DNA from: Gemmatimonadota bacterium
Lineage (GTDB): Bacteria; Gemmatimonadota; Gemmatimonadetes; Palauibacterales; Palauibacteraceae
Assembly (NCBI GenBank): GCA_046758745.1
Contig: JBHIAV010000002.1
Location: 32,001 to 96,000 of the forward strand
Direction: 5' to 3'
DNA: 64,000 bases
The notes beneath the pieces are model-generated. The model saw nothing but the letters and a program-made list of their open reading frames with translations, did not search any database and was not told the DNA's origin. Positions 1 to 64,000 of the stretch are shown piece by piece. Numbering within the stretch: position 1 is the first letter of the stretch; every line of letters begins with the position of its first letter. The translations under genes were made by a program, and so were the position numbers.

Positions 1-649
1 CGCGCTTGATCCGCTCGAGGGCCTCGGGCGTCGGAGAGGAGAAGCGGGGGTCGACGCGGAGGCGGGTCGCGGGGAAGGTACGCGACCTCACATGGATCGT
101 GGTCCGCTGCTCGACGGCGGAGTCCGCCGCCACCCCGATGCGCAGCGACAACTCCACGGGGCCGGAGAGACCGATGGGGATCGGCGCCACCCCGAACCAA
201 CCGCTCCCGAGCCGTGCGAACCGCACCGGCCGCCCGTCGAGGGAGCCCTCCACCGCCTGGGCGACGCGCCTACCGGCGGGCTCGAACAACCACACGCCCA
301 CTGCGGTCCCCTCTGCGGGAGCGGCGGGAGTCCAGCGGATCCCGAACGGCCTGATGGCCGGGAGGGATAGCTCGATGGGGGTAGGGCTGGGGAGAGCGGC
401 CGACGCGACTCGCGCCACGATCGTCGCCCGCTGGCCCTCGCGGGGCTCGGCGTCACGCCGGGCGGAGTCGGAGGTAGCAGCCGGGGGAGCCGTGGGCCGG
501 GCGGCTCCGGCGCCGGGCGGCATCCGCTCCGCGGCGGCGCCAGCGCACCCGGCGAGCGCCACTATGCCCAGCGCGCACCCGGCACGCGCCGCTATGGCCA
601 GCGCGCCCCGCAGGGCCGGGCGGCCCCGGATCGGCATTCGCTCGCTCAT
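1..649 (-). CDS. Lipoprotein, probably the N-terminal part of an M23-family peptidase (runs off the window edge)
   Basis: Not in the ORF track. Manual translation from ATG at 649 gives MSERMPIRGRPALRGALAIAARAGCALGIVALAGC (lipobox), open to the edge and ending ...RTFPATRLRVDPRFSSPTPEALERIKR, which resembles the linker preceding M23 domains. The catalytic domain is outside the window. Confidence 0.55.
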   Translation of the reverse strand, partial: MSERMPIRGRPALRGALAIAARAGCALGIVALAGCAGAAAERMPPGAGAARPTAPPAATSDSARRDAEPREGQRATIVARVASAALPSPTPIELSLPAIRPFGIRWTPAAPAEGTAVGVWLFEPAGRRVAQAVEGSLDGRPVRFARLGSGWFGVAPIPIGLSGPVELSLRIGVAADSAVEQRTTIHVRSRTFPATRLRVDPRFSSPTPEALERIKR

Positions 650-909
650 GACCGGGCAGAGGATGGCCGGTCGGGAGCCGCCGGGCAACGCAGCGGCCTC
701 GCACCGCGAGTGATGGCAGGCCGTGCGCGCTCGCCCGCCGGCAGCTGCCTCCATCCCGCTCCCGAGCGCGAGCTTCCAGCGGGCGGTGTCGCTTCCCGAG
801 CGTCGGCATCGGCATTGGCCGGCGCGGCTGCCGCCCCCGTAACATGGAGGGGGGCGTCAACTGCCTCTCATCGGCCGTGGAGTGCCCGCAGAGGATCCGG
901 AGAGAAGCG

Positions 910-1557
910 ATGAGCGGACGAAGCACGGAGGGAGACGGCCCGAGAGCGGGGATCGAGCCCGGGAGGGGCGAGCGCTTCGCGGACCTCCTCCGAATGGCTC
1001 TCGGGGTGACCTTCGTCATCGGCGGCGCCAAGCTCGCGTTTGCGGCAGACCCTCGGGCGCTGGCGGCGGCGTACACCGACCCTGTGTCCGGCTGGATCGC
1101 CCCCCTTTTCGTCGATAGGATCACCGCCGATCTCGGTCTCTCCGTCCCGGGGTTCCTGCGCGCGCAGGGATTCGTGGAGATCGGTCTCGGGGCGGTTCTC
1201 ATCGGCGGCATCTTCACCCGGATCGCAGCGGTCCTGGCCGGTGTGCTCTTCTGGTCCTTTGCCGTTGCTAACCCGGCGACCGGGGAGATACGACTCAGCC
1301 GGGACATTGCCCTCATGGGGAGGCGGGCGGACGGCGAACGATTTGGTTGCCCGCCCTGCAACCCCCCGGTAGCTTTGATTCGCTCAGCCCGACCGGGCCG
1401 AGATCCCGCTGGACTGCGAACAATCTCGAACCACGGTCAGCCCACATGCACGTTTTCGCGAAATGCGAGAACTTCAGCACCGCCGAGGATCTGCGGCAGC
1501 GGGGGCTCTACCCCTACTTCCAACCGATCGAGGAGTCGTGTGATACGGAGGTGGTGA
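910..1557 (+). pseudogene. DoxX-family membrane protein, apparently 3'-truncated
   Basis: DoxX-like helices (LLRMALGVTFVIGG, EIGLGAVLIGGIFTRIAA, RDIALMG). After about 1320 the frame loses hydrophobic character and runs through the spt promoter into spt. Confidence 0.5.
1347..1375 (+). promoter_or_regulatory. Putative sigma70 promoter of the spt operon
   Basis: TTGCCC (1347-1352), 17-nt spacer, TAGCTT (1370-1375), about 70 nt upstream of the ATG at 1446. Confidence 0.45.
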
Positions 1558-2627
1558 TCGGCGGGGAGAAGAAGATCATGGTCGGCTCCAATAACTACAT
1601 GGGGCTGACCCACGATCCCCGCATCATTGAGGCCGCGAAAAAAGCGCTCGAGCGATATGGCAGCGGGAACACCGGGAGTCGCTTCCTGAACGGGAACCTG
1701 GACCTGCACGACAGACTCGAGGAGGAGCTGGCCGACTTCATCGGCAAGGATGCGGCCCTCGTGTTCAGCACGGGATATCAGACCAACCTCGGAGCCCTCG
1801 GAGCGCTGATCGGTCGGAACGACACCGTCTACCTGGACAAGCTGGATCACGCCTGCATTCAGGACGGCGCCCGCCTCGGCTTCGGCGAGGTACAGCGGTT
1901 CAAGCACGCCGATCACCGGATCCTGGATCGGATGCTCTCCTCCGCGAAGCCCTACCGAGGAAAGCTGATCGTGGTAGACGGCGTGTACAGTATGGAGGGA
2001 GACATCGCCGATCTCCCCACCCTAGTGGAGCTGAGAGAGAAGTACGATGCGGGCCTGATGGTGGACGACGCCCACTCGCTCGGGGTGCTGGGACCGAGCG
2101 GCGCCGGGACCGCCGAACACTTCGGCCTCACCGATCAGGTAGACATCGTCACGGGCACGTTCAGCAAGTCTCTCGCCTCCATCGGCGGGTTCGTCGCCGC
2201 TTCCAGGGAGATCATCGACTACCTCCGGAACAACTCCCGGGCGCTCATCTTCAGCGCCAGCATGCCTCCATCCGCGGTTGCGACCGTGCGCACCGCCCTT
2301 CGGGTCATTCGAGAGGAACCGGAGCGGCGAGATCGTCTGTGGAGTAACGCACGCAAGATGATGGAGGGGTTCCGCTCCATCGGCTTCGACATCGGCCCCA
2401 CCGAGACGCCCATCGTCCCGATCCTCATCGGTCCGATGGAGAAGACCTTCCGTATCTGGAGGGAGCTGTTCGACGCGGGCGTCTTCACGAACCCGGTCGT
2501 TCCACCGGCCGTCCCCGAGGGCAGCTGCCGCCTGCGAACGAGCTACATGGCCACGCACACGGACGAGCAGCTCGAGTACGTCCTCGAGTGCGTAGAGCGG
2601 ATCGGGAAGAGACACCAGGTCGTGTGA
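1446..2627 (+). CDS. spt: Serine palmitoyltransferase-like alpha-oxoamine synthase (PLP-dependent)
   Basis: GLYPYF, SNNYMGL, GSRFLNG, DHACI, DGVYSMEGD, DDAH and GTFSKS motifs. Context (GNAT, SDR, PAP2) favours Spt over BioF/Kbl. Confidence 0.75.
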   Translation: MHVFAKCENFSTAEDLRQRGLYPYFQPIEESCDTEVVIGGEKKIMVGSNNYMGLTHDPRIIEAAKKALERYGSGNTGSRFLNGNLDLHDRLEEELADFIGKDAALVFSTGYQTNLGALGALIGRNDTVYLDKLDHACIQDGARLGFGEVQRFKHADHRILDRMLSSAKPYRGKLIVVDGVYSMEGDIADLPTLVELREKYDAGLMVDDAHSLGVLGPSGAGTAEHFGLTDQVDIVTGTFSKSLASIGGFVAASREIIDYLRNNSRALIFSASMPPSAVATVRTALRVIREEPERRDRLWSNARKMMEGFRSIGFDIGPTETPIVPILIGPMEKTFRIWRELFDAGVFTNPVVPPAVPEGSCRLRTSYMATHTDEQLEYVLECVERIGKRHQVV

Positions 2628-3769
2628 CCGCTCACCGGAACGATATCCGGGTCGTTCCCGTCAGGAGCCGGACGGAACGCCGCGCTTTCCTCCGCCTCCC
2701 GTACCGCATCTATCGCCGCGACAGGAACTGGGTCGCGCCTCTCCTGCACGACATGCGCGTGATGCTGGATCCGGAGCGTCATCCCTTCCATCGGCACTCC
2801 GAGGTGCAGCCGTTCCTGGCGGTCGAGGGCGGCCGCCCGGTAGGGCGGATCTCGGCCATCCACAACCGCCGCCACGTCGAGTTCCACAGGGAGCCGGTCG
2901 GATTCTACGGCTTCTTCGAGTGCGTGGACGACCAGGCAGTGGCGGACGCGCTGTTCGATGCGGCGGGGGCGTGGCTGGGGGAGCGGGGGCTGGAGACGAT
3001 GCGGGGACCGACGAGCTTTTCCACGAACGAGCAAGCCGGCCTGCTCATCGAGGGGTTCGATCGACCGCCGGTCATCATGATGCCGTACAATCCGCCCTAT
3101 TACCCGGTCCTTACCGAGGGGGCCGGGTTCGGGACGGCGAAGACGCTGGTGGCGTACGTGCACGCCGACCAGCGACCTCCGGAGCGCCTGCTGCGCGCGG
3201 AGAAGAGGCTCGGCAGACGCTACGGCGTACGGCTGCGGGGCCTGCGGATGGACCGGTTCGAGGAGGAGCTCGACCACATCCGTCGCATCTACAACGCCGC
3301 ATGGGAGAAGAACTGGGGCTTCGTGCCGATGACCGACGCCGAGATCGCGTTCATGGCCAAGGAGCTGAAGCCCCTCGTGAAGAAGGACCCCGATCTGGTC
3401 ATGATGGCCGAGAATGTGGCGGGCGAGCCGATCGGGTTCGCCCTCTGTCTGCGGGACTACAACGTGGCGCTCGCGCCGGCGCGCGGGAAGCTGTTCCCAT
3501 TCGGGGTCTTCAAGATCCTGTGGAAGGTGGCCCGGGCGAAGCGGATCCACGGGGCGCGAGTCCTCACCCTCGGCCTCCTTCCCGAATACCGCGGGCGGGG
3601 GATCGACTCCCTCCTCTACCTTCGCATCTTCCGCAAGGGGACAGCGGCCGGAATCACCGAGGCGGAGTTCTCCTGGGTGCTGGAGGACAACGAGCCGATG
3701 CGCCGGCCGCTCGAGCGCATCGGAGCCAGGGTGTATAAGCGGTACCGGGTGTACGACCGGGCGCTGTGA
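2624..3769 (+). CDS. GNAT-fold N-acyltransferase, bacterial ceramide synthase (bCerS)-like
   Basis: GRISAI, GFYGFFEC, GLLIEGF..PP.IMMPYNPPYY, AWEKNWGFVP, EFSWVLEDN motifs. GTG start overlaps the spt stop (GTGA). Confidence 0.7.
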   Translation: MTAHRNDIRVVPVRSRTERRAFLRLPYRIYRRDRNWVAPLLHDMRVMLDPERHPFHRHSEVQPFLAVEGGRPVGRISAIHNRRHVEFHREPVGFYGFFECVDDQAVADALFDAAGAWLGERGLETMRGPTSFSTNEQAGLLIEGFDRPPVIMMPYNPPYYPVLTEGAGFGTAKTLVAYVHADQRPPERLLRAEKRLGRRYGVRLRGLRMDRFEEELDHIRRIYNAAWEKNWGFVPMTDAEIAFMAKELKPLVKKDPDLVMMAENVAGEPIGFALCLRDYNVALAPARGKLFPFGVFKILWKVARAKRIHGARVLTLGLLPEYRGRGIDSLLYLRIFRKGTAAGITEAEFSWVLEDNEPMRRPLERIGARVYKRYRVYDRAL

Positions 3770-3905
3770 GCGTCGCTCCGAGGCGCCCCGCCGCCGGTGG
3801 CGTGGTCACCGCCCCCCGGGCGGCGCGCCGTCCCCCGCCGTTGGTGCGCGATCCGGCCGGCATCCGGCCCCACCACCCGCCGGATCTCGCCTGCGGATCA
3901 AGGGA

Positions 3906-5018
3906 ATGAGCGAGCGCACCGTCCTCGTCACCGGGGCCACCGGCTTCGTGGGGAGCCACATCGCGGGGGCCCTCGAAGAGGCCGGGTGGAGGGTTCGCTG
4001 TGCCGTCCGGGCCACGAGCGACCGCGTTTGGCTGGCGGGGCTACGGGCCGAGCGCGTCACGGTCGATGTTGCGGCCGAGGAGGGCCTGGCGGAGGCCGTG
4101 CGCGGTGCCTCTGCGGTCGTCCACTCGGCCGGGCTCACGCGAGCGGTCGACGAGCGGGAGTACTTTCGGGTGAACGCCGAGGGTACCGGGGCGCTGGCGA
4201 GGGCCGCGGCCCGGGCGGGAGTGCGGCGTTTCGTGCTGATCAGCAGCCTGGCGGCACGCGGGCCGGACCTTGAGACGGGGCCGGCCGGGTCGGGCGGCCC
4301 CGGCGGCGAGATCGGGAGCGAGGCCGTGGCGATGGCATGCGAGGAGGAGGGGGCAGGTGAGGTGGCGGAGGGGGAGGCGGCCCCGGAGGAAGGGGCGAAC
4401 GAGCGGGTTGCGGAGGACCACCCGGTGAGCGAGTACGGCCGGAGCAAGCGAGAGGGCGAGGAGCTTGTGCGCGCGGTGGTCCGCGAGAGCGGGGGCGAGA
4501 TGCAAGCCGTGGTTCTCCGTCCCGGAGGCGTGTATGGGCCGCGCGACCGGGCCCTCCTCCCCCTCTTTCGGATGGCGGTTCGGGGCCGAGTGGTGGTTCC
4601 GCGAGCCGAGGGCGCCCTACAGCCGGTGTACGTGACCGACGTCGCGCGGGCGGCCCTCCTGGCGGCGGCGGGGCAGGGTGAGTTCGGCCCGTACGCCATC
4701 GCCGAACGCGCCAGGTACGACTGGCCGGACGTGGCGGCCGGTCTGGAGCGGGCGCTCGGCCGAGCCGTGCGCCTGCTACGCCTGCCTGCGTGGGCGTTCG
4801 AGCTGGCCGGCCTCGCGGCTGAGGGGGTGGCGCGGGCGGCCCGCCGTCCGCCGGCATTCGATCGCCGTCGGGCGGCGGATGTGGCACGCTTTCGCTGGAC
4901 GTGCGACCCGACGGAGAGCGAGGCCGCGCTCGGCTGGCGCGCCGAGGTGGGGCTCGGTGAAGGCCTGGCCCGCACGGCGGCGTGGTATCGGGAGGCGGGT
5001 TGGCTGCGGTACAGGTGA
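3906..5018 (+). CDS. NAD-dependent epimerase/SDR, ceramide reductase (CerR)-like
   Basis: VLVTGATGFVG Rossmann motif, SSLAA, catalytic YGRSK, LRPGGVYGPRD; operon context. Confidence 0.7.
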   Translation: MSERTVLVTGATGFVGSHIAGALEEAGWRVRCAVRATSDRVWLAGLRAERVTVDVAAEEGLAEAVRGASAVVHSAGLTRAVDEREYFRVNAEGTGALARAAARAGVRRFVLISSLAARGPDLETGPAGSGGPGGEIGSEAVAMACEEEGAGEVAEGEAAPEEGANERVAEDHPVSEYGRSKREGEELVRAVVRESGGEMQAVVLRPGGVYGPRDRALLPLFRMAVRGRVVVPRAEGALQPVYVTDVARAALLAAAGQGEFGPYAIAERARYDWPDVAAGLERALGRAVRLLRLPAWAFELAGLAAEGVARAARRPPAFDRRRAADVARFRWTCDPTESEAALGWRAEVGLGEGLARTAAWYREAGWLRYR

Positions 5019-5040
5019 GCCGGGCCCCCGAGGCCCGGCC

Positions 5041-6168
5041 ATGAGCGGCCCGGCGATCGGCGACGAGGGGATGGACGACGAGGCCGACACGGGCCGTCCC
5101 GTAGTCGGCGCCGCGGGGTATGCGATCCGCCGGGAAGCCGCGTCGCCGATTGCCATCGACTATCTGGCGATGGCCTACCTGGTGGTCACGGGCGGGCTGG
5201 CGGTGCTGAGCGGGACCGCGGTCGGCCTCCGGCTCGCCCTCGCCCACCTGGTGGCCGTCGGGCTTGTGCTTGCGCTCGCACACCGCCCGGTCCCGACCCG
5301 GCGTCTGCCGGCGTTCTTCCGCGTCGCCTATCCGCTCGCGGCCATGCCCCTCCTCTATCTGGAGCTGGCCACCCTCAACCAGCTCCAATTCCTGGGCTAC
5401 TTCGACCCCGTCGTTCAGGGGTGGGAGGCGGCGCTCTTCGGCTCCCAGCTCAGCGTCGATGCGAGCCGGTGGATACCCTCGTTGTGGGTCTCCGAGCTGA
5501 TGCATATGGGCTATTTCTCTTACTACTTCATCGTGCCGGGCGCGGCGATCGCCGTCTTCATGGGCCGCGAGGTGGCGGGCCTGGAGCGGCTCGCCTTCAC
5601 CGTATCGCTGGCCTTCTTGGTCTGCTACACCTGCTTCGCCGTCTTCCCCGTGGCCGGGCCGCGCTACGAGTTTCCCCCGATCGACGGGCCGCAGGTGAAC
5701 GGCGTCTTCTTCGCCCTGGTGCACCGCATCCTGGAAGGAGGGTCGTCCAAGGGAACCGCCTTCCCGAGCTCCCACGTGGCCGCGGCCGTCGCGGCGTGGT
5801 TGGCTACGCGGCAGGAGAGCCCACTCGCCTTCCGCATCGTGGCGCCGTTCGCGGCGACCCTGCTGCTGGGCACGGTGTACGGGAGATTCCACTACGGAGT
5901 CGACGCGGCGGCGGGGCTTCTCGTGGCATGGTGCTGTCACCGGGCGGCGCCCTGGCTGATCGGCCGGTTGGGCGCGGCGGGCGCCCCGCGAGATGGGCGC
6001 ACGGGCCGGGAGACCGAGGGGCTTGGCGGAGCGAGCCTCGTGACGGCCGATGCGAGCCCCGCGGCGGCCGATGCGAGCCCTGCGGCGGCCGATGCGAGCC
6101 CCGCGGCGGCCGATGCGAGCCCCGCGGCGCGCGCGAATCCCGAGGACGCACCGGGCAACCCCGCGTGA
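5041..6168 (+). CDS. PAP2-superfamily membrane enzyme (Aur1/IPC-synthase-like)
   Basis: Multiple TM helices; FPVAGPRY, AFPSSHVA and YGRFHYGVD catalytic motifs. Confidence 0.75.
   Translation: MSGPAIGDEGMDDEADTGRPVVGAAGYAIRREAASPIAIDYLAMAYLVVTGGLAVLSGTAVGLRLALAHLVAVGLVLALAHRPVPTRRLPAFFRVAYPLAAMPLLYLELATLNQLQFLGYFDPVVQGWEAALFGSQLSVDASRWIPSLWVSELMHMGYFSYYFIVPGAAIAVFMGREVAGLERLAFTVSLAFLVCYTCFAVFPVAGPRYEFPPIDGPQVNGVFFALVHRILEGGSSKGTAFPSSHVAAAVAAWLATRQESPLAFRIVAPFAATLLLGTVYGRFHYGVDAAAGLLVAWCCHRAAPWLIGRLGAAGAPRDGRTGRETEGLGGASLVTADASPAAADASPAAADASPAAADASPAARANPEDAPGNPA
6046..6129 (+). repeat. Coding tandem repeat, 4 x 21 bp (ADASPAA)
   Basis: GCCGATGCGAGCCCYGCGGCG repeated four times in the C-terminal tail of the PAP2 gene. 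Confidence 0.95.
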
Positions 6169-6206
6169 CTCTCAGGGGTCCAAGTCGGTGTGAGGAGAGG
6201 CGTGAC

Positions 6207-6758
6207 GTGACCGAGGCCCTGCTCGTGGAGCGGGCGCGGGCCGGAGACCGGACGGCCATGAGCGCGCTGTACGAGGCGCATGGGCGGCGGGTCTTCACCG
6301 TAGTCCGCCGGCTGGTGGGGGACGACTACCTGGCGGAGGACGTGTCGCAGGATGCCTGGATTCGCGCATTCGAAAAGCTGCACCTGTTCCGCGGCGAGGC
6401 CGCGTTCGGAACCTGGCTCCACCGGCTGGCGGTGAACACGGCGCTGAACCGGCTGCGCCGCCACGGCCGCCGGGCGGACGTGGAAGCCTCGGCCGAGGTG
6501 CACGCCGGGGAGCGGGCCAGCCTCGACGACACGGTGCTGAACCAGCGCGTGCTGGCGCAGGCCCTCGATCGTCTACCGGATGGCTACCGCCAGGTACTCG
6601 TGCTTCACGATGTGGAAGGGCTCAAGCACGAGGAGATCGCGGAGAGTCTCGGCGTGTCGATCGGGACGTCGAAGTCGCAGCTGCACAAGGCGCGGGCGCG
6701 GATGAGGGAGATGCTCGCACCGAACTATGAGCGAACCGAAGTTGGCAACGATGTCTGA
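6207..6758 (+). CDS. ECF RNA polymerase sigma factor
   Basis: AEDVSQDAWIRAF, F.GEAAFGTWLHRLAVN (region 2); LHDVEGLKHEEIAESLGVSIGTSKSQLHKAR (region 4). SD GAGGAG before GTG. Confidence 0.93.
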   Translation: MTEALLVERARAGDRTAMSALYEAHGRRVFTVVRRLVGDDYLAEDVSQDAWIRAFEKLHLFRGEAAFGTWLHRLAVNTALNRLRRHGRRADVEASAEVHAGERASLDDTVLNQRVLAQALDRLPDGYRQVLVLHDVEGLKHEEIAESLGVSIGTSKSQLHKARARMREMLAPNYERTEVGNDV

Positions 6759-7500
6759 ACACCTAACGCTGGAACAGATCTCGGCCCTGCTGGACGAGCC
6801 GGATGCGGGCGCGAGGCGGCTGTCGCACCTGGAGGGGTGCGATGCCTGCCGCCGCGAGTACGAGCAGATGAGCCGTATGCGGATGGCGATCTCGGCGTTC
6901 GGAGAGCTGGAGCCACCCGCCGGACAGTGGGAGCGGATCCTCGAGCGGCTGCCGGTGCCGGCCGAGGGAGAAGCGGATGGAGAACGGGTGTCCGAGATCC
7001 CGGCCCGGCCGGACATTCAGCCGTGGTGGCAGCGGGCGCGGTGGCCGCTGCAGGCTGCGGCGATCCTGGTCCTGTTGGCAGGAGGGCTCGTCGTCGTTCT
7101 GAGGATGGGTGTGGCTCCCGGAACCGAGGAAGGAGATCTCTCGCGGATCGCCGAGACGGCCCCCGTGGGCCGCCCGGTCGCCGAGACGGGCGAGCCGCTC
7201 GCGGAGAGAGGGCCGGCCTTCCTCGGAGACCCCGAGGCTGCGTATCTCCAGACCGTGGCGGATCTGGCGGAGCTGCGCTCGCCGGAGCCCGGCGGCAGGG
7301 ACATTCGGCGGGATCCGGAGGCCGCGGCGGAGCAGCTGGCGCGGCTGGACGCAGTGCGGGATGCTCTGCGCGATGCCCTACAGAGGTCGCCGGCCGATCC
7401 CGTGCTCAACAACCTCCTTTTCGAGGTGATGGACGAGCGGGACGTGCTGGCGCGGCAGCTGGTCGAGACGCTCCGTCTCACCGACCTCGAGTATCGTTGA
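6751..7500 (+). CDS. Zinc-binding (HxxxCxxC) transmembrane anti-sigma factor
   Basis: HLEGCDAC motif, one TM helix, overlaps the sigma factor stop. Confidence 0.8.
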   Translation: MSEHLTLEQISALLDEPDAGARRLSHLEGCDACRREYEQMSRMRMAISAFGELEPPAGQWERILERLPVPAEGEADGERVSEIPARPDIQPWWQRARWPLQAAAILVLLAGGLVVVLRMGVAPGTEEGDLSRIAETAPVGRPVAETGEPLAERGPAFLGDPEAAYLQTVADLAELRSPEPGGRDIRRDPEAAAEQLARLDAVRDALRDALQRSPADPVLNNLLFEVMDERDVLARQLVETLRLTDLEYR

Positions 7501-7501
7501 C

Positions 7502-8920
7502 GTGAAAGTGACGCGGAGGTTCGGCAGAGGGACGGCGGCCATGCGACGGGCGGGCCGCGGACTCGCGGCCGGAGCTGCGTGCCTGGCACTGGTCACGCCG
7601 TCGAGCGAGACTGCAGGCGCGCAGGAGGCGGTGCCCCCCGTTCCCTTCGCCACCTGGCAGACCGAGCGGCCCGTGCTCGGCGTCTACCTCTCCGAGCGCT
7701 GCGAGTCGCCCCGACCCCGCTCGCGGCCGTGCTCGCGTCCCCCCCTCATCACAGCCGTCGAGGCCGGCGGACCGGCGGACCGTGCCGGCGTGCACCCGGG
7801 CGACACCCTCATCGCGGTCGACGGGAAGGGCCTCACCACCGAGGCGGGGCGGCGCGCGCTGGCCTCCCTCGAAGCGGGGCACGGCGTCCGCCTGACGCTT
7901 GGCCGCGTCGAAGGCGGGCCTCGATCGCTGGTCGTCATCCCGGAGGTATTGAAGACTCGAAGGGCGACGAAGCGGCTGCGGGCCCTCGCGGTGGGCCCGG
8001 GTGCGCTGGACGTCCAGCTGGTGGAGGTCCCGAGGTTCAGCTACCGCTTCCCGGGTGGCGATTCGCTCCGTGTCGTGCTCGACTCGCTTACGACGGTCGC
8101 CGGCGAGGGTGCGTTCGTGTGGGGCGGTGGGGCGGTGGTCTACTACGTGAGTGGCGATGGCGAAGGAGCCGGCGTCCGGATCGAGGAGTGGACTCCCGAG
8201 CGGGTTCGAGTCTTCGTGAAAGGCCGGGCGGAGGAGGAGGCCGCGGCCGAGGCCAGGCGGCACGCAGGGCGGCAGGGCGGCGAGGAAGGGGGCGCGCGGA
8301 CCGCTGCAGGAGGTGCGGGTGCTCGGACCGAGTTCGGTCCACTCGGCGCTTACGTGTGGGATAACCCCGACCTAGCCAGACGGCTCGAGCTGATACGGGA
8401 CTCGGTGAGCCGGGCGGTCCGGGTTCATCTCGATTCGCTACACCGCATCATGGCGGCGAGGGGCGGTCAGTTCCGCATCAGGCTGGACTCGGTTCACGCC
8501 TACTACCTGAAGGCGCTCCGGGAGGGGACCCGTGGGGCGGTCGTGGCGTCCCAGCGCGACCCGAATGCCCGAGCTCGGCTCGGCCCGACGCGGCGCATCC
8601 CTCCGGCGGAGTTCGAAGCGCTCTTCACCATGAAAGCCCGCGCCGCGGGCGCCGAGTTCACGCCCCTCACGCCAGGTTTGGCGGAGAACTTCGAGGGAGC
8701 GAGGAAGGGGCTCCTCGTCCTTCGGGTGCTCCCTGGGACCCCGGCCGCCCGGCTGGGACTGCGAGACGGCGACGTGGTCGTGGAGGCCGGCGGCGTCCAG
8801 TGCTCGAGCGTATCGGTCCTGCGGGAGGTTCTCTCCCGCGAACTCATGCGCCAGCGGGGCGTAGAGGTGAAATGGATCCGCAAAGGCCGCCCCATGTCAG
8901 GGAGAGTAAGCGGCTCGTAA
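7502..8920 (+). CDS. Secreted protein with two PDZ domains
   Basis: Signal peptide; VEAGGPADRAGVHPGDTLIAVDG and VLPGTPAARLGLRDGDVVVEAGG PDZ signatures. Confidence 0.8.
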   Translation: MKVTRRFGRGTAAMRRAGRGLAAGAACLALVTPSSETAGAQEAVPPVPFATWQTERPVLGVYLSERCESPRPRSRPCSRPPLITAVEAGGPADRAGVHPGDTLIAVDGKGLTTEAGRRALASLEAGHGVRLTLGRVEGGPRSLVVIPEVLKTRRATKRLRALAVGPGALDVQLVEVPRFSYRFPGGDSLRVVLDSLTTVAGEGAFVWGGGAVVYYVSGDGEGAGVRIEEWTPERVRVFVKGRAEEEAAAEARRHAGRQGGEEGGARTAAGGAGARTEFGPLGAYVWDNPDLARRLELIRDSVSRAVRVHLDSLHRIMAARGGQFRIRLDSVHAYYLKALREGTRGAVVASQRDPNARARLGPTRRIPPAEFEALFTMKARAAGAEFTPLTPGLAENFEGARKGLLVLRVLPGTPAARLGLRDGDVVVEAGGVQCSSVSVLREVLSRELMRQRGVEVKWIRKGRPMSGRVSGS

Positions 8921-9167
8921 CGGACAGCGGCTCCTGACCGACGCGAAGGGTCGCGGGACGGTGGGATGACCGCCGCGATAGGAGAGCTTCAGGTCCGGGC
9001 TTTGGCGGGGGGCACGACGCGGACTCGGCCCCTGCATCGCGCCGGCCGAAGCTCGGCCCATGCCACGGCGCCGAGCGCGGCCCGTGCCGCTCACGCGCCT
9101 GGGACCGCTCGGGAGCGCTCTCTCCCCGCGCTTGTGGCGCCCCGTCGCAGCCTCGCAGATTCACGGC

Positions 9168-10451
9168 ATGTCGCGCACTTGGGTCGCTGGTACGGCCTCC
9201 GCCCCCTCCACCGGGTTCCTCCGCGACTTCCAAGAGCTGGCGGAGGAGCTGCGGTCGCGTTTCCGGGCCTGGGAGAGGGCGCCGGAGCGGTGGAGCGAGG
9301 GGTTCTTCTCCGAGCTCGCGCTGCGCGCCTTCGATCTCCAGTTCCGCCGAAACGTTCCCTACCGCAGATTCTGTGAGGCTCGGGGGATTACGCCGAGCGG
9401 GGTGAGCTCGTGGAGAGAGATCCCGCCCGTGCCGACGGCCGCCTTCCGGGACGTGCCTCTGGTCGTCGGGTCACCCGAGGAAGCGGCGCTCGAGTTCGTG
9501 ACGAGCGGCACGACAGGCGGCCCGGAGCGACGGGGCCGGCACCTGGTTCGAGACCCGAAGCTCTACCGGGCTTCGCTGGAGGCTGCCTTTCGAGTCTTCG
9601 TTGTGCAGTCCGATAGTCGACTTAGAATGCTGCCTCTTCTCCCGCGCTTTACGAAGGAGCGCGCCTCGTCTCTCGGCTGGATGGTGGAGGCGGTCTGCCA
9701 GCGCTTCGGGGAGGGAGAGCCGCCGCTGCCCGCCGGGGCGGAAGGGTTGGATTGGAGTGTAGCGGACCTGGCGCTCACGGCGGCCCTGGAGAGCGGAGAG
9801 CCGCTGTGCATTCTGGCGACCACCCTGGCCGTCGATGAGTGGATGCGGCGGCTGGCGCGTGACGGTGTCACGGTGAGGCTCCCGGCCCGGTCACGGCTGA
9901 TGGACACCGGGGGCACCAAGGGACGGCCGGGCGTGGAGCGGGAGCGTGTCGCGCGGGAGGTGGAGGCGCGCCTCGGCATCGAGCCGCGCTGGATCCTCAA
10001 CGAGTTCGGGATGACCGAGCTCCTGTCGCAGCGCTACGCGACCCTCGAGGTGCCGGCCGGGGAGGCGGCGGCGGTGCGCGGAGCGGCTTCTGAAGCGGCG
10101 ACCGACGGCCCACCCCGACGCAGGGCCTCGGCCCGCGATCGGCCGGTGACCAGCGCGTGCGGGCCAGCCGCGATGGCCATCTTCGTCGAAGCGGGGCTGC
10201 TGTACGGTCCGCCGTGGCTGCGCACGCGCGTGCTCGACCCGGTGAGCCTGGCCGAGCTTCCTGAAGGGGAGACCGGGATCCTATGCCACTTCGACCTCGC
10301 AAATGCGGGAAGCGTGTGCGCGGTCCTCACCGAGGACCTCGGGCGGGTGAGAGACGGTGGCGTCGAATGGATGGGCCGGATGCCCGGGGCGGCGTCCCGA
10401 GGCTGCTCCCTCGCCACCGCAGAACTGCTCGCCGCGCAGCAGCGTGCTTGA
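9168..10451 (+). CDS. LuxE-like acyl-protein synthetase
   Basis: FVTSGTTG, MDTGGTKGR, NEFGMTELLSQ, DLANAGSV.AVLTEDLG, C-terminal RGCS acyl-acceptor motif. Confidence 0.85.
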   Translation: MSRTWVAGTASAPSTGFLRDFQELAEELRSRFRAWERAPERWSEGFFSELALRAFDLQFRRNVPYRRFCEARGITPSGVSSWREIPPVPTAAFRDVPLVVGSPEEAALEFVTSGTTGGPERRGRHLVRDPKLYRASLEAAFRVFVVQSDSRLRMLPLLPRFTKERASSLGWMVEAVCQRFGEGEPPLPAGAEGLDWSVADLALTAALESGEPLCILATTLAVDEWMRRLARDGVTVRLPARSRLMDTGGTKGRPGVERERVAREVEARLGIEPRWILNEFGMTELLSQRYATLEVPAGEAAAVRGAASEAATDGPPRRRASARDRPVTSACGPAAMAIFVEAGLLYGPPWLRTRVLDPVSLAELPEGETGILCHFDLANAGSVCAVLTEDLGRVRDGGVEWMGRMPGAASRGCSLATAELLAAQQRA

Positions 10452-11979
10452 TCTCTGGTACCTCCCCGGGTTCGAGACGGTGTGCGTGCCGGGCCCCGCG
10501 CCGGGACGGCCTGCGGAAGGGAGACGCCTGTCGAGGAGCTCGGCGGCATGGCACGTGGGCGCCGCAGCGGCCGGCGCGCCGTTCCGCTCGCCGCGCCTCA
10601 CCTCCGGGCAGGCGGCCAAGGTGGCGGAGATGGTGCGTGGTGCGGCACTCCAGGCACGCTCGGAGCGGCGAGTCGAGGAAGTCGTCCGCGCGATCGCGGC
10701 TGCTGCCGAACGGCTGGCGGATCCCGCGTCGGCGGAGGGTTCGGAGGCAGTGGCCCTCCTTGACGCCGAGCTGGGCTGGCCGGCTGAGCTGAGTTCCGAA
10801 ACGCTCGGCGGCATGGCGGACGGATGGACCGAGGAGGCGCTTCGCCGGCTGATCGAGTCCGAACTCGGCGACCTGCGCTACCTCGACGGCTTTCAGCCGG
10901 AGCCGCCGGGGGGCGCGGACCGTGCGGGAGATGGGGCGAACCGGGGTCGCTGGCGCCGGGCCGGCGGGCCCCCGCTCCTCTTCCAAGTACACGCCGGAAA
11001 CGTTCCCGGCGTGGCGATCACCGGCGTGATCCGCGGTCTCCTGGCGCGCTCCGGGGTGCTCGCCAAGCTCCCCGAGGACGAACCGGGTCTCCTGGTCCTC
11101 TTCGCCCGGGCCGTGGCCCGGCAGGATCCGCTCCTCGGACGGAGCATGGCCGCCACGTGGTGGCCCGGCTCCACGGATACGCCGGCCTGGGGTGAATGGG
11201 TAAAGCGTGCAGGCAAAGTCGTGGTGTACGGCGGAGAAGAGGCGGTTTCGGCGGTTCGCTCCCGGGTCACGGGAGGGGTGGAGGTGCTCGCCTATGGGCC
11301 CCGCGTGGGAGTCGCCGTCGTCTTCGCGGAGGGGCCCGCCTTCGGGGAGAGTGACGCGGCTACACGATCCGCCGCTCCGGGGGAGGACGCCCGACGATTG
11401 GCGCGGGACGTGTGCGCCTACGAGCAGCAGGGGTGCGTGTCGCCGCGCCTCGTCTATGTAGTGGGAGGGCCGGTGCGGCCGTTCGCCGCCCGTCTGGAGC
11501 GAGCCCTGGCGGAGGAAGTCGCCCGCATTCCGCGGCCGAGGGCCCGACCCGTCGATGCGGTGGCGATCCGCTCCATGCGAGCTGCGGCGGAGCTCCGTGG
11601 CTACGCGGAAGGGGGTGAAGAGGCGGCCGGAGGCGTGCTCGGCGCTCCGGAAGACCTCTCGTGGACGGTGGTGTGGTCGGAGAGACCGTCGATGTCGGGC
11701 GAGGCCCTCCCGCGCGTGGTCCATGTGTACCCGGCCCGTGACGTGAGCGAGCTGCTCGAGATCCTCTCGCCCCTGGAGGGTCGGATCCAGGCTGTCGGAT
11801 ACGCCGGCGGCGAAGGGTCCGCGGAGCTGGCCGCGCTCGCGGAGGGGGCAGCGAAACTCGGAGTGAGCCGGCTCACGCCCGTCGGCCGTATGGCCTGGCC
11901 TCCCGTCGACTGGCGCCACGACGGCCGCCATCAACTGCTCCCCCTCCTGCGGTGGACGGACTGGGAGTCCGCGGATTGA
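10444..11979 (+). CDS. LuxC-like acyl-CoA/acyl-protein reductase
   Basis: AGNVPG, VVYGGEEAV, YGPRVG, catalytic YEQQGCVSP, WRHDGR. Start overlaps the luxE-like stop. Confidence 0.85.
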   Translation: MLDLWYLPGFETVCVPGPAPGRPAEGRRLSRSSAAWHVGAAAAGAPFRSPRLTSGQAAKVAEMVRGAALQARSERRVEEVVRAIAAAAERLADPASAEGSEAVALLDAELGWPAELSSETLGGMADGWTEEALRRLIESELGDLRYLDGFQPEPPGGADRAGDGANRGRWRRAGGPPLLFQVHAGNVPGVAITGVIRGLLARSGVLAKLPEDEPGLLVLFARAVARQDPLLGRSMAATWWPGSTDTPAWGEWVKRAGKVVVYGGEEAVSAVRSRVTGGVEVLAYGPRVGVAVVFAEGPAFGESDAATRSAAPGEDARRLARDVCAYEQQGCVSPRLVYVVGGPVRPFAARLERALAEEVARIPRPRARPVDAVAIRSMRAAAELRGYAEGGEEAAGGVLGAPEDLSWTVVWSERPSMSGEALPRVVHVYPARDVSELLEILSPLEGRIQAVGYAGGEGSAELAALAEGAAKLGVSRLTPVGRMAWPPVDWRHDGRHQLLPLLRWTDWESAD

Positions 11980-12161
11980 GTCGGGCCGCCCTCGAAGGGC
12001 GGGTGGTGCCGAAGGCCATTCCCCCCTCCGAGCCGGCGGCGACCTGTACGCGGTCGGGGCGGTCCGATACTTTCGCGACCGGCCGCCCCAGGGGTGGGCG
12101 GTGCGTGGCGGGGAAGGACTCGGGGCGTCGCAGATTCGAGAGCACGAAGGAGGATGGAGCG

Positions 12162-14276
12162 ATGACGGCGGCGATGGGGGCGGACAGAGGTTCCGGGGCG
12201 AAGCGTCTCACCAGGGCGAGCGGGTCGGGAGTGGGGAGAGGCCCCAGCCCGGCGCAGGGTCTCTCCCGGGCGAGGGATCTCCGGCCGGCCGTGCGTCGCT
12301 GCACGGTGATAGCGGCCGCGCTTCTCCTGACCTCGGCCGCAGCTTCCGCCCAGGAAAGCGCGGCGCCGGTACCGTCGCGCCCGGCGCAGGGGCTGGTTGT
12401 CGACTACCCGGTGTTCCGTCCCGTCGTGCCGCCACCCGGATATCGGGCGGCCATAGAGCAGGGAACCCGAAGCGACGACGGCCGCCCCGGACCCGGCTAC
12501 TGGCAACAGCGGGTGGATTACCGGATCGAGACGGAGCTCCACCCCACCGACGCCCGCCTGGAAGGCCGGGAGACGATCACGTACACCAACAGCTCCCCTG
12601 ACTCTCTTCCCCGACTCGTGTTGCACCTGTACCAGAACGTCTTCTCGGAAGGGGTGACGAGGAACCGCCCCGTGGGATTCAAGGGAGGCGTCGAGCTGAA
12701 GCGGGTCGCCGTGGCCGGGGTCGATCTGGAGGAGATCACAGGACAGGAGTTTCAACGGCGGATCCGAGCGGGCCTCCGCCGCGAGGGAGGGTATCTGGTC
12801 GTTGGGACGATCGCGCATGTCCTGCTTCCGACGGACCTGCCTTCCGGAGGGAGCATGGAGCTCGAGGTCGAGTGGGCGATTCCGATCCCTGACACGGGCG
12901 CCTTCCGCATGGGCCACCTGCGCAACGAGATCTTCAACCTGGCCCAATGGTACCCGCAGGTCGCCGTGTACGACGACGTGTATGGGCAGGATGCCTCGCC
13001 CTACCTGGGCAACGGGGAGTTCTACACGGAGTTCGGGAGCTTCGACGTGTCGGTGACCGTGCCGGTGGGTTGGGTCGTCGTCGGTACCGGCGTGCTGAAG
13101 AACGCGGAGGAGGTGCTGCGGCCGGAGGCGCGCCGGCGTCTGGAAATGGCCGCCAAGTCCGATGAAGTCATCGGTGTCGTTACGGCCGGTGACCGTGCGG
13201 AGGGCCGCGCGACTGCTGCGGGGACGAACGGGAAGCTCACCTGGCGCTTCCACGCCGATAGCGTGCGGGACTTCGCCTTCGCAGCCGGGGTCCGCTACGT
13301 GTGGGACGCTACGAGCGCACGTACGGGGGATGGGAATCGGCGCGCTCTCATCCACGTCGTCCGGGACCCCGCGGTCGAGCACTGGAAGAAGGGGGCCGAG
13401 TACGCGAAGCACGCGCTCGAGTTCTACAGCGACTTCGTGATGCCCTATCCCTACCCCCACGCCACGGTGGCGTACGGTCCCCCGCAGGTAGGTGGGATGG
13501 AGTACCCGATGGTCACCTTCATCAACCGTTCGGCTCCCGGTGAGCCGTTCTACAGTGTCGTCGCGCACGAGCTGGGCCACTTCTGGTTCCCCATGATTGT
13601 CCAGAACAAGGAGATGGCATTCCCGTGGATGGATGAAGGGATCACCAACTTCGACGAGTCGCTTGCCCGGGCTGACTTCTTCGACAACGAGAACGCCCGC
13701 CGCGGCGACATGAGCGCCTACATCCAGGCAACTCGTTTCGGGGTCGAGGCGCCGTTGATGGAGCACACGGACTTCGTAGAGCACGGTTTCGGGCGAGCCG
13801 TCGCCGCGTACATGAAGCCGGCGACGATCCTCCACTCGCTGCGTCACATGCTAGGGGCCGAGAAGTTCGACGCCGCGTTCCGCCAGTTCGCCACCGATTG
13901 GGCATTCAAGCACCCGCTGCCGTGGGATTTCTTCAACGCGATGGAGCGTGCGGCGGGGGAGGATCTCGACTGGTTCTGGCAAGCATGGTTCTACGAGACC
14001 GTGACGCTGGACCAGGCGATCGAGGAGGTCACGCCTACCGACGGCGGGGTGTCGGTGACGGTGAAGAATCTGGGCGATGGCGTCATGCCGGTAGAGCTGG
14101 AGCTCGAGCTCGAGGATGGGACCAAGACCCGAGTGACGTGGGAAGCCGAGGTGTGGGCGGCAACCCGGACGGCGACCCGGACGCTGGCCGTGTCGGCCCC
14201 GGTCAAGAGGATCGTCATCGATCCCGACAGCTATTACCCGGACACGGACCGCTCGAACAACTCGTGGACGAAGTGA
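12162..14276 (+). CDS. Secreted M1-family zinc aminopeptidase
   Basis: GGMEYP and HELGH-x18-E (WMDEG); YWQQRVDYRI; signal peptide; SD AAGGAGG. Confidence 0.92.
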   Translation: MTAAMGADRGSGAKRLTRASGSGVGRGPSPAQGLSRARDLRPAVRRCTVIAAALLLTSAAASAQESAAPVPSRPAQGLVVDYPVFRPVVPPPGYRAAIEQGTRSDDGRPGPGYWQQRVDYRIETELHPTDARLEGRETITYTNSSPDSLPRLVLHLYQNVFSEGVTRNRPVGFKGGVELKRVAVAGVDLEEITGQEFQRRIRAGLRREGGYLVVGTIAHVLLPTDLPSGGSMELEVEWAIPIPDTGAFRMGHLRNEIFNLAQWYPQVAVYDDVYGQDASPYLGNGEFYTEFGSFDVSVTVPVGWVVVGTGVLKNAEEVLRPEARRRLEMAAKSDEVIGVVTAGDRAEGRATAAGTNGKLTWRFHADSVRDFAFAAGVRYVWDATSARTGDGNRRALIHVVRDPAVEHWKKGAEYAKHALEFYSDFVMPYPYPHATVAYGPPQVGGMEYPMVTFINRSAPGEPFYSVVAHELGHFWFPMIVQNKEMAFPWMDEGITNFDESLARADFFDNENARRGDMSAYIQATRFGVEAPLMEHTDFVEHGFGRAVAAYMKPATILHSLRHMLGAEKFDAAFRQFATDWAFKHPLPWDFFNAMERAAGEDLDWFWQAWFYETVTLDQAIEEVTPTDGGVSVTVKNLGDGVMPVELELELEDGTKTRVTWEAEVWAATRTATRTLAVSAPVKRIVIDPDSYYPDTDRSNNSWTK

Positions 14277-14307
14277 CCTGTCTCGGAGGCGACGGGAGAC
14301 AGAGCCG

Positions 14308-14781
14308 CTAAGCCAGCTTCTGCAGCTCCTCGAGGAGTTCGGTCCTCGACATCGCGGATCTCGGGTTCAGTCCGCCCCGCCGGTAGCGAAGGATCCCGTC
14401 CTTGTCGACCAGCACCGTGCCGCTTCGCTGGATCAGCTTCCATGCCTTCTCGAAGCCGTAGGCCCGGTACGTCCTTCGGTCGGGATCCGAGAGGACGGGG
14501 AAGGACATTCCGAGCAGACGATGGACGCGGGCCGCGGCGGCGGGGCTCCCGCCGCCGATGACCAGCGCTGTCGCGCTCTGGGCCTGCAGCTCCTCGGCCA
14601 TCCGCCCCAACTGGGCGGCGTGCATGAGACACGGCACTCAGGTGAACTCCCGCACGAAGTGGATCACCACGTGTCGGTAGTTTCGGAAGGCGGCCAGCGT
14701 CACGCGGCTTCCCGAGCCGGAGACTAGGTCGAAGTCGGGCGCTGGCGACCCGATGCCCGGAGCGACGAAGTCGGGGTTCAT
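14308..14781 (-). CDS. AhpC/TSA peroxiredoxin-like selenoprotein (UxxC)
   Basis: SD GGAGGAGG + ATG at 14781. MNPDFVAPGIGSPAPDFDL...VVIHFVREFT-[TGA 14640-14638]-VPCLMH continues in frame into the tracked ORF 14308-14637 (FPVLSDPDRRTYRAYG, GTVLVDKDGILRY). The TGA sits at the first Cys position of CxxC. Confidence 0.85.
14602..14618 (-). promoter_or_regulatory. Candidate bacterial SECIS hairpin
   Basis: mRNA CCGCCC-AGUUG-GGGCGG; the apical loop starts 25 nt after the UGA and contains GU. Confidence 0.6.
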
Positions 14782-14804
14782 CTTCCTCCTCCCGACGGAT
14801 GGGT

Positions 14805-16502
14805 TCAGGGTGTGGGCGCGTCCGGCTCTGGCGTCCGCCAGCGCCCGTTCTGTTCCTCGGCCAGCGCGTGTTCAGGCTCGCACCGGCGTCGGTACACCGT
14901 GAACGCGCCGACCACGCTCAGGCGGTCGTAGGATTGGAAGATCTCGGCGAAGCGTGTGTCCTGCGAAAAATACTCGACGTAGTCGAACGCAGTCGCGCCC
15001 AGACGTGATTTGGTCCGTGCCGACTCGACGATGAGCAGCGCGGGTCGTTCCCGCAGAAGGTCCTCGACCACCACGTTCACCAGCCAGCGCTCCAGCTCCG
15101 GCCGCTCATGCGGCGGATGGTAAGGGAAGGGCGACGCCCTCGGCTCTACGTCGGCATACAGCCCGGGCAGGGGCCAGAGCTGCAGGAAGCGAGATCCCCA
15201 CCTCACGCCCGTCTGGCTGACCAGGGGGAAGCCGACGGGCGCGGCCGAAAGGGCCACCACCGCCTCGTCGGCCGAGGCGTTTTCGCGCACCAGGCGGGCC
15301 AGCGCGGGGAACGACCCGCGTGCCTCCGGATGCCGTGCCGCCGTCGCCCCGGAGAGCACCAGGATTCCCACCATGCCGAGGACGGCCATGAAGGAGCCAA
15401 CCGCGCCGATGGCGCTGAGGTGCTGGCCGGACGGCTCCTCGTGCGCTCGGCCACGTCCCACACGCACCGCGCCCTCGGCCCCCGCCCAGACCGTCACCCC
15501 CGCCAGCACCGAGGCGGCGGCGAGCGGCGGGTACAGCTGGTAGGTCCACCCCTTCCCCTGAAGAAACGCCGCCACGGTGAAGCCGGCCGTGGCGAGCGCG
15601 AGGACCCATGAGAGTTCGCGATAGGGTGGAGCCGGCCGCAGCAGCGAGAAAAGCGCGAGCGACGCGCCGGCCCAGATGAGCTGCGGGGATCGCACGAGGT
15701 CTTCCATGGCGACGTCGAAAGCCCCGTACACCTGGACAACCGCGGCCGCCATGTCGAGGTACCGGGGACTCACCAGAAGGACGACGAGCCCGTACCCCGC
15801 GATCACCGCGTAGGCGATGGCGCTCTCCGGCCGCGTCGTTCGCGACCGGTCGGGAGAAGCGCGGTCTGGCCGCCGCCGGACCAGTGCCGCATAGCCGTCG
15901 CCAGCGAGAAGCGGCACCAGGAAATGCGGCTTGAGGGCGAAGCCGAGCCCGCCCGCCACGCCGATCGCTGCGGCCGCCAGCCGGGGCAACGTCGCCCCGC
16001 TCGCCCGTAGCGCCGTGGCGAGGAAGTAGGGCGTCACCAGCATCAGCATCAGGTGTTCCCGCTGTCCGAACGCTCCGCGCGAGAGGGGGAGGAAGACGAA
16101 CGCGACGAGCAGCAAAAGGTACGTCACGGTCGGCCGCCCGCCGTCGCGGCAGAGCCAGCGGACAGCGGCGAGCGAGCCGAGGGCGAGCGCGGCGACGAGC
16201 AGATTGAAGAACACGAAATGCGAGATCCCCGTGAGCCGGCCGAGCAGGGCCGGCGTGAGGTTGAGCCAGACGATGAGCGGGGGGTTCGTGTCGAAGAGGT
16301 CGACATAGAGCCGCGCGCCGTCGAGGACCCGCTCCGCCGAGTACAGGTACCAGGCGACGTCGGGGAGGGGTGCGTCACGGAAGGCCCGAAACAGCCCGGC
16401 GGCGACCACCGCGCCGACGAGAAGCCACCCGGCCGGTCCGCGCAGGGGCCGGAACCTGAGGTCGTGGAGAGCGCGAGCCAGCCCTCGCTTGGAGAGCCTC
16501 AC
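14805..16502 (-). CDS. Polytopic membrane protein, GT-C glycosyltransferase-like
   Basis: About 11 TM segments; first loop DVAWYLYSAERVLDGARLYVDLFDTNPPL; GQREH and LKPHF motifs; soluble C-terminal domain. Confidence 0.55.
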   Translation of the reverse strand: MRLSKRGLARALHDLRFRPLRGPAGWLLVGAVVAAGLFRAFRDAPLPDVAWYLYSAERVLDGARLYVDLFDTNPPLIVWLNLTPALLGRLTGISHFVFFNLLVAALALGSLAAVRWLCRDGGRPTVTYLLLLVAFVFLPLSRGAFGQREHLMLMLVTPYFLATALRASGATLPRLAAAAIGVAGGLGFALKPHFLVPLLAGDGYAALVRRRPDRASPDRSRTTRPESAIAYAVIAGYGLVVLLVSPRYLDMAAAVVQVYGAFDVAMEDLVRSPQLIWAGASLALFSLLRPAPPYRELSWVLALATAGFTVAAFLQGKGWTYQLYPPLAAASVLAGVTVWAGAEGAVRVGRGRAHEEPSGQHLSAIGAVGSFMAVLGMVGILVLSGATAARHPEARGSFPALARLVRENASADEAVVALSAAPVGFPLVSQTGVRWGSRFLQLWPLPGLYADVEPRASPFPYHPPHERPELERWLVNVVVEDLLRERPALLIVESARTKSRLGATAFDYVEYFSQDTRFAEIFQSYDRLSVVGAFTVYRRRCEPEHALAEEQNGRWRTPEPDAPTP

Positions 16503-16602
16503 CCCTTGCCCTCGCAGGGGCGCCGCTCCACCGCCCGGGCCGCGGCCCGCACGCGGCCGCCGCCGTTGACGGCCGCGCTCTGGCGCCCGAGGATCCGAGA
16601 AT

Positions 16603-17337
16603 ATGAGCGCATCGTACGATTCCTACGCCGTCGCGTGGTCGGGAGGCAAGGACTCCGCCCACGCGCTGCACCGGGCCCGGCGCGGCGGCTACCCCGTCAC
16701 CTGCCTGTTGAACCTTTACGACGGAGCATCCGGCCGCGTGCGCTTCCACGGCGTTCGGCAGGAGCTCATCGCGGCGCAAGCGCACGCTCTCGGCTGCAGT
16801 CTGCATCAGCGCGCCACAGGGAGAGACGATTTCGAGGCCGTCTTCCTCGCTGCCCTGGAGGAGCTCCGCGCCGCGGGGATGCGTGGGGTCGTCTTCGGCA
16901 ACATCCACCTGGCCGACGTGCGGGAGTGGTACGAGACGAGGACACGGAGGCTCGGCCTCGACCACGTAGAGCCGCTGTGGGGGGAAGACCCGGGCCGGCT
17001 GGCGCGCGAGGCCGTCGAAGCCGGCATCCGTGCCACGATCGTGAGCGTGGATCTGGCGCAGGCCGATGCCGCTTGGCTCGGATGCGGTCTTTCGGAGAAG
17101 CTCATCCGGGAGATGGAGGAGAGCACGGGAGCCGACCCGTGCGGCGAGCACGGAGAGTACCACACCTTTGTGCACGACGGTCCGGATTTCCGCTGGCCGC
17201 TTCGGCTGCGAGCGGGCGACATCTTCGAGGCCGAGAACCATCGCCTGCTCGACTTGATCCTCGACCCGGAGGCCCGATCGGCGGGGCCCGTCCCGGCCGC
17301 CCCCGTGGGTCGCAGGGCCGAGCCGCCGGCGAGGTAG
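16603..17337 (+). CDS. Dph6/MJ0570-family PP-loop ATP pyrophosphatase
   Basis: WSGGKDS, FGNIHL, EPLWG, DPCGEHGEYHTFVHDGP. Confidence 0.88.
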   Translation: MSASYDSYAVAWSGGKDSAHALHRARRGGYPVTCLLNLYDGASGRVRFHGVRQELIAAQAHALGCSLHQRATGRDDFEAVFLAALEELRAAGMRGVVFGNIHLADVREWYETRTRRLGLDHVEPLWGEDPGRLAREAVEAGIRATIVSVDLAQADAAWLGCGLSEKLIREMEESTGADPCGEHGEYHTFVHDGPDFRWPLRLRAGDIFEAENHRLLDLILDPEARSAGPVPAAPVGRRAEPPAR

Positions 17338-17411
17338 CCCGTCTGCACCCCGGGCCCATACCTTCGGACCGGTCCGTGAGTGAACGCAACGTAGAGAGGA
17401 GACCGCCGCCC

Positions 17412-18803
17412 GTGACCGACATCGCCGCCTATCTCGAGACGAACCGGGCACGCTTCGAAAGCGAGCTCGCCGATTTTCTTCGCATCCCGAGCGTCAGCAC
17501 CCTGACGAGTGCGAAGCCGGCCCTCCTCCGGTGCGCCGAGTACGTTGCGGCTCGGATCCGCGACGCCGGTGTCGACAAGGTCGAGGTCGTGCCCACCGAG
17601 GGGAACCCGATCGTCGTGGCGGAACAGATCGTCTCCTCCGACGCCCCGACGCTCCTCGTGTACGGCCACTACGACGTGCAGCCCTCGGATCCCGAGCACC
17701 TGTGGACCGCTCCGCCCTTCGAGCCCGAGGTGCGCGACGGCCGCATGTACGCGCGCGGCGCGATCGACGACAAGGGTCAGGTCCACATGCACATCAAGGC
17801 GCTGGAAGCTCGCCTAAAGAGCGGCGCTGGGCTCCCGGTGAACACGAAGCTCGTGATCGAAGGTGAGGAGGAGATCGGAAGCCGAAACCTCGAGGCGTTT
17901 CTCCACGCGCATTCGGACCGGCTCTCCTGCGACGCGGTGGTGATCAGTGACACGGGAATGCTGGCAGCGGACTGTCCCTCGATCGGCATGGGGCTGCGGG
18001 GCATCGCGTACCTCGAGGTGAGCTTCCGGGGACCCGCGACCGACCTTCACTCCGGGTCGTACGGCGGGGCGGTCGTGAATCCCGCCAATGCCCTCGCCGC
18101 CACGATCGCCCGTCTCAAGGACGAGCGCGGGCGGGTGACGATCCCGGGCTTCTACGACCGAGTGCGACCGATCACGGAGGAGGAAAGGGAGCAGCTGCGC
18201 GCGCTTCCCTTCGACGATGAGCAGTTCCGCACGGAGGTCGGCGCCCCGGCCCTGGGCGGCGAGGCCGGCTACTCGACCCTCGAGCGCCTGTGGTATCGTC
18301 CCACGCTGGACGTGAACGGGATGCTCAGCGGGTGGACAGGCGAGGGATCGAAGACCGTGCTGCCCTCCAAGGCCACGGCGAAGATCTCCATGCGGCTCGT
18401 GCCTGACCAGGATCCCACCGACATCGCGGAGCGGTTCCGGGCGCACATCGAAGCCCTCGCGCCAGCCGGAGTCGAGGTGGAGGTGAAGAGCTCGCACGGA
18501 GGAGAGCCGTGGGCCGCCGATCCGCAGCACCCGATCTTCGACGCCGCCGCGGCCGCCCTGGAGGCTGCCTTCGGGAAGAAGCCGGTCTACATCCGAGAGG
18601 GCGGTTCGATCCCGATCGTCCCGATGTTCGAGCGCACCTTCGACGCACCGGTTCTCCTGCTCGGCTTCGCCCTCCCGGGATGCAACGCGCACGCGCCCGA
18701 CGAGTGGATCGACCTCCGGATGTACGCGCGGGGAATCGAGACGATCGCCCAGCTCTACGACGAGGTGGCCGCCCGCAGGCTCAGGGAGACAGCGCGGGCG
18801 TGA
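17412..18803 (+). CDS. M20-family dipeptidase
   Basis: FLRIPSVS, YGHYDVQP, ARGAIDDKGQ, EGEEEIGS, DLHSG, GGSIP, HAPDE. Confidence 0.93.
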   Translation: MTDIAAYLETNRARFESELADFLRIPSVSTLTSAKPALLRCAEYVAARIRDAGVDKVEVVPTEGNPIVVAEQIVSSDAPTLLVYGHYDVQPSDPEHLWTAPPFEPEVRDGRMYARGAIDDKGQVHMHIKALEARLKSGAGLPVNTKLVIEGEEEIGSRNLEAFLHAHSDRLSCDAVVISDTGMLAADCPSIGMGLRGIAYLEVSFRGPATDLHSGSYGGAVVNPANALAATIARLKDERGRVTIPGFYDRVRPITEEEREQLRALPFDDEQFRTEVGAPALGGEAGYSTLERLWYRPTLDVNGMLSGWTGEGSKTVLPSKATAKISMRLVPDQDPTDIAERFRAHIEALAPAGVEVEVKSSHGGEPWAADPQHPIFDAAAAALEAAFGKKPVYIREGGSIPIVPMFERTFDAPVLLLGFALPGCNAHAPDEWIDLRMYARGIETIAQLYDEVAARRLRETARA

Positions 18804-18909
18804 GCCGCAGGGAGACGGCGCGGGGTGAGCTGGCTCCGGCAGCCGGCGCGGGGGCGAGCCTGCTCGCGGAGGCGGCGCCCGGGAGAACCGGCCTCGATCA
18901 GCGCCCCGC

Positions 18910-19905
18910 TCATTTCGGTCGTCGTAGCAGCTCGACGCGAAGGTCGTAGGCGGCCGTCAGGAAGGGACGGCTCCGGTCTCCGCTCTCGACCCACCCGATC
19001 ACCGCTCCCTGCACAACCTGCTGCGGCGTGAAGCCGGAAGGTGTGGTGCGAATCCCGACAAATCGGCTGCCGGCTTCCAGCGTCCCCACGCCGGCGACGT
19101 CATAGGCGGCGTATCGCAGCCCTGCGGAGTCGCGCCGCGCCAACCAGAGCAGCTCCTCCTCCGGGTCGCTCAGGATAGCCTGCACAGGCAGGTCGGCGTC
19201 CCGTAGCGCCAGGCGCCGGCCCTCTCTCATGGCTGCGACCTCGAAGACGGTGTCCGGCACGTCGGCGGACCAGAGCCACATGCCGGCTCCTGAGGGGGCG
19301 AGCCGAGTCTCTCCCTGAGCTACGTCGAGGGCCCGGATGGGCTGGGGGCCCGTGCGGGGTCCGAGAAGGGTGTCCCGCGTGCTGCCCTGCAGATCCGTCC
19401 TCAGCAGAAGAAGCGTGGGCTGCTCGCCTTCCGAGGCCATCGCGTACACCAGACTGAAGGGACGGCGCGCGAGGGCCATGGTGATCGGCTCGAAACCGAG
19501 GGGAAAGCCGCGGATGTGCTGGCCGGCCGGCGTGTAGTGGTCCACCATACCGGTTGCGCGATCGTACACGAATACGCCGAGATCGGGCGCCACGGCCAGG
19601 CGATACGGGTCCACGAGCTCCACCGGCTCCGCATCCAGGTAGCCGAACATCTCGAAGTCGCCAGCCGGCGTGTTGAGGCGCATCACGACCTTCGTCACCG
19701 CCTCCGCCAACCAGACGACCTCGCGCGTGCTGGCCTTCATGTCGGCTGGATTCATGATGGGAACGGAGGACGGGGGCTGCGTCCACAGGCCGAGAGCCGG
19801 AAGCGCAGCCGTGGGATCATCGATTGACTCGCTGCACGAGAGGACGAGGAAGCCCATCAGGGTCGCCAGGAGGCTCTTGTGTGTCAGTCCTTTTCTCGCG
19901 AGCAT
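18910..19905 (-). CDS. Hypothetical lipoprotein (possibly beta-propeller)
   Basis: Lipobox VLSC; NHL-like segment PYRLAVAPDLGVFVYD...DHYTPAGQHIRGF. Confidence 0.55.
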   Translation of the reverse strand: MLARKGLTHKSLLATLMGFLVLSCSESIDDPTAALPALGLWTQPPSSVPIMNPADMKASTREVVWLAEAVTKVVMRLNTPAGDFEMFGYLDAEPVELVDPYRLAVAPDLGVFVYDRATGMVDHYTPAGQHIRGFPLGFEPITMALARRPFSLVYAMASEGEQPTLLLLRTDLQGSTRDTLLGPRTGPQPIRALDVAQGETRLAPSGAGMWLWSADVPDTVFEVAAMREGRRLALRDADLPVQAILSDPEEELLWLARRDSAGLRYAAYDVAGVGTLEAGSRFVGIRTTPSGFTPQQVVQGAVIGWVESGDRSRPFLTAAYDLRVELLRRPK

Positions 19906-20239
19906 CTTTCTCTCTCGCAGCCGCTGGGCCGCCGCCTCGGGTAGACCCGGGGAACGCGTTCGACCCTTGCTCCCGGCCGCGGGCTTGGCGGGCGCGCCGG
20001 GCCCGTTCCGCTGCTGCCGCGGCCGATGATAGCCCGTTCGGGAGCGGAGTCAATCGGCCGCCCGGCGGTTCACTTCACCGGATGAGAGCCGCGCGGGTGA
20101 GCGGCGGGACCGGCCGCGCTGCGCGGCGGCTGGCCGAGCAGCAAGACTGATGATAGACGGTTGATCGCCCTCCCGGATGGTGAGGGCAGTGGAGAGGGGG
20201 ATGCGGGTCGGGCGGCGAGGCTTCGCACCGGAAACGCTT

Positions 20240-23200
20240 ATGTACCATCTCCAGAGCTTCGGCGGCGTCGCTCTCACCGGTGGAGATGGCTCCAGCATCC
20301 GACTGCGCTCCCGGAAACACCTCGCGCTACTCCTCTTCCTGGTCGCGAACGGACGACGGGTGCACACGCGCCGCGAGCTCGCCTCGCTCCTGTGGGACAC
20401 TCCCCCCGGACGAGCGCGCCATTCGCTCAGCCAAGCGGTCTATGACCTGCGCTGCCGGCTCGACGGGATCATCCTTGGGTTCCCCGGGGAGGAGGTCCAG
20501 CTCGATTCAGGCCGAATCCGCTACGACGTCGACGAGCTTGAGCGAGCGGTCAAGGAGGGCAACCTCGGTCGAGCCGTTGAGTTGTACCGCGGCCCGTTTG
20601 CCACCAACCTCGACACCACCGGTACGGATGACTTCGAGCGGTGGCTCGAGACCGAGCGAGTGCGCCTCCAGCGGCTCGTTCACCTCTCGCTGCGTCGGTA
20701 CGTGAAGGAGTGCGACGCCCACGCCAAGTGGGGGGAGATGTGCGTGGCCGCTCTCAAGCTGGCCGACATGGATCCGCTGGACGAGGAGGCGCACCGTGCC
20801 CTAATGCGGGGCTTGTGGTTACATGGCGATCGCACCTCGGCCCTGCGCCACTACGAGGAGATCTCCGCCTTTCTGACAAGTGAGCTCCCCGGGGGGATCT
20901 CCAGCGAGACGCGGCAACTGGCCGAGCGGATCCGCCACGAGCCGGCCGAGGGGGCGACCATCGCTACGTCTGCCGCCGAGAACCGGCCGCCCCTCGTCGG
21001 CCGTGGGCAGGAATTCGAGTTCCTCAAGGACGCAGTTAGGGAGCTTCGCCGTGGTCGGGCGGGGACAGTGGTCGTGCAAGGTGAACCGGGGATCGGAAAG
21101 AGCAGGTTGATCCAGGAGTTCGTCCGCTCGGCATGCCTTGAGCCGATCCGCGTGCTTGAAAGCCGCTGCTACGCCGCTGAGAAGGACGTGCCGTACGGCC
21201 CGGTGGTCGATGGCCTGCGTCCGATCGCAGAACAGATGGCACGTACTCTCCCGAACGACGGCTGTCAATACACCCGGCTCGGTCACCTCTTCCAAGAGTT
21301 TGCGTCCTTCATGCAGCCGGAGATCGAGCACGGCGTCGATCCGAATGCCTGGCGCCGTCGACTGTACGAGGAGGTGGCCGATTTGGTGCGGAACGCCTCG
21401 GAGTGGGCACCAATCTTGTGGGTAGTGGAGGACATGCACTGGATGGATGCCACCTCCCGATCCTTACTCCACTACCTGTCACGGAGGTTGGCGGAGCGTC
21501 CCTTCATGCTGGTCATGACAGAGCGCGTCGGCAAGACGCATGTCGCTGTTCGTGCGCAACGGCGCAGACCGCCTCGTCCTGGGGAAACGATGGACCTCGT
21601 GCTGCCGCCGCTCACCGATTCCGAGATCGGGCAGCTCGTCGCCGAGGCTCTGCCCGAGGCGAAAGAGCACCCGGCGGTCGAGCTCGCACAGAAGCTGGCA
21701 GGGGGAAACCCGTTCTACGCGCTCGAGGTATTCCGGGCCGCATTCGCGTCGGCGGAGTGGATCGCCGAGGCCGACACCTGGGATCCCCTCACTGACGCAA
21801 GGTTGAGCGATGTCTTCGACATTCGCTTCCGGAACCTTCCGGACGGATCCCTTAGAATCCTGCGAGCCGTGTCCGTACTCGACCGCCACGCTACCCCCCG
21901 GCATGTCGCGGCCTTGGCCTCCCTGTCGCTGCAAGGAGCTGCCGACGTTTCCACCGAGCTGTACGAGCGCGGTCTTCTGGTTGACGGAGATTCCGAACTG
22001 GATTTCGTCAACGACATTGTGCGGGAGTACGTGTACAAGAGAATGAGCTCCATGCAGCGAGCAGCCCTGCACCTCGCTGCCGCGCAACAGCTCGATGGCG
22101 AGCCAGGAATCGGTGCGGCCACATTGGCCAGACATTACCATCTGGGCGACGACAAGCCGAATACCTTCAAGTGTGGGATGCAAGCCGCGACCGAGGCGAG
22201 CTCGTCGGGTGGCCATCTCGAGGCTGCCTCGATGGCCACTCTCGCTCTGGCTGCAGCGGGCGAGCGGGACGAGACCCTCAGGGCTTTGCGAATCCTGGCG
22301 AGCGCCGAGCTCCTATCAGCACAACTGAAATCGGCGCAGGAGCACTACTCTCGGATTCTCGACCTCGACACCGAGATGTCGCTCGAGGCGAGAATCGAGA
22401 CGAAGCTACACATCGTAGAGACGATGGCGGAACTGTCAGAGTGGGACGGAGGGCGGGAGTTGCTGAGCAGTCTCGCGGATGAGATTGAGAACATCCCTGA
22501 ACCTACGGTACAACTTCGAACCCGTGCGGAGACACTTTTCTGGAGCCTCAAGATTGCAATGCGCCAGAACGACTGTGAAGCCGCACGTGCAATTGCCTTG
22601 TCTGCACGTCGGCTCCGGGACACGGCAGTCACTGAGGGAACAGTCACCCCTGTTGCCGATGTCTCAGCGCTTTGCTGTGTAGCAGCCTACACCGCTTTCT
22701 TTGAAAACGCAGAAGATGCGCTTCAGCTCATTCAACTAGCTGAGAGGCGGATTGGGCTGATACCGGACTACTTGATCGAGAGGGTCCGACTCTTCAGTGG
22801 GATGGTCCGGCTACGGATGGCCCTATGGGATGAGGGGGAGCAGGATATCCTGGCGGCGATCGATCTGGCACGTAAACGTAAGGATCTAGTGCAGCTCAGT
22901 ACCCTATGGAACAACTTGGCTTGCTGCGCTCTCGAACAAGGCGACTGGGATCGTTTCGAAAAGACTGCATCTATGGCAGAATCTATTCAAGAGAAACTAC
23001 CAGTCCAGCTGGACGTTACGCTGCCATTGACGATCAATCGAGCTAACTCTCTCTTCTATCAGGGACATCCGCAGGCCGCAGGCAAGCTCTATAAGACCGC
23101 CCTCGATTCTGCGCTTGGCTTAGGATCTCGAGAGTTCGTACCTGAGCTGATGGCCTGCCGAGGACTGACCGCGCTACAGCTTGGCGATCGCGCAACAGCA

Positions 23201-23566
23201 GAAAAGATGTGGAACGGCGTCAAGGACTTGGACGCCGCGAAACTGGCAGGTGTCCAGGAACGGTTCAAGCTTGAATGGTTTCGGGGATATCACCTAAGGA
23301 ACGAAAGCTCCGCAGAGGCAGGTAGTCGGTTCTTCAAGGCTGCAGAAGAACAGGAGTTTCTCGACGTTCCAAGTTACTTGAAGATGCTGTGGCTCGGGTG
23401 CCTCTTGTTTCCGAAGTTGACTCGAGAGAGCCTGCGAGAAGCTGACCTGTTGGAACGTCTGAGGGCGGCGCGAATGTGGTGGTTCTCGAAGTTTGCCAAA
23501 CGTTGGCTCAGAGCAACGGACTACCACGCACGTCGCCTAAGCCGATTCCGCGGAGCGCGAAGCTAG
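20240..23566 (+). CDS. Large SARP-like transcriptional regulator: wHTH-BTAD, ATPase, TPR
   Basis: ELASLLW...ARHSLSQAVYDLR; DPLDEEAHRALMR (BTAD); LVGRGQE, Walker A GEPGIGKS, Walker B VVEDMHWMD, GGNPFY; helical TPR-like C-terminus. Start uncertain (20177, 20201 or 20240). Confidence 0.88.
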   Translation: MYHLQSFGGVALTGGDGSSIRLRSRKHLALLLFLVANGRRVHTRRELASLLWDTPPGRARHSLSQAVYDLRCRLDGIILGFPGEEVQLDSGRIRYDVDELERAVKEGNLGRAVELYRGPFATNLDTTGTDDFERWLETERVRLQRLVHLSLRRYVKECDAHAKWGEMCVAALKLADMDPLDEEAHRALMRGLWLHGDRTSALRHYEEISAFLTSELPGGISSETRQLAERIRHEPAEGATIATSAAENRPPLVGRGQEFEFLKDAVRELRRGRAGTVVVQGEPGIGKSRLIQEFVRSACLEPIRVLESRCYAAEKDVPYGPVVDGLRPIAEQMARTLPNDGCQYTRLGHLFQEFASFMQPEIEHGVDPNAWRRRLYEEVADLVRNASEWAPILWVVEDMHWMDATSRSLLHYLSRRLAERPFMLVMTERVGKTHVAVRAQRRRPPRPGETMDLVLPPLTDSEIGQLVAEALPEAKEHPAVELAQKLAGGNPFYALEVFRAAFASAEWIAEADTWDPLTDARLSDVFDIRFRNLPDGSLRILRAVSVLDRHATPRHVAALASLSLQGAADVSTELYERGLLVDGDSELDFVNDIVREYVYKRMSSMQRAALHLAAAQQLDGEPGIGAATLARHYHLGDDKPNTFKCGMQAATEASSSGGHLEAASMATLALAAAGERDETLRALRILASAELLSAQLKSAQEHYSRILDLDTEMSLEARIETKLHIVETMAELSEWDGGRELLSSLADEIENIPEPTVQLRTRAETLFWSLKIAMRQNDCEAARAIALSARRLRDTAVTEGTVTPVADVSALCCVAAYTAFFENAEDALQLIQLAERRIGLIPDYLIERVRLFSGMVRLRMALWDEGEQDILAAIDLARKRKDLVQLSTLWNNLACCALEQGDWDRFEKTASMAESIQEKLPVQLDVTLPLTINRANSLFYQGHPQAAGKLYKTALDSALGLGSREFVPELMACRGLTALQLGDRATAEKMWNGVKDLDAAKLAGVQERFKLEWFRGYHLRNESSAEAGSRFFKAAEEQEFLDVPSYLKMLWLGCLLFPKLTRESLREADLLERLRAARMWWFSKFAKRWLRATDYHARRLSRFRGARS

Positions 23567-24871
23567 ACCTCGCTTGGCAGCGAGGGACACTGGCTTGCTC
23601 GGGCCCACTAAGTCCTCAAGGATACCCGTCGCGACAACAACCGCCACGACCTTCGGGTCGAACTGCGTCCCACTGTGCTTCTGCAGTTCCTCGCGAACAA
23701 CCGTCACAGGAAGCGCCTCTCGATAGGGCCGTGCTGTGGTCATGGCGTCGATCGTATCGCAAACCATGATTATCCTTGCTCCGAGCGGTATTTCTTCCCT
23801 CGACAGTCCCGCAGGATAACCCTCCCCGTCGAAACGTTCGTGGTGGTGCCTTACACAGCGAAGTACCTCGCGGTGGATACTACGAATCGACTTGATGATG
23901 TCCACTCCCCGATCGGGGTGAGCGCGGATCAAATCTCGCTGTTCGGGCGTCAGAGGTCCTTTCTGTCGAAGGATCTCGCCATAGGCAACGTCGATCTTGC
24001 CGATATCGTGCAAAAGAGCGGCTGTTTCGATGATCTGTGCATATCGCGGCCTGAGTCTCAGCGCTCTGGCGATCCTGCTGGCTGCCTCCGCAACTCGGAT
24101 GGAATGACCCGACGTGTACGGATCCTGTGCTTCGATAGTCTTCACCATCAAGCGAAGCAGGTCTGTGTTCAACTGCTTCAGCTCGAAATTAATGCCATAG
24201 CTGTAGCGCAGGCCGATTAGCGGGATAATGGCCAGCAGCACGGCAATAGGTCCCCAGCGTGTGAAGGAAACGGCGACGAGATAGGCAAGAGGGCTCATGG
24301 CGATGTCAAAGATGATCAGACCGCCCGTAATATTTCTCCAAGCCTCGCGGTACGTGTGCCCTTCTGTAAGCGACACAACGTATGCGACGGTACCCGTGTT
24401 GACGGCGAAATAGGCTAGTACGGCCATGAGAAAGGGGGGAAACGTCTGACGAAAGTCGATGCTTTCCAGACTCTCGACGCCCCCAAACCACCTAAAAACC
24501 AGACTTGCCGCAGAGACAGCGAGGACGAGCTGGGCGGTATTGAACAGCTTCTTATAAAAAATCTTGTCGCGATAAAGAAGGAATTCCGAGAAAACCTCCG
24601 AGATGAGGGTGACTGTTACGGCACCGGAGGGTCCCAGGAGCAGAACGGCGCCCAGTTCAGGTATGAAGTCCATGGACGTGGTTGAGCCACTCTCTGAGAA
24701 CTTCAAGTATAGCATCATGCTGACGATGCTTAGCGCTAGGAGAGTTGCGAAAGCAACCACAAGATTGCTGGAAGAGGGGAGGGGGTAGCGCCAGAAAATA
24801 AAAGCTGCTGAGAACGCTGCCAGCGTCGCGGCGGCGTAGACTACAACGCGCAGGCGAGTGTCGATGGTCAT
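23537..24871 (-). CDS. Membrane-bound HD-GYP cyclic dinucleotide phosphodiesterase
   Basis: About 6-7 N-terminal TM helices; DPYTSGHS, LHDIGK, HHHERFDGEGYP, DAMTTARPYR all intact. Confidence 0.93.
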   Translation of the reverse strand: MTIDTRLRVVVYAAATLAAFSAAFIFWRYPLPSSSNLVVAFATLLALSIVSMMLYLKFSESGSTTSMDFIPELGAVLLLGPSGAVTVTLISEVFSEFLLYRDKIFYKKLFNTAQLVLAVSAASLVFRWFGGVESLESIDFRQTFPPFLMAVLAYFAVNTGTVAYVVSLTEGHTYREAWRNITGGLIIFDIAMSPLAYLVAVSFTRWGPIAVLLAIIPLIGLRYSYGINFELKQLNTDLLRLMVKTIEAQDPYTSGHSIRVAEAASRIARALRLRPRYAQIIETAALLHDIGKIDVAYGEILRQKGPLTPEQRDLIRAHPDRGVDIIKSIRSIHREVLRCVRHHHERFDGEGYPAGLSREEIPLGARIIMVCDTIDAMTTARPYREALPVTVVREELQKHSGTQFDPKVVAVVVATGILEDLVGPSKPVSLAAKRGLASRSAESA

Positions 24872-24897
24872 CTACTGAGGACCCCCAACCCCTGCTA

Positions 24898-24993
24898 TTA
24901 CCACCTGACCGTTCCACCCCAGCGGACCGTTCCACCCCAGCGGACCGTTCCGCCGAACAACCTGGCAAGCCAGTTGGTGCTGATCAGTAGCAT
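24898..24993 (-). CDS. Unannotated 31-aa peptide MLLISTNWLARLFGGTVRWGGTVRWGGTVRW (putative signalling-peptide precursor)
   Basis: SD AAAGGAGGTG at 25010-25001, 7 nt before the ATG; tandem stops TAA TAG; three 18-bp repeats that differ only at synonymous sites. Confidence 0.85.
   Translation of the reverse strand: MLLISTNWLARLFGGTVRWGGTVRWGGTVRW
24901..24954 (-). repeat. 3 x 18 bp coding repeat (GGTVRW)
   Basis: GGCGGAACGGTCCGCTGG / GGTGGAACGGTCCGCTGG / GGTGGAACGGTCAGGTGG on the minus strand. Confidence 0.95.
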
Positions 24994-25246
24994 CGAAGCT
25001 CACCTCCTTTCGAGTTGAAGACATACCCGTTCGCTACAGGGTATGCTTCGTCTCCGCTCGGAGGTCGCTCCGCTCAGCTCTCGGTGGCGAGCCGCAGAGA
25101 TTGGGGGTTCCTCTGGCTATCGCATCCCGGTCTATAGGTTTATCTGCGGCGCCAAAACGACTAAGCGCGCTGGGCCGCAAGGCTTCCCACAGTCGACCCA
25201 AGAAAGAAAAGCAATTGCAGGCCGCAACGCAACTGGGCGCCGGGGA

Positions 25247-25948
25247 TTACTTGTTCGCTATCCAGCGGTTGGTGGCGTGAAGGCAGGCCAGAACAGCCGC
25301 CTCCTCTGGCGAGTCCTGCACTCTGCCGATCCCGGCCAGGCAGACCGTGGTACGTCTGGCGTGGTCGTGAACGACAACCGCGAGCAGGCGACGTCCCAAA
25401 GCGTCGATCTGACTCACCCCCTCCAAAGAAAGGGAGGTCTTGTCCCCCGTGGCCTTCTGGATCGCCTGCAGAACAGCGTCGCAGGCGACCTCGAGGCGAG
25501 ACTTCGCGTAGTCGGGACCCTCGGCCTCTCCGACGTACTCGGTGTCGCCAGAGCGCAGCTGCACCCGGCAGGAGACCTGCTGACCCGTCTTGCGCTCGAT
25601 GTGGAATCCGTCTAGGAGGAAGCGTCTGGCGCCAGCCTGCGTCTCGGCCTCGGCCTCGGCCTCCGAGACCACGGGGATCTCGGGTCCCTTCAGCCTCGCG
25701 ACAGAGATCTTGCGGTGGTCTATCTGGAGGCCGAACTCCGCGAGGAGGGCCGATTCGATGTTGCGGACGATCTGTTTCGCCGAGAGGTCAGCGACGCTGA
25801 GCACGTGAATCTCATCGATGCCGCCATGCCCATCGGGCACGATCTTCAGGGAGCTCACCCCATCGAGACCCACCAGCAGCTTTTCGATCCGGCGCAAGCC
25901 CCAGGGATCCACGCCCCTTGCCGCCGGCTCTCCGGCCTCTCGGCTCAT
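25247..25948 (-). CDS. Hypothetical protein (EIHVL...KQIVRNIESAL...IDHRKIS; C-terminal part reminiscent of the LeuA allosteric domain)
   Basis: ATG at 25948 overlaps the DGC stop (ATGA). Natural globular composition in two domains joined by an EAEAEAE linker. Confidence 0.75.
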   Translation of the reverse strand: MSREAGEPAARGVDPWGLRRIEKLLVGLDGVSSLKIVPDGHGGIDEIHVLSVADLSAKQIVRNIESALLAEFGLQIDHRKISVARLKGPEIPVVSEAEAEAETQAGARRFLLDGFHIERKTGQQVSCRVQLRSGDTEYVGEAEGPDYAKSRLEVACDAVLQAIQKATGDKTSLSLEGVSQIDALGRRLLAVVVHDHARRTTVCLAGIGRVQDSPEEAAVLACLHATNRWIANK

Positions 25949-27675
25949 CGAACGAGCTTCCCTCCGATCGCGGGGTGTACAGTGTTGCCTCCGTGCGCCT
26001 TGGCAACATAGAGAGAGGCATCCGCCTCCGCCATCAGGGCCTCGCTCGTCAGAACGGACCGCGCCGCCCCTGAATGATAAGCGAGACCAATGCTTAGCGT
26101 AACCCCCGCCTCTCCCTGTGGCGTATGAACCCGGAAGGTCTCTGCCTGAGATCGAATCTCCTCGGCCACCCGCGCGGCGCCCTCGGGGTCGGCGTTTACG
26201 AGGATAAGAACGAACTCGTCGCCTCCGAAGCGACACGCGATGTCGGTGGCCCGGATGGCTCCTCTCAGGATATCGGCGACACCCCGCAGGATGTCGTTGC
26301 CGGCTGCGTGACCGAGCCGATCGTTGATCGGCTTGAAGTCATCCAGGTCGATGAACAAGACGGCGAGGGAGGTACCGCTCCGATTGGCGCGTGCCACCTC
26401 CTGAGCCAAGCGTTCCTCGAGTACCCGATACGTGAAGAGTCCGGTGAGGGCGTCATGCATGGCGTCGCGTGACGCCTGCTCGACCTGACGTCCCAGGTAG
26501 TAAGGGCAGATCGATAGGGTGGCCCGTCCTCGGGAGATGGCATCGGCGAAGTCGACGCACCTCGCGTGGCCGCAGGCCCCGCAATCCCAGTACGCACCGC
26601 CGGGAGCCCTTCCGATTCGCTCGAGCACGCGAGCCGCTTGCGCGGAGTCGGCCGGTGGAAGCGCCGCGGCATTCGGCTCGAAGGAGGCGCTGAGATCCAG
26701 AGCCGGCGGAACATCGACTACGGGCTCCCCGGAACGCCCGCCTTCCGCGAGCTCGGCGATCGCTTTGCGCCAGAAAAGGTCCTCATGCCGCCCGAAGGCG
26801 GGATGATCGAGGCTGCCCTCGAACGGTAGGACGTCGAGGAAGCCGAGTTCGCGTTCGCTGCTGACCACCGCTTGGGCGACGGCGCTCAGGGCGTGCAGGC
26901 CCCGGATCTTGCTGAACCGCCGCGATGAGAGGGACTCCTCCTCAAGCATGGCCAGCGGAAGCCCACCCGCGGTGGAGAGGTGACGGCGCCGCTCCGGCGG
27001 GATGCGCTCGAGCGTGAGGGGCTGCCTCTCCGGGTCCGCGCCCTTGTGGATCAAGAGATCCTTCAGCTCCTCGAAGGAGATGCATGCGCTGATACCCTGT
27101 TCGTCGCGGTCCGGCCCTGGAGTCGCCAGACCAGCGTAGATGATCCTGTATTCTGGCCCGTAATGGGTGCGAAGAAACCGACCGAGGGCAACGGCAGGCG
27201 TGACGATGGGCGCCAGGAAGGGCAGCAGGGCGGGGAGCCTGACTCGGCAGTAGTCGACCACGATGGAGCTGGTGGAGCGGATCCACGTCCTGGGGGAATC
27301 TTCCCGCCACAGGCGCAGATACTCGTGCGCCACCAGCTCATCGCCCAAGGTCTCAAAGTATACGCCGTGAAAGCCCGCCCGGAAGCAGGCGTTGATGATC
27401 TGCTCTGGCGTGGCCGGGTGGAAACTGACGGCCACTTCGGCCGGTAAGATGAGGATCGCCCGGTCCTTCTCGATGGCTTCCCGCACCTCCCGGATGTCAC
27501 CGACGACGTCGATAGCATCGTGGTGGCAGGCCGGAACGCAAAGGCCGCACTCGATGCACGTCTCCCCGACGATCCGCACCTCGTTCCCCGAAACGGCGAT
27601 CGCCTCGACGGGACAGACGCGGACGCAGGCCATGCACGCCGTGCAGTTGTCGTTGACCGAGAAGCTAAGGTTCAC
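25945..27675 (-). CDS. Diguanylate cyclase with 2[4Fe-4S] ferredoxin, degenerate [FeFe]-hydrogenase-like and FeS domains
   Basis: CTACMACVRVCP and CIECGLCVPAC; DCGACGHARC...CPYY; DLDDFKPINDRLGHAAGN; RATD I-site followed by RFGGDEF; ADASLYVAK. Confidence 0.9.
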   Translation of the reverse strand: MNLSFSVNDNCTACMACVRVCPVEAIAVSGNEVRIVGETCIECGLCVPACHHDAIDVVGDIREVREAIEKDRAILILPAEVAVSFHPATPEQIINACFRAGFHGVYFETLGDELVAHEYLRLWREDSPRTWIRSTSSIVVDYCRVRLPALLPFLAPIVTPAVALGRFLRTHYGPEYRIIYAGLATPGPDRDEQGISACISFEELKDLLIHKGADPERQPLTLERIPPERRRHLSTAGGLPLAMLEEESLSSRRFSKIRGLHALSAVAQAVVSSERELGFLDVLPFEGSLDHPAFGRHEDLFWRKAIAELAEGGRSGEPVVDVPPALDLSASFEPNAAALPPADSAQAARVLERIGRAPGGAYWDCGACGHARCVDFADAISRGRATLSICPYYLGRQVEQASRDAMHDALTGLFTYRVLEERLAQEVARANRSGTSLAVLFIDLDDFKPINDRLGHAAGNDILRGVADILRGAIRATDIACRFGGDEFVLILVNADPEGAARVAEEIRSQAETFRVHTPQGEAGVTLSIGLAYHSGAARSVLTSEALMAEADASLYVAKAHGGNTVHPAIGGKLVR

Positions 27676-27817
27676 GACTGCGTCCGCTCGGTGCGTGTAT
27701 CATGAAACGGCCCCGATCATGGCGGGTCCGAGGGCCTCTCCGGTGACCGGCGAGGGGTACAAGAAACATACCCGGGCCCAGGTCCCGTGGGAAGCGCGGA
27801 TCGGTCGTCGGGGTAGG

Positions 27818-27858
27818 AGTGTAACCACTGTAACGTGTTACTACAACGTACATTACGT
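27818..27858 (-). promoter_or_regulatory. Putative sigma70 promoter of the DGC operon with overlapping inverted repeats
   Basis: Minus strand TTGTAG (27846-27841), 17-nt spacer, TACACT (27823-27818). Palindromes GTAAC-gt-GTTAC (27830-27841) and ACGTA-cat-TACGT (27846-27858). Confidence 0.55.
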
Positions 27859-28107
27859 CCGTGTGGAAATCGTCGTCTGCTATTCCGGCAGACACGTCCG
27901 TGGAGCGGGTGGCCGACCTGTGGCGTCTGGACAACGGGACTCTGTGTCTCCCGAAGAGCGCCTTTCGCACCGAACCGGGCCCCTGAACCGGCCCCTGGGG
28001 GGCCCCTGGCACTCGCCCTCTCACGGGGCGGCGTGTAAGATGTGCACGGCAGAGGCGGCCGGTGCTAGCGCGCGGAGCGGTCGACGAACCTATCGGGATC
28101 AAGGGAG

Positions 28108-28407
28108 ATGGGTGGGTCTGCACTTCTCAAGAAACTGCTGTGGCGCCTCGACGGTGCCGCCGACAGCGCCAAGGTCGAATTCATCAGCGAGGCCGGCAAC
28201 CGATGGGAGGCTGAGTTGTCGCTTCACTCCGGTACCGATCCCCAGTCCCCCCGCCTCATGATACTGTTCCGGAACCGGTCCGCCCCGCACACATCGCAGC
28301 GCTACAATCTCGCGCCGATCGGGGTGTCCAAGGTCCCCCGTGAGGCGGCGAAACAGCTCAGTGAGGCGGAGCTTCGGGAGCTCCTCGCAACCTCCGTGGA
28401 GCTGTAG
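28108..28407 (+). CDS. Small hypothetical protein
   Basis: SD AGGGAG, natural composition, operon with tdk; ends [16 protein letters not shown]. Confidence 0.7.
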   Translation: MGGSALLKKLLWRLDGAADSAKVEFISEAGNRWEAELSLHSGTDPQSPRLMILFRNRSAPHTSQRYNLAPIGVSKVPREAAKQLSEAELRELLATSVEL

Positions 28408-28415
28408 GAAGCCCG

Positions 28416-28652
28416 GTGGCCCGGACGATCTACGATGACGGCCTCCTCAAGTGGGAGGTGTACGTCAGCGGCGGGCAGCCGAACTCGAAGGTGGCCGCCC
28501 GAATCTTCTTTCTCTGCCTCGACGCTCCGATGACGCCCGCCCGCTGTGTGCTACGGGAAGACGGCGACGTCGCCGCCGCCCAGCGAGCCATCATGGAAAT
28601 GAGCGACGATGATCTCAGAGAGCTGCTCGCAACGAGCGTCGAAGTCGGCTGA
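28416..28652 (+). CDS. Small hypothetical protein, probable paralogue of the upstream gene
   Basis: Ends [17 protein letters not shown]; tight spacing with both neighbours. Confidence 0.7.
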
Positions 28653-28657
28653 CGAGC

Positions 28658-29281
28658 ATGCCAGGGGACGGCCGCGAAGGCTGGATCGAGGTCATCACGG
28701 GCGTGATGTTCAGCGGAAAGTCCGAGGAGCTCCTCCGTCGAGTCCGCCGCGCCCTCATTGCGCGAAAGACCGTCCAGGTCTTCAAGTCCCATCTAGACGA
28801 CCGATACAGCGGAATCCAGACGATCAGCTCGCACGATGGGCGGACGATCGAAGCCGTGCCGACTTCCCACTCCCGCGACGTGGCGGAGCGAGTGAGTGAC
28901 GATACGCAGGTCGTCGCCATCGACGAGGTCCAGTTCCTCGACCCCGGCATCGTGACGGTCGTGAACAAGCTGGCGGACGAGGGAAGACGGGTAATCGTCT
29001 CTGGAACGGACATGGATTTCCGGGGGCTTCCCTTTGGGCCGGTCGGCGATCTGCTTGCCGTGGCCGAGCGGATCGACAAGCTGCACGCCATCTGCGTCGT
29101 GTGCGGGGAGCTCGCGACTCGCAACCAGCGCCTGATCGACGGGCGGCCCGCACCCGCCGAGGGGCCGACGATCCAGGTCGGGGGCGCGGAGTCGTACGAG
29201 GCCCGCTGTCGACGATGTCACGAGGTGCCGTCGGCCCTCGATGCTCAGATCCGACTCGTCGTGGAGGAGCAAGCTCCCTGA
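28658..29281 (+). CDS. tdk: Thymidine kinase
   Basis: [28 protein letters not shown], Zn motifs CVVCG and YEARCRRC. Confidence 0.97.
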
Positions 29282-29302
29282 GACGTCCGGGACGACGGTC
29301 CA

Positions 29303-30460
29303 CTACAGCGGGAAAGCGTGCACCGCCGTCGCCTTGATGGAGATGAAGACCCTGGTCCCGGGAGCGAGCCCGAGTTCCCTGCCGGCGGCTCGCGTGACCA
29401 CGGCGATCACTTCCGGCGGACCGTCCATCCGGACTCGCAGCAGGCCCCCGGCCTCGCGTACGTCGGCGACTACAGCGGCGAAGCGGTTTCGCGCGCTGCT
29501 CAGTCGAGCCGGCTGCTTCGACAAGAGGAGATCCTCTGGCCGGTAGGCGAGCTTCACGGCCGCTCCGCGGGTGGCGTTCCCGATCGCCCGGATCAGGACT
29601 CCGTCCACATCCACCTGCAACAGGCCGCCCTCTTCTCCCGCTACCGTACCCCGCAGCGACAGCTCGGCGCCCGTGGTCTCGGCGATGAAGGGATCGCGTG
29701 GGTCTTCGAAAAGCTCAGCCGGGGTGCCGACCTGGACAACCCGCCCCTCGCGGAGCACCGTCACCCGGTCGGCCAGATAGAACGCCTCGTTTCGATCGTG
29801 CGTCGCGAGGAGTGTGGCACGCCCCCGGCTTCGTGCAGCTCGCTCCAGATCCTCGCGCAGGAGGAGGCGAACCTCGGCGTCCAGGTTGGCCGTCGGCTCG
29901 TCGAGGAAGAGGACGTCGGGGTCGAGCGCGAGGGCCCGGGCGATCGCCACGCGCTGCATCTCGCCACCGGAGAGCGACCGGGCGTCGGCGTCGAGGAGAT
30001 GCTCGATGCCGAGCTGCCGCGCCGCTTCCTCGGCGCACATCCTCCGCTCGGCCGCCCTGGTGCGCCCGAGCCGAAGGCCGAGCTCCACGTTCCAGCCCAC
30101 GGACCCCGCCCACACATGCGGCCTCTGAAAGACGGCGGCGGAGGAGCGCCGGAGCGCCGCCTCGGCTCCGGCACCTGCCTCGCCCCGATAGCGCACGCTC
30201 CCCGACGCCGGGGACTCCAGCATCGCCAGGACCCGAAGGAGAGTCGATTTCCCGGCTCCGTTCGGTCCCAGCACGGCTAGGATCTCCCCCTCTCTCAGCC
30301 CGATCCGCTCGATGGCGAGCACCGGCCGGTCGCCGTAGCGCACCTCGATTCCCTCGCCCACGATGACCTCGTTCCAGGCGTCGTGGCGCGCGCGCGCGGA
30401 CGTCTCGCCGCGCAGTCGGCTGTAGAGCCGCGAAGGGTCGGCGGTGCGTGCGTCGGCCAT
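29303..30460 (-). CDS. tupC: Tungstate ABC transporter ATPase with TOBE domain
   Basis: GPNGAGKST, LSGGEMQRVAIARAL, LDEPT, C-terminal TOBE (IKATAVH). Confidence 0.8.
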   Translation of the reverse strand: MADARTADPSRLYSRLRGETSARARHDAWNEVIVGEGIEVRYGDRPVLAIERIGLREGEILAVLGPNGAGKSTLLRVLAMLESPASGSVRYRGEAGAGAEAALRRSSAAVFQRPHVWAGSVGWNVELGLRLGRTRAAERRMCAEEAARQLGIEHLLDADARSLSGGEMQRVAIARALALDPDVLFLDEPTANLDAEVRLLLREDLERAARSRGRATLLATHDRNEAFYLADRVTVLREGRVVQVGTPAELFEDPRDPFIAETTGAELSLRGTVAGEEGGLLQVDVDGVLIRAIGNATRGAAVKLAYRPEDLLLSKQPARLSSARNRFAAVVADVREAGGLLRVRMDGPPEVIAVVTRAAGRELGLAPGTRVFISIKATAVHAFPL

Positions 30461-31158
30461 CACGCGAGAAGCGGTCTCCGCAGCGTTCCGCGTCCGAGCA
30501 TGATGAGCACCAGGTTCACGCCGAACGCGATGAAGAGTAGGATGAAGCCGAGCGCGATCGCGACGCCGAAGTTCCCGCGCCGCGTCTCCAGCACGATCGT
30601 CGTGGTCATCACGCGGGTCTCGCCGAGGATATTGCCGCCGACGATCATGACTGCTCCCACCTCGCTGATGATCGCCCCGAAGCCGGCTGCCACGGCGGCG
30701 ACCATGGACCCCCTCACCTCCCGTAGGTGAAGCCACATGGCCTGCCAGCGCGTCGCGCCCAGGCTCCGCGCCTGGAGCCGCACGTCGGCGGGGACGCTCT
30801 CGACCGCGGCGAGGGTCACGGCCGCGATGTACGGACCCGCCAGGACCACCTGAGCGAGGACCATCGCGGTGGGTGAGTACAGGAGACCCAGGGGACCGAG
30901 CGGGCCGGCGCGGGAGAGGAGGAGGTACACGCCGAGACCTACCACGACGGGAGGAAGAGCCAGCCCCGTGTTCACCAGCGCCACGGCGGAGGTGCGGAGC
31001 CGGAAGCGGCCGAGCGCGACGGCGATCCCGATCGGAAGACCGATCAGCGTCGCGAGGAGGAGCGCCGTGCCCGAGATGGCTAGAGATCGGAGGACCACTT
31101 CGGCGACGTAGAGGTCCCCCGAAACGAGAAGATCCCACGCATCGCCGAAGGGGTTCAT
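30460..31158 (-). CDS. tupB: Tungstate ABC transporter permease
   Basis: NTGLALPPVVVGL, LSRAGPLG, FGAIISEVGAVMIVGGNI...TRVMTT.IVLETRRG. Confidence 0.9.
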   Translation of the reverse strand: MNPFGDAWDLLVSGDLYVAEVVLRSLAISGTALLLATLIGLPIGIAVALGRFRLRTSAVALVNTGLALPPVVVGLGVYLLLSRAGPLGPLGLLYSPTAMVLAQVVLAGPYIAAVTLAAVESVPADVRLQARSLGATRWQAMWLHLREVRGSMVAAVAAGFGAIISEVGAVMIVGGNILGETRVMTTTIVLETRRGNFGVAIALGFILLFIAFGVNLVLIMLGRGTLRRPLLA

Positions 31159-32003
31159 CGGGGCGTACGGCCCGGGGTACGCGGCAGCGGCGAAAAAAGT
31201 CCCACGCCGAACCGCTCCCGCCCGAAGGCGTCGATGCGCCGGATGCCCTCCGGCGAAGTGAGCCAGCGAGCGAAGGCGTGTGCCCCGTCGGCGTTCCCAG
31301 CGTCGCTCACCTCGATCACCGAATAGAAGTTCCGCAGGAGGGAGTCCCCCTCGACGAGGACCTCGAGGTCGAGCGACCGTCCCATGCCCACGAGCGTCGC
31401 GCGGTCGGTGAGCAGGTAGGCCCTCCGCTCGCTCGCCACCTGAAGGGTTGCGCCCATGCCCTGGCCGATCTCGCGGTACCAGGATCCCGACGGCTCCACT
31501 CCGGCGGCCTCCCACAGCTCGCGCTCCCGGAGGTGTGTCCCGGAGCCGTCCCCGCGCGAGACGAACAGCGTCTCGAGTCGGGCGATGGTGCGGAGCGCCG
31601 CCGCCGCGGATTCAGCGCCGCGGGCTCCTGCTGGATCCTCCGCCGGCCCGGCTATGACGAAGTCGTTGCGCATGAACGGAGTCCGGTCATGCCCGTAGCC
31701 GGCCTCGACGAATTCGCGCTCGGCCGCGGGCGCGTGTACCACCAGCACGTCGACGTCGCCCCGGCGGCCGAGAGCCAGGGCCTCCCCCGAACCGACGGCG
31801 ATCACCTTCACGGAGAGCTCCGGCTGGGCGGCCTCGAACGCGGGGATCAGCTCGTCGAACAGTCCGGAGTCGTGGACCGAGGTCGTGGCTCCGACGAGCA
31901 GGGGCCGAGGGCCGCCGCCGCACCCCACCGATGCGAGCGAGAGGAGCCCGAGGAGGAGCGGAGCGCAACGAGCTCGCGGCGGACCACGCCGCTTGCGCCT
32001 CAC
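31155..32003 (-). CDS. tupA: Tungstate ABC transporter substrate-binding lipoprotein
   Basis: ATTSVHDSGL, DVLVVHAP, NDFVIAGP, FVSRGDGSGTH, GQGMG, TDRAT; lipobox SVGC. Confidence 0.88.
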   Translation of the reverse strand: MRRKRRGPPRARCAPLLLGLLSLASVGCGGGPRPLLVGATTSVHDSGLFDELIPAFEAAQPELSVKVIAVGSGEALALGRRGDVDVLVVHAPAAEREFVEAGYGHDRTPFMRNDFVIAGPAEDPAGARGAESAAAALRTIARLETLFVSRGDGSGTHLRERELWEAAGVEPSGSWYREIGQGMGATLQVASERRAYLLTDRATLVGMGRSLDLEVLVEGDSLLRNFYSVIEVSDAGNADGAHAFARWLTSPEGIRRIDAFGRERFGVGLFSPLPRTPGRTPR

Positions 32004-33262
32004 CCGTACCGGATCCAGCGAACCAGCTCCGGAACGTTGGGCCGCTTCCCTTTCATCAGGATCCCGACTCGGTATATGCGACCGGCGAGCCACGCCGCCC
32101 CGAAGACGGAGGCGATGAGCAGAGCCACGGAGGCGGCTACCTGCCGCGCGTCGACGTTCCCGACCGTGAGGCGCACCAGCATGAGGATCGGGCTGAAGAA
32201 CGGAACGAGCGACACCGTGACGGCCCAGGCAGCGTCGGGGTTGTCGATCACGCCCGGGAGGATCATCACCGGGATCACCAGGGGGATGACGAACGGGAGC
32301 ATGACCTGTTGGATGTCCTGTTCGCTCCCGAGCATCGCGCCGGCCGCGGCGAAGAGACCCGCGTACAACAGGTAGCCGAGGACGAAGTAGACGAGGGCCA
32401 TGACGGCCAGCCCAATGGGGAAGCGGAAACCGGCGAGGTCGATGCCGAGCCTGGCCAGGGCGGGACCTGCACCCGCCAGGGCGTACAGGGCGAAGGCGGC
32501 GAGCATGAGGGCCCAGATCGCCACCTGGGTGAGCCCGACGCCGCCCACCCCCACGATCTTCCCAAGCATCATCTCCCGCGGCCGGACGCTCGACACCATG
32601 ATCTCGACGATGTCCGAGGTCTTCTCCTCCTGCACCCCCCGGGTGATCATCTGGCCGTAAACCAGGAACATCATATACAGGATCATCGCCATGGTGAAGC
32701 CGAGCACCTGGTAGGCTTCCTCCGACCCACCGCGTCCCTCGCGCAGGTCCTGCACCTCCAGTTCCGCGCCCCTCAGCAGCTCCTCGACGTCCACCGATGT
32801 GACACCCCGCGCCGAAAGCTCCGAGATGAGAATCGCCTCGTGAACGGCCGTTTCCAACCGGCTCCGGGCCGACATTCCGAGACTTCCGAGGGTGAAGATG
32901 GTGACCGCGTGCGACTCGAGCACGTCGGGAGGCACGAGCAGATAGAGATCGAAGTCCTCGGCCTCAAGGTGCGCCGCCAACTCCCGGTTCGACAGATCCC
33001 GACCGGCCGGGAGCGGGATCCCATCCATCTGCTGTGTATGGAGGGTCTCCGCGAGGCGCAGCGCCGCGCGTCCCTCCGCGTGGTCGAGGATCCCGACACG
33101 GAGGATGTCGCCGCCTTCCTCGTCCTCAAGGAGCAGGGCGGGCAGGAGAATCGCTCCGCCCATGAGGAGCGGGACGAAGATCGTGGTGAAGAGGAACCAG
33201 CGGCTGCGGACGCGCTGCACGTATTCTCGGCGGATGATCGCGCGTGCTCGACGATTCAGCAT
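32000..33262 (-). CDS. ABC-2/NatB-like exporter permease
   Basis: IIRREYVQRVRSRWF, VQEEKTSDIVEIMVSSV, MLGKIVG, PFFSPILM, YRVGILMKGK. Confidence 0.9.
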   Translation of the reverse strand: MLNRRARAIIRREYVQRVRSRWFLFTTIFVPLLMGGAILLPALLLEDEEGGDILRVGILDHAEGRAALRLAETLHTQQMDGIPLPAGRDLSNRELAAHLEAEDFDLYLLVPPDVLESHAVTIFTLGSLGMSARSRLETAVHEAILISELSARGVTSVDVEELLRGAELEVQDLREGRGGSEEAYQVLGFTMAMILYMMFLVYGQMITRGVQEEKTSDIVEIMVSSVRPREMMLGKIVGVGGVGLTQVAIWALMLAAFALYALAGAGPALARLGIDLAGFRFPIGLAVMALVYFVLGYLLYAGLFAAAGAMLGSEQDIQQVMLPFVIPLVIPVMILPGVIDNPDAAWAVTVSLVPFFSPILMLVRLTVGNVDARQVAASVALLIASVFGAAWLAGRIYRVGILMKGKRPNVPELVRWIRYG

Positions 33263-34200
33263 CGGGTGCCGTCCTCGGCCGCAGTGCTGCACGCCGTCCG
33301 CCGTCCGGCCCGCTCGAGGAAGATCTCGCGGAGGGAGGGTTCGATGAGCTCGAAGCGCGAGATCCTGACGCCCGCTTCCACCGCGCGCCGCAGGAGCTCC
33401 TGGTGGTCGGTCCCGTCGCGCAGGCGGACCTCCACGTATCGTCCCTGGTCGCTAACGCTCTGCACCAGATCCGGGGCGGAGAGGAAGCCACCATCACCGT
33501 CAAAGGAGATCGCCACGTCCCGGCGGCCGGCGGCGGACCTCACCTCGGCCACCGTTCCGTCAAGCACCTTGCGCGCGCCGGCGATCATACACACGCGTTC
33601 GCACAGGCGCTCGGCGTCCTCGATCATGTGGGTCGAGAAGAGCACCGTGGCCCCTTCTCGCTTCCGTTCGAGGACGATCTGCTTGAGGAGGTCGACGTTG
33701 ATCGGGTCGAGCCCGGCGAACGGCTCGTCCAGGATGAGCAGATCGGGGCGGTGGAGGATCGTCGCGATGAACTGAACCTTCTGCTGCATCCCCTTGGAGA
33801 GGCTTTCGACTCGATCGTCGGCCCGGGCGCCGAGCTCCAGCCGATCCAGCCACCGCCGGGCCTCCCGCATGGCGTCTGCGTGGCGGAGACCCTTGAGCTC
33901 CCCGAAGAACGCCAGGTGCTCCGCCACACGCATCTTCTGGTACAGCCCCCGCTCCTCCGGCAGGTAGCCGATCCGGGAGCGGATGTGGTCGTCCACCCGC
34001 CTCCCGAGCACTTCGACCGAGCCACTGTCCGGCCCGACGATGTCCAGGATGATGCGCAGGGTTGTGGTCTTGCCGGCCCCGTTGGGTCCCAGCAGGCCGC
34101 AGATCGTGCCCGCGGGGACCACCAGGTCCAGGTCGCGAACCGCTTCGGTGTTCCCGAAGGTCTTGGTGATTCCGTCGAGCCGGATCGCCGCGTCGCTCAC
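33256..34200 (-). CDS. ABC exporter ATP-binding protein (NatA/YhaQ-like)
   Basis: GPNGAGKTT, GYLPEERGLY, LSKGMQQKVQF, LDEPFAGLDP, EPSLREIF. Confidence 0.93.
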   Translation of the reverse strand: MSDAAIRLDGITKTFGNTEAVRDLDLVVPAGTICGLLGPNGAGKTTTLRIILDIVGPDSGSVEVLGRRVDDHIRSRIGYLPEERGLYQKMRVAEHLAFFGELKGLRHADAMREARRWLDRLELGARADDRVESLSKGMQQKVQFIATILHRPDLLILDEPFAGLDPINVDLLKQIVLERKREGATVLFSTHMIEDAERLCERVCMIAGARKVLDGTVAEVRSAAGRRDVAISFDGDGGFLSAPDLVQSVSDQGRYVEVRLRDGTDHQELLRRAVEAGVRISRFELIEPSLREIFLERAGRRTACSTAAEDGTRC

Positions 34201-34458
34201 GCCGGCATGATCAGCCGCGGACGGGGGCGCCGCAAGCCGACCCAAGCCCCCGCAGAGGCCGGAGCCGAAAAAAACCCGAAGATTGCTCCCATGCCCGGCG
34301 ACGAGGGCGGATTCGGGACCCGCGGCGTGGCTTCTGACCGGGCGGAAGTTGTGGTATATTACCCGCTCACCACCTCACACCTTGAGCCCGGAGGCCCGGC
34401 CGGAGGGCCACCGAGCCGCGGACTGTCTTGTCAGCCGCCATCTCCGGGAGGATCGAGC

Positions 34459-34641
34459 ATGGGCATCTACCGAGTCCTCTACTATTCCACCGTCACGGTT
34501 GGCAGCGGAGGGAGAATCACCATCCCGCAGGAGATGCGCGAGGATCTCGACTTGGAGGACGGAGACACGCTCACGGCCCGGCTGGAGGAGAGCGAGACGG
34601 GGCAGCGTCAGGTCACCCTGTGGAAGCAGGAGCAGGAGTAG
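34459..34641 (+). CDS. AbrB/SpoVT-family small DNA-binding protein
   Basis: TVGSGGRITIPQEMREDLDLEDGD; SD GGAGG; extended -10 TGGTATATT at 34352-34360. Confidence 0.85.
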   Translation: MGIYRVLYYSTVTVGSGGRITIPQEMREDLDLEDGDTLTARLEESETGQRQVTLWKQEQE

Positions 34642-34786
34642 GACGAGCCGGGCGGGGACCGGCAGTGGGCCTTTTTCTCGCCCTCTGCGCGATGCCGCGG
34701 CAGCCCTTTGGCCCCACGGTGGTGCCGAAATCGCAAGGAGCGGAGGGTGAGGCGACGGGAGCACGAACGCGACCTTGATGAGGCGG

Positions 34787-35554
34787 CTATCCCTCCCGGT
34801 CGCCGAAGTTGATCGCCATCGTCCCGAATAGGAAGTCGACGTAGCCGCACCTCACGAACCCCGCCCGCTGCATCATCGCCGCCACGCCCTCCTGAGCCGG
34901 ATACCGCTTCAGAGACTCGGGGATGTAGAGATATGACTCCGCGTCACGGTGCAGCAGCCAGCCAGCCGTCGCGGTGCAAAGGCTCAGGTAGCGCAGGTAA
35001 AGCCTGTGCAAGAAGGGCGGATCGGCCCGACCGAAGTCGAGGCTGACGAGCCGCCCTCCCGGTCGCAGGCAGCGGCGGATTTCGGCCAGGCAGCGGTCCA
35101 GCTCGGAGAAGTTGCGCAGGCCGTACCCGATCAGCACGCGGTCCACGCTGCCGTCTCGGAAAGGGAGATCGATCGCATCGCACTGCAGCCAGCGGACGCT
35201 TTGGGCACCGGACCTTCTCCTGCCCTTGTGGAGCATCGCGGCGGTCAGATCTCCGGCGATGACGCAGTGTGGCGGCCGTGAGCCCCGGGCGGCCCGCAGG
35301 GCCAGGTCGCCCGTTCCGGCCGCCAGGTCCAGCACCACGTCGTCGGACCGGATCCCGGCCAACTCCACCACCGCCTTCTTCCATCGCCGATGTAGCCCGA
35401 GCGACATCGCATCGTTGGTCAGGTCGTACCGGCGGGCTACCCGGGTGAAGAGCGCTCGCACGTAGCGGCGCTTGTCCCCCGGGTCCGCGATCTGACTGCC
35501 AATGCGAGCCCGGGCCCTGCGGGACGAGATCCTCTCGAGCGTCGTCCGACTCAA
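34787..35554 (-). CDS. menG: Demethylmenaquinone/ubiquinone methyltransferase
   Basis: RYDLTNDAMSLGLHRRWK, VLDLAAGTGD, GYGLRN, LRPGG, YLYIPESL. Confidence 0.85.
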   Translation of the reverse strand: MSRTTLERISSRRARARIGSQIADPGDKRRYVRALFTRVARRYDLTNDAMSLGLHRRWKKAVVELAGIRSDDVVLDLAAGTGDLALRAARGSRPPHCVIAGDLTAAMLHKGRRRSGAQSVRWLQCDAIDLPFRDGSVDRVLIGYGLRNFSELDRCLAEIRRCLRPGGRLVSLDFGRADPPFLHRLYLRYLSLCTATAGWLLHRDAESYLYIPESLKRYPAQEGVAAMMQRAGFVRCGYVDFLFGTMAINFGDREG

Positions 35555-35611
35555 ACTACTCCTCGCCCGTGTTCTCGTGGAGCGGCGCCCGTCTACGTCG
35601 GGCAGCCGCGT

Positions 35612-37126
35612 TCATCCGCCCTCCGGCGCGCCCACATCGCCGGCCAGGGCGAGAGCGCGCACGAGAGCCCGCGCCTTGTCCTCCGTCTCCTCCCATTCGC
35701 GCTCCGGCACGGAGTCGTGCACGATGCCGGCTCCGGCCTGGATATACGCCCGATCTCCCACGTTCACGATCGTCCGGATGGCGATGGCCATGTCCATGCT
35801 CTCCCCGCCGAAGCCGACGTATCCGGCCGCCCCTCCGTACGGACCGCGACGGGTGGGCTCCAGCTCGTCGATGATCTCCATCGCACGGACCTTCGGCGCT
35901 CCGGTCAGCGTCCCCGCCGGAAAGGCCGAGCGGAGCGCGTCGAGGGAGGTGAGACCTTCGCGGAGACGGCCGGTCACCTCGCTGACCAGGTGGATGACGT
36001 GGCTGTACTTCTCGATTACCATGAAGTCCGCCAGCCGCACGCTCCCGGCTTCTGCGACTCGCGCCACGTCGTTGCGTCCGAGGTCCACGAGCATGAGGTG
36101 CTCGGCCCGTTCCTTCTCGTCTGCCAGGAGGTTGTTCGCGAGCGTGACATCCTCGGCGGGGGTGGAGCCGCGAGGCCGAGTCCCGGCGATCGGTCGCAGC
36201 GTGACCTCGCGGTCCTCCACGCGCACCAGCACCTCCGGCGAGGAGCCGACGAGCCGCACTTCTTCCAGTTCAAGCAGGTACAGGTAGGGGGAAGGGTTCA
36301 GCGTGCGGAGCGTCCGGTATACCTGGAGGACGGGCGCCGGCATCTGCGCGTCGATCCGCTGGGAGATCACTACCTGAAACGCGTCTCCGGCCCGAATGTA
36401 ATCGCGTACGCGACTCACGGCGTCACGGTAGTTCTCCGCCGAGCGGTTCGATACGAAGGAGACCGCTCGTTCCGAGGCGAGGGACAAGGGACGCAGGCCG
36501 GACGGCTGGTTGAGGCGCTCCAGCCACTCCTGCAGCCTTCGCACCTCGTGTCGGTAAAGACCGTCCAGCGCCACGCCACCGTCGGGGATGGGGACGCCGG
36601 TGACGGCGAGCGCGCGGTCGAACAGGTTGTCGATGATCAGAACGTGGTCCGTCATTAGAAAGCAGGCATCGGGACAGGGCACGTCCCTCGGCGGCGCCGC
36701 CGGGAGCCGCTCGAACCAGCGCACCGTGTCGTAGCCGAAGAAACCGACGGCCCCTCCCCAGAACCGCGGCAGCCCCGGCCAGGTCACGGGTCGGTACCGT
36801 CCGAGCCAGACGCCAAACTCGGCCAGCGGGTCGGTGGTGCGCCCGACCTCGCGCCAACCTCGCGTGGGGCTCCACCGTTCCACCCGGTCATCGGTGAGCC
36901 GCCACGCCTCGCGCGGTTCGGAGCCGACGAAGCTGTAGCGAGCCCAGCGCTCACCGCCGATCACCGATTCGAGAAGAAAAGCGAACGGCCCCTGCCGCAG
37001 CTTGCTGTATGCCGTGACGGCCGTCTCCGTGTCGAAGGGAAACTCGATGCAGACGGGCACGATGTGCCCGGGGCGGGCAAGTGTCCGGAATGTCTCCAGG
37101 TCCGGCGCGGGGTCGCTAGCGATCAT
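35612..37126 (-). CDS. trpE: Anthranilate synthase component I
   Basis: FLLES, ARYSF, NPSPY, GSSPE, RPIAGT, EHLMLVDLGRND, FPAGTLTGAPK, QAGAGIV. Confidence 0.9.
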   Translation of the reverse strand: MIASDPAPDLETFRTLARPGHIVPVCIEFPFDTETAVTAYSKLRQGPFAFLLESVIGGERWARYSFVGSEPREAWRLTDDRVERWSPTRGWREVGRTTDPLAEFGVWLGRYRPVTWPGLPRFWGGAVGFFGYDTVRWFERLPAAPPRDVPCPDACFLMTDHVLIIDNLFDRALAVTGVPIPDGGVALDGLYRHEVRRLQEWLERLNQPSGLRPLSLASERAVSFVSNRSAENYRDAVSRVRDYIRAGDAFQVVISQRIDAQMPAPVLQVYRTLRTLNPSPYLYLLELEEVRLVGSSPEVLVRVEDREVTLRPIAGTRPRGSTPAEDVTLANNLLADEKERAEHLMLVDLGRNDVARVAEAGSVRLADFMVIEKYSHVIHLVSEVTGRLREGLTSLDALRSAFPAGTLTGAPKVRAMEIIDELEPTRRGPYGGAAGYVGFGGESMDMAIAIRTIVNVGDRAYIQAGAGIVHDSVPEREWEETEDKARALVRALALAGDVGAPEGG

Positions 37127-37149
37127 GATCCTCTCGGTCGGGGACTTCG

Positions 37150-37827
37150 TCAGTACAGTCTGACCACCACGCCAACCCCGACGAGAAGATCGGTCTGTGA
37201 GATTTCGTCGTCGCTGATCCCGGCATCGTAGGAGCCGCGCGTGGCCCGAATTCCCGCCCGGAGCCCCCACCGGTCCGCGATGCGGACGAAGACCGAGATG
37301 CGGCCCGAAGCCACCAGATCGGTCGAATCCTCGAGGTCCGGCTCGGCGATCGGATCCACATTGATCCTCCGGAAGCCCAGTCCGAGTCCCCACTCCGGCT
37401 GCACGACCGACGCTTCGCCCCGGTCCCGATATCGGTATCGGACGTCGATCACGCCCGCGAAGTACTCGGCATCGCCGAGCCCGCCAGGGAGGACGAAGCC
37501 CTGCGCGCCGGCGGACTGGTTCACCTCCATCTGGCTGTATGTGCCCTCCGCGCCGAGGCCGAGGCCGGACGGATGCCACAGGATCAACTCGCCTCCGAAC
37601 ATCCCGGTGCTGGCGAGGTTGGTGTCGAACCCGAAGCGGTTCTCGGTCAGGTTGCCGAGCGGAATGATCGCCCCCCCGGCGGCTCCCAGCTGCACGGAGA
37701 CCGGGCGGGAAGGCGGTCGCTCCGGGGCATCCGGTGATTGCGCGGCGGCCAAGCGATCGGCGGACACGGTCAGTCCGAGAGCGGCGAGAAGAACAGCGGG
37801 GCGAACCGGCGATCGACCAAGGAGCAT
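37150..37827 (-). CDS. Outer-membrane beta-barrel protein
   Basis: Signal peptide, alternating amphipathic strands, C-terminal GVGVVVRLY. Confidence 0.65.
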   Translation of the reverse strand: MLLGRSPVRPAVLLAALGLTVSADRLAAAQSPDAPERPPSRPVSVQLGAAGGAIIPLGNLTENRFGFDTNLASTGMFGGELILWHPSGLGLGAEGTYSQMEVNQSAGAQGFVLPGGLGDAEYFAGVIDVRYRYRDRGEASVVQPEWGLGLGFRRINVDPIAEPDLEDSTDLVASGRISVFVRIADRWGLRAGIRATRGSYDAGISDDEISQTDLLVGVGVVVRLY

Positions 37828-37929
37828 TTCCTCAACCCCCCCTCGTTTCCTGTCCCAGGTGTTCCGCCCCGCGCGCCGTGCAGCGGCGGCCCGGCACGGT
37901 TACGGATCCGCACCTCCGCGCCGGATCGT

Positions 37930-40812
37930 CTACTTGGCGCGCCCGACCATGACCTGGATGCGCCCCGTCTCCGGCGGAGATCCCCCTCCGTGCGACGCTA
38001 GCTCGAGGGAAACGGCGTCGGCGTCGACCGTCTCCGCGAACAGGAAGTATATGGATGTGGAGCTTCCGAGCTCGAACTCGAAGGCGGAACCGACCGGTAA
38101 CTCCGTCACCGCCAGTGGATACCCCTCGGGGGGAAAGAGCGTCCGGTTCCCCGGCTCTGCCTGGAGCTGGGCGAAGGTGCGCCGGAGATCCCATGTCCCC
38201 ACCTGGAGGCCGTTCGGGAAAGCGCCCCCCCGAAGGTCGTCGCCGGCCAGGGCGATGGAGAACTCGGCCAGCAGCTCTTCCCACCGACGGCCGGTCGCCG
38301 CCTCCACGTTCTGGATGCCGGCCAGGTAGCGCGACCCACCGGTCGAGAGACGGCGGAAGAAAGCGGTCTCGTCCGCTCCGGGCAGCCGGTCAGCCAGCCA
38401 GCGCAGAAATATCCAGGCGAAGCCGCGCATCTGCAGGCTCTCGAAGCCGAGCGGGTCCGTCGCGGCGATCGCCGGTGTGGTGGCCGGGCTCACCATGTGC
38501 AGGCGCAGCCGCGCGAAGTTGGTGAAGTGGAACGCTCGGAACGCATCCGAGGAGCCGCGGCTGTCGGTGAAGTCGTCGAAGGTCAGGTTCCGGCCGACGG
38601 ACGCCCCCACGGCCGCGAGCCCATTCACCTCTTCCGCGATGTGGCTCATTCCCTCGGCCAGCCAGATCGTCTCCTGTTGCTCGAACTCCGCGTCGCCCAG
38701 GATGAGGCGCTGCTCGGCGCTGATCAGATGTTGGATCTCGTGGGCGGTGATGACCCGGGCGTTGGGGAGTGCCCGATCGCGGCGGAAGGGGTCGGAGAAA
38801 TCACCCTCCGGGTCCGGAACCGGCAGGTAGACGATTTCGGCCTCGTTGCTGGTAGGACAGCCCTCCCCGTTCTCGTCCTGCAGGCCGCTCTTCTCCGGAT
38901 CCCCGGAGTCCGCGAGGTCGAGCGCCAGAAAGAAGCCTCCGATGAGCGCTCCGCTACCCCGGGGAGTGAGCCGGTTCACCTGCGGGGTGAAGAGCACGAT
39001 CACCTGGCCGTTCCCGTCGATGTCGGCCGGTTCGCCGAAATACACGACGTCGGTGGGGAGGGTGACCTCCTCGATCTCACGGCTTAGGAAATCCCAGTCC
39101 GCATCCGTGAAGCCGCCCGCCGGAGCGTCGGCATCCTCCACCAGGAGGGCGCGCGGCCCGGAGCTACGCACCACACCGTGGACGACGGCGGCTGTGTCGG
39201 TGCATGACACCTCCAGCGTCGCGGGATCGACGGCGAAGGCGAAGCGGATCGTGTCGCCTGGCGCGGCACGAGAGCCGGAAACGACGCCCAGCCGCCCGGG
39301 ACTTCCGGCGGGCGGCCTGAGCGGGCGCGCACCCGCCCGGAGAAGCTCGCGGAGCGAGGACGCACGCAGTCGCGTCTCGATGTCGGCGCCACCGTGCACG
39401 AGCGGCCACACATCCGCGTCGGCCGCTCGCTCCGACAGTGCGAGGCTGGCCGGGATGGGCTCACCGCTCACGCTGGAGGCGGATCGGACGATGAGGCGGA
39501 GCGGCGTCCGGCCGCCTTCCGTTGCCGAGGCACTCTGCACGGCGACGAAGTGTTCACGCGCGGTGGGGGGAGAGGCGAAGACCAAGCACCGTATCTGCGC
39601 GAGATCCTCGATCAGCCGAGTCTCGCCCGCGGCGAGGTCGATCGGGTCGAGAGCGGGTGAGAGATCCACGAACACGCCGTTGCTCGGCCTCACCCCTCCG
39701 GCCAGCACCCGCAGCCCGACGCGCCGCGGCGGGAGGCAGCGGTCGGCGAAGCTCGGCACCTCGATCTCCAGGACCGTCGGCGCCCCGGACAACACGCGGG
39801 CGACCACTCCGTCCACGAAGACCTCGCTGCCGGACGGGAGGGGGCCGAAGAGAAGCCCGGAGCCGTACACGCGGGCGCGCTCGCCCGCGACGAGGGAGGA
39901 TGGAACCACCGAGTCAATCCGCACGCTCGTCGCGAGCTCCGTCACCGCGCGGATCTGGAAGAGCGCTGTGTCCGATGCGTAGGGCTCCGGAACGAAGGCG
40001 CGGACGATGTGGTCCCCTGGCTCCCGGCCGACAGTCACCAGCACACGCGCATCGCCGAGCTCATCCGTGTGCACCGTGTCGGCTGTGAGCCGGGCGCCAT
40101 CGGTTCCCTGCGCGAGTTCCCACACGACCGGGCGCCCCCCCACCGCATCTATGTCGACAGGGAGGACGCGAACCGAGAGCGGCCTGGGAACCTGCGTCCC
40201 CACCTCGATTTCCTGGTCGTCTCCGCTCACGATCTGGACCCGCATCACGCCGGCGGGGAGGATGCGGACCCGGAAGACGGCCGCCCGAACCCGTGGGTGG
40301 TCGGGGAGGTCGGCCCGCACCCGCACCGTCACGGCGGTCACGTCGGCCACGAAGCTTCCGCGGGCGATTCCGCGCTCGTCCGTGGAGGCGATGGGAGGGT
40401 CCACGAAGCCGCCCGCCTGGGTCGGTTGGAAGCGCACCCGCACCGCGGGAATCGGGCTGCCTCCCGATGTCTCCACTCGCACCTCGAGCAGGGAGTCCGA
40501 CACCTCTCCCGCCACGGCCGCCGGCTCGGCGCTGCCGAGCAGGATGACGCGGGCGGGGTCGTCGGGGCCGACGACCTCCGAGTCGCACGCCCCCGCGCTG
40601 ACTGCGCTGAGGAGCAGGCTGGTGGCGACACGGATCGTGGGCGCACTGTGCAAGGTGCGCGGGAGCAGCCGTCTCTTCGGCTGGCAGGATCGCATCGGTC
40701 TCCTCGGCAGCGGACCGAAGGGAAGCAAAGGCCTCGCGCTCGGACGGAAAGTCAGTGACGCTTCGGCATCGGGCAAGGCATGTCGCCGTGAAGTGGGGAG
40801 ACGGCCGTTCAA
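37930..40812 (-). CDS. Surface lipoprotein with Ig-like/IPT domains and a zinc metalloprotease domain (M30-like)
   Basis: AGAC lipobox; Ig-like repeats (STDERGIA, VSGDDQ, TDELGDA); DIDGNGQVIVLFTP; HEIQH...WLAEGMSH. True start probably downstream of 40812. Confidence 0.7.
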   Translation of the reverse strand: MNGRLPTSRRHALPDAEASLTFRPSARPLLPFGPLPRRPMRSCQPKRRLLPRTLHSAPTIRVATSLLLSAVSAGACDSEVVGPDDPARVILLGSAEPAAVAGEVSDSLLEVRVETSGGSPIPAVRVRFQPTQAGGFVDPPIASTDERGIARGSFVADVTAVTVRVRADLPDHPRVRAAVFRVRILPAGVMRVQIVSGDDQEIEVGTQVPRPLSVRVLPVDIDAVGGRPVVWELAQGTDGARLTADTVHTDELGDARVLVTVGREPGDHIVRAFVPEPYASDTALFQIRAVTELATSVRIDSVVPSSLVAGERARVYGSGLLFGPLPSGSEVFVDGVVARVLSGAPTVLEIEVPSFADRCLPPRRVGLRVLAGGVRPSNGVFVDLSPALDPIDLAAGETRLIEDLAQIRCLVFASPPTAREHFVAVQSASATEGGRTPLRLIVRSASSVSGEPIPASLALSERAADADVWPLVHGGADIETRLRASSLRELLRAGARPLRPPAGSPGRLGVVSGSRAAPGDTIRFAFAVDPATLEVSCTDTAAVVHGVVRSSGPRALLVEDADAPAGGFTDADWDFLSREIEEVTLPTDVVYFGEPADIDGNGQVIVLFTPQVNRLTPRGSGALIGGFFLALDLADSGDPEKSGLQDENGEGCPTSNEAEIVYLPVPDPEGDFSDPFRRDRALPNARVITAHEIQHLISAEQRLILGDAEFEQQETIWLAEGMSHIAEEVNGLAAVGASVGRNLTFDDFTDSRGSSDAFRAFHFTNFARLRLHMVSPATTPAIAATDPLGFESLQMRGFAWIFLRWLADRLPGADETAFFRRLSTGGSRYLAGIQNVEAATGRRWEELLAEFSIALAGDDLRGGAFPNGLQVGTWDLRRTFAQLQAEPGNRTLFPPEGYPLAVTELPVGSAFEFELGSSTSIYFLFAETVDADAVSLELASHGGGSPPETGRIQVMVGRAK

Positions 40813-40908
40813 CTCCCCGCACCTCCTCGCCGTCTAATCAGATGAACCGCCGGCGATGAGAAGGGTATCGACGATCGGGGTCCGCGATTTCAAACCGGGA
40901 GGCGAAAA

Positions 40909-41547
40909 ATGTCTCGAGGCTCTGGGTCAGGCACACCGTGGTACGCGCCCGGCGCGACGGGGTTCTTGCTGCTCACCGCCGCCCTGGGGACCGCGTGCGG
41001 TGGGAAGCGAGTGTCACGGATCGATCCGGCGGCGGTCACCGACCTTTCCGGTCGGTGGAACGACACGGATTCCCGCCTGGTGGCGAACCGGCTCATCGAG
41101 GAAAGCCTGTCGCACCCGTGGCATGCCCGCTTCGCCGAGACGCACGGCGGCGAGGCGCCGCGGGTCATCGTCGGGACCTTCCGGAACCGGTCCATGGAGC
41201 ACATCCCGGTGAGCACGTTCGTGCGAGACCTCGAGCGCGCCTTCGTCAACTCGGGCCTCGTGACGCTGGTGGCCTCTTCGGAGGAGCGGGAGGAGCTTCG
41301 GGCCGAGCGAGAAGACCAGCAGGAGCAAGCCAGGGCCGATACACGCGCGGAGCTCGGGCGTGAGCTCGGAGCGAACTACATGCTGCACGGGGAGATCCAA
41401 TCGATCGAAGATGAGGAAGGCCGCGAGAAGATCGTCTTCTATCAGATCGATGCCACCCTCATCGACCTTGAGTCGAACGTGGTCACGTGGGCCGGGCAGC
41501 ACAAGATCAAGAAGTACATCGAGCGATCCCGGTTCGGGAGCGACTGA
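40909..41547 (+). CDS. LpoB-family lipoprotein
   Basis: Lipobox TAC; VSRIDP..VTDLSGRWNDTDS, NRSMEHI, GANYML.G.I.SI.D, IKK. Confidence 0.8.
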   Translation: MSRGSGSGTPWYAPGATGFLLLTAALGTACGGKRVSRIDPAAVTDLSGRWNDTDSRLVANRLIEESLSHPWHARFAETHGGEAPRVIVGTFRNRSMEHIPVSTFVRDLERAFVNSGLVTLVASSEEREELRAEREDQQEQARADTRAELGRELGANYMLHGEIQSIEDEEGREKIVFYQIDATLIDLESNVVTWAGQHKIKKYIERSRFGSD

Positions 41548-41614
41548 CGGGCCGGCTCGCGCGGGCTTCGCTGCGAGGGCGAGCGAGGCAAGGGGCTCAT
41601 ACGAGAGGTGAACG

Positions 41615-42415
41615 ATGACCAAGAGGCTGCTGCTACTGGGCGTCCTCGGGCTCGCCGCCTATTCCGCCAAGCGGGTGCACGAGGAGCCGATCATCGAGCA
41701 GGGTGACCGGATACCGGATCCGGAGGCGACCGCCGCGGCGACGGCCGCAGGGCAGAGCGAACGCGCCGAGATGGCGAGGGAGCAGGAGGATCTGACAGCG
41801 GCTGCGCTCGCCGAGTGCGAGCCCGAGATCTGCGAGGCCGTCGTCCGGGGCGAGGTCGTTCTCGGGATGAATGCGGTCCAGGTGTTCGCGGCGACGCGCA
41901 CCACGCCGGGCGCGTGGACGGCACGCAGGGCCGGGAATGCCGAGGTCCTCGTGCCTCGCTCGCTCGAGCTCGCCCCCCGAGACGCGGTGAGTGAGCTGGC
42001 GGTGGTGCGCCTCGCCGACGGCCGCGTGAGCCAGTACGGCTACCGAGAGGTATCGGGGATGCGGCTCGTCAGCTCGCCGGCCGACGCGACGACGGAGGGC
42101 CGCTCGGCCGCCCTGGCGGAAGACCTGATCCGCGAGGGAGACGAGCTCGCCGCGGCTGGAGACCTGGAGCGTGCGCTCGACCGGTACGACCGCGCGAGCA
42201 TCCTGAGGCCGGCCGACGCGCTGCTCGACTACCGCATCGCCACGGTTCTCGAGAAGACGCTGAGGCCGATCGAGGCCCTGATTCAGTATCAGCTCTTTCT
42301 CCACCGGCTGGAGCTGGAACGCATCGAGGCCGAGGGTGACGCGGCGGCCAAGCTCGCGGATGCGATAGCGCACGCGAAGGAGCGCATCATCGTCCTCGAG
42401 AAGCACGGGGGATGA
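41615..42415 (+). CDS. Hypothetical exported protein with TPR-like C-terminus
   Basis: N-terminal hydrophobic segment; helical repeat ALDRYDRASILRP. Confidence 0.6.
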   Translation: MTKRLLLLGVLGLAAYSAKRVHEEPIIEQGDRIPDPEATAAATAAGQSERAEMAREQEDLTAAALAECEPEICEAVVRGEVVLGMNAVQVFAATRTTPGAWTARRAGNAEVLVPRSLELAPRDAVSELAVVRLADGRVSQYGYREVSGMRLVSSPADATTEGRSAALAEDLIREGDELAAAGDLERALDRYDRASILRPADALLDYRIATVLEKTLRPIEALIQYQLFLHRLELERIEAEGDAAAKLADAIAHAKERIIVLEKHGG

Positions 42416-42418
42416 GCG

Positions 42419-44008
42419 ATGAGGCCGCGGTCTCGGGCCGTGGCCGGGCAGCGTAGAGACCGAAGGGGGCTCATCTTCGCGGCCATCCTCGCCGTCACGC
42501 TCCCGACGACGGGCTGCGCGAGCCTCTTCTCTTCGGGACCCCTCGCGCCGAACGGCCTTCCGCGGAAAGAGGATGCGCTCCGCCGCCGGCTCGCCGCGGG
42601 TGACTACGGCGAGGCGCTGTCCGCCCTCGAGCCGGGCGGGGAGATCGACCCCGGGGACGATCTGCTCGCCCTCATGTACCGGGGCCTCGTCGCCCACTAC
42701 GGGGGCAGGTACGAGGAGAGCAGCGCCTCTCTCGAGCAGGCGGAGCGGGAGGCCGAGGACCGTTATACCAAGAGCCTCAGCCGTGCGCTGCTGTCGCTCA
42801 TCACCAGCGACCGCGTCCTCAAGTACGATCCGAAGCCCACCGAGCGTCTTCTGCTCCACTACTACGGCGCGCTCAACTACCTGCGAGTCGGCGACATGGA
42901 CGAGGCGGCCGTCGAGGCGCGACGGCTGACCCATCTTCTCGACCTTTTCGAGGAGAAACCGGTGGGGGCGGAGGAGGGAGCCGTTCGGGGCCTGATGAGG
43001 TACTTCGCCGGCGCCGTGTTCGAGGCGAGCGGTGAGGCGAACGACGCGGAGGTGGCATACCGCCTCGCCAGGGCGCGAGGGATCCGCACCGTGTCGGCTC
43101 CTCCGGATGCCGGTGCCGACGAGTCGATCGCGGGAACCGGGGAGGTGCTCGTCCTGGTCGAGAAGGGATTCGTGGCGCACCGCATCGAAGAGTCGCTCAA
43201 CATCGTGCTGTGGCCGCACGAGCTCGAGGTCTTCCAGAGCGGCCCGGAGCCGCTTCGCCTCACTACGTCGACGTGTGTGGTCGAGTACGCGCTCGGGGAT
43301 CCGGCGGCCCGGCCCGTCGTTCCGGCGGCGGATGTGCCGGCCGCACTCCGCGCCTCCGTGAAGCGTTCGCGGCGCCCCCGGGGGAGGGAGCGGTGCCTCC
43401 CTTGGCCGCCGAGACAAGAGGTGGTCGGGGAAGAGAAAGACGAAACGCACTCCGCCGAGGAGACGTCCTCCGGGGGTCATGCGAAGTCCGCCGAGGCCGA
43501 AGAGCGCCGCACCAGGCCGTACCTTCTGCGCATCGCGTTGCCGGCGTACCGGCGGAGCGGGGAGCTTCACGCTCCCGTGCACGTCGTGCTGGACGAGGGC
43601 GAGCCAGCTCCCATCGCTTGGTCGGCCAACCTCTCGGACGCCGTGATCGCCGAGTTCGAAGCAGGAGCGGTCCCGCTCCTCATCAAGACGCTGGCCCGCA
43701 CGGCGGTGAAGTACGCGGTGGCCCGCAAGCTGGAGGATGAGGCGCGCGAGGAGGACAAGACTCTCGGCGATATCGTGGGGGCGTTGGCCGATGCCGGCAG
43801 CGCTCTACTGGAGCGGGCGGACACCCGGGCGTGGCATCTTCTCCCCGACGAGATCGGCGTGACGCGGCTCCGCCTGCCGGCGGGGGAGCACACGCTGGCT
43901 CTCCGCGTCGGACGCGTGGGCACCGGATCCGAGCGACGCATCGCGCTCGGTCCGGTCGAGGTTCGCCCCGGCGCCGTGCGGATCGTCTCCGCGCGCGTGT
44001 GGCGCTAA
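42419..44008 (+). CDS. COG3014-like TPR lipoprotein
   Basis: Lipobox TGC; LLHYYGALNYL, AAVEARR, ERADTRAWHLLP; adjacent to the LpoB-like gene. Confidence 0.8.
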   Translation: MRPRSRAVAGQRRDRRGLIFAAILAVTLPTTGCASLFSSGPLAPNGLPRKEDALRRRLAAGDYGEALSALEPGGEIDPGDDLLALMYRGLVAHYGGRYEESSASLEQAEREAEDRYTKSLSRALLSLITSDRVLKYDPKPTERLLLHYYGALNYLRVGDMDEAAVEARRLTHLLDLFEEKPVGAEEGAVRGLMRYFAGAVFEASGEANDAEVAYRLARARGIRTVSAPPDAGADESIAGTGEVLVLVEKGFVAHRIEESLNIVLWPHELEVFQSGPEPLRLTTSTCVVEYALGDPAARPVVPAADVPAALRASVKRSRRPRGRERCLPWPPRQEVVGEEKDETHSAEETSSGGHAKSAEAEERRTRPYLLRIALPAYRRSGELHAPVHVVLDEGEPAPIAWSANLSDAVIAEFEAGAVPLLIKTLARTAVKYAVARKLEDEAREEDKTLGDIVGALADAGSALLERADTRAWHLLPDEIGVTRLRLPAGEHTLALRVGRVGTGSERRIALGPVEVRPGAVRIVSARVWR

Positions 44009-44178
44009 CGGCTCTCGCTCCGCCGGGACAGCACCGGCTTCCTTCGCTGCAGCTCCTACTTCCGCCGGTTGGCCGCCTCGCGGCGGCGCGCTAGATTCTC
44101 GCGCTTCGCCCACGCGGCACGCCTTCGGCGCGTGCCATCTCGTTCGAAGTCAGCTGTACTTCGGGAACCAGGCGGTGC

Positions 44179-46479
44179 ATGAAGGGAATCGAGCGCGAAC
44201 GGGTGGGGAAGCTGCCCGTGTGGGGCTGGGCCCTGACAACGGCGCTCGCCGTGTGGGGACTGTACGTGCTGACGCTCGGTCCCACGACTGCCTTCTGGGA
44301 CACCTCGGAGTACATTGCGACCGCGCACATCCTCGGGATGCCGCACCCGCCGGGGAACCCGCTCTTCGTGCTGCTTGGGCGTGTGTGGATCGTGATGCTC
44401 GAGTGGACGGGGCTCGACGTGGCCACGCGGGTGAACCTGCTCTCGGCGACGATGTCGGCAGCGGCTTCAGGGCTGTGGTTTCTCGCGGTGGTGCGGATCT
44501 GGTCACACTTTGCCGAGAGCCGTTGGATAAGCGTGACGGCGGGCCTGGTGAGCGTGCTGGTGGGGGCGACGGCGTTCACCGTGTGGTCGCAGTCGACCGT
44601 GAACGAGAAGGTGTACACGGTTTCGCTGCTCTTCGTCGCCCTGATCACGTACGTGGCGATGCTGTGGGAGGACTACAGCGAGAGCTGGCGGGGGGACCGG
44701 CTGGTAGTGCTTGGAGCGTTCCTGCTTGGACTGGGAGCGACGAACCACCAGATGTCGCTCCTACCCGTGGGTGCGCTGCTCGTCTTCGTCGCATGGCACA
44801 GCTGGCGGACGCTGTTGCGGTGGCGGCTGCTGGGGGCAGCCGCGGTCGCGGCGGCGGTGGGGTTCTCGGTGCAGCTACTGTTCGTGCCGATCCGCTCGGC
44901 GCAGAACCCCGTGATCGACGAGGCGGACTCGGAGTGTCCGAGCCTCATAGAGGCGGTCACGCCCGCCCTCTACGAGACGGTCGACGGGAGCAAGAAGCTC
45001 GCCGTCAAATGCGAGGCGCTGGCGGCCTCGCTGGTGCGCGAGCAGTACGCCAAACCGCCTCTCTCGGACCGACAGGCACCCATCCCGGCGCAGGTGGCCA
45101 ACTACCTCCAGTACTTCGACTGGCAGTGGGCGCGCACCCTGCTTCCCGCCCCCCGAGCCGTTGTGACCGGGCTCTTCGTGCTCCTCGGGCTGGTGGGCGT
45201 GTGGCGGCATGCGCGGGGCGATCCGGACAGCTTCGTGTACTTCATCGTCCTGCTGGCCACCGTCACGGGGGGGCTGGTCTTCTACCTGAACTTCAAATAC
45301 GGCTACTCGCTATACCCGGAGATCCCGGTGGACCTCCACGAGGTGAGAGAGCGCGATTACTTCTACGTCGTGAGCTTCAACCTGTGGGGGCTGTACGCCG
45401 GCATGGGTGCCGTGACGACCTGGATGTGGCTGGCCCGCTCGATTGAGAGAGCGACGCGCCGTCCCTCCTGGAGCGGTGGGAATGTCGCGATCGGTGCCTC
45501 GAGGGCCTCCCTGGCGTTGGCGACGCCCGTGCTGATCCCCGCGCTGATCCCACTGGTGCTGAACTTCGACCTGGCGGATCGGCGGGGAGACTATTCGGCG
45601 CGGGACTGGGCGTACAACCTGCTGGAATCGGTCGAGCCGTACGCAATCCTCTTTACGAATGGTGACAACGACACTTTCCCGCTCTGGTACCTGCAGGAGG
45701 TGGAGGGCATCCGGCGGGACGTGACGGTGATCGTCCACTCCTATCTCGGCACGAAGTGGTACCCGAAGCAGCTGAGGGATCTCACGCGACCGTGCCCCGA
45801 AGGGGTCGATCCACTGGAGACGCCGAGCGTGATCGTCTGCCAGCGCCCCTTCGACGCAGAGGCGGCGGTGGGGCCCTACCGGGGCATGCGCGTGATGCCG
45901 CCCACCCGATCGATCTTAGCCATGACCGACGAAGAGATCGACGCGCTGCAGGCTTTCGCCGTCGTTCCGCCCGATTTCCCGGGAGCCTCGTTTTCGCCGT
46001 CCCTCACGGTTTCGCTGCCCGAGAACCGGATCCTCACCCATCCCGACCTCCTCGTCTTCCAGATCACCCGCCGGTCGCTCGGAGACCGGCCCGTGTACTT
46101 CGCCTCGACCGCGCCCCCCGTGTACCAGGTGTGGAATCTCGAGCCGCACCTCCTGCGCCAGGGTCTCGCGCACAAGCTCGTGGACGGTCTCCTCGAGTCC
46201 ACGGCCGACACGGTGCAGCTGGGAGCCCAGTTCAACGTCCGCTGGATCGACAGGACCCGCACCGAGACGCTGCTGTGGGACGTCTTCCAGCTCGACTACC
46301 TCCTCGACTGGGAGATCTGGCCCGAGCCATCCACGCGGGCGAGCATCCCGGCGCAGTATTACCTGGCTCACATCGCCCTCGGCGAAGCGCATTCCCTGCG
46401 GGAGCGCCCTTCGGCGGCCGAGGAGAACTACGAGCGGGGCACACGCCTGCTCGAGCTTTCCAACCGCGACGTGCCGTAG
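44179..46479 (+). CDS. DUF2723/TMEM260-like membrane glycosyltransferase
   Basis: FWDTSEYIATAHILGMPHPPGNPLF, EVRERDYFY, ILFTNGDNDTFPLWYLQEVEGIRRDV. Confidence 0.88.
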   Translation: MKGIERERVGKLPVWGWALTTALAVWGLYVLTLGPTTAFWDTSEYIATAHILGMPHPPGNPLFVLLGRVWIVMLEWTGLDVATRVNLLSATMSAAASGLWFLAVVRIWSHFAESRWISVTAGLVSVLVGATAFTVWSQSTVNEKVYTVSLLFVALITYVAMLWEDYSESWRGDRLVVLGAFLLGLGATNHQMSLLPVGALLVFVAWHSWRTLLRWRLLGAAAVAAAVGFSVQLLFVPIRSAQNPVIDEADSECPSLIEAVTPALYETVDGSKKLAVKCEALAASLVREQYAKPPLSDRQAPIPAQVANYLQYFDWQWARTLLPAPRAVVTGLFVLLGLVGVWRHARGDPDSFVYFIVLLATVTGGLVFYLNFKYGYSLYPEIPVDLHEVRERDYFYVVSFNLWGLYAGMGAVTTWMWLARSIERATRRPSWSGGNVAIGASRASLALATPVLIPALIPLVLNFDLADRRGDYSARDWAYNLLESVEPYAILFTNGDNDTFPLWYLQEVEGIRRDVTVIVHSYLGTKWYPKQLRDLTRPCPEGVDPLETPSVIVCQRPFDAEAAVGPYRGMRVMPPTRSILAMTDEEIDALQAFAVVPPDFPGASFSPSLTVSLPENRILTHPDLLVFQITRRSLGDRPVYFASTAPPVYQVWNLEPHLLRQGLAHKLVDGLLESTADTVQLGAQFNVRWIDRTRTETLLWDVFQLDYLLDWEIWPEPSTRASIPAQYYLAHIALGEAHSLRERPSAAEENYERGTRLLELSNRDVP

Positions 46480-46515
46480 GGCCGACGGGCCCACCGCCCC
46501 GACGGAACGCCCGGC

Positions 46516-47385
46516 CTACGGCTCGGCCAGGGACGTTCGCGTCGTCCCGGAACCCGACAGGGAAAGCGCCGGCGCCCCCGGCTGGGGAAGCTCGAACGCG
46601 AACTCCACCGTGCCGCGGCTGGCTAGGAACCGGCCGCGCGTAACGTCGAAGCGAACGAGCTGTTCGACGGAGCCCGAGACGCGGGCCGAGGGTCCAGAGG
46701 GATCACCCCGGCCGGCGACTAGGAGCTTCATCTTCGACCTCAGCTCGGCGACCCGTGAGCGCCCGAACGCCTGCACCCGTTCCAGGGTGGTCGTCCGCAC
46801 GACCCGTATCCCTTCGGCGGCTTCGAGGCCGGGCACACCCATAGCGGCGAGGGGAACGGTGTCGGACCAGCTCTCCCCCACAGCGACGGGGAGCTCCGGA
46901 AGTACGGGAAAGCCGACCCGCTGAAGCCAGCCCTCCAGTTGGGCCGGCTGCACCTGTGTCCCAGGATCAGGGCCCCCTCCTTCGACGCTTTGGGGCTCGA
47001 TCCGGGCCACACGACCGGAGCGGGTGACGGCGAGTCGGAAGGGTGGGCTTCGCAGGCCCTCCAGCAACGGCGCCCCCGGGATCGGCGGCTCGCTGCTGAA
47101 GTGCAGCCGCGTGATCGCGGCCATGAAGAAAAGGGTGTCCGGAGTGACTTCCTCCGCCGTCTGCCGCAACGTGAGGCTGGTGCGGGTGGTCACGTGGCCT
47201 CCCAGCTCGGGCGGCAGATCGAGCGTCATGGTCCCCTCGTGCCGATACTCGAGCGACTCGCCCCGGGCTGCTTCGAGCCGCAGGTGAACCGGCCCCTCCT
47301 GCATGAGCATCGACGGCGGCCACCCGAGCAGGGCGAGCGCAGCTCGGCCTACGATGACGGCCGCAACGGCAGACGGCGTCGGCAC
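46516..47385 (-). CDS. Hypothetical exported beta-rich protein
   Basis: N-terminal hydrophobic segment; LPELPVAVGESW and FDVTRGRF motifs; starts 2 nt after the cytochrome stop. Confidence 0.6.
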   Translation of the reverse strand: MPTPSAVAAVIVGRAALALLGWPPSMLMQEGPVHLRLEAARGESLEYRHEGTMTLDLPPELGGHVTTRTSLTLRQTAEEVTPDTLFFMAAITRLHFSSEPPIPGAPLLEGLRSPPFRLAVTRSGRVARIEPQSVEGGGPDPGTQVQPAQLEGWLQRVGFPVLPELPVAVGESWSDTVPLAAMGVPGLEAAEGIRVVRTTTLERVQAFGRSRVAELRSKMKLLVAGRGDPSGPSARVSGSVEQLVRFDVTRGRFLASRGTVEFAFELPQPGAPALSLSGSGTTRTSLAEP

Positions 47386-47386
47386 G

Positions 47387-48706
47387 CTACCGCCCCAGAA
47401 CGAGCGTGTCGTCGAAGATCGCGAACGGACTCTCCAGGCTGCGCCGGTGCGCCGCTCGGATGAGGACGCGCGCGCTATCAGTCAGCGATCCTGCCAGGAG
47501 CTTTCGGAACTCTCCCTCGTAAAAGGCATCCGGCCTCACCTCTACGGTTCCGTGGGCGAGGGTGGCCTCGGGGTTCGACAGCGAGATTCGGACGGCGAGG
47601 CTGCTGTCGGGCGGAAGGCGGGTGTCGGAGAACTCGACCCAGGTGCCTCCCTGAAGGGCGACCCGACGAGCGATGGTGGACTCGGCCGTCGCCCCGTCGA
47701 TGGGCCTCCCCGCTCCGTCGAGAAGCTCCACCCGGACCACGACCTCGGGCGTCACGTAGGTTGGGAACCGGTGCCCGGTGCCAGAATTGGTGACCCGGAG
47801 CGCTAGCTCTCGCCCGGCCGCCCCGGCCTCGTATGGTCCGACCCAATCGATCGTCAGCCCCGACCGTACCATCTGCGGGTCGTGGATGCCCCGCCACACG
47901 TGGCGACGGTCGGGCATGTGGCAGCTCTGGCAGATCACTCCCTGCAGCCCATACCGACTCTCCCGCCACTCGACATAGGTGTTCTCGAGCGGCTTGCCGT
48001 TGGGAGCCGGTGCTCCCACTTCGAACTGGTGACAGCCCATGCAGAAGCGAGCGTCCTCGAAGAAGGTTGTTCGGTTCACTCCCCCATGAGGCGAGCCGGG
48101 TGGAGAGGGATCCAGGCCGCCGCCGCGTCTGGGCGGTCCGTACCGCTTCCAGCCGCGGACGTGGCACGCGGCGCACACGAGTCCTTGGTCCCGAAGCGCC
48201 GGGTCGTAGCCCGGGTTCAGCCCGAAGCCGCCGCCCGGGAGGAGAAGCCTCTCGCTCTGCTCGGAGAGAGGCGCGTGGCAGACGAGGCAGGACGCGACGA
48301 AGGCGAAGTTGGTCTCTTCCTGGCTCACCAGCTGTCCGGCGAAGCCGGGGGAGAAGGCGGCCGCGTGGATGGTGGTGCGCCAGTCTTCGTACTGCTGCAC
48401 ATGGCAAGTGCCGCAGGCGGACGGCTCGAGCGAGTTCTCGAGCGGCGACAGACCCTCCGGCGGCGGGCCCTGTGCCGGGATGGGCCGCCGCCAGTAGCCC
48501 GCGAGAAACTCGGGAAGGACATCGAAGGTGCGCGAGTCCGCTGCCGGCGTCGCCAGGGGGAGGGACGCGGCACCGGCGGATGTCCTCTCCTCCGACGGGC
48601 CGCACGCCACTGCCACGGAGAGCCCCGCCGGCGCCAGGGAGCGAAAAAGCCCGACCGCGAGCGGCCGGGCTTTCTCCGTAAGGTGGTGGAGCGCGAGCCG
48701 GCTCAC
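47387..48706 (-). CDS. Pentaheme c-type cytochrome (probable lipoprotein)
   Basis: Five CxxCH motifs: CGTCH, CLVCH, CAACH, CMGCH, CQSCH; GTGHRFPT; AVAC lipobox. Start reassigned to GTG at 48706. Confidence 0.85.
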   Translation of the reverse strand: MSRLALHHLTEKARPLAVGLFRSLAPAGLSVAVACGPSEERTSAGAASLPLATPAADSRTFDVLPEFLAGYWRRPIPAQGPPPEGLSPLENSLEPSACGTCHVQQYEDWRTTIHAAAFSPGFAGQLVSQEETNFAFVASCLVCHAPLSEQSERLLLPGGGFGLNPGYDPALRDQGLVCAACHVRGWKRYGPPRRGGGLDPSPPGSPHGGVNRTTFFEDARFCMGCHQFEVGAPAPNGKPLENTYVEWRESRYGLQGVICQSCHMPDRRHVWRGIHDPQMVRSGLTIDWVGPYEAGAAGRELALRVTNSGTGHRFPTYVTPEVVVRVELLDGAGRPIDGATAESTIARRVALQGGTWVEFSDTRLPPDSSLAVRISLSNPEATLAHGTVEVRPDAFYEGEFRKLLAGSLTDSARVLIRAAHRRSLESPFAIFDDTLVLGR

Positions 48707-48737
48707 CCGCCCGCTCGCGCCGCCGCGTGTCGGCCGA

Positions 48738-49055
48738 TCAGCTCCCGCTCGCGCAGGGATTCGCTGCGCAGGGATTCGCCGCGCAGGGGTTGGCCGCGCA
48801 GGGATTCGCCGCGCAGGGGTTGGCCGCGCAGGGGTTGGCCGCGCAGGGGTTGGCCGCGCAGGGGTTGGCCGCGCACGGATTGGCCGCCATCGTGTCCTGA
48901 GCGGCACACGGATTGGCGGCGCAGGGGTTCACGGCCGCCGCGCACGGATTGGCCGCCTCCCCCGCCGTGTCCGCCGACTCGCCGGCTCCCCCGCACGCGG
49001 CGAGCATGAACGCGGCGAGAGGGGCGACCCAGGCGGCGCGAAGCGCTTTCACCAT
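48738..49055 (-). CDS. Cys-rich low-complexity lipoprotein with 12 NPC motifs (AANPC repeats)
   Basis: SD GGAGG; lipobox LAAC-GG; nine contiguous AANPC units plus three earlier NPC motifs; synonymous variation among repeats. Confidence 0.88.
   Translation of the reverse strand: MVKALRAAWVAPLAAFMLAACGGAGESADTAGEAANPCAAAVNPCAANPCAAQDTMAANPCAANPCAANPCAANPCAANPCAANPCAANPCAANPCAANPCASGS
48753..48887 (-). repeat. 9 x 15 bp coding repeat (AANPC)
   Basis: Units GCGGCCAACCCCTGC, GCGGCGAATCCCTGC, GCAGCGAATCCCTGC and GCGGCCAATCCGTGC. Confidence 0.95.
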
Positions 49056-49124
49056 AATGCCTCCATTGGAATGAGTGGGAACTCCCGGGCCGTGCAGCCG
49101 GGGTTCTCGAACTGGCCGAGGTCT

Positions 49125-49152
49125 AAAAAAAGACCGCTGAACTCCCAGCGGT
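49125..49152 (-). terminator. Intrinsic terminator
   Basis: ACCGCTG-ggagtt-CAGCGGT stem followed by C and a run of 7 T on the minus strand. Confidence 0.8.
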
Positions 49153-49197
49153 GGGGAACGCGACCGTCATGCCTCAGGAGATAACCATCAATCTATA

Positions 49198-49225
49198 AAT
49201 ATGCCACCGATCCGCCGCGCGTCAA
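49198..49225 (-). promoter_or_regulatory. Putative sigma70 promoter
   Basis: TTGACG, 16-nt spacer, extended -10 TGgCATATT, followed by an AT-rich start region. Confidence 0.5.
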
Positions 49226-49268
49226 CTCGGGCGTCGGGTCGAGGCGCCGCACAGATGAACCCGTATCC

Positions 49269-52532
<3,264 letters not shown>

Positions 52533-52536
52533 GCTC

Positions 52537-54273
52537 CTACCAGCCCCCGATCATCCGCCTCACTGCGTAGCGGGGCCTGATGTCCACCGGCACCACGGAC
52601 AGCCGCTCGAGTGCGGCCGCCATCTCAGGCGACATGCTCCCGTACCTCTCCATGAAGGCCCCGGCTCCCTCGTAGTCGCCCGTGGCCTCGAGCATCAGGT
52701 AGCGTCCGGCCAGGTCCGCCATCGCGGACGGCATCCTTTCGAGGTTCGCCGCGAAGCGTCCAGTCCCCGCGTCGTATGTGATGGCGCCCGACTCGCGCAG
52801 GAAGTTGAACTGGGTGAGGCAGCCGAGGCCGTGCGCCTCGGTGAACCCGAAGCGCACGCAGCGGAACATGTCCGCCACGTGGTCGATGTAGACTTCCTCC
52901 TGGAACTCGCGGTCGTACACGCCGCGCTCGGTCAGAACCCGGAGACTGTGCGTGCCGGCCGCGTCCGCTTTGGCCTCCTCGATGGCCGAGTAACGCTCCC
53001 TCAGCCCCTTGTTCACCGTTAGCTCCGGCTGGCCGGTCACGTAGTCGGGGCCCAGCCCGTGCGCGAGCTCGTGCATGAGGACGCGGGTGAAGTAGGGCTG
53101 GAAGGCGATTCGTGCGGCCTGTTCCCGCGCGAGAGTCGTGGCCGCGATCGGCTTGAGGATCTTCTCGAACTTCGCCCGGATCACGTTGCGCAGCATTACC
53201 TTCTTGGAGCCTTCCCGCTCGCGCACCCGCGGATCGTTCGGGAGATTGTAGGCGATGGTCTGGATCCCCGACCGGGTGTCACCGGCCGCGTAGATCTCGT
53301 CCACCACGGTTATGGGCGAGCTGAAGGCCCGGTCCAGGTACTTGTGCTCGTCAGGAATCGGGAGGGCGCGCTCCAGGTCGGGGAGGTACCCAACCAGCTC
53401 CTGGAGCTTCGCGCTTGCCGCCGGGTCGCGCAGCGAGATGAATGCCTCGAACGCGGCTTTGTAGCCGAACAGATTGTCCTCGTACACCTCGTACGGGCCG
53501 ATCGTCGGGTCGATGAGGTTGTCCGCCAGTCGCATCCAAGCGACTTCGCTGTCAAAGTAATCGTCCGACAGGAGGGACTCCGCCCGCAGCTCGAGGAAGC
53601 GCTTCAGGGATGCGTTGTCGGCGAGCGCCGCGGCCTCGCGGAGAAGCACCGCCGCCGGCTCGAGGTACTCCCGGTAGGCCTCGGAGTATGGGATCGCCCG
53701 CAGGGCGTCTCCGTCTCGTCGGATCACCGTGTAGTAGGAGACGAATGCGTCGCGATCCTCCGGATGCGCCTCAAGCCACGCCTCGAACTCTTCTCTGGTC
53801 AGGTTCTCCGGGTAGTATCCGGCGCCCGCTGGCTTGGGCGGCACGCGCAGGAAGGGCGCGTCTTCCTCGAGCCGGTCCCACGGCCCGTACATGATGTCGA
53901 AGTACTGGAGCGCCTCGGACACGCCGGGATCGTCGCGGCTTCCGGCGAGCGCGGCCCTGATCTGCGGGTTCTGCGTCCACACCTGCTCCAAGAAGACTCG
54001 GTCGAGATAGTCGGCCGCCTCGATGAGCCGGCGAACCACCCCTTTCTGCCGAGCGTCGAGCAGCGTGCTGTCGAAGGTGAGGGTGACGGGGGCGAACTGC
54101 TTGAGGCGGTCCGAGAGGCCGGGAACTCCACCCGCGGCCACGGAGTTCACGATACCGGCCGCATCGGCCCGCGCTTCGTCTGTCCTATCGGTACCCGAAC
54201 TGCACCGGGCGAGGGCCGCCACGAGACCGATCGCTCCGGCAAGGCGAAGCGCTCCGTGTCTCAGCGCATGCAC
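52537..54273 (-). CDS. Peptidase M49/DPP III-like zinc hydrolase lipoprotein
   Basis: [49 protein letters not shown]. Confidence 0.85.
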
Positions 54274-54340
54274 CGTTTCACCTCCCGACCGCTCTACGCC
54301 ACATCGCCGAGGTCAACGCAGGTCCGGACGTCCCCCCCTC

Positions 54341-54892
54341 TCAGCGAAGGAGCACGGAGACGTCGGCGATGATCCACACCGGCACCGGCGATCCGGCCAG
54401 GCGGGCCGGTCGATACCGGAGCTCCGTCGCCGCCTGGAGCGCCGCGCGGTCGAACTCGTCGTGCCCCGATGTCGTGTGCAGCACGGCCCCGGCCACTCCG
54501 CCGTCGGGACCGATCAGCACCCATATGAGCGCGCTCGTGTCCGGCGGTAAACGCCGCTCCGTCAGGACGGGAACCAACCGCTCCGAAAGGAGATCCGAGA
54601 GCCACTCTCCGGGGAGAAGGACCGGGCTCTCATCATACGGCGTGCTGATCGGACCGCTGGCCGTCAGCGCCTCGAGGCTCGGTGCGCCGACGGCTGGGGT
54701 ACCGACACCAGGAGCACGGGAGGAGTCGGCCGGGATCCCGGCCGGCGGCTCCGGCACGGGGCCCGCCGCGCCGCCGACACACCCGGCGAACAGGAGACAG
54801 GGCGCGATCAGCCCGCTTCCGACGTGCCCGAATCCCGTTTGCGGCGTTCCTTTCGGACGGCGGTGGTCACGAAAAGGGCGAAGCCGCCCCAC
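54341..54892 (-). CDS. TonB C-terminal domain protein
   Basis: VLIGPDGGV...TTSGHDEFDRAALQAA..LRYRPARLAGSPVPVWI. Start uncertain. Confidence 0.7.
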   Translation of the reverse strand: MGRLRPFRDHRRPKGTPQTGFGHVGSGLIAPCLLFAGCVGGAAGPVPEPPAGIPADSSRAPGVGTPAVGAPSLEALTASGPISTPYDESPVLLPGEWLSDLLSERLVPVLTERRLPPDTSALIWVLIGPDGGVAGAVLHTTSGHDEFDRAALQAATELRYRPARLAGSPVPVWIIADVSVLLR

Positions 54893-54939
54893 ACGAAAGA
54901 CACCACCACCACCATGATCGCGATCCCCGTCGCCGTCAG
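54808..54939 (-). CDS. MetS-like small membrane protein (NSS-transporter small subunit family), 43 aa
   Basis: SD AGGAGG, 5 nt, CTG start: MTATGIAIMVVVVSFVWGGFALFVTTAVRKERRKRDSGTSEAG; WGG motif in a single TM followed by a basic tail. Confidence 0.6.
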   Translation of the reverse strand: MTATGIAIMVVVVSFVWGGFALFVTTAVRKERRKRDSGTSEAG

Positions 54940-55073
54940 TGTGGCCTCCTGGTGTCGAATTCCGGAACGAGCGCGAATCTAACCGTCTCCGCCGGAGGTC
55001 GCACGCCCGATCCCGGTCCGCGCCCTACGTATCGGCAAGAGCGCGCGAAGGGACGCCCACAGCCGACCGATGC

Positions 55074-56450
55074 TCAGACGACAGGGGCGAACCGCGCCGT
55101 GAAGTGGCGGAGGAAGGGCGGCTGGTAGGTGATCCGATAGCCCCGAAGCTCGTCTCGGCGCTCGTGGACTCGGAGAATCGCCTCGACCACGTAGTCGATC
55201 TGGCTCTTGGTGTACACGCGCCGGGGGATCGCCAGACGCAGGAGCTCGTGCGGCGCCTGTCTCGGCTCGCCCGTGAGAGGATCCGTCGTTCCGAACATCA
55301 CGCTGCCGATCTCCACCGATCGAATGCCCGCCTCACGGTACAGCTCCACCGCGATCGATATTCCCGGAAACTCCAGCGGAGCGATGTGGGGGCAGAAGGC
55401 AGCGGCGTCGATGTAGACGGCGTGGCCTCCCGGGGGTTGGACGATCGGCACCCCCTGCTCGGCGATGTGCGCTCCCAGGTAGGCGATCGACGCGATGCGG
55501 TACCTCAGGTAGTCTGCATCGAGTGCCTCGTGGAGTCCGATCGCCACCGCCTCGAGGTCACGGCCGGCCAAGCCGCCGTACGTCGGGAAGCCCTCCGTGA
55601 GGATGAGGAGATCACGCTCCTGCTCGGCGAGTTGGGCGTCGTTCGTCGCCAGGAAACCGCCGATGTTGGCCATCCCGTCCTTCTTGGCGGACATCGTGCA
55701 ACCGTCCGCGTAGGAAAAGATCTCGCGAGCGATCTCGACGAGCGGGCGGTCCCGGTATCCGTCTTCCCGTTGCTGGATGAAGTAGGCGTTCTCGGCGAAG
55801 CGGCAGGCGTCGATATACAGAGGGATCGCGTGCCTCCGGCACGCCTCGGAGACGGCTCGGATGTTCGCCATCGATACGGGCTGTCCGCCCCCGGAGTTGT
55901 TGGTGATCGTCAGCATGACGAGAGGGATCCGCCGCTGGCCGGCTCCGGCGATCGTCTGCTCCAGCGCCTCCACGTCCATGTTCCCCTTGAAGGGGTGCTC
56001 GGCGCTCAGGTCGAGCGATTCCACGCAGGGGAGGTCGACCGCTTCTGCGCCGGCGAACTCGATGTTCGCGCGCGTCGTGTCGAAGTGCGTGTTGTTGGGC
56101 ACGAGGTCACCCGGCCGGCAAACGGTGCCGAACAGGATCCGCTCGGCCGCGCGTCCCTGGTGTGTCGGGATTACGTGCTCGAAGCCGAAGATCTCGCGGA
56201 CAGCCCGCTCGAACCGGTAGAAGCTACCGCTTCCAGCGTAAGACTCGTCGCCATGCATAACGCCGGCCCACTGGTCCGCGCTCATGGCGCCCGTTCCGCT
56301 GTCGGTCAGGAGGTCGATGAGGACGTCACGGGCGTGAAGGCGGAACAGGTTGTATCCGGCCTCCGCCACGAGACGCTCGCGCTCCTCCCGGGCGGTCATC
56401 CGGATCGGCTCGACGACCTTGATCCGGAACGGCTCGATGATCCTGGGCAT
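55074..56450 (-). CDS. tnaA: Tryptophanase
   Basis: EPFRIKVVE, IDLLTDSGT, HQGRAAE, PLP lysine MSAKKD, GFPTYGG, C-terminal LRHFTARF. Confidence 0.9.
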   Translation of the reverse strand: MPRIIEPFRIKVVEPIRMTAREERERLVAEAGYNLFRLHARDVLIDLLTDSGTGAMSADQWAGVMHGDESYAGSGSFYRFERAVREIFGFEHVIPTHQGRAAERILFGTVCRPGDLVPNNTHFDTTRANIEFAGAEAVDLPCVESLDLSAEHPFKGNMDVEALEQTIAGAGQRRIPLVMLTITNNSGGGQPVSMANIRAVSEACRRHAIPLYIDACRFAENAYFIQQREDGYRDRPLVEIAREIFSYADGCTMSAKKDGMANIGGFLATNDAQLAEQERDLLILTEGFPTYGGLAGRDLEAVAIGLHEALDADYLRYRIASIAYLGAHIAEQGVPIVQPPGGHAVYIDAAAFCPHIAPLEFPGISIAVELYREAGIRSVEIGSVMFGTTDPLTGEPRQAPHELLRLAIPRRVYTKSQIDYVVEAILRVHERRDELRGYRITYQPPFLRHFTARFAPVV

Positions 56451-56458
56451 ACCTGGGC

Positions 56459-57046
56459 TCAGCCGCGCCCCTCGAGCCCCAGCCGATCCGCGATGCCGCG
56501 CATCGCTTCGATGACGAACGCGATGTGCTCGGTCAGCTCGACCCCGAGCGCCTCCGTCTCACGACGGATCGCCTCTCGGTCCACAGCTGCGGCGAACGAC
56601 CTGTCCTTCATCTTCTTCTTGACGGACTTCGGTCCCAGGTCGGTGACACCGTTCGGACGGACGAGGGAGCAGGCGGTGATGAAGCCGGTGAGCTCATCGA
56701 CCGCCCGCAGGGTCCTCTCCATTCGGGTCTGAGGCTCGACGCCGGTGTAGTCTGCGTGCGCGAGGATCGCCCGGCACATCTCCTCGGGGTAGCCGCGCTC
56801 ACGTAGCAGACGGACACCCTCCGAGGGGTGCTCAGTGTCCGGAAGGTGCCCCTCGTTCGGCCACCGCTCATAGTCGAAGTCGTGAATCAGCCCGGTGACG
56901 CCCCATAGCTCCGGGTCTTCGCCGAACTTCTCGGCATACGCGCGCATGGCGGCCTCCACCGCGTACATGTGCCGACGGAGGTTCTCGTTGCGCGTGTACT
57001 CCTGCATGAGCGCCAGGACCTCTTGCCGGTCCGGAACCGCAGGCAT
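56459..57046 (-). CDS. HD-domain hydrolase
   Basis: LRRHMYAVE, GLIHDFDYE, AVDELTGFI, KKKMKDRSFAAAVDRE. Confidence 0.9.
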   Translation of the reverse strand: MPAVPDRQEVLALMQEYTRNENLRRHMYAVEAAMRAYAEKFGEDPELWGVTGLIHDFDYERWPNEGHLPDTEHPSEGVRLLRERGYPEEMCRAILAHADYTGVEPQTRMERTLRAVDELTGFITACSLVRPNGVTDLGPKSVKKKMKDRSFAAAVDREAIRRETEALGVELTEHIAFVIEAMRGIADRLGLEGRG

Positions 57047-57074
57047 CCCGCCTCCTGACTGTGGGTTCGGGTGA

Positions 57075-58247
57075 TCAGCTTTCGTCGAGCAGAGCGGCGC
57101 GCGTCACCGCCTCCGGCCCGAAGCGCTCCGCGAGCCGGTCCACCGCCGCGGCCACTCGGGAATCGACCGGTGGGCTCTCTCCTTCAAAGAGGGAGAGCTG
57201 GTCTGGCCCGATGAATTGGGAAACTCCCACTCCGATCAGCCGGATCCGACGGCCGGCCCGGTCGGCCTTTCGGAAGAGGGGAAGCGCGGCCGCCCAGATC
57301 CGATCCCCCGTGTCCACGGGAGCATGGAGCGTGACCCGACGGGTCACCGTCTCGAACCCCTCCCACCGGAGCTTGAGCGTCACCGTGCACCCGGTGAGGC
57401 CACGCTGCCGGAGCCCCGCCCCGACCTCCTGGCAGAGCTGGAGAAGGGTCCGCTCCACCGCCGTGCGGTCGGCCACGTCCTGCTCGAACGTGACCTCGCG
57501 GCTGAGCGACTTGCGCTCACGCTCCGGCTCCACCGGCCGTTCGTCGACTCCCAGGCTCAGCTCGTACAGACGCTGGCCGACCGCCTCGCCTAGACGCCCG
57601 GCTAGGATATCCGGACCGAGGCGAGCCACATCCCCGATCGTCGAGGCGCCGAGGCGCCGAAGGACGGCGACCGTCTTCGGCCCGGCGCCCCACAGCCGGT
57701 GTAGCCCGAGCGGAGCCAGAAACTCCCGCTCTTCGCCGGGCGGCACGACGACGAGGCCGTCCGGCTTCTCCAGGTCGCTCGCCAGCTTCGCCACGAACTT
57801 GCTGCAGGCCACCCCGACCGAAGCGGTGAGCGACTCCGTCTCCCGGATCTCTCGCTTGATCGCGCCGGCGACGGAAGCTCCGTCACCGAACAGGCGGCGG
57901 CTCGCGGTGACATCCAGGAACGCCTCATCGATACTGAGGGGCTCAATGAGGTCGGTGTAGCGCCCCAGGAGGTCGAACACGCGGGAGGAGACCTCCCGGT
58001 ACAGGGCCATGCGGGGACGCAGGTAGACGGCGCGTGGGCAGCGTCGGTACGCCTGCGAGATCGGCATCGCCGATGCGATCCCATACTTTCGGGCCTCGTA
58101 GTTGGCGGCCGCCACGACCCCTCGGCCACGCCCTCCCTTCGGATCCGCGCCGACGACGATGGGCCGACCCCCGAGCGTGGGATCCTCGCGCTCCTCGATC
58201 GCCGCGAAGAACGCGTCCATGTCGACGTGCAGGATCGTTCGGGCCAT
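57075..58247 (-). CDS. dinB: DNA polymerase IV
   Basis: ILHVDMDAFFA, YEARKYGI, SIDEAFLD, KLASDLEKPDG, IRLIGV. Confidence 0.96.
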   Translation of the reverse strand: MARTILHVDMDAFFAAIEEREDPTLGGRPIVVGADPKGGRGRGVVAAANYEARKYGIASAMPISQAYRRCPRAVYLRPRMALYREVSSRVFDLLGRYTDLIEPLSIDEAFLDVTASRRLFGDGASVAGAIKREIRETESLTASVGVACSKFVAKLASDLEKPDGLVVVPPGEEREFLAPLGLHRLWGAGPKTVAVLRRLGASTIGDVARLGPDILAGRLGEAVGQRLYELSLGVDERPVEPERERKSLSREVTFEQDVADRTAVERTLLQLCQEVGAGLRQRGLTGCTVTLKLRWEGFETVTRRVTLHAPVDTGDRIWAAALPLFRKADRAGRRIRLIGVGVSQFIGPDQLSLFEGESPPVDSRVAAAVDRLAERFGPEAVTRAALLDES

Positions 58248-58308
58248 GCGCTCCAAGATGCGGGGGCGACTTCGGCAGATCCAGCACCGGCGGCGGGGTG
58301 CGGCCGCG

Positions 58309-59124
58309 CTACGAGGGTGCGGTGGACGCCGAGCGTCGCGGCTCTTCCGCTTCGCGCTCATCGATGATTCGGCGAGCGATCGACGGGTAGTCGGTGATGA
58401 GGCCGTCCACGCCGAGGTCGAGCAGGCGCCGCATGCGTCCCGGGCGGTTCACCGTCCACACGAACACCCCGAGCCCGTCACGATGGGCGGCCCGCACCAG
58501 CCGTCGCGTCACCACCCGAATGCCTCTGCGCCGCTCCGGTACCATCAAGGCGGTGACATCCGTCGGAAGACGCCTGCGGACCCCGATCTTGCCGAGAAGC
58601 ACGTATGGCGCCAGGACTTCTTCCGTCGCGCACCGCCAGCGCGCCCGGGCCGCGGCGGGCCGGACGGCGCGGCTCGAGAAGCCTCCGACCAGGATGTTCC
58701 GCCCGCCTTCCCCTTTCGCCAGCCACGCGGCGAGCGCCGCTCCGGCTCGCTCGCTCTTCACCTCGAGTACGGCCGGACGGTCGCCGAGCTCGTCGATAGC
58801 CTCGTCGAGGGTGGGGATTCGCACTGCTTTCCCGCGGAACGGGAACGTCCTCCCGCCGTCGACGCTGAAGCGATAGCCCGCGTCCAGCGCGCGGAGATCC
58901 TCCAGCCAGTACCCCTCCACGGGCCCCGTCTGATCGGTCGTTCGGTCCACCGTAGGATCGTGCAGCAGCACGAGTGTCCCGCAGCGCGCGCAGCGGAGGT
59001 CGAGTTCGACCGCATCCGCCCCGGCCGCGGTCGCGTGGCGGAGCGCCGGGAGGGTATTCTCGGGCGCGACGCCGCCGGCGCCCCTGTGGCCGATGACGCG
59101 GACGGCTCCGTCGTGGCCGAACAT
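58309..59124 (-). CDS. Glycerophosphodiester phosphodiesterase
   Basis: GHRGAGGVAPENT, ELDL, HDPTVDRTT, EVKS, WTVN, GVDGLITDYP. Confidence 0.93.
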   Translation of the reverse strand: MFGHDGAVRVIGHRGAGGVAPENTLPALRHATAAGADAVELDLRCARCGTLVLLHDPTVDRTTDQTGPVEGYWLEDLRALDAGYRFSVDGGRTFPFRGKAVRIPTLDEAIDELGDRPAVLEVKSERAGAALAAWLAKGEGGRNILVGGFSSRAVRPAAARARWRCATEEVLAPYVLLGKIGVRRRLPTDVTALMVPERRRGIRVVTRRLVRAAHRDGLGVFVWTVNRPGRMRRLLDLGVDGLITDYPSIARRIIDEREAEEPRRSASTAPS

Positions 59125-59275
59125 GGACGGAAGTGTAGCGGCGACGTGGGCCGGGCGTCTACCGTCCCTGTGGGCCGCAGGGAACCGAGCCTGAGGTCGG
59201 AGGCACGGTCGACGCCGGGGTGGCCGCGGCGCAGGTATGGGTCGAGGGAAGGCCGAAAAGAGGGGGACCGGTCCA

Positions 59276-60436
59276 GTGAGGGTGCTCATCTGTCCGACGG
59301 CGTTCAAGGGGAGCCTGACGGCCGCCGAGGCAGCTCGTGCGATGGCTCGTGGGGTGGGTGCGGCGCTGCCACGGGCCGAGATCATCGTCCTCCCGGTCTC
59401 GGATGGAGGACCGGGCCTCCTCGACGCGCTGCGGGCCGGAGGGGCCCAGGAGGTGGGGGAGCCGGCCGGCACGAGGGCGCCGCCCGCCGCTGCCGCGGCC
59501 GGTGACCCCCCCAGGGAACCGGGACTGTCCCGGGATTGCCGTCTCGAGAGCATCGAGGTCCCTGGGCCGCTCGGCGCCACTGTCACCGCGCGCATCCTGT
59601 GGCTGAGCGGCGCGAGCGCCGCGATCGAGTCGGCGGATGCGTGCGGTCTGCACCTGGTTTCGCCTGGGCGGCGCGATCCGCTGCGCGCGGACACGCTCGG
59701 CGTGGGGGAGATGGTGCGCGCCTGTGTGGAGCGCGGCGCGCGACGGGTATGGATCGGGCTCGGCGGATCCGGCACGGCCGACGGCGGGACCGGGGCTGCG
59801 CGGGCCTTCGGCTGGCGCTTTCTTGACGCGAGCGGGCGGACCGTCCGACCGGGAGGAGGTGGCCTGGCCCGCCTCGCACGCATCCGGCGCGGGACCATGC
59901 CGAAGGCGGAGCTCACCGCGCTGGCGGACGTTGGAAGCCCCCTCACGGGCCCGAACGGGGCGGCGCACCGCTTCGGCCCGCAGAAAGGCGCGAGCGCGGC
60001 TGACATCGCCCGGCTCGACGTCGGCCTGGCTCGTCTGACCGAGCGGATCGAGACCGATCTCGGCATCGCGGTGGCCGAGCTGCCGGGCGCGGGAGCGGCG
60101 GGTGGCCTCGGAGCCGGGTGCGTCGCCTTCCTCGGTGCCGCTCTGGTCGCGGGTGCGCCTTGGGTGCTGGACCGGGTCCGTTTCGACGCGGTGCTCGACT
60201 CGGTCGACGTGGCGGTTACGGGCGAGGGCACGTTCGACGCCGGCAGTCTCCTCGGCAAGGTCACCGGCGAGGTGCTCGTCCGCTGCCGGCGAGCCGAAGT
60301 TCCGGCGATCCTCGTATGCGGCAGGGTCGAAGGCCGCGCTCCGGCGGGCGTCAAGATTCGGCAGCGTCCGGGAGCTTTGTTGGGGGGCACCGACCTGGCC
60401 GAGCTCGTCCAAGGAGCGATACGCGAGATGGTGTGA
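59276..60436 (+). CDS. Glycerate kinase (GlxK family)
   Basis: PTAFKGSLTA, PVSDGG, GLGGSGTADGG, FGPQKGA, GAGAAGG, TGEG.FD..SLLGK. Confidence 0.92.
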   Translation: MRVLICPTAFKGSLTAAEAARAMARGVGAALPRAEIIVLPVSDGGPGLLDALRAGGAQEVGEPAGTRAPPAAAAAGDPPREPGLSRDCRLESIEVPGPLGATVTARILWLSGASAAIESADACGLHLVSPGRRDPLRADTLGVGEMVRACVERGARRVWIGLGGSGTADGGTGAARAFGWRFLDASGRTVRPGGGGLARLARIRRGTMPKAELTALADVGSPLTGPNGAAHRFGPQKGASAADIARLDVGLARLTERIETDLGIAVAELPGAGAAGGLGAGCVAFLGAALVAGAPWVLDRVRFDAVLDSVDVAVTGEGTFDAGSLLGKVTGEVLVRCRRAEVPAILVCGRVEGRAPAGVKIRQRPGALLGGTDLAELVQGAIREMV

Positions 60437-60654
60437 GCGGCCCAGCCGGGAGCCGCGGCTCGCCTCAGCGCTCTTCCTCGAGTCGCTGGCTGGAGTTTCT
60501 TGCTCGAGCCGCGGCGATGCCCCTATGCTCCCGGTCGCCGGAAGAGCGCGTGTCGCCGGTCGGGACCAGGGCGACCGCGACGAGCCTCCCACCCGACCGG
60601 AAAGCGCGCGATGCGACGGGCGAGCTTTCAGCCGTGGAGAACGAAACGGACGAC

Positions 60655-62049
60655 ATGAGCGGGACGGCGGGCGAAGAGCTGAAGGAAGCACGACAGGCGG
60701 GCTCACCGCCGGAGACGGAGGAAAGCGGGCACCCCTCCGATCTGATGGACAAGCTGGTGTCGCTCTGCAAGCGACGAGGTTTCGTCTTCCAGTCTTCCGA
60801 GATCTACGGGGGCGTGGGAGCGGTGTACGACTACGGCCCGCTCGGCGTGGAGCTCAAGCGAAACATCGGCGAGGCGTGGTGGGAGGAGATGGTGCTCCGC
60901 CGAGAGGACATCGAGGGGCTCGACGCCGGTATCCTCATGCACCCGACCGTGTGGGAAGCGAGCGGTCACGTAGAGGGTTTCACGGACCCTCTCGTCGAGT
61001 GCCGGAACTGCCAACGTCGTTTCCGCGCCGACGAGGTCGCAGGCGGGAAGTGTCCTGTGTGCGGAGTCACCGGCCAGCTCATGGAACCCCGACAGTTCAA
61101 CCTGATGTTCCGAACCTTTATGGGCCCGGTGGAGGACGATAGCTCGGTCACGTATCTGCGACCGGAGACGGCGCAGGGAATCTACGTGAACTTCCGGAAC
61201 GTCCTCGACGCATCCCGGCAGAAGATACCCTTCGGGATCGCCCAGATCGGAAAAGCGTTCCGCAACGAGATCACGCCTGGCAACTTCATCTTCCGCACGC
61301 GCGAGTTCGAGCAGATGGAGATGCAGTTCTTCGTCGAGCCGGGAACCGATGAGGAGTGGTTCGAGACGTGGCGGGAGCGCAGAATGGACTGGGTGAAGAG
61401 CCTCGGCGTGACTCCCTCGCGTCTGAGGTTCCACCGGCACGCACCCGACGAGCTGGCGCACTACGCCAAGGCGGCGTTCGACATACAGTACCGCTTCCCG
61501 TTCGGCTGGCAGGAGTTCGAGGGGATCCACAACCGAACCGACTTCGACCTGCGGCGACACCAACAATATTCGGGGAGGAAGCTGGAGTACTTCGACACGG
61601 CGACGAGCCGGCGCTACACACCCTTCGTCATCGAGACCTCCGCTGGCCTCGATCGAACGCTGCTCGTCGTCCTGGCGGACGCGTATGCGGAAGAGATGAT
61701 CGGCGGAGAGGAGCGTGTGGTGCTCCGTCTCCAACCGCGCCTCGCGCCGATCGAGCTGGCCGTCTTCCCGCTCGTGAAGAAGGATGGGATGCCGGAGCTC
61801 GCCAGGAAGATCGCCGACGATCTTCGCCGCTGGTTCCACCTCTTCCTTGACGAGACCGGCTCGATCGGGCGCCGCTATCGGCGTCAGGACGAGACGGGCA
61901 CGCCCTTCTGCGTGACCGTGGATGGGAAGAGCGTGGAGGATGGCACGGTGACCGTGCGCGATCGCGACTCGCTGAAGCAGGATCGTATACCCGCCGCCGG
62001 CCTGCGGGAGTATCTGACGGATGCGCTCGCCGGGGGCCGGGCGAGCTAG
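60655..62049 (+). CDS. glyQS: Glycine--tRNA ligase (alpha2 type)
   Basis: LCKRRGFVFQSSEIYGG, LRPETAQG, FRNEITP, FRTREFEQME, SIGRRYRRQDE.GTP. Confidence 0.97.
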   Translation: MSGTAGEELKEARQAGSPPETEESGHPSDLMDKLVSLCKRRGFVFQSSEIYGGVGAVYDYGPLGVELKRNIGEAWWEEMVLRREDIEGLDAGILMHPTVWEASGHVEGFTDPLVECRNCQRRFRADEVAGGKCPVCGVTGQLMEPRQFNLMFRTFMGPVEDDSSVTYLRPETAQGIYVNFRNVLDASRQKIPFGIAQIGKAFRNEITPGNFIFRTREFEQMEMQFFVEPGTDEEWFETWRERRMDWVKSLGVTPSRLRFHRHAPDELAHYAKAAFDIQYRFPFGWQEFEGIHNRTDFDLRRHQQYSGRKLEYFDTATSRRYTPFVIETSAGLDRTLLVVLADAYAEEMIGGEERVVLRLQPRLAPIELAVFPLVKKDGMPELARKIADDLRRWFHLFLDETGSIGRRYRRQDETGTPFCVTVDGKSVEDGTVTVRDRDSLKQDRIPAAGLREYLTDALAGGRAS

Positions 62050-62129
62050 CCGGCGGGTCTCATCTCCATCGGAAGGCACCGACCGGTGAAGGCGCCGCTT
62101 CGCTCGCGGCGCGGCCCGCCCGGCATCTC

Positions 62130-63623
62130 ATGAATCTTCATCTGGACGAGATCAGGCACCGAATCGAGCGGCTGCGCAGGGCGCTCCGGGAGGAGGAGCT
62201 CTCCGCGCGGCGGGAAGGTGCCGGCGCGCTGGCTCTGGCGCCGCTGTACGGGGCCCACCGGCTTCTCGCGCATCCGGATGCCATTCCGACCATCGAGCGC
62301 GAGCTCGCCGAGGCAGAAGGGGTGGAGGAGGAGCGTCTGCGTCGAACCCTCGAGTGGGCCGCCGAGCATCACGTCCGTCGTGCCGGCGCGCCGCTCGACG
62401 ATGAGTACGCGCAGTGGGAAGGCTCCGCCACCATAACCGTCGGCTCGAGGGAGATTCCCTTTCAGGGCGCAACCGCCGCGGTCGCGGAGACCGAGGACCG
62501 CTGCGCTCGTCGACAGCTCGAGGAGGCAAGGCTTTCCCGGCTCGAAGAAGTCATCCCGCTTCAGCTCGATCGACTTGACCGGTGGCGGGGGGCGATCGAG
62601 GAGCTCGGCTACGGGGGGCCGGTCGAGGCGTGGGAGCGTGTGACCGGTTGCGGCCTCGCCGGTCTCCTGCAGGAGGCGAGGCGGATCGTTCGGGATACTG
62701 AAGAGGTTTACTGGGACCAGCTCCGCTTCCATCTCGAGCGTCGGCTTGGAGTCCCGGTGGCCGCGGCGGAAGCGCACGACGCGCGACGCCTGCACCGGCT
62801 TCCGTGGTTCGACCGCGACCTTGGGACTGCGCCGCTTCTGGGCGCTGTGCGCGCGGACCTGGCCTCCCTCGGCGTGCCGCTGGAGGCCGAAGGGCGGGTC
62901 GAGCTCTCGGTCACCGCCAGGCCGCGGCCGGGGGACCGCTCCGTCTGTGTCCCGCTTGAGGTGCCGGAGCGAATCGTCCTTCTGTTGACCCCCGGGCCGA
63001 GCCATGGGGATCGATCGGCGCTCCTCGCCGCGATCGGTCGCGCCCTTCACGCCGCCTACACCGCGCCGGAGCTCCCGTTCGAGTACCGGGTGCTCGGCGA
63101 TCCGGCCGTCGCGTATGCACACGCGTCGAGCTTCGCGCAGCTGCTCCTCACACCGACCTGGGTGCGCAGAGCCGGGGGGGTGGAGGAGGCAAGAGCCCGC
63201 GAGTACGTGCGCATGGCGGCCTTCCTGGACCTGGCCGAGCTACGGAGCCGGGCGGTACGCCTCGAGTTCGGGCTCGAGCTTCGACAGAGCGAGCACCCCG
63301 CCGACCTGGGTGCCAGGTGGGCCGAGCTTCACGAGGTTTCGAGCGGTTTCCGTGGCGACCCGCGGGGTTATCTGGAGATGCTCGATGCATGGTTCGAGGA
63401 GGCGCGGTGGCTGCGCGGCCGCATGCTGAGTGCCCTCCTGCTGCGTCGCCTTCGCGACCGCTACGATGAGGACTGGTTCCGCAACCCACGGGCGGGTCAC
63501 GAGCTGCGCGGATGGTTCGAGGAAGGGACCCTGCGGGACGCGGCGCACCTCGCCGCCCGTCTGGATGCGCCCCGGCTGGACGCCGAGGCTCTCCTCGAGT
63601 CTGTCGTGGAGCGCCTGGAGTAG
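62130..63623 (+). CDS. M3/M32-peptidase-like protein with degenerate zinc site
   Basis: RSVCVPLEVPERIVL, LPFEYRVLGD and DEDWFRNPRAG match my recollection of M3-like proteins, but the HExxH position reads LLAAIGRALH. Confidence 0.55.
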   Translation: MNLHLDEIRHRIERLRRALREEELSARREGAGALALAPLYGAHRLLAHPDAIPTIERELAEAEGVEEERLRRTLEWAAEHHVRRAGAPLDDEYAQWEGSATITVGSREIPFQGATAAVAETEDRCARRQLEEARLSRLEEVIPLQLDRLDRWRGAIEELGYGGPVEAWERVTGCGLAGLLQEARRIVRDTEEVYWDQLRFHLERRLGVPVAAAEAHDARRLHRLPWFDRDLGTAPLLGAVRADLASLGVPLEAEGRVELSVTARPRPGDRSVCVPLEVPERIVLLLTPGPSHGDRSALLAAIGRALHAAYTAPELPFEYRVLGDPAVAYAHASSFAQLLLTPTWVRRAGGVEEARAREYVRMAAFLDLAELRSRAVRLEFGLELRQSEHPADLGARWAELHEVSSGFRGDPRGYLEMLDAWFEEARWLRGRMLSALLLRRLRDRYDEDWFRNPRAGHELRGWFEEGTLRDAAHLAARLDAPRLDAEALLESVVERLE

Positions 63624-63628
63624 AGGGA

Positions 63629-64000
63629 GTGGGCAACCTTCGGCCGCCGCTCCACACCGGGCACCTCGCCCTCGCACGGGCGCACCGGGGAGCTTCTCGG
63701 GCCCGGCTTCGGCTCGCGGTCGGGCTCGTCCTGGCCATGGGGCCGGTCTTCGCGGGCCCGGCCGTCGGACAGCCTGCCGGCTCCGTATCGCAGCCCGCAC
63801 TACTCACGCCGGCGGAGAGAACCCGCTACCTGGCATTCACGCGGCTCGAGGAGATGGGGTCGTTTCTCGAGCGGCTCGCCGCCCTCTCGCCGGCCGTCAC
63901 GGTGGAGCCCGCGGCGACGATCGCAGAGGGAGAGCACGGGCGCCCGATCCTCCTCGTCACCCTCCGCGACCCCGAAGCGGCGCCGTCGGCTGCCGGGCGA
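63629..64000 (+). CDS. Secreted protein, probably the N-terminus of an M14 carboxypeptidase (runs off the window edge)
   Basis: Not in the ORF track. GTG at 63629, signal peptide, then LLTPAERTRYLAFTRLEEMGSFLERLAALSPAV...HGRPILLVTL. Confidence 0.55.
   Translation, partial: MGNLRPPLHTGHLALARAHRGASRARLRLAVGLVLAMGPVFAGPAVGQPAGSVSQPALLTPAERTRYLAFTRLEEMGSFLERLAALSPAVTVEPAATIAEGEHGRPILLVTLRDPEAAPSAAGR

Follow-up and report, generated by a model that had tools for sequence, protein, structure and literature searches.

The window analysed here, a stretch of 64,000 nucleotides of Gemmatimonadota DNA, contains four co-oriented genes on the minus strand: an Fe-S GGDEF cyclase, a hypothetical protein (HYP), a micro-ORF encoding (GGTVRW)3 and, 26 nt further on, a phosphodiesterase of the HD-GYP type. 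A regulator gene converges on them and overlaps the 3' end of the HD-GYP gene by 30 bp. The first-pass annotation had described this layout, and all five genes, the ATGA shared by the cyclase stop and the HYP start, the 26-nt gap and the 30-bp overlap were verified at the positions in Table 1. The regulator ORF opens at 20177, and its start is set where the orthologue alignments begin, near residue 22.

Table 1. Genes and leader elements of the locus, with positions in the window
Feature	Position	Strand	Basis and remarks
STAND-type regulator (Trans_reg_C winged helix, BTAD, AAA_16 ATPase, TPR)	20240..23566	+	Pfam matches
MASE9-HD-GYP phosphodiesterase, 444 aa	23537..24871	-	Pfam MASE9 and HD_5 matches
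P1 3' arm	24877..24895	-	2 nt past micro-ORF stop; G-run 10 nt before HD-GYP ATG; window MFE fold, covariation across clades
Micro-ORF	24898..24993	-	31 codons + TAA; hydrophobic N-terminal part, then GGTVRW x3
Strong Shine-Dalgarno (SD) of micro-ORF, AAGGAGGTG	25001..25009	-	7 nt before ATG; hardly varies across alignments A2 and A5
Leader hairpin with conserved UAGCG loop	25017..25049	-	Compensatory changes in 5/9 pairs; 97% of cells paired
GAGC(G/U)GAGCG ... CCUCC ... GAGCGGAG block	25051..25080	-	Conserved; CCUCC (25060-25064) predicted to pair with micro-ORF SD
P1 5' arm	25092..25113	-	C-run plus AAUCUCUGCGG; MFE fold and arm covariation
Terminator-like hairpin	25212..25235	-	12 nt past HYP stop; simple pattern scan
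HYP, cytoplasmic, two-domain, 233 aa	25247..25948	-	Family unnamed; AF2 model
Fe-S / degenerate hydrogenase-like GGDEF cyclase, 576 aa	25945..27675	-	Pfam matches

The HD-GYP protein belongs to the MASE9-HD-GYP family (Pfam PF20972), with scores of 38.7 bits for MASE9 (cut-off 24.3) and 120.6 bits for HD_5. It has about seven hydrophobic segments within residues 7-225, and the HD-GYP motifs are intact, as is the Rxx(K/R) motif, whose meaning is taken from the accessible part of bioRxiv 10.1101/600031. In the accessible text of Galperin and Chou (bioRxiv 10.1101/2021.11.05.467447), MASE9 is argued to bind a ligand within the membrane, with none identified; in that same text 'Gemmatimon' occurs 0 times, and an upstream micro-ORF, a leader RNA, a HYP partner and Gemmatimonadota members are absent.

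HYP has no match in Pfam, NCBIfam or the PDB sequences, and its family comprises 2707 representatives at E<=1e-3. The AF2 model (pLDDT 90), on which Foldseek was also run, predicts an N-terminal domain with a ferredoxin-like alpha-beta-beta-alpha-beta fold and a C-terminal domain that resembles the LeuA/CMS allosteric domain. Fold comparison (VIA) gave Z 10.5 (110/115 residues aligned, rmsd 2.9) for the allosteric domain of LeuA and citramalate synthase and Z 9.3 (68/73, rmsd 2.1) for the C-terminal domain of CDF transporters. Both are small regulatory domains that bind effectors or dimerise, whereas HYP is a stand-alone two-domain protein; it is likely to be a small-molecule-binding adaptor. 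The transcripts of HYP and of the leader may be kept apart by the terminator-like hairpin, a weak hint from a scan that returned 10 sites where 3.3 were expected.

The first-pass annotation treated these genes as one system, and synteny of HYP and the TPR regulator with HD-GYP is indeed conserved phylum-wide. The conserved core consists of HYP, the leader, the micro-ORF and MASE9-HD-GYP, and the convergent STAND/TPR regulator is its usual companion. The Fe-S GGDEF gene is clade-specific and lies outside the core; a sigma-54 activator takes its place in both Gemmatimonadaceae loci examined (n=2). The redox/O2 input that had been assigned to the cyclase is clade-specific too. In genome G010 the HD-GYP gene has the opposite orientation to HYP and GGDEF and still has the micro-ORF upstream of it. 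Genome G177 has a second MASE9-HD-GYP gene; it too comes with a leader carrying the UAGCG motif and a micro-ORF, and with a gene that resembles HYP (25% identity, E 7e-11). The layout of HYP, leader micro-ORF, MASE9-HD-GYP and TPR regulator has no description in the portions of the literature searched or in four family libraries, which agrees with its earlier assessment as undescribed. Across the phylum Gemmatimonadota the module appears to control a second-messenger enzyme and to be undescribed as such.

The micro-ORF is preceded by GGAGGTG, 7 nt ahead of its ATG, and encodes 13 N-terminal residues followed by the three GGTVRW units, which correspond to an 18-bp DNA repeat (TRF, 2.5 copies, 100% match). 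An SD-led micro-ORF of 14-35 codons lies between HYP and MASE9-HD-GYP in all 51 Gemmatimonadota loci found via HYP (45 by the strict rule of SD and W, five with a GGGGGTGA SD and one with W at position -4). A micro-ORF is also found upstream of HD-GYP in 32/32 loci that were anchored on MASE9 and had upstream DNA, a set that overlaps in part with the first. SD-led ORFs ending in Trp had been predicted upstream of homologues, and the scan bears this out for the ORF itself. The Trp ending holds less strictly: Trp is the last or next-to-last residue in 51/52 peptides, while 27 of the 32 MASE9-anchored micro-ORFs end in or next to W and the other five, read by eye from the DNA, end in F, N, I or L. 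Among background small ORFs of the same loci about 4% have W in the last two residues (442/10498; 15/232 for the SD-led ones).

The peptide end is conserved as G-x-[LIV]-x-W(-x), with Gly at W-4 in 33 and L/I/V at W-2 in 36 of the 52 peptides, and the body is hydrophobic (GRAVY 1.06) and free of proline. In the family to which the window belongs the peptides are only 14-17 residues long. The C-terminal hexapeptide has been tandemly duplicated, two- to three-fold, independently in three lineages, and the repeat units differ from one another by synonymous changes only, in the window as in genus g20. All 14 evaluable pairs of peptides have dN < dS, the pairs not being independent. Judged by these comparisons the micro-ORF is more than chance, its position, SD and C-terminal motif being kept in every readable related locus, and the data support purifying selection on it and a tie to the MASE9-HD-GYP gene.

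The micro-ORF is embedded in a leader of about 240 nt, closed by a covarying long-range helix (P1) that brackets it. In most loci 0-4 nt separate the micro-ORF stop from the 3' arm of P1, which in one clade begins on the stop codon itself; the arm contains the sole SD-like G-run ahead of the HD-GYP start. Conserved GAGCGGAGC-type repeats occur inside the leader, and the UAGCG loop motif recurs in other families and in the paralogous module. The MFE of the window leader is -125 kcal/mol compared with -94 for shuffled sequences (z -6.2), and the MFE structure includes P1 as well as the SD/anti-SD pairing. The second leader folded, that of locus L103, reaches a z of only -2.2, which counts against the leader fold.

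Comparisons between loci give further evidence for the closing helix. Across 46 loci the native arms have a mean of -28.6 kcal/mol versus -20.4 when paired across loci, an arm's true partner is among the five best in 33 of the 46, and ungapped arm pairing is 0.70 versus 0.50 in permuted sets (maximum 0.58 in 1000 permutations). In alignment A2 the structure has 95.5% of cells paired versus 89.4% in shuffled alignments, none of 500 shuffles reaching the observed value, and 41-56% in slid controls. The anti-SD/SD pairs never vary across the alignment and give no covariation signal, so this pairing is an energy prediction alone. RNAalifold on a phylum-wide MAFFT alignment predicted zero pairs, and the leader architecture is therefore established only for two helices. 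The leader matches none of the Rfam families; its pattern is present in 110/201 genomes of the phylum, and at least 30 of the matches, as judged by eye, lie 250-450 nt upstream of MASE9 matches on the same strand. The structured leader RNA did not figure in the first-pass annotation.

A long-range 5'-3' helix, a sequestered SD and a small hydrophobic peptide are also features of hok-type mRNAs, and the element could be selfish or incidental: a peptide like a type I toxin with a 5'-3'-locked mRNA, or an upstream ORF that serves only by being translated and whose sequence is meaningless. This is very improbable given that it is present in a single copy in the window's own genome and strictly syntenic with one gene, phylum-wide and in the paralogous module, with the dN/dS pattern and C-terminal motif noted above. 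Our tentative preference, with a somewhat less than even chance of being right, is that the micro-ORF and the surrounding RNA form a dedicated leader module in which a translational gate is coupled to HD-GYP and the hydrophobic peptide is itself functional. The cis-regulatory role is the best-supported part of this mechanism because a structured leader RNA exists.

The leader would gate translation of the micro-ORF, and its input might be a small ligand, temperature or a protein, for which HYP, always adjacent, is one candidate. To complete the micro-ORF, a ribosome would have to melt the closing helix and would expose the HD-GYP start region; alternatively, ribosomes might re-initiate 21-43 nt downstream of the micro-ORF stop, the range in which most stop-to-ATG gaps fall. 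In either case there would be no enzyme without translation of the micro-ORF. In most loci the G-run ends 7-17 nt upstream of the HD-GYP ATG (mode 12), which is rather far for a classical SD and counts against the gate.

A short, strongly initiated ORF directly upstream and a conserved leader peptide are shared with ermC/ermB, cat/cmlA, tnaC, secM-secA and mifM-yidC2. These systems also have a helix that holds the start of the regulated gene and has to be opened by a ribosome completing the leader ORF. In contrast to these, the present helix closes over a long range (about 200 nt) and encloses the entire leader ORF together with a conserved structured 5' domain, in which a separate element sequesters the SD. 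The peptides are hydrophobic throughout and end in Trp, the gene under control encodes a phosphodiesterase of second-messenger metabolism, and any stall or inducer is hypothetical. A leader peptide of the TnaC, ErmCL or arginine-attenuator type would act as a nascent-peptide sensor: G-x-[LIV]-x-W(-x) in the tunnel would arrest the ribosome or stall termination at the stop, maybe triggered by a small molecule, keep the helix open and turn HD-GYP on, and the peptide would have no role once released. That Trp keeps its place near the stop codon while length (14-35) and the remaining sequence vary would also fit this mechanism; the whole peptide would fit the exit tunnel, the helix arm begins just past the stop, and duplication of the C-terminal unit leaves the same residues beside it. 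We nevertheless consider it rather unlikely, with five MASE9-anchored peptides lacking Trp, a hydrophobic proline-free body that a tunnel sensor would not require, no arrest motif that we recognise in the peptide and no inducer that can be named.

The peptide of the preferred leader module, produced beside and together with the HD-GYP enzyme, would partition into the membrane and probably act on MASE9, as a partner of that domain or as its ligand within the membrane. Comparable small membrane proteins with an effect on a sensor are MgrB and SafA, which act on PhoQ, and PmrR, AcrZ and KdpF. They are similarly hydrophobic, shorter than 50 residues, missed by annotation and situated next to a membrane sensor or enzyme, on which a direct effect is proposed. 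The present peptides differ in that many have 14-17 residues, short of a full transmembrane helix, and in being encoded by a coupled upstream ORF in the leader RNA of the target, to which binding is putative. In the 52 peptides the longest stretch of apolar residues has a median length of 11 (range 6-19), too short for a normal transmembrane helix, and this counts against a membrane partner. A C-terminal unit that is processed or read by a receptor would account for the independent hexapeptide duplications no less well than a membrane anchor.

Such a processed unit had been envisaged in the first-pass annotation as a quorum-type peptide, possibly TVRW or GGTVRW, which if secreted would be sensed by MASE9 from outside or by the TPR regulator after re-import. 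Short hydrophobic peptides with a conserved C-terminus and a linked TPR-containing regulator are indeed found in RRNPP, Rgg-SHP and ComR-XIP systems, and two- to three-fold repetition of the unit is reminiscent of multi-copy precursors. The peptide has neither a signal peptide nor a basic N-terminus, and the products recognised among the nine neighbouring ORFs scanned are M1 and M20 peptidases, thymidine kinase, a PBP-like protein and an ABC ATPase that has a TOBE domain, with no peptide exporter, C39 peptidase, other processing or membrane protease, or Opp permease. Unlike in the known systems, the peptide gene is located within a cis-regulatory RNA that includes the start region of another gene, HD-GYP, and the regulator is of the STAND type. 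The Gemmatimonadota are moreover diderm, and we know of no SHP/XIP-like quorum system in diderm bacteria. A pheromone is quite improbable, and evidence for quorum sensing or for peptide secretion was not found.

The regulator had also been suggested as an RRNPP-type TPR receptor. By its domain matches, of which Trans_reg_C is just below the cut-off, it is a wHTH-BTAD-AAA_16-TPR STAND protein and not an HTH-TPR receptor of that type. TPR domains bind peptides and can clamp their C-termini; in STAND proteins, domains of this sort have a sensory role. The Trp-ended C-terminus, the conserved and repeatedly duplicated part of the peptide, might thus be an intracellular ligand of this TPR domain, and leader translation would feed back on transcription. 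Orthologues with 30-53% identity converge on HD-GYP in 10/12 family-level loci, and BTAD matches, mostly to the N-terminal part of the query, occur in 37/51 phylum-wide loci holding both HYP and HD-GYP (a hand count, with some contigs ending first and one regulator on the other strand). These matches mostly span only about the first 700 residues, and the TPR part is strongly diverged. In G010, which is 94% complete and retains the micro-ORF and HD-GYP, a single query did not find a full-length orthologue; its BTAD proteins of 610-784 aa match residues 1-320 at 31-35%. In position and in structure the micro-ORF is linked with the HD-GYP start and not with the regulator, and a ligand role of this kind is unlikely.

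In the preferred leader module, the STAND/TPR regulator would be an accessory input, as would the clade-specific Fe-S cyclase or sigma-54 activator. The cyclase has two 4Fe-4S ferredoxin motifs, the PF04060 Fe-S motif and a partial Fe_hyd_lg_C match before its output domain, in the manner of the putative sensory [FeFe]-hydrogenase-like proteins of HydS type that are fused to signalling outputs. It differs from these in that the hydrogenase match is weak (36.7 bits), the cysteine motifs that we associate with the H-cluster appear by eye to be replaced, and the output is a GGDEF domain (137 bits). The GGDEF motif and the RxxD site are intact, and the position that we take to confer guanine specificity is occupied by Asn, not the usual Asp, in all 30 orthologues in which the motif was found, so the product of the cyclase may be other than plain c-di-GMP.

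The locus joins a MASE9-HD-GYP gene to three unannotated elements: a phylum-wide micro-ORF, a structured RNA and a family of two-domain proteins. ORF and domain analysis recovered all the elements that the first-pass annotation had listed here, and their positions are collected in the table. The host genome is a metagenome-assembled genome (MAG) of 3.07 Mb with 87% completeness, of which the window forms part of contig C2. Its proteins and loci have named relatives that assign the genome to Gemmatimonadota. The G+C content is about 69% in the window and 57-60% within 22-26 kb. The low-G+C stretch (22000-26000) spans the TPR half of the regulator, the HD-GYP gene, the leader and the gene for the hypothetical protein HYP, despite the locus being conserved and chromosomal and not an island.

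Features of the module and its surroundings (window coordinates unless a locus is named)
Feature	Position	Strand	Description
Fe-S GGDEF cyclase	25945-27675	-	576 aa; two ferredoxin-type 4Fe-4S motifs, partial Fe_hyd_lg_C, PF04060, GGDEF
HYP	25247-25948	-	233 aa; its ATG overlaps the cyclase stop
Micro-ORF	24898-24993	-	31 codons; GGAGGTG 7 nt upstream
MASE9 + HD_5 HD-GYP gene	23537-24871	-	starts 26 nt past the micro-ORF stop
Regulator	20177/20240-23566	+	winged helix, BTAD, AAA_16, TPR; 30-bp overlap with the HD-GYP end
ORF with M20 peptidase	16053-18803	+	916 aa; peptidase in the C-terminal half
ORF without Pfam/NCBIfam match	18910-19905	-	331 aa
ORF with MazE/AbrB-type antitoxin-like domain	33244-34641	+	465 aa; domain confined to residues 416-449 (extreme C-terminus)
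Sigma-54-dependent activator, Gemmatimonadaceae locus L071	4251-5804	+	Sigma54_activat + HTH_8; 120 N-terminal residues without assignment
Sigma-54-dependent activator, Gemmatimonadaceae locus L103	4255-5793	+	Sigma54_activat + HTH_8; 120 N-terminal residues without assignment

At the family level the order Fe-S-GGDEF, HYP, leader/micro-ORF, HD-GYP and convergent regulator was found in 10 of 12 loci. The genome G010 has the HD-GYP gene inverted relative to HYP and the cyclase, and the micro-ORF is still in front of HD-GYP; in this genome (94% complete) a full-length regulator orthologue was not found with one query, which returned N-terminal BTAD paralogues only. The synteny expected by the first-pass annotation holds in part: HYP, HD-GYP and the regulator persist across the phylum, but the Fe-S cyclase does not, and its place upstream of HYP is taken by a sigma-54 activator in both of the Gemmatimonadaceae loci that were inspected. 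A second MASE9-HD-GYP gene in the genome G177 also has a HYP-like gene upstream (25% identity over 212 residues, E 7e-11, BLASTP), together with a leader with GCGGAGC and UAGCG motifs and a micro-ORF ending in Trp. Because the cyclase is not kept phylum-wide and this paralogous module repeats the other parts, the core module is HYP, leader, micro-ORF and MASE9-HD-GYP. Two matches to the leader pattern per genome were also seen in G210 (contigs C36 and C99), G164 (C32 and C63) and G128 (C23 and C30). In G210 the sequences of the two copies are not the same, and true paralogous modules as in G177 are suggested; the identical copies in G164 and G128 may be assembly duplicates.

The micro-ORF accompanies the HD-GYP gene with great regularity. 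The first-pass annotation had asked whether the upstream regions of homologous genes hold short ORFs led by a Shine-Dalgarno (SD) sequence and ending in Trp, and this was largely borne out in three samples. Within the same family, full-length orthologues of the HD-GYP gene at 45-70% identity were scanned over 600 nt on their upstream side; of 17 loci where this DNA could be used, 16 have a micro-ORF led by an SD, each encoding a hydrophobic N-terminal part and a C-terminal end similar to G-(G/T/A)-T-(L/V)-(R/K)-W. A second sample was drawn from 80 named Gemmatimonadota loci by HYP alignment, and all 51 loci with both HYP and a downstream HD-GYP match contain the micro-ORF: 45 by a strict rule (8-45 codons behind a strong SD, with Trp as the last or next-to-last residue), five with a GGGGGTGA SD and one with Trp as the fourth-last residue. 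Together with the window's own, these 52 peptides have 14-35 residues; the final Trp stands at the very end in 26 of them, one residue before the end in 25 and at the fourth-last position in one. Among other small ORFs of the same loci, Trp occurs in the last two residues of 442 out of 10498, and of 15 out of 232 when only SD-led ones are counted. The third sample, anchored on the Pfam model of MASE9, comprises 30 loci from 121 genomes of the phylum and four loci from two further genomes. An HD-GYP match is present in 33 of the 34, and all 32 of these with upstream DNA have the micro-ORF (25 by the strict rule, 2 by a looser rule and 5 by eye from the DNA); 27 of the peptides have Trp as the last or next-to-last residue, and in the other five the last residue is F, N, I or L. 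The HYP- and MASE9-anchored samples partly overlap and include the window. The MASE9-anchored tallies include the unpublished genome G114, and the tally of the leader pattern below additionally G150 and G211; every conclusion would stand without these genomes.

The triplicated GGTVRW of the window is an 18-bp tandem repeat in which the units differ at synonymous sites only (GGC/GGT, CGC/AGG). Independent duplications of the C-terminal hexapeptide are seen in the window (three copies), in two species of genus g20 (two copies) and in one further MAG. Among 15 closely related pairs, which are not independent of each other, 14 allowed an estimate, and each of these had a lower dN than dS (for example 0 versus 0.42, 0.03 versus 0.80 and 0.04 versus 0.45). 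The composition was calculated from the 52 peptides of the HYP-anchored sample and the window, leaving out the MASE9-anchored ones: mean GRAVY is 1.06, and the peptides are free of proline, near neutral and contain 8.5% Trp. When anchored on the last Trp, Gly is found at W-4 in 33/52 and L, I or V at W-2 in 36/52. The pattern of substitution and composition suggests that the peptide sequence matters. A toxin-like product, or a uORF of irrelevant sequence, is the least probable of the explanations considered. Type I toxins of the hok kind are multi-copy or mobile loci with an antisense RNA, whereas this module is single-copy in the window's own genome and has a fixed synteny across the phylum. 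The locus also illustrates how much gene calling misses, in that six of eight peptides are absent from a collection of 15 billion proteins and the other two are present without a name. Pfam gave no match to the window's peptide, and NCBIfam gave for eight peptides a single weak match (E 0.11) far under its cut-off.

Alignments of the intergenic regions reveal a structured leader that went beyond what the first-pass annotation had seen. The micro-ORF is bracketed by a long-range closing helix. The 5' arm consists of a C-run and 8-12 further bases about 95-120 nt upstream of the micro-ORF start, and the 3' arm begins 0-4 nt past the micro-ORF stop (in one clade on the stop codon) and ends in a G-run. 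The inner arm sequences vary between clades yet remain complementary, with at least six different arm sequences visible. In this test and the next, 6 of 52 loci were dropped for want of a C-run in the search window. Native arm pairs had a mean of -28.6 kcal/mol compared with -20.4 for cross-locus combinations, and a locus ranked its own partner among the top five in 33 of 46 cases. A cruder ungapped count, which sometimes takes the wrong G-run (also in the window), gave a pairing of 0.70 versus 0.50 in permuted sets (maximum 0.58 in 1000 permutations). Duplex computation with long windows over-extends the duplexes (median z -2.1), and short-arm tests were used instead. Inside the leader, a hairpin with a conserved UAGCG loop shows compensatory changes in five of nine pairs. 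For the whole counted structure 95.5% of the cells are paired, compared with 89.4% after shuffling (reached by none of 500 shuffles) and 41-56% when slid. This anatomy is conserved, and as an architecture it is established only for the two counted helices.

The leader also carries two or three repeats of the type GAGCG(G/A)AGC. Leaders of the window's family have a CCUCC with a predicted pairing to the SD of the micro-ORF; covariation cannot test this pairing because the pairs never vary. The minimum-energy structure of the window's leader (249 nt) contains both the closing helix and the SD/anti-SD pairing, at -125 kcal/mol compared with -94 for shuffles (z -6.2). The closing helix is again present in a Gemmatimonadaceae leader, with a z of only -2.2. 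RNAalifold predicted no pairs on the MAFFT alignment of 52 sequences, which is too gappy. A two-part sequence pattern of the leader is present in 110 of 201 genomes of the phylum, and a reversed control pattern matches in a minority; judged by eye, at least 30 of the matches are situated 250-450 nt upstream of a MASE9 match on the same strand. One match, the second in the window's own genome, was rejected as a different repeat. It lies outside the window on contig C45 at about 18100-18200, where a tandem pair of units of about 45 nt, each beginning with GAGCGGAGC and containing CCAGCGAACGC, follows a C-run with no micro-ORF or HD-GYP nearby; this pair is perhaps a separate repeat or RNA element of its own. 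CsrA as a binder of the GGA-containing repeats was also rejected, as a search of the window's own genome (87% complete) gave no CsrA (PF02599). A relaxed sigma-54 promoter pattern upstream of the leader or HYP was present in 1 of 50 loci, and a promoter scan of the interval between HYP and the leader gave no sigma-70-like site.

The enzyme downstream of the leader has the sequence features of a c-di-GMP phosphodiesterase. The HD_5 match has an E-value of 7.5e-35, and the catalytic motifs (HD and HHE..DG.GYP) are complete and invariant in 12 orthologues, including R381-P-Y-R384. This is the canonical RPYR form of Rxx(K/R), which is described as the guanine-reading motif of HD-GYP in the part consulted of bioRxiv 10.1101/600031. 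Residues 7-225 contain about seven hydrophobic segments, and MASE9 (PF20972) matches residues 40-219 (38.7 bits, cut-off 24.3). Thousands of c-di-GMP enzymes and kinases begin with a MASE domain, and to our knowledge hardly any of their signals have been identified. MASE9 is presented as a membrane sensor whose ligand is probably bound within the membrane, and the consulted part of its description gives no known ligand and does not mention Gemmatimonadota (bioRxiv 10.1101/2021.11.05.467447).

The distance from the micro-ORF stop to the HD-GYP ATG is mostly 21-43 nt. No SD-like element is found at this start except the G-run of the 3' arm, which mostly ends 7-17 nt before the ATG. As read from sequence and prediction, the layout is that of a leader peptide, with a covarying helix that starts at the stop codon and holds the G-run in front of the HD-GYP start. 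It is quite possible, and we tentatively propose, that the micro-ORF is gated by the leader, that its translation is coupled to HD-GYP by melting of the closing helix and that the peptide acts on MASE9. The leader would control access to the SD of the micro-ORF, and a ribosome finishing the micro-ORF would have to melt the closing helix. The melted helix might then expose the start region of HD-GYP, or the ribosome might re-initiate there, and the hydrophobic peptide might act on the MASE9 domain of the membrane enzyme, whose nascent chain would be close to its site of synthesis. Several observations count against this combined reading. The G-run is rather far from the HD-GYP ATG, and the family-level peptides are too short for a membrane span. 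MgrB-like small membrane modulators have a hydrophobic segment that spans the bilayer. For the 52 peptides, the median of the longest apolar run is 11 residues (range 6-19); forms of 22-27 residues could span a membrane, and the 14-17-residue peptides of the window's family could not do so alone. A complex prediction for the MASE9 domain (residues 1-235) with the window's 31-residue peptide gave a score of 0.02 and a mark of 0.32, which is evidence neither way. The repeated C-terminal unit and the fixed distance from Trp to stop fit other models at least as well. A sensor based on stalling of the nascent peptide would share the cis part of the combined reading, and is judged unlikely.

The first-pass annotation had favoured a quorum-type peptide input, and a secreted peptide of this kind was not supported. 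The peptides have no basic N-terminus or signal sequence, none of the nine neighbouring ORFs scanned encodes export, processing or import functions, and the leader of HD-GYP contains the gene for the peptide. The candidate receptor is moreover not of the RRNPP type, in which a cytoplasmic protein has HTH and TPR only, but adds BTAD and AAA_16 to these. Its scores (BTAD 58.7 bits, AAA_16 86.5 bits, TPR_2 28.8 bits and Trans_reg_C 25.7 bits, just under the cut-off of 26.2) are those of a SARP/AfsR-like STAND architecture as judged from its domains. A secreted quorum peptide is judged very improbable. That the peptide is instead an intracellular ligand of this STAND/TPR regulator is also rather improbable.

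The cyclase has a GGDEF profile score of 137.4 bits with the GGDEF motif and the upstream RxxD site intact. The Asp of GHxxGD, which from work on PleD and Hypr-GGDEF enzymes we take to be the guanine-recognition position, is expected of a canonical GTP-specific cyclase but is replaced by Asn in the window and in all 30 orthologues with a motif match (34 examined, four without a match; loci L036-L096). Asp stands at this position in the five other matches to the GGDEF motif that the window's own genome contains. The product may therefore not be plain c-di-GMP, and the variant raises the question of which cyclic dinucleotide the module handles in clades carrying the cyclase. A [FeFe]-hydrogenase or sensory HydS protein would have a full H-domain with the cysteine motifs that bind the H-cluster. 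Here the Fe_hyd_lg_C match is weak and partial (profile positions 22-171 of 245), and comparison with PDB sequences gave one weak match (7p5h_A, E 1e-05). By eye, the cysteine motifs of the H-cluster, in the form we presume for them, appear to be absent.

HYP belongs to a family of 1823 proteins at E<=1e-3 in a set clustered at 90%, and 2707 representatives at 50% clustering. The relatives in the 90% set are all labelled hypothetical save one stray JGI label, and belong to Gemmatimonadota. A PDB sequence search with the HYP profile gave no matches at E<=1. In an AF2 model (pLDDT 90), residues 108-231 resemble the allosteric domain of LeuA/citramalate synthase (Z 10.5, rmsd 2.9, 110 aligned) and residues 10-89 the regulatory domain at the C-terminus of CDF metal transporters (Z 9.3, rmsd 2.1, 68 aligned). 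HYP may be a small-ligand-binding adaptor because both folds are effector-binding or dimerising modules. Weaker Foldseek matches are dsRBD-like, and a cluster of structural neighbours contains Hfq; both are leads at most to a possible RNA binding by HYP.

A wider reading, which is rather unlikely as a whole, would join these parts. The Trp-ended micropeptide would be an intramembrane ligand or subunit of a MASE-type sensor, made in cis and in step with the enzyme under a new leader RNA that is riboswitch-like or bound by protein. HYP, always found adjacent, could be the RNA- or ligand-binding partner, and a cyclic dinucleotide might serve as the signal, among others a non-canonical product of the Asn-variant Fe-S cyclase. 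If this is true, a whole phylum would have conserved a self-contained feedback circuit of RNA, peptide and enzyme that acts on a second messenger. Depending on which part proved right, the locus would provide the first ligand of a MASE domain, a new switch of the leader-peptide kind or a new regulatory RNA for the turnover of second messengers.

Sequence searches in Rfam, Pfam, NCBIfam and PDB gave no name for the leader RNA, the peptide or HYP. The Rfam covariance models (E<=1) had no match in window 19000-29500, and in 20 further loci they gave just three microRNA matches far under the gathering scores. Literature searches, mainly at the level of abstracts, gave no description of a module of HYP, leader, micro-ORF and MASE9-HD-GYP, in agreement with the first-pass statement that no characterised system with this layout was known. 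Leader ORFs, RBS-sequestering helices and small hydrophobic proteins are already known as kinds, and new are the combination of parts, the leader RNA and the peptide family. The module is therefore counted as a variation on known mechanisms.

Several family-level loci keep the 916-aa and 331-aa ORFs as neighbours on the side of the regulator, and no link between them and the module was seen. Among sequencing runs, no RNA dataset is listed that contains window 23537-25948, and four DNA runs from one study contain it. Two further metagenome samples from this study have contigs that end at the 18-bp repeat (window 24947-24976) and carry no information on the repeat number. One contig links the repeat edge to the 5' helix arm (25090-25110) on the opposite strand, a junction most simply explained as an assembly-graph effect of direct and inverted repeats.

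Follow-up and report, generated by a model that had tools for sequence, protein, structure and literature searches.

A predicted micro-gene in a structured leader RNA, conserved upstream of MASE9/HD-GYP phosphodiesterase genes in several bacterial phyla

The 64,000-nt stretch of Gemmatimonadota DNA analyzed here (GCA_046758745.1 JBHIAV010000002.1:32001-96000; hereafter, the window) contains a 31-codon open reading frame (ORF) that, judging from sequence comparisons, is a real, conserved and unannotated micro-gene represented in several phyla. The codon patterns described below indicate that the sequence of the encoded peptide is under selection, and that its three GGTVRW cassettes originated by lineage-specific, in-frame 18-bp tandem duplications of a single ancestral cassette, each kept by selection. 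The micro-gene is embedded in an elaborate, predicted leader RNA immediately upstream of a gene for a membrane-anchored c-di-GMP phosphodiesterase. We favor a joint model, to which we assign about an even chance of being correct, in which translation of the leader micro-gene gates expression of the HD-GYP gene and the released peptide partners the MASE9 sensor of the same enzyme.

The micro-gene (24898..24993) is encoded on the minus strand, running from ATG at 24993 through 31 codons to TAA ending at 24898, with a second stop codon, TAG, at 24897-24895; the assignment is based on ORF translation, the coding signature and the orthologs. The product, MLLISTNWLARLFGGTVRWGGTVRWGGTVRW, consists of a 13-aa N-terminal part, MLLISTNWLARLF, followed by (GGTVRW)x3. 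The Shine-Dalgarno (SD) sequence, AAAGGAGGUG at 25001..25010 on the minus strand, is nearly invariant in 17 leaders, and this element (AAAGGAGGTG at 25010-25001) is located 7 nt upstream of the ATG. Tandem Repeats Finder detected 2.5 copies, 100% identical, with a period of 18 nt (score 90); the third unit differs from these. In the codon view, cassette 1 reads GGC GGA ACG GTC CGC TGG (24937..24954, minus strand), cassette 2 reads GGT GGA ACG GTC CGC TGG (24919..24936, minus strand), and cassette 3, which with its AGG Arg codon is the ancestral-type terminal copy, reads GGT GGA ACG GTC AGG TGG (24901..24918, minus strand). All differences among the three 18-bp units are synonymous by codon comparison. 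Translation and the codon view thus confirm the preliminary description of a hidden 31-aa gene with a strong SD, a TAA TAG double stop and three synonymously differing units. Across the source genome, the cassette-coding pattern is found only in these three units and at one unrelated site.

The source genome is a 3.08-Mb metagenome-assembled genome (MAG) of Gemmatimonadota, comprising 130 contigs and 87% complete. The micro-gene is separated by 26 nt from the start of a gene encoding a 444-aa MASE9 + HD-GYP c-di-GMP phosphodiesterase (23537..24871, minus strand; Pfam HD_5, 7.5e-35, and MASE9, 1.3e-09), and among the named loci matched, those closest to this protein come from Gemmatimonadota MAGs. 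The gene order on this strand is GGDEF cyclase, 233-aa protein, terminator-like site, leader with micro-gene, HD-GYP. The terminator-like hairpin with a T-run (25212..25235, minus strand), identified in a pattern scan by consensus match alone, lies just 3' of the 233-aa gene, and its position after this upstream gene suggests that transcription begins anew at the leader. The GGDEF cyclase (25945-27675, minus strand) is fused to 4Fe-4S/[FeFe]-hydrogenase-like domains, its gene is ATGA-coupled to that of the 233-aa protein (25247-25948, minus strand), and in both of the order's families, the leader is preceded by this gene pair. The 233-aa protein has no Pfam or NCBIfam match and its Atlas neighbors are exclusively hypothetical proteins of Gemmatimonadota, so that a role of this protein as a maturase finds no support. 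A gene for a 1129-aa BTAD/AAA/TPR (SARP-like) regulator (20177-23566, plus strand) converges on the HD-GYP gene, with the 3' ends overlapping by 30 nt. By domain content, the neighbors of the micro-gene therefore include GGDEF, a hypothetical protein, HD-GYP and the BTAD/AAA/TPR regulator; no protease, exporter or maturase domains were detected in the neighboring genes with Pfam and NCBIfam, in agreement with the preliminary description. The stretch is present in four DNA metagenome runs from one study, with no RNA run among those listed.

For analysis of conservation, the best HD-GYP match was taken from each of 40 relatives, and the upstream DNA was inspected for 22. An SD-led short ORF (sORF) is found at the same position in 17 of these 22 orthologous loci, in one case starting with TTG; among the other five, one is truncated, one is cut at the contig start, and three have a different upstream context. 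Examples of the peptides are MGSLWLVLLLGGTVRW, MNFFMLLFGGTLKW and MWALFLAALAGTLRW in the relatives and MAWMLRMLLAIASLFAGNITWG in the sister family. A covariance model of the leader 5' domain, built from 17 sequences, detected one site in the source genome and matched 66 of the 145 genomes of the Gemmatimonadota order, nearly always with one site per genome. In the class sample, 29 of 151 genomes contain a match, 15 being G000 or genomes of the order and 14 belonging to other families; the leaders of these 14 score lower, show the same anatomy and encode peptides that have diverged further, for example, MPGFGWLAFLLGIFARAFSAQGTIMW and MLNAFVDYCCQLVAWAPGVLGW. The HD-GYP ortholog directly follows the leader in 69 of 86 loci, and the remaining 17 all stop at a contig end, that is, the ortholog is present in every locus with enough DNA. 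In the family of the source genome, the distance from the sORF stop to the HD-GYP start is 24-48 nt (except for L050, where the picked HD-GYP start overlaps the sORF). The length of the N-terminal part of the sORF product varies from 8 to 30 residues across the loci. In one genome (G026; loci L019/L068), a natural deletion of ~75 nt removes the C-terminal cassette, the 3' arm of the long-range helix described below together with the T-run, and the annotated HD-GYP start; the close relative L020/L067 is intact.

DNA patterns for the leader recovered 14-56 of the 87 known loci or were too unspecific, and therefore, the HD-GYP protein was searched in public genomes instead. Of the 80 named loci obtained, 26 were inspected, chosen for a match starting early in the protein. 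All 13 free-standing MASE9/HD-GYP loci among these carry the sORF; they belong to Gemmatimonadota, Actinomycetota, Atribacterota and Bacillota, with 9 of the 13 outside Gemmatimonadota. The predicted peptides include MKINKAKIISFLISVMALLLAGGARFRW in Atribacterota, MSKIYKAITVLVTLVLAGGATYRW in Desulfosporosinus and MKKATIMMALLSVLSILATAGAGFTWR in Clostridiales, and further carriers are found in Coriobacteriia, Streptosporangiales and additional Bacillota. The sORF is absent from the other 13 of the 26 inspected loci. Twelve of these have no separate upstream region in the 600-nt flank, the frame being open to the locus start, and in most of them the frame upstream of the match is the end of a GGDEF domain; in L133, the upstream region is free, yet there is no sORF. 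In L124, L127, L129, L157, L163 and L180-L183, from Anaerolineales, Thermoleophilaceae, Gaiellaceae and other Actinomycetota MAGs, the MASE9/HD-GYP frame is open into a GGDEF-like coding end, with no sORF, and the products may be GGDEF fusions. Eight peptides of the family showed no significant Pfam or NCBIfam match (best E values 0.045, to YoaJ, and 0.11, to a RiPP precursor model), and 2 of 10 peptides were found in a collection of 15 billion proteins, one of them labeled 'hypothetical protein'. No published account of the micro-gene/HD-GYP module was found in the main texts of the openly accessible literature covered by our search.

The pattern of substitutions is that of a protein-coding sequence. 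All 69 unique sORFs (69 of 69) are open in the coding frame; of the two alternative frames, one is open in 10 and the other in 28. Among 32 close pairs of the same length, which are not independent of one another, the differences at codon positions 1, 2 and 3 number 57, 37 and 139, respectively, and the ratio of synonymous to nonsynonymous codon differences in these non-independent pairs is 114/61 in frame vs 35/151 and 8/171 in the shifted frames. Codon-position entropy was calculated for 49 unique sORFs anchored on the terminal Trp. At Gly(-4), the values are 0.14/0.14/1.76, with positions 1 and 2 fixed and position 3 free, and at the aliphatic residue (-2), only the second codon position is fixed. 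These observations bear out the inference of selection on the peptide sequence made in the preliminary description, with third codon positions free and residues kept. The consensus of the C-terminal cassette is G-x-T/K-aliphatic-x-W-stop, with a single cassette being the norm. The Trp is the last or next to last residue in 49 of the 56 unique sORFs of the order (50 of 56 with the start of L052 corrected); it is missing in the g16 loci L089, L090, L092 and L095, in L054 and L065, and in several sORFs from other families and phyla. The second Gly of the GG pair is kept in 47 of the 49 sORFs, and the first is not conserved (A 18, G 18, T 7, other 6).

Of the 66 leader-containing genomes of the order, 8, belonging to 6 genera, show cassette duplications, and a DNA-level tandem duplicate is present in 7 of 81 sORFs. 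The six duplicated lineages are the source genome, with three copies of GGTVRW; L057, with a product ending in LFGGTVRWSSFFGGTVRW; three species of genus g20 (TGKILWTGKILW); L081 (TGTIGWITRSGTIGW); L089 (GLIRIGLIRI); and L073 (AGNIFAGNITWG). In 5 of the 6, the copies differ at the DNA level by synonymous changes only; in L089, all five codons differ between the copies and the residues are unchanged. Because the copies diverged only synonymously, peptide-level constraint acts on every cassette copy, including those away from the stop codon. Among the arguments that the peptide, and specifically the cassette, does more than simply being translated, this one is the strongest. The same comparison bears on the initial interpretation of the gene as a double-glycine, multi-core precursor. 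Repeats do recur in relatives, and in six lineages, but most relatives have a single cassette and the first Gly is variable, so that the multi-core double-glycine reading is not supported as stated. The HD-GYP gene and the enclosing RNA helix, neither of which figured in the preliminary description, point instead to a gene-specific control or partner module.

The last cassette seems to be subject to an additional constraint. In 18 of 19 sORFs, the Arg that precedes the terminal Trp is encoded by AGG, although this rare codon accounts for ~6% of the Arg codons in long ORFs of the source genome, whereas the internal cassette copies use CGC or CGT for Arg in three independent lineages (the source genome, L057 and L089). 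Such a preference suggests that this cassette is constrained at the nucleotide level as well, the possibilities being a rare-codon pause or an RNA-level role of AGGUGG at the inner end of the long-range helix. There is also a hint of variation among strains. In two further samples, the contigs are interrupted within the first cassette, at 24947-24976, and in a variant contig, 47 other bases past the break are followed by a perfect complement of the 5' arm of the helix; seven MAG contigs (of G007, G008, G013, G124, G126, G211 and G227) end within the sORF. These observations, made on contigs only, suggest strain-level diversity at the cassette, possibly a hotspot.

RNAalifold analysis of 16 full leaders predicted three structural elements, namely, a long-range helix P1, a CCUCC:SD pairing and a hairpin P3. 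In P1, ACCCCCAAUCUCU on the 5' side pairs with AGAGAUUGGGGGU on the 3' side; in the window, the 5' arm predicted by RNAalifold is GAACCCCCAAUCUCUGC (25094..25110, minus strand), and the 3' arm, identified from the sequence and duplex prediction, is GCAGGGGUUGGGGGU (24881..24895, minus strand). The 3' arm begins at the sORF stop codon or a few nt past it. In the source genome, 10 nt separate the end of the G-run in this arm from the HD-GYP AUG, and no other SD-like element is present at that position. The P1 duplex dG ranges from -28.5 to -46.4 kcal/mol in the 17 loci with both arms (-41.5 in the source genome), the weakest value being that of L019, with the 3' arm deleted; L015 is cut before the 5' arm. 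When the arms were swapped among 67 loci, the mean was -46.1 for cognate pairs vs -33.5 for non-cognate ones, and the cognate pair ranked first in 24 of 67 and fell below the row median in 64 of 67. The P3 hairpin (25017..25049, minus strand; RNAalifold), formed by GAAGCAUACCC and GGGUAUGUCUUC with UAGCGA in the loop, includes two pairs with five double (compensatory) changes each. Covariation supports the prediction that an RNA helix overlaps the ORF end and either masks the downstream ribosome-binding site (RBS) or forms a terminator. The position-conserved, SD-led short ORF 5' of the regulated gene that control by a leader ORF requires is present as well.

The two alternatives for the 3' side of P1 are distributed by family. 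All 12 loci of the sister family (12 of 12) have a T-run after P1, and there the 3' arm together with the T-run looks like a terminator in the predicted fold; in the family of the source genome, there is no T-run after P1, with the exception of L075, and the G-run ends 2-32 nt from the HD-GYP start (7-32 nt save for two g20 loci at 2). The HD-GYP gene of genus g13 is equipped with a separate GAGGG SD that is not part of P1, and hence RBS masking is not uniform. Minimum free energy folds of 10 loci outside the order (9 from other phyla and L121 from Gemmatimonadales) contain an enclosing 5'-3' helix in most cases; these helices are unrelated in sequence, and L122 and L125 are ambiguous. Rfam searches yielded only a chance-level match (E = 8) in 24300-25800 at E <= 10; with a threshold of E <= 1, 9 loci representing 5 phyla gave no match.

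The strand predicted to sequester the SD is itself conserved. The anti-SD CCUCC at 25064-25060, with a predicted CCUCC:GGAGG pairing, is flanked by two blocks of RAGCG pentamer repeats, GAGCUGAGCGGAGCG ... GAGCGGAG (25052..25080, minus strand), identified as invariant alignment columns. Tandem RAGCG pentamers (GAGCGGAGCG, GAGCGAAGCG and UAGCGUAGCG) are located beside the SD-sequestering strand in nearly all phyla (leaders L121-L178), with a conservation range from Gemmatimonadota to Atribacterota and Bacillota, and may be a ligand- or protein-binding element. A TRAP-like protein binding NAG-NN repeats was considered as a candidate and rejected, there being no TrpBP family match in the 87% complete source genome.

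In the joint model, the upstream strand beside the RAGCG repeats would pair with the SD region of the micro-gene, and P1 would connect the leader's 5' terminus with the region that begins at the micro-gene stop codon; in the source genome, the 3' arm of P1 contains the G-rich RBS region, located 10 nt from the HD-GYP start. By translating the micro-gene as far as its stop codon, a ribosome would melt P1, and this would free the HD-GYP start in the source genome and prevent termination in the sister family. Since a ribosome reading to the stop must melt the helix, the enzyme would be made only when the micro-gene is translated, and translation of the micro-gene would in turn be controlled by some input at the sequestered SD. 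The peptide, produced together with the enzyme, would associate with the membrane and serve the MASE9 domain as a partner or ligand. The combination of a hydrophobic N-terminal part with a C-terminal G-x-T/K-aliphatic-x-W cassette suggests that the released peptide probably partners the membrane sensor domain of the HD-GYP protein. In the one published analysis of MASE9 that our search turned up, a preprint, the domain is argued, itself by inference, to bind a ligand within the membrane (10.1101/2021.11.05.467447). The N-terminal part of 13 aa in the source genome and the 14-16-aa peptides of its family are too short to span a bilayer, and resemblance to a single-pass helix is limited to the forms of 21-28 aa found in other phyla. 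Structure prediction for a complex of the MASE9 domain with the peptide, using alignments, gave a score of 0.02, to be set against a mark of 0.32, and in this run, made without controls, speaks neither for nor against the partner role. The gating and partner halves of the model were derived separately because gating needs no conserved peptide and partnering needs no enclosing helix.

An alternative reading is that of a purely cis-acting leader or arrest peptide, in which the C-terminal G-x-T-aliphatic-R/K-W motif would slow termination and hold the ribosome on the P1 3' arm, setting read-through or translation of HD-GYP, with the released peptide being functionless. The conserved motif indeed keeps a distance of 0-1 codon from the stop, whereas the N-terminal part ranges in length from 8 to 30 residues; the P1 3' arm lies immediately next to the stop codon; the rare AGG before the terminal Trp would fit programmed slowing; and there is a precedent in PepNL, a 14-aa peptide reported to stall at its stop codon (PMC11890864). 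Nevertheless, we consider this reading rather unlikely. Internal copies located 6-12 residues from the stop are kept through synonymous divergence in five lineages, which is unexpected if only the last copy matters; the N-terminal part has remained hydrophobic in the different phyla, its beginning being rich in Lys in Bacillota and Atribacterota; and the stop codons (TAA 38, TAG 24, TGA 7) indicate no release-factor specificity. Selection on each duplicated copy, the recurrence of duplication in six lineages and the status of the cassette as the best-conserved part of the peptide would be readily accommodated by a processed signal precursor, in which the N-terminal part serves for export or processing, as in SHP/XIP-type pheromones, and the released cassette is sensed by MASE9, linking a cue to c-di-GMP breakdown. 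The peptides of Bacillota and Atribacterota appear signal peptide-like by eye, with a Lys-rich start, a hydrophobic core and small residues at -3/-1, followed by 5-6 residues. The possibility is doubtful all the same. There is no linked protease, exporter or maturase, and a search of the genome for a C39 peptidase, as proposed in the preliminary description, found the only such domain on a different contig (C18), unlinked to the micro-gene. Furthermore, the GG is not conserved, one cassette is the norm, and cleavage between cassettes would need an additional enzyme not yet recognized. Pheromone genes, moreover, are not known to be enclosed by an RNA helix or to be coupled as tightly to a downstream start as the micro-gene is to that of HD-GYP.

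The architecture of the leader resembles that of hok/AapA1-type mRNAs, which are silent through 5'-3' pairing and SD sequestration, and the locus could accordingly be viewed as encoding a type I toxin-like small hydrophobic peptide, with its SD paired upstream and its mRNA silenced by the long-range helix. This is very improbable, given the single copy per genome, the strictly vertical synteny with one gene across the class and into other phyla, the lack of an evident antisense RNA in the promoter scan, and the short stop-to-start distance to HD-GYP in the family (L050 excepted). Direct repeats located just upstream of a gene can serve as regulator sites, and the 18-bp repeats could similarly be DNA or RNA sites, for example, for binding a regulator, with the ORF being incidental. 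This interpretation is close to refuted by the open frame in all unique sORFs, the conservation of the SD and the start codon, the specificity of the synonymous/nonsynonymous pattern to the coding frame, and the rarity of the repeat, which most relatives lack. Classical attenuation by Trp or Leu codons was considered as well and is not favored: the HD-GYP enzyme is not linked to those pathways, the conserved residues are Gly, Thr, aliphatic and Trp, and there are no runs of a single codon. A more far-reaching version of the partner idea, in which the cassette is a peptide cue released or displayed at the membrane and sensed by the intramembrane MASE9 domain, the number of cassettes (1, 2 or 3) and strain variation tune dose and specificity, and the leader is a new class of regulatory RNA that switches the module on, appears speculative, and we attach little probability to it.

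To our knowledge, no input signals are known for HD-GYP phosphodiesterases with membrane (MASE) sensor domains. A micro-gene fixed beside MASE9/HD-GYP in four phyla is a concrete candidate for the missing input or for control of enzyme expression, and it is surrounded by a covarying leader RNA structure absent from Rfam. The module exemplifies conserved coding capacity that gene callers miss, as the small fraction of the peptides found in the protein collection attests. The recurrent, independent duplications of the cassette amount to a natural experiment that sets 'the peptide matters' against 'only translation matters'. Should the cue reading be true, the locus would represent a self-contained peptide-to-c-di-GMP signaling module distributed over several phyla.

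The micro-gene shares features with several known systems and coincides with none of them. As in double-glycine multi-core RiPP or bacteriocin precursors, the short ORF of the source genome contains repeated C-terminal units; in the present family, however, GG is not conserved, one unit is normal, and there is no linked C39 transporter or maturase. In ermC/cat-type and pyrBI-type systems, translation of a leader ORF melts a helix that masks the RBS or acts as a terminator. The present leader is similar to these in having a short, SD-led ORF and a helix that overlaps the ORF end and the downstream start region or U-run, with the predicted outcome hinging on the ribosome reaching the end of the ORF. 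It differs in that one helix encloses the leader and the ORF, in place of alternative 1:2/2:3/3:4 hairpins, and in that there are no control codons tied to the regulated function and no recognized inducer, whereas the peptide is conserved across phyla. Very short ORFs, key C-terminal residues near the stop and the prominence of Trp are shared with TnaC and with PepNL, which at 14 aa is as long as many members of the present family (PMC11890864). That source describes PepNL as dependent on UGA/RF2 (PMC11890864), whereas all three stop codons are used here; in addition, internal duplicated cassettes are conserved in the present family. With MgrB-PhoQ, SafA-PhoQ and KdpF-KdpABC (PMC3618439 for KdpF), the micro-gene shares the arrangement of a tiny gene for a hydrophobic peptide beside that of a multi-pass membrane sensor, probably co-expressed. 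In contrast to these systems, many members here are only 14-16 aa, too short for a membrane span, such that the likeness to a single-pass helix is confined to the forms of other phyla; moreover, an elaborate leader RNA surrounds the gene. In Clostridioides difficile, 58-aa small membrane proteins, multi-copy and species-specific, are encoded behind class I c-di-GMP riboswitches (PMC13724677). These proteins resemble the present peptides, themselves probably membrane-associated, in being unannotated, located at the membrane, preceded by a structured leader and tied to c-di-GMP (PMC13724677); the module described here differs from them in that its leader matches no Rfam family, it is present once per genome, and its HD-GYP neighbor is constant.

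Follow-up and report, generated by a model that had tools for sequence, protein, structure and literature searches.

We found that a gene within a 64,000-nucleotide stretch of DNA from a Gemmatimonadota bacterium (the window) encodes a protein that its sequence identifies as a cytoplasmic diguanylate cyclase, whose input module is descended from a GGDEF-linked sensory [FeFe]-hydrogenase and has lost all four cysteine ligands of the H-cluster. The gene lies at 25945..27675 on the (-) strand and encodes 576 aa from a GTG start. The N-terminus of the protein agrees with the N-termini of its homologues, and all of its Pfam matches exceed the gathering cut-offs. We did not find this architecture described in the openly accessible papers that we searched.

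The protein begins with a ferredoxin-like domain (27505..27663, (-); residues 5–57) that matches Pfam Fer4 families, including a Fer4-type dicluster domain at residues 8–55, and contains two CxxCxxCxxxCP motifs. All eight cysteines of these motifs (C11, C14, C17, C21 and C40, C43, C46, C50) are intact. This domain is followed by an H-domain homologue without H-cluster ligands (26641..27504, (-); residues 58–345) and by a C-terminal Fe-S domain (26500..26589, (-); residues 363–392) with the arrangement C365-x2-C368-x4-C373-x16-C390, which matches FeS PF04060 at residues 364–392 (E 3.2e-8). A short helix (26455..26505, (-); residues 391–407) leads from the last cluster cysteine straight into the GGDEF domain; its beginning, H391-399, ends the AF2-predicted sensor model, and residues 391–407 may serve as a signalling stalk. 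The GGDEF domain (25984..26463, (-); residues 405–564) matches positions 1–160 of the 161 of the Pfam profile (E 4.8e-40), scores 153 bits with TIGR00254 against a cut-off of 37.4 and is matched by solved diguanylate cyclases at E 7e-29. The GGDEF motif is at residues 484–488 (26212-26226, (-)), and an RxxD I-site, RATD, lies five residues upstream of it at residues 475–478 (26242-26253, (-)). The cyclase domain looks competent. A preliminary description of this DNA had given the accessory Fe-S ligands, the GGDEF motif and the I-site as intact, and our analysis bears this out.

We compared residues 5–402 with Cys-bearing sensory [FeFe]-hydrogenase relatives and found homology over 398 columns (hhalign probability 100%, E 5e-59). 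On this profile evidence we regard the relationship of the sensor to these proteins as certain. Together with the Pfam matches and the cysteine motifs, it confirms that the domain order is that of sensory [FeFe]-hydrogenases, as had been proposed. When the AF2 model of the sensor (pLDDT 94.1) was searched with Foldseek, only [FeFe]-hydrogenases were found among the 45 matches listed (E 3e-13, TMq 0.55-0.64). Among the sequences aligned for the model were 89 relatives that are more distant, and since all four cysteines are kept in 87 of these, the model may be drawn towards the hydrogenase fold. The model and the hhalign result both agree with the earlier proposal of a repurposed hydrogenase scaffold.

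The Pfam matches gave a more limited view of the H-domain. Fer4, Fe_hyd_lg_C, FeS PF04060 and GGDEF, the four families suggested for an HMM check, all match, but Fe_hyd_lg_C covers 135 residues only (residues 84–218, profile positions 22–171 of 245), with E 4.6e-9 and a score of 36.7 bits where the cut-off is 22.1. Outside these residues the H-domain was detected only through profile and fold comparison. A failure of the central domain to align with Fe_hyd_lg_C, which had been named as a possible refutation, is thus not what we found. A profile of the full family (alignment A1) reached TmHydABC alpha at E 3.5e-14, ranked below GGDEF matches. With a sensor-only profile (alignment A2, nine sequences of which several are frameshifted fragments) ferredoxins dominated and TmHydABC alpha was reached only at E 6e-8; since ferredoxins dominated, no residue-level mapping was taken from A2. 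A single-sequence phmmer search of the PDB with residues 58–397 returned no hydrogenase, only three weak CFeSP matches, to Cx2Cx4Cx16C (E 0.12-0.67).

The three motif strings quoted in the preliminary description are at their sites and align with the H-cluster motifs both in MAFFT and in profile-profile alignments. At the L1 position (27265..27279, (-); residues 133–137) RSTSS aligns with the (S/T)xCP of Cys-bearing relatives, and S136 stands at their [4Fe-4S]H ligand cysteine. At the L2 position, YAGLATPG (27115..27138, (-); residues 180–187), the segment AGLATPG aligns with GPCxAKK, so that A184 is found at the cysteine and G187 at the Lys/Arg of the relatives. Similarly, at the L3 position, DVLPFEGSLDHP (26800..26835, (-); residues 281–292), LPFEGS aligns with xxC(x1-2)GC, and F285 and S288 are found at the two cysteines. 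The four H-cluster cysteine positions are therefore S136, A184, F285 and, as the last, either S288 or a one-residue gap after it. All four cysteines are retained in 91 of 99 aligned relatives and none in the window protein.

The claim that cysteine had been lost at the motif positions holds for these four ligands. It does not hold for the first cysteine of TSCCP, which according to PMC8163306 is not conserved in sensory group C/D hydrogenases, and thus only the second cysteine counts as a lost ligand. Among our 99 aligned sequences CC is found at this position in three. The lysine after the L2 cysteine (PCxxK) helps to hold the diiron site. Of 92 aligned sequences with a cysteine in the scanned L2 segment, 73 carry Lys or Arg at +3 or +4; the window protein has G187 in place of this basic residue. 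Since all four ligand cysteines are replaced, the H-cluster can no longer be held, which excludes H2 sensing through it.

Groups C and D of the putative sensory [FeFe]-hydrogenases (TmHydS, TamHydS; subclasses M2f and M2e) have the same module order as the window protein. PMC8163306 gives their layout as N-terminal 2x[4Fe-4S], H-domain and C-terminal Cx2Cx4Cx16C, and in the window protein N-terminal and C-terminal Fe-S motifs likewise flank the H-domain. The TmHydS/TamHydS group is homologous to it over the 398 columns and has the same fold. However, TmHydS, TamHydS and their kin carry an H-cluster and show H2 turnover, whereas the window protein lacks all four ligand cysteines. The outputs also differ, being GGDEF in the window protein, PAS in group C and none in group D. 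The full architecture is shared by Cys-bearing GGDEF-linked hydrogenase-like proteins (e.g. P0145, P0155, P0157, P0160, P0170, P0183, P0198), but these and the four-Cys orthologues from Gemmatimonadota described below keep the four cysteines.

Two other kinds of protein offer partial likenesses. Eukaryotic Nar1/NARF/CIAO3 are [FeFe]-hydrogenase homologues that have lost H2 chemistry (PMC8924675, PMC12621388); Nar1 acts in cytosolic Fe-S assembly and still has two sites for [4Fe-4S], so that ligands of the H-site cubane are among those kept. In contrast, the window protein is a bacterial signalling enzyme without H-site ligands, none of the four positions being Cys. Cofactor-based sensor diguanylate cyclases, such as the haem protein DosC, likewise have a redox/gas cofactor domain before the GGDEF domain, and that of DosC is the best solved match to the GGDEF domain of the window protein (4zve_A, E 6.9e-29). 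However, the DosC sensor is a globin haem, whereas that of the window protein would be Fe-S clusters on a hydrogenase scaffold, and both cofactor and fold are unrelated.

The H-cluster-less cyclase is not a one-off but a family common in Gemmatimonadota. The cyclase family is large, and 62 of its 65 loci are titled Gemmatimonadota. We examined conservation in 120 homologues with 55-74% identity and found that 105 of the 343 positions in residues 58–400 are at least 95% conserved. R133, T135, F285 and H291 are each kept in 120/120 homologues. At L1, position 136 carries S (117 homologues) or N (3), and at L2, position 184 carries G (96), H (21) or A (1). The replacement motifs are near-invariant in the clade of the window protein, reading WxRSTSPxVV, YAGxGAPG and GFxDxLPFEGxLxHP.

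The cluster ligands and output motifs are similarly retained. Eight ferredoxin cysteines are encoded in 62/63 readable loci, C368, C373 and C390 are kept in 64/64, the GGDEF motif is found in 63/63 and RxxD in 64/64. C365 is Cys in 41/64 readable loci; this first cysteine of the C-terminal motif is replaced by T, S or R in 23/64 loci and in 91 of the 120 listed proteins, and four-Cys ligation of the C-terminal cluster is thus no constant of the family. The variability of C365 goes beyond the preliminary description, as do the family context, the four-Cys and one-Cys orthologues, the repeated loss, and orfX and the HD-GYP gene. Over 42 sequences the median dN/dS came to 0.30 in the H-domain, compared with 0.26 in GGDEF and 0.19 in the ferredoxin domain. 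These values are rough, because at the high GC content of this genome dS approaches saturation. By these comparisons the H-domain is under purifying selection, which indicates that the sensor module is maintained and not decaying.

Directly after the cyclase we found a previously unannotated gene, orfX (25247..25948, (-); 233 aa), whose ATG overlaps the cyclase stop codon. This ATGA overlap indicates that orfX is translationally coupled to the cyclase, and tblastn places it directly after the cyclase in 55/65 loci. It matched no Pfam or NCBIfam family, and an atlas search returned only unnamed Gemmatimonadota clusters. In an AF2 model with pLDDT 85, the fold of its C-terminal half is similar to that of the LeuA/citramalate synthase regulatory domain (3hps_B, E 1.3e-6; 3f6g_B, TMt 0.56; TMq 0.33-0.40), a predicted resemblance that we treat as a lead only. 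A terminator-like hairpin lies just past orfX (25212..25235, (-)), as seen in a consensus scan that found 10 sites where 4.1 were expected.

Further downstream on the same strand is a gene for a MASE9 membrane domain and an HD-GYP-type phosphodiesterase (23537..24871, (-); HD at residue 288, GYP at 351; Pfam HD_5 E 7.5e-35, MASE9 E 1.3e-9). Of the 30 loci with sufficient flank, 25 have an HD-GYP homologue that lies 1-2 kb beyond the cyclase, downstream and in the same orientation, and this gene is retained in a clade of 48-52% identity despite lost upstream synteny. Two open reading frames nearby were rejected as genes: that at 27665-28123 (-), upstream of the cyclase, has a counterpart in 0/65 loci and was judged spurious, and that at 25043-25615 (+) is an antisense shadow of orfX. 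Positions 22000-30000 contained no riboswitch or other RNA family in an Rfam scan, the sole match being at chance level (E 0.93).

Five Gemmatimonadota orthologues have all four cysteines (L041, L043, L054, L061, L062). Their domain architecture is the full one, GGDEF included; they share the operon with orfX, and three have the HD-GYP gene. Three other orthologues have one cysteine. According to the tree, the cysteines must have been lost completely on at least two separate occasions, and in the independently Cys-less clade the ligand positions are occupied by D; A/V; F/Y/R; S. The stem of the window protein's clade is long, at 1.16 to 1.73 changes per site, and is followed by purifying selection. 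The four-Cys Gemmatimonadota forms are already without Lys/Arg after the L2 cysteine ('YAGVCLADG').

We propose, as a reading about as probable as its opposite, that the state of the retained Fe-S clusters senses redox or O2, with the dead H-domain as scaffold. The H-domain would rigidly place the N-terminal 2x[4Fe-4S] beside the C-terminal Cx2Cx4Cx16C cluster domain, whose last cysteine, C390, starts the helix entering the GGDEF domain. A pool of low-potential electrons, or else damage from O2/NO, would determine the redox state or integrity of the clusters, and a change in cluster state would alter the geometry of helix and dimer and with it c-di-GMP synthesis. The RxxD I-site would cap the output, the neighbouring MASE9-HD-GYP enzyme would degrade the product, and orfX may be a regulator or effector of the cyclase/HD-GYP pair. 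In relatives the PF04060 domain immediately precedes varied fused outputs (GGDEF, HisKA, sigma-54 AAA+, PAS). An AF2 model of TamHydS in PMC13104023 has the C-terminal cluster domain beside the N-terminal clusters, so that a wire between them need not include the H-cluster. Counting against our proposal, the authors of that paper doubt signalling via redox change.

We weighed this proposal against three alternatives. An H-cluster on non-cysteine ligands that still senses H2 has the retained fold and ancestry in its favour and nothing else, while four of four cysteines are absent, Gly stands where 73/92 sequences have Lys/Arg, and none of the open reading frames within the 64-kb window is a HydE, HydF or HydG gene; we consider it close to refuted. 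Alternatively, the old H-cluster pocket could have been rebuilt for a new small molecule or metal, and that ligand, not the Fe-S clusters, would be the signal. This would fit the near-invariant replacement motifs and the long stem with subsequent purifying selection. However, small or hydrophobic residues have taken the place of the ligands (S; G/A/H; F/Y; N/A/S), which fits the filling of a cavity better than a ligand shell, and the different residues of the independently Cys-less clade argue against a convergent new site. R133, T135, D281 and H291 also occur in the four-Cys orthologues and thus are no substitutes for lost ligands. A rebuilt pocket therefore seems to us distinctly improbable.

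The Fe-S clusters and H-domain could also be structural only; the cyclase would then be regulated through its partner proteins, orfX and the HD-GYP phosphodiesterase, and through inhibition by its product at the I-site. The coupling and frequent presence of orfX behind the cyclase, the predicted likeness of its C-terminal half to an amino-acid-binding regulatory domain and the intact I-site in all 64 readable loci are consistent with such control. However, it would be costly to maintain a module of 340 residues along with three cluster sites for stability alone, the module is fused to many outputs in relatives, as is typical of an input domain, and the orfX fold match is only a lead. We regard a purely structural role as unlikely.

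How groups C and D transmit their signal and what their C-terminal cluster does stand as open questions in PMC8163306 and PMC13104023. In the naturally occurring family of H-cluster-less cyclases, evolution has deleted the H-cluster site while the accessory cluster sites, output domain and operon were kept under selection, and these proteins thereby separate the two parts of the sensor. On the sequence evidence c-di-GMP signalling would gain an Fe-S-based type of input. For metagenome surveys, Fe_hyd_lg_C matches in Gemmatimonadota should not be tallied as hydrogenases.

The four-Cys, one-Cys and zero-Cys orthologues of a single phylum allow side-by-side comparison. We tentatively read them, with their conserved cyclase-orfX neighbourhood, as a stepwise series in which the H-cluster was lost at least twice with the signalling pathway still selected, a reading to which we give somewhat less than an even chance. 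If it is true, this branch may sense through the accessory Fe-S relay and not through H2 chemistry. This could extend to some proteins labelled 'sensory hydrogenases', and the series would parallel in bacteria the way in which eukaryotic Nar1/NARF arose. Where the flank suffices, the HD-GYP gene is present in most loci of each cysteine state (4, 1 and 0).

The open reading frame at 25945..27675 (-) comprises 576 codons with a GTG start. In a Pfam search four modules of its product scored above the gathering cut-offs, in the order claimed in the preliminary description. Residues 8-55 match a 2x[4Fe-4S] domain of ferredoxin type and residues 84-218 match Fe_hyd_lg_C (E 4.6e-9, covering positions 22-171 of the 245 in the profile); PF04060, an Fe-S domain, follows at residues 364-392 (E 3.2e-8) and GGDEF at residues 405-564 (E 4.8e-40). 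TIGR04105, the NCBIfam model for monomeric [FeFe]-hydrogenase, gave a sub-threshold match to residues 16-245 (E 1.8e-26, 92.8 bits vs a cut-off of 450). The protein contains 16 Cys, eight in two CxxCxxCxxxCP motifs and four in C365-x2-C368-x4-C373-x16-C390; the central domain has three more (C97, C143, C198) and the GGDEF domain one (C481). We also located the GGDEF motif (26212-26226 (-)) and RATD (26242-26253 (-)), so the accessory Fe-S Cys (8 + 4), GGDEF and RxxD are kept, as had been stated.

A single-sequence search with the central domain found no solved hydrogenase, the sequence being too diverged. A search with residues 58-400 against 1.84 billion representative proteins gave 1003 matches at E <= 1e-3, and 50 of the more distant ones were scanned against Pfam. 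Fe_hyd_lg_C was found in 46 of these 50 (E 2e-17 to 3e-59), fused to GGDEF (15), HisKA/HATPase (17), sigma-54 AAA+ (5) or PAS/no recognised output (9), and nearly all 46 also carry Fer4 and PF04060 domains. In hhalign, a 50-member family profile and one built from 16 PAS-type relatives that carry the Cys aligned over 398 columns (query residues 5-402), with a probability of 100% and E 5.2e-59. The domain thus does align with Fe_hyd_lg_C, both in Pfam and through its Cys-bearing relatives. One of the 16, P0260, has TSCCP, PCIAKK and ACKGGCITGP and directly matches the solved hydrogenases HDCR HydA2 (E 1.6e-25) and CpI (E 1.9e-17); a family-only profile reached TmHydABC alpha (E 3.5e-14). An AlphaFold2 model of residues 1-400 (pLDDT 94.1, pTM 0.92) gave 74 Foldseek matches in the PDB at E <= 1e-3; as a caveat, its input alignment included 89 more distant relatives, 87 of them keeping all four Cys, which may draw the model towards the hydrogenase fold. 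The best 45 of the 74 are all [FeFe]-hydrogenases (DdH, CbA5H, TmHydABC, HDCR, CpI; E 3e-13 to 6e-10, TMq 0.52-0.64, 360-450 aligned columns). As sequence and model evidence, we regard the profile, the relatives' domains and the predicted fold as decisive that the central domain is a hydrogenase domain.

The H-cluster ligands are one Cys at motif position L1, one at L2 and two at L3, and the correspondences were taken from MAFFT and hhalign alignments. At L1 (27265-27279 (-)) relatives have (S/T)xCP and the window protein RSTSS, at L2 (27115-27138 (-)) GPCxAKK is replaced by AGLATPG, and at L3 (26800-26835 (-)) D/E-x-L-x-C-x(1-2)-G-C-x-x-G-P is replaced by DVLPFEGSLDHP. The four ligand positions are occupied by S136, A184, F285 and S288, the last with a one-residue gap in hhalign. 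The three strings quoted in the preliminary description were all located and all four ligand Cys are replaced, but the first Cys of the TSCCP it expected is no lost ligand. According to a passage in PMC8163306 this Cys is already not conserved in group C/D enzymes, so only the second Cys of the motif counts. We took the census of ligands from P0001 (the window protein's row) and from those of the best 150 of the 1003 matches that reach 440 aa (98 representatives). All four Cys are kept in 91 of these 99, one in P0125 and none in seven (P0001, P0122, P0123, P0124, P0127, P0129, P0132). Of the 92 sequences that have a Cys in the L2 segment scanned, 73 follow it with Lys/Arg, a residue with a role in holding the diiron subsite; the window protein has Gly there. 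The window protein derives from a hydrogenase and is unable to hold an H-cluster, and since it lacks the ligands that define a hydrogenase it should not be classified under that name.

Searching 5.8 billion clustered proteins gave 914 matches, and the best 120 of these were analysed. Identity to the sensor part was 54-74% (100% for the window's own entry); PF02906 and PF04060 were present in 120/120 and GGDEF in 117/120, the other three being fragments of 386-450 aa. Where given, the source names are 'diguanylate cyclase' from Gemmatimonadota MAGs, and hundreds of these proteins are already in databases under that name. Across P0001 and 119 of the best 120 relatives, residue 136 is nearly always Ser (117, with Asn in 3) and residue 285 is Phe throughout (120/120). 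Residue 184 is Gly 96 times, His 21 times and Ala once, and residue 288 is Asn 80 times, Ala 23 times and Gly 7 times. R133, T135, D281, H291 and P292 are invariant, and 105 of the 343 positions across residues 58-400 are at least 95% conserved. Among 42 sequences of the window's clade, median dN/dS (Nei-Gojobori; rough, approximate values, dS being close to saturation) was lowest in the ferredoxin domain (0.19), with 0.26 in GGDEF, 0.29 in the Fe-S domain and 0.30 in the H-domain. These comparisons indicate that the dead H-domain is constrained as much as the catalytic domain and that the module is under selection. The H-cluster-less form is a family and no accident.

A scan of one genome per species gave 65 loci, titled Gemmatimonadota (62), 'uncultured bacterium' (2) and Akkermansiaceae (1). 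Four Cys are kept in five loci (L041, L043, L054, L061, L062; 4-Cys), the L2 Cys alone in three (L042, L057, L064; 1-Cys) and no Cys ligand in all others (0-Cys). At L1, L2 and L3 the 4-Cys forms read RSTCP, YAGVC(L/I)xxG and DILPCEGCLDHP, and the 1-Cys forms RSTDP, YAGxCPxxG and DILS(Y/H)EGxLDHP. The 0-Cys forms read RSTDP, YAGV(V/A)xP and DLLS(R/F)EGSLDHP in clade A, and RSTSP, YAGxGAPG and DxLPFEGxLxHP in the window's clade.

We built a quick IQ-TREE phylogeny with SH-aLRT support from 62 Gemmatimonadota rows and seven Cys-bearing GGDEF-type outgroups, leaving out the truncated loci L024, L027, L030 and L047. All proteins of the phylum group in a single clade (support 100) at the end of a long stem (1.73). 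Within it, clade A (17 rows, support 97) splits into the five 4-Cys rows and, as their sister, a group of three 1-Cys and nine 0-Cys rows (support 99), and clade B (45 rows, support 95), which includes the window protein, is all 0-Cys. Two changes are needed for the 0-Cys state, both forced by the starred branches. Because the outgroups are 4-Cys and regain of four ligands is implausible, complete Cys loss happened at least twice; as read from this tree, it occurred inside the phylum. An earlier tree of cluster representatives agrees: a branch with support 94 separates the 0-Cys rows from the others, and they lie within a clade (support 100, stem 1.16) that also takes in P0125 and P0126. Even the 4-Cys Gemmatimonadota forms have no Lys/Arg following the L2 Cys, which suggests that the diiron subsite went before the Cys ligands.

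Downstream lies orfX (25247..25948 (-)), an unannotated gene for 233 aa whose ATG overlaps the cyclase stop codon (ATGA), followed by a terminator-like hairpin (25212-25235). We found orfX directly 3' of the cyclase in 55 of the 65 loci (tblastn, 36-62% identity), most of the other ten ending too early to judge, and in many the last base of the cyclase match is the orfX start. It has no Pfam or NCBIfam family, and in the Atlas only unnamed Gemmatimonadota clusters. Its model (pLDDT 85.3, pTM 0.55) starts with a small alpha/beta domain, which a disordered linker (89-106) joins to a double beta-beta-beta-alpha unit at the C-terminus. This unit resembles the amino-acid-binding regulatory domain of LeuA/citramalate synthase (3hps_B, E 1.3e-6; 3f6g_B, TMt 0.56 over 130 columns), a modelled likeness that we treat as a lead only. 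A further 375 nt downstream on the same strand is a MASE9 and HD-GYP-type gene (23537..24871 (-)) with HD, HHE and GYP motifs. Of the 30 loci whose downstream flank reaches at least 2500 nt, 25 have a homologue there, clades of 48-52% identity included; the upstream thymidine kinase, by contrast, is found within 3 kb in just 19 of 53 loci. Three 4-Cys orthologues also have the cyclase, orfX and HD-GYP pairing. The cyclase is in a conserved operon with a predicted c-di-GMP phosphodiesterase. In L060, the contig titled Akkermansiaceae, the cyclase is nested deep inside the Gemmatimonadota clade beside the same thymidine kinase and orfX; this contig is probably misbinned.

With its cyclase motifs intact, the protein could be a cluster-based switch. 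The three remaining cluster sites would bind [4Fe-4S] clusters, and the H-domain would be a scaffold holding the ferredoxin domain and the C-terminal cluster domain side by side, an arrangement present in an AF2 model of TamHydS described in PMC13104023. C390, the last ligand, would start helix 391-407, which is predicted to enter the GGDEF domain. From these sites, this placement and this helix we infer that cluster redox state, or O2/NO-dependent cluster integrity, sets cyclase activity, and we give this an even chance. Speaking against it, the same paper reports that the TamHydS C-terminal cluster gave no response to H2, and C365, the first Cys of Cx2Cx4Cx16C (residues 363-367, 26575-26589 (-)), is T/S/R in 23 of 64 loci and 91 of the 120 listed proteins. 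H370 accompanies this loss in 23/23 loci and 90/91 proteins, compatible with a cluster that may use three Cys and a His; the two are phylogenetically nested, so their association proves nothing. At the DNA level, 62 of the 63 readable loci encode the first two ferredoxin Cys, and database entries of 561-562 aa that are without them (P0010, P0013, P0026 and others), beginning at the internal Met of CMAC, are therefore start-codon miscalls.

That the clusters are purely structural, control lying with orfX and the I-site, we consider unlikely, and a rebuilt ligand pocket slightly less likely again. Retained H2 sensing is scarcely credible given that the protein cannot hold an H-cluster, and neither HydE, HydF, HydG nor another hydrogenase gene was found within the 64-kb window. 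As a switch set by cluster state, the window protein would work like cofactor-based sensor cyclases, with its ancestry in group C/D sensory hydrogenases. Unlike it, eukaryotic Nar1/NARF keeps cluster ligands at the H-site (passage in PMC12621388), and a review passage (PMC8924675) names NARF alone as a homologue that has lost H2 function. In a search of mainly open-access literature, we came across no account of a bacterial form that is GGDEF-linked or H-cluster-less.

Among the H-domain matches is also a divergent group at 31-37% identity (P0187, P0190, P0205, P0209, P0216, P0231, P0232, P0239, P0241, P0245, P0252, P0254, P0257, P0258, P0263, P0271) with the motifs QCSCP, GRCPGA and GCxCSG and without a ferredoxin or PF04060 domain. 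Four members make up the remainder of the 50 distant matches scanned against Pfam; three of them had no family and P0205 just a weak Fe_hyd_lg_C match (E 2.9e-7). No RNA family was found around the cyclase gene, and two long reading frames seem spurious: 25043-25615 (+), an antisense shadow of orfX, and 27665-28123 (-), which is unmatched in all 65 loci. G+C dips to 0.57-0.60 at 20001-26000 (about 0.68-0.70 elsewhere), across the HD-GYP gene and a gene for a BTAD/AAA_16/TPR regulator (20177-23566), both syntenic in related genomes. An upstream ABC transporter set (29303-32093 (-); ATPase with TOBE domain, permease, PBP_like_2 binding protein) looks molybdate/tungstate-type and keeps its synteny in 16-22 loci. 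At 9060-11979 (+) and 47387-48907 (-) are genes resembling LuxE (acyl-protein synthetase) and LuxC (acyl-CoA reductase) and one resembling a multihaem cytochrome.
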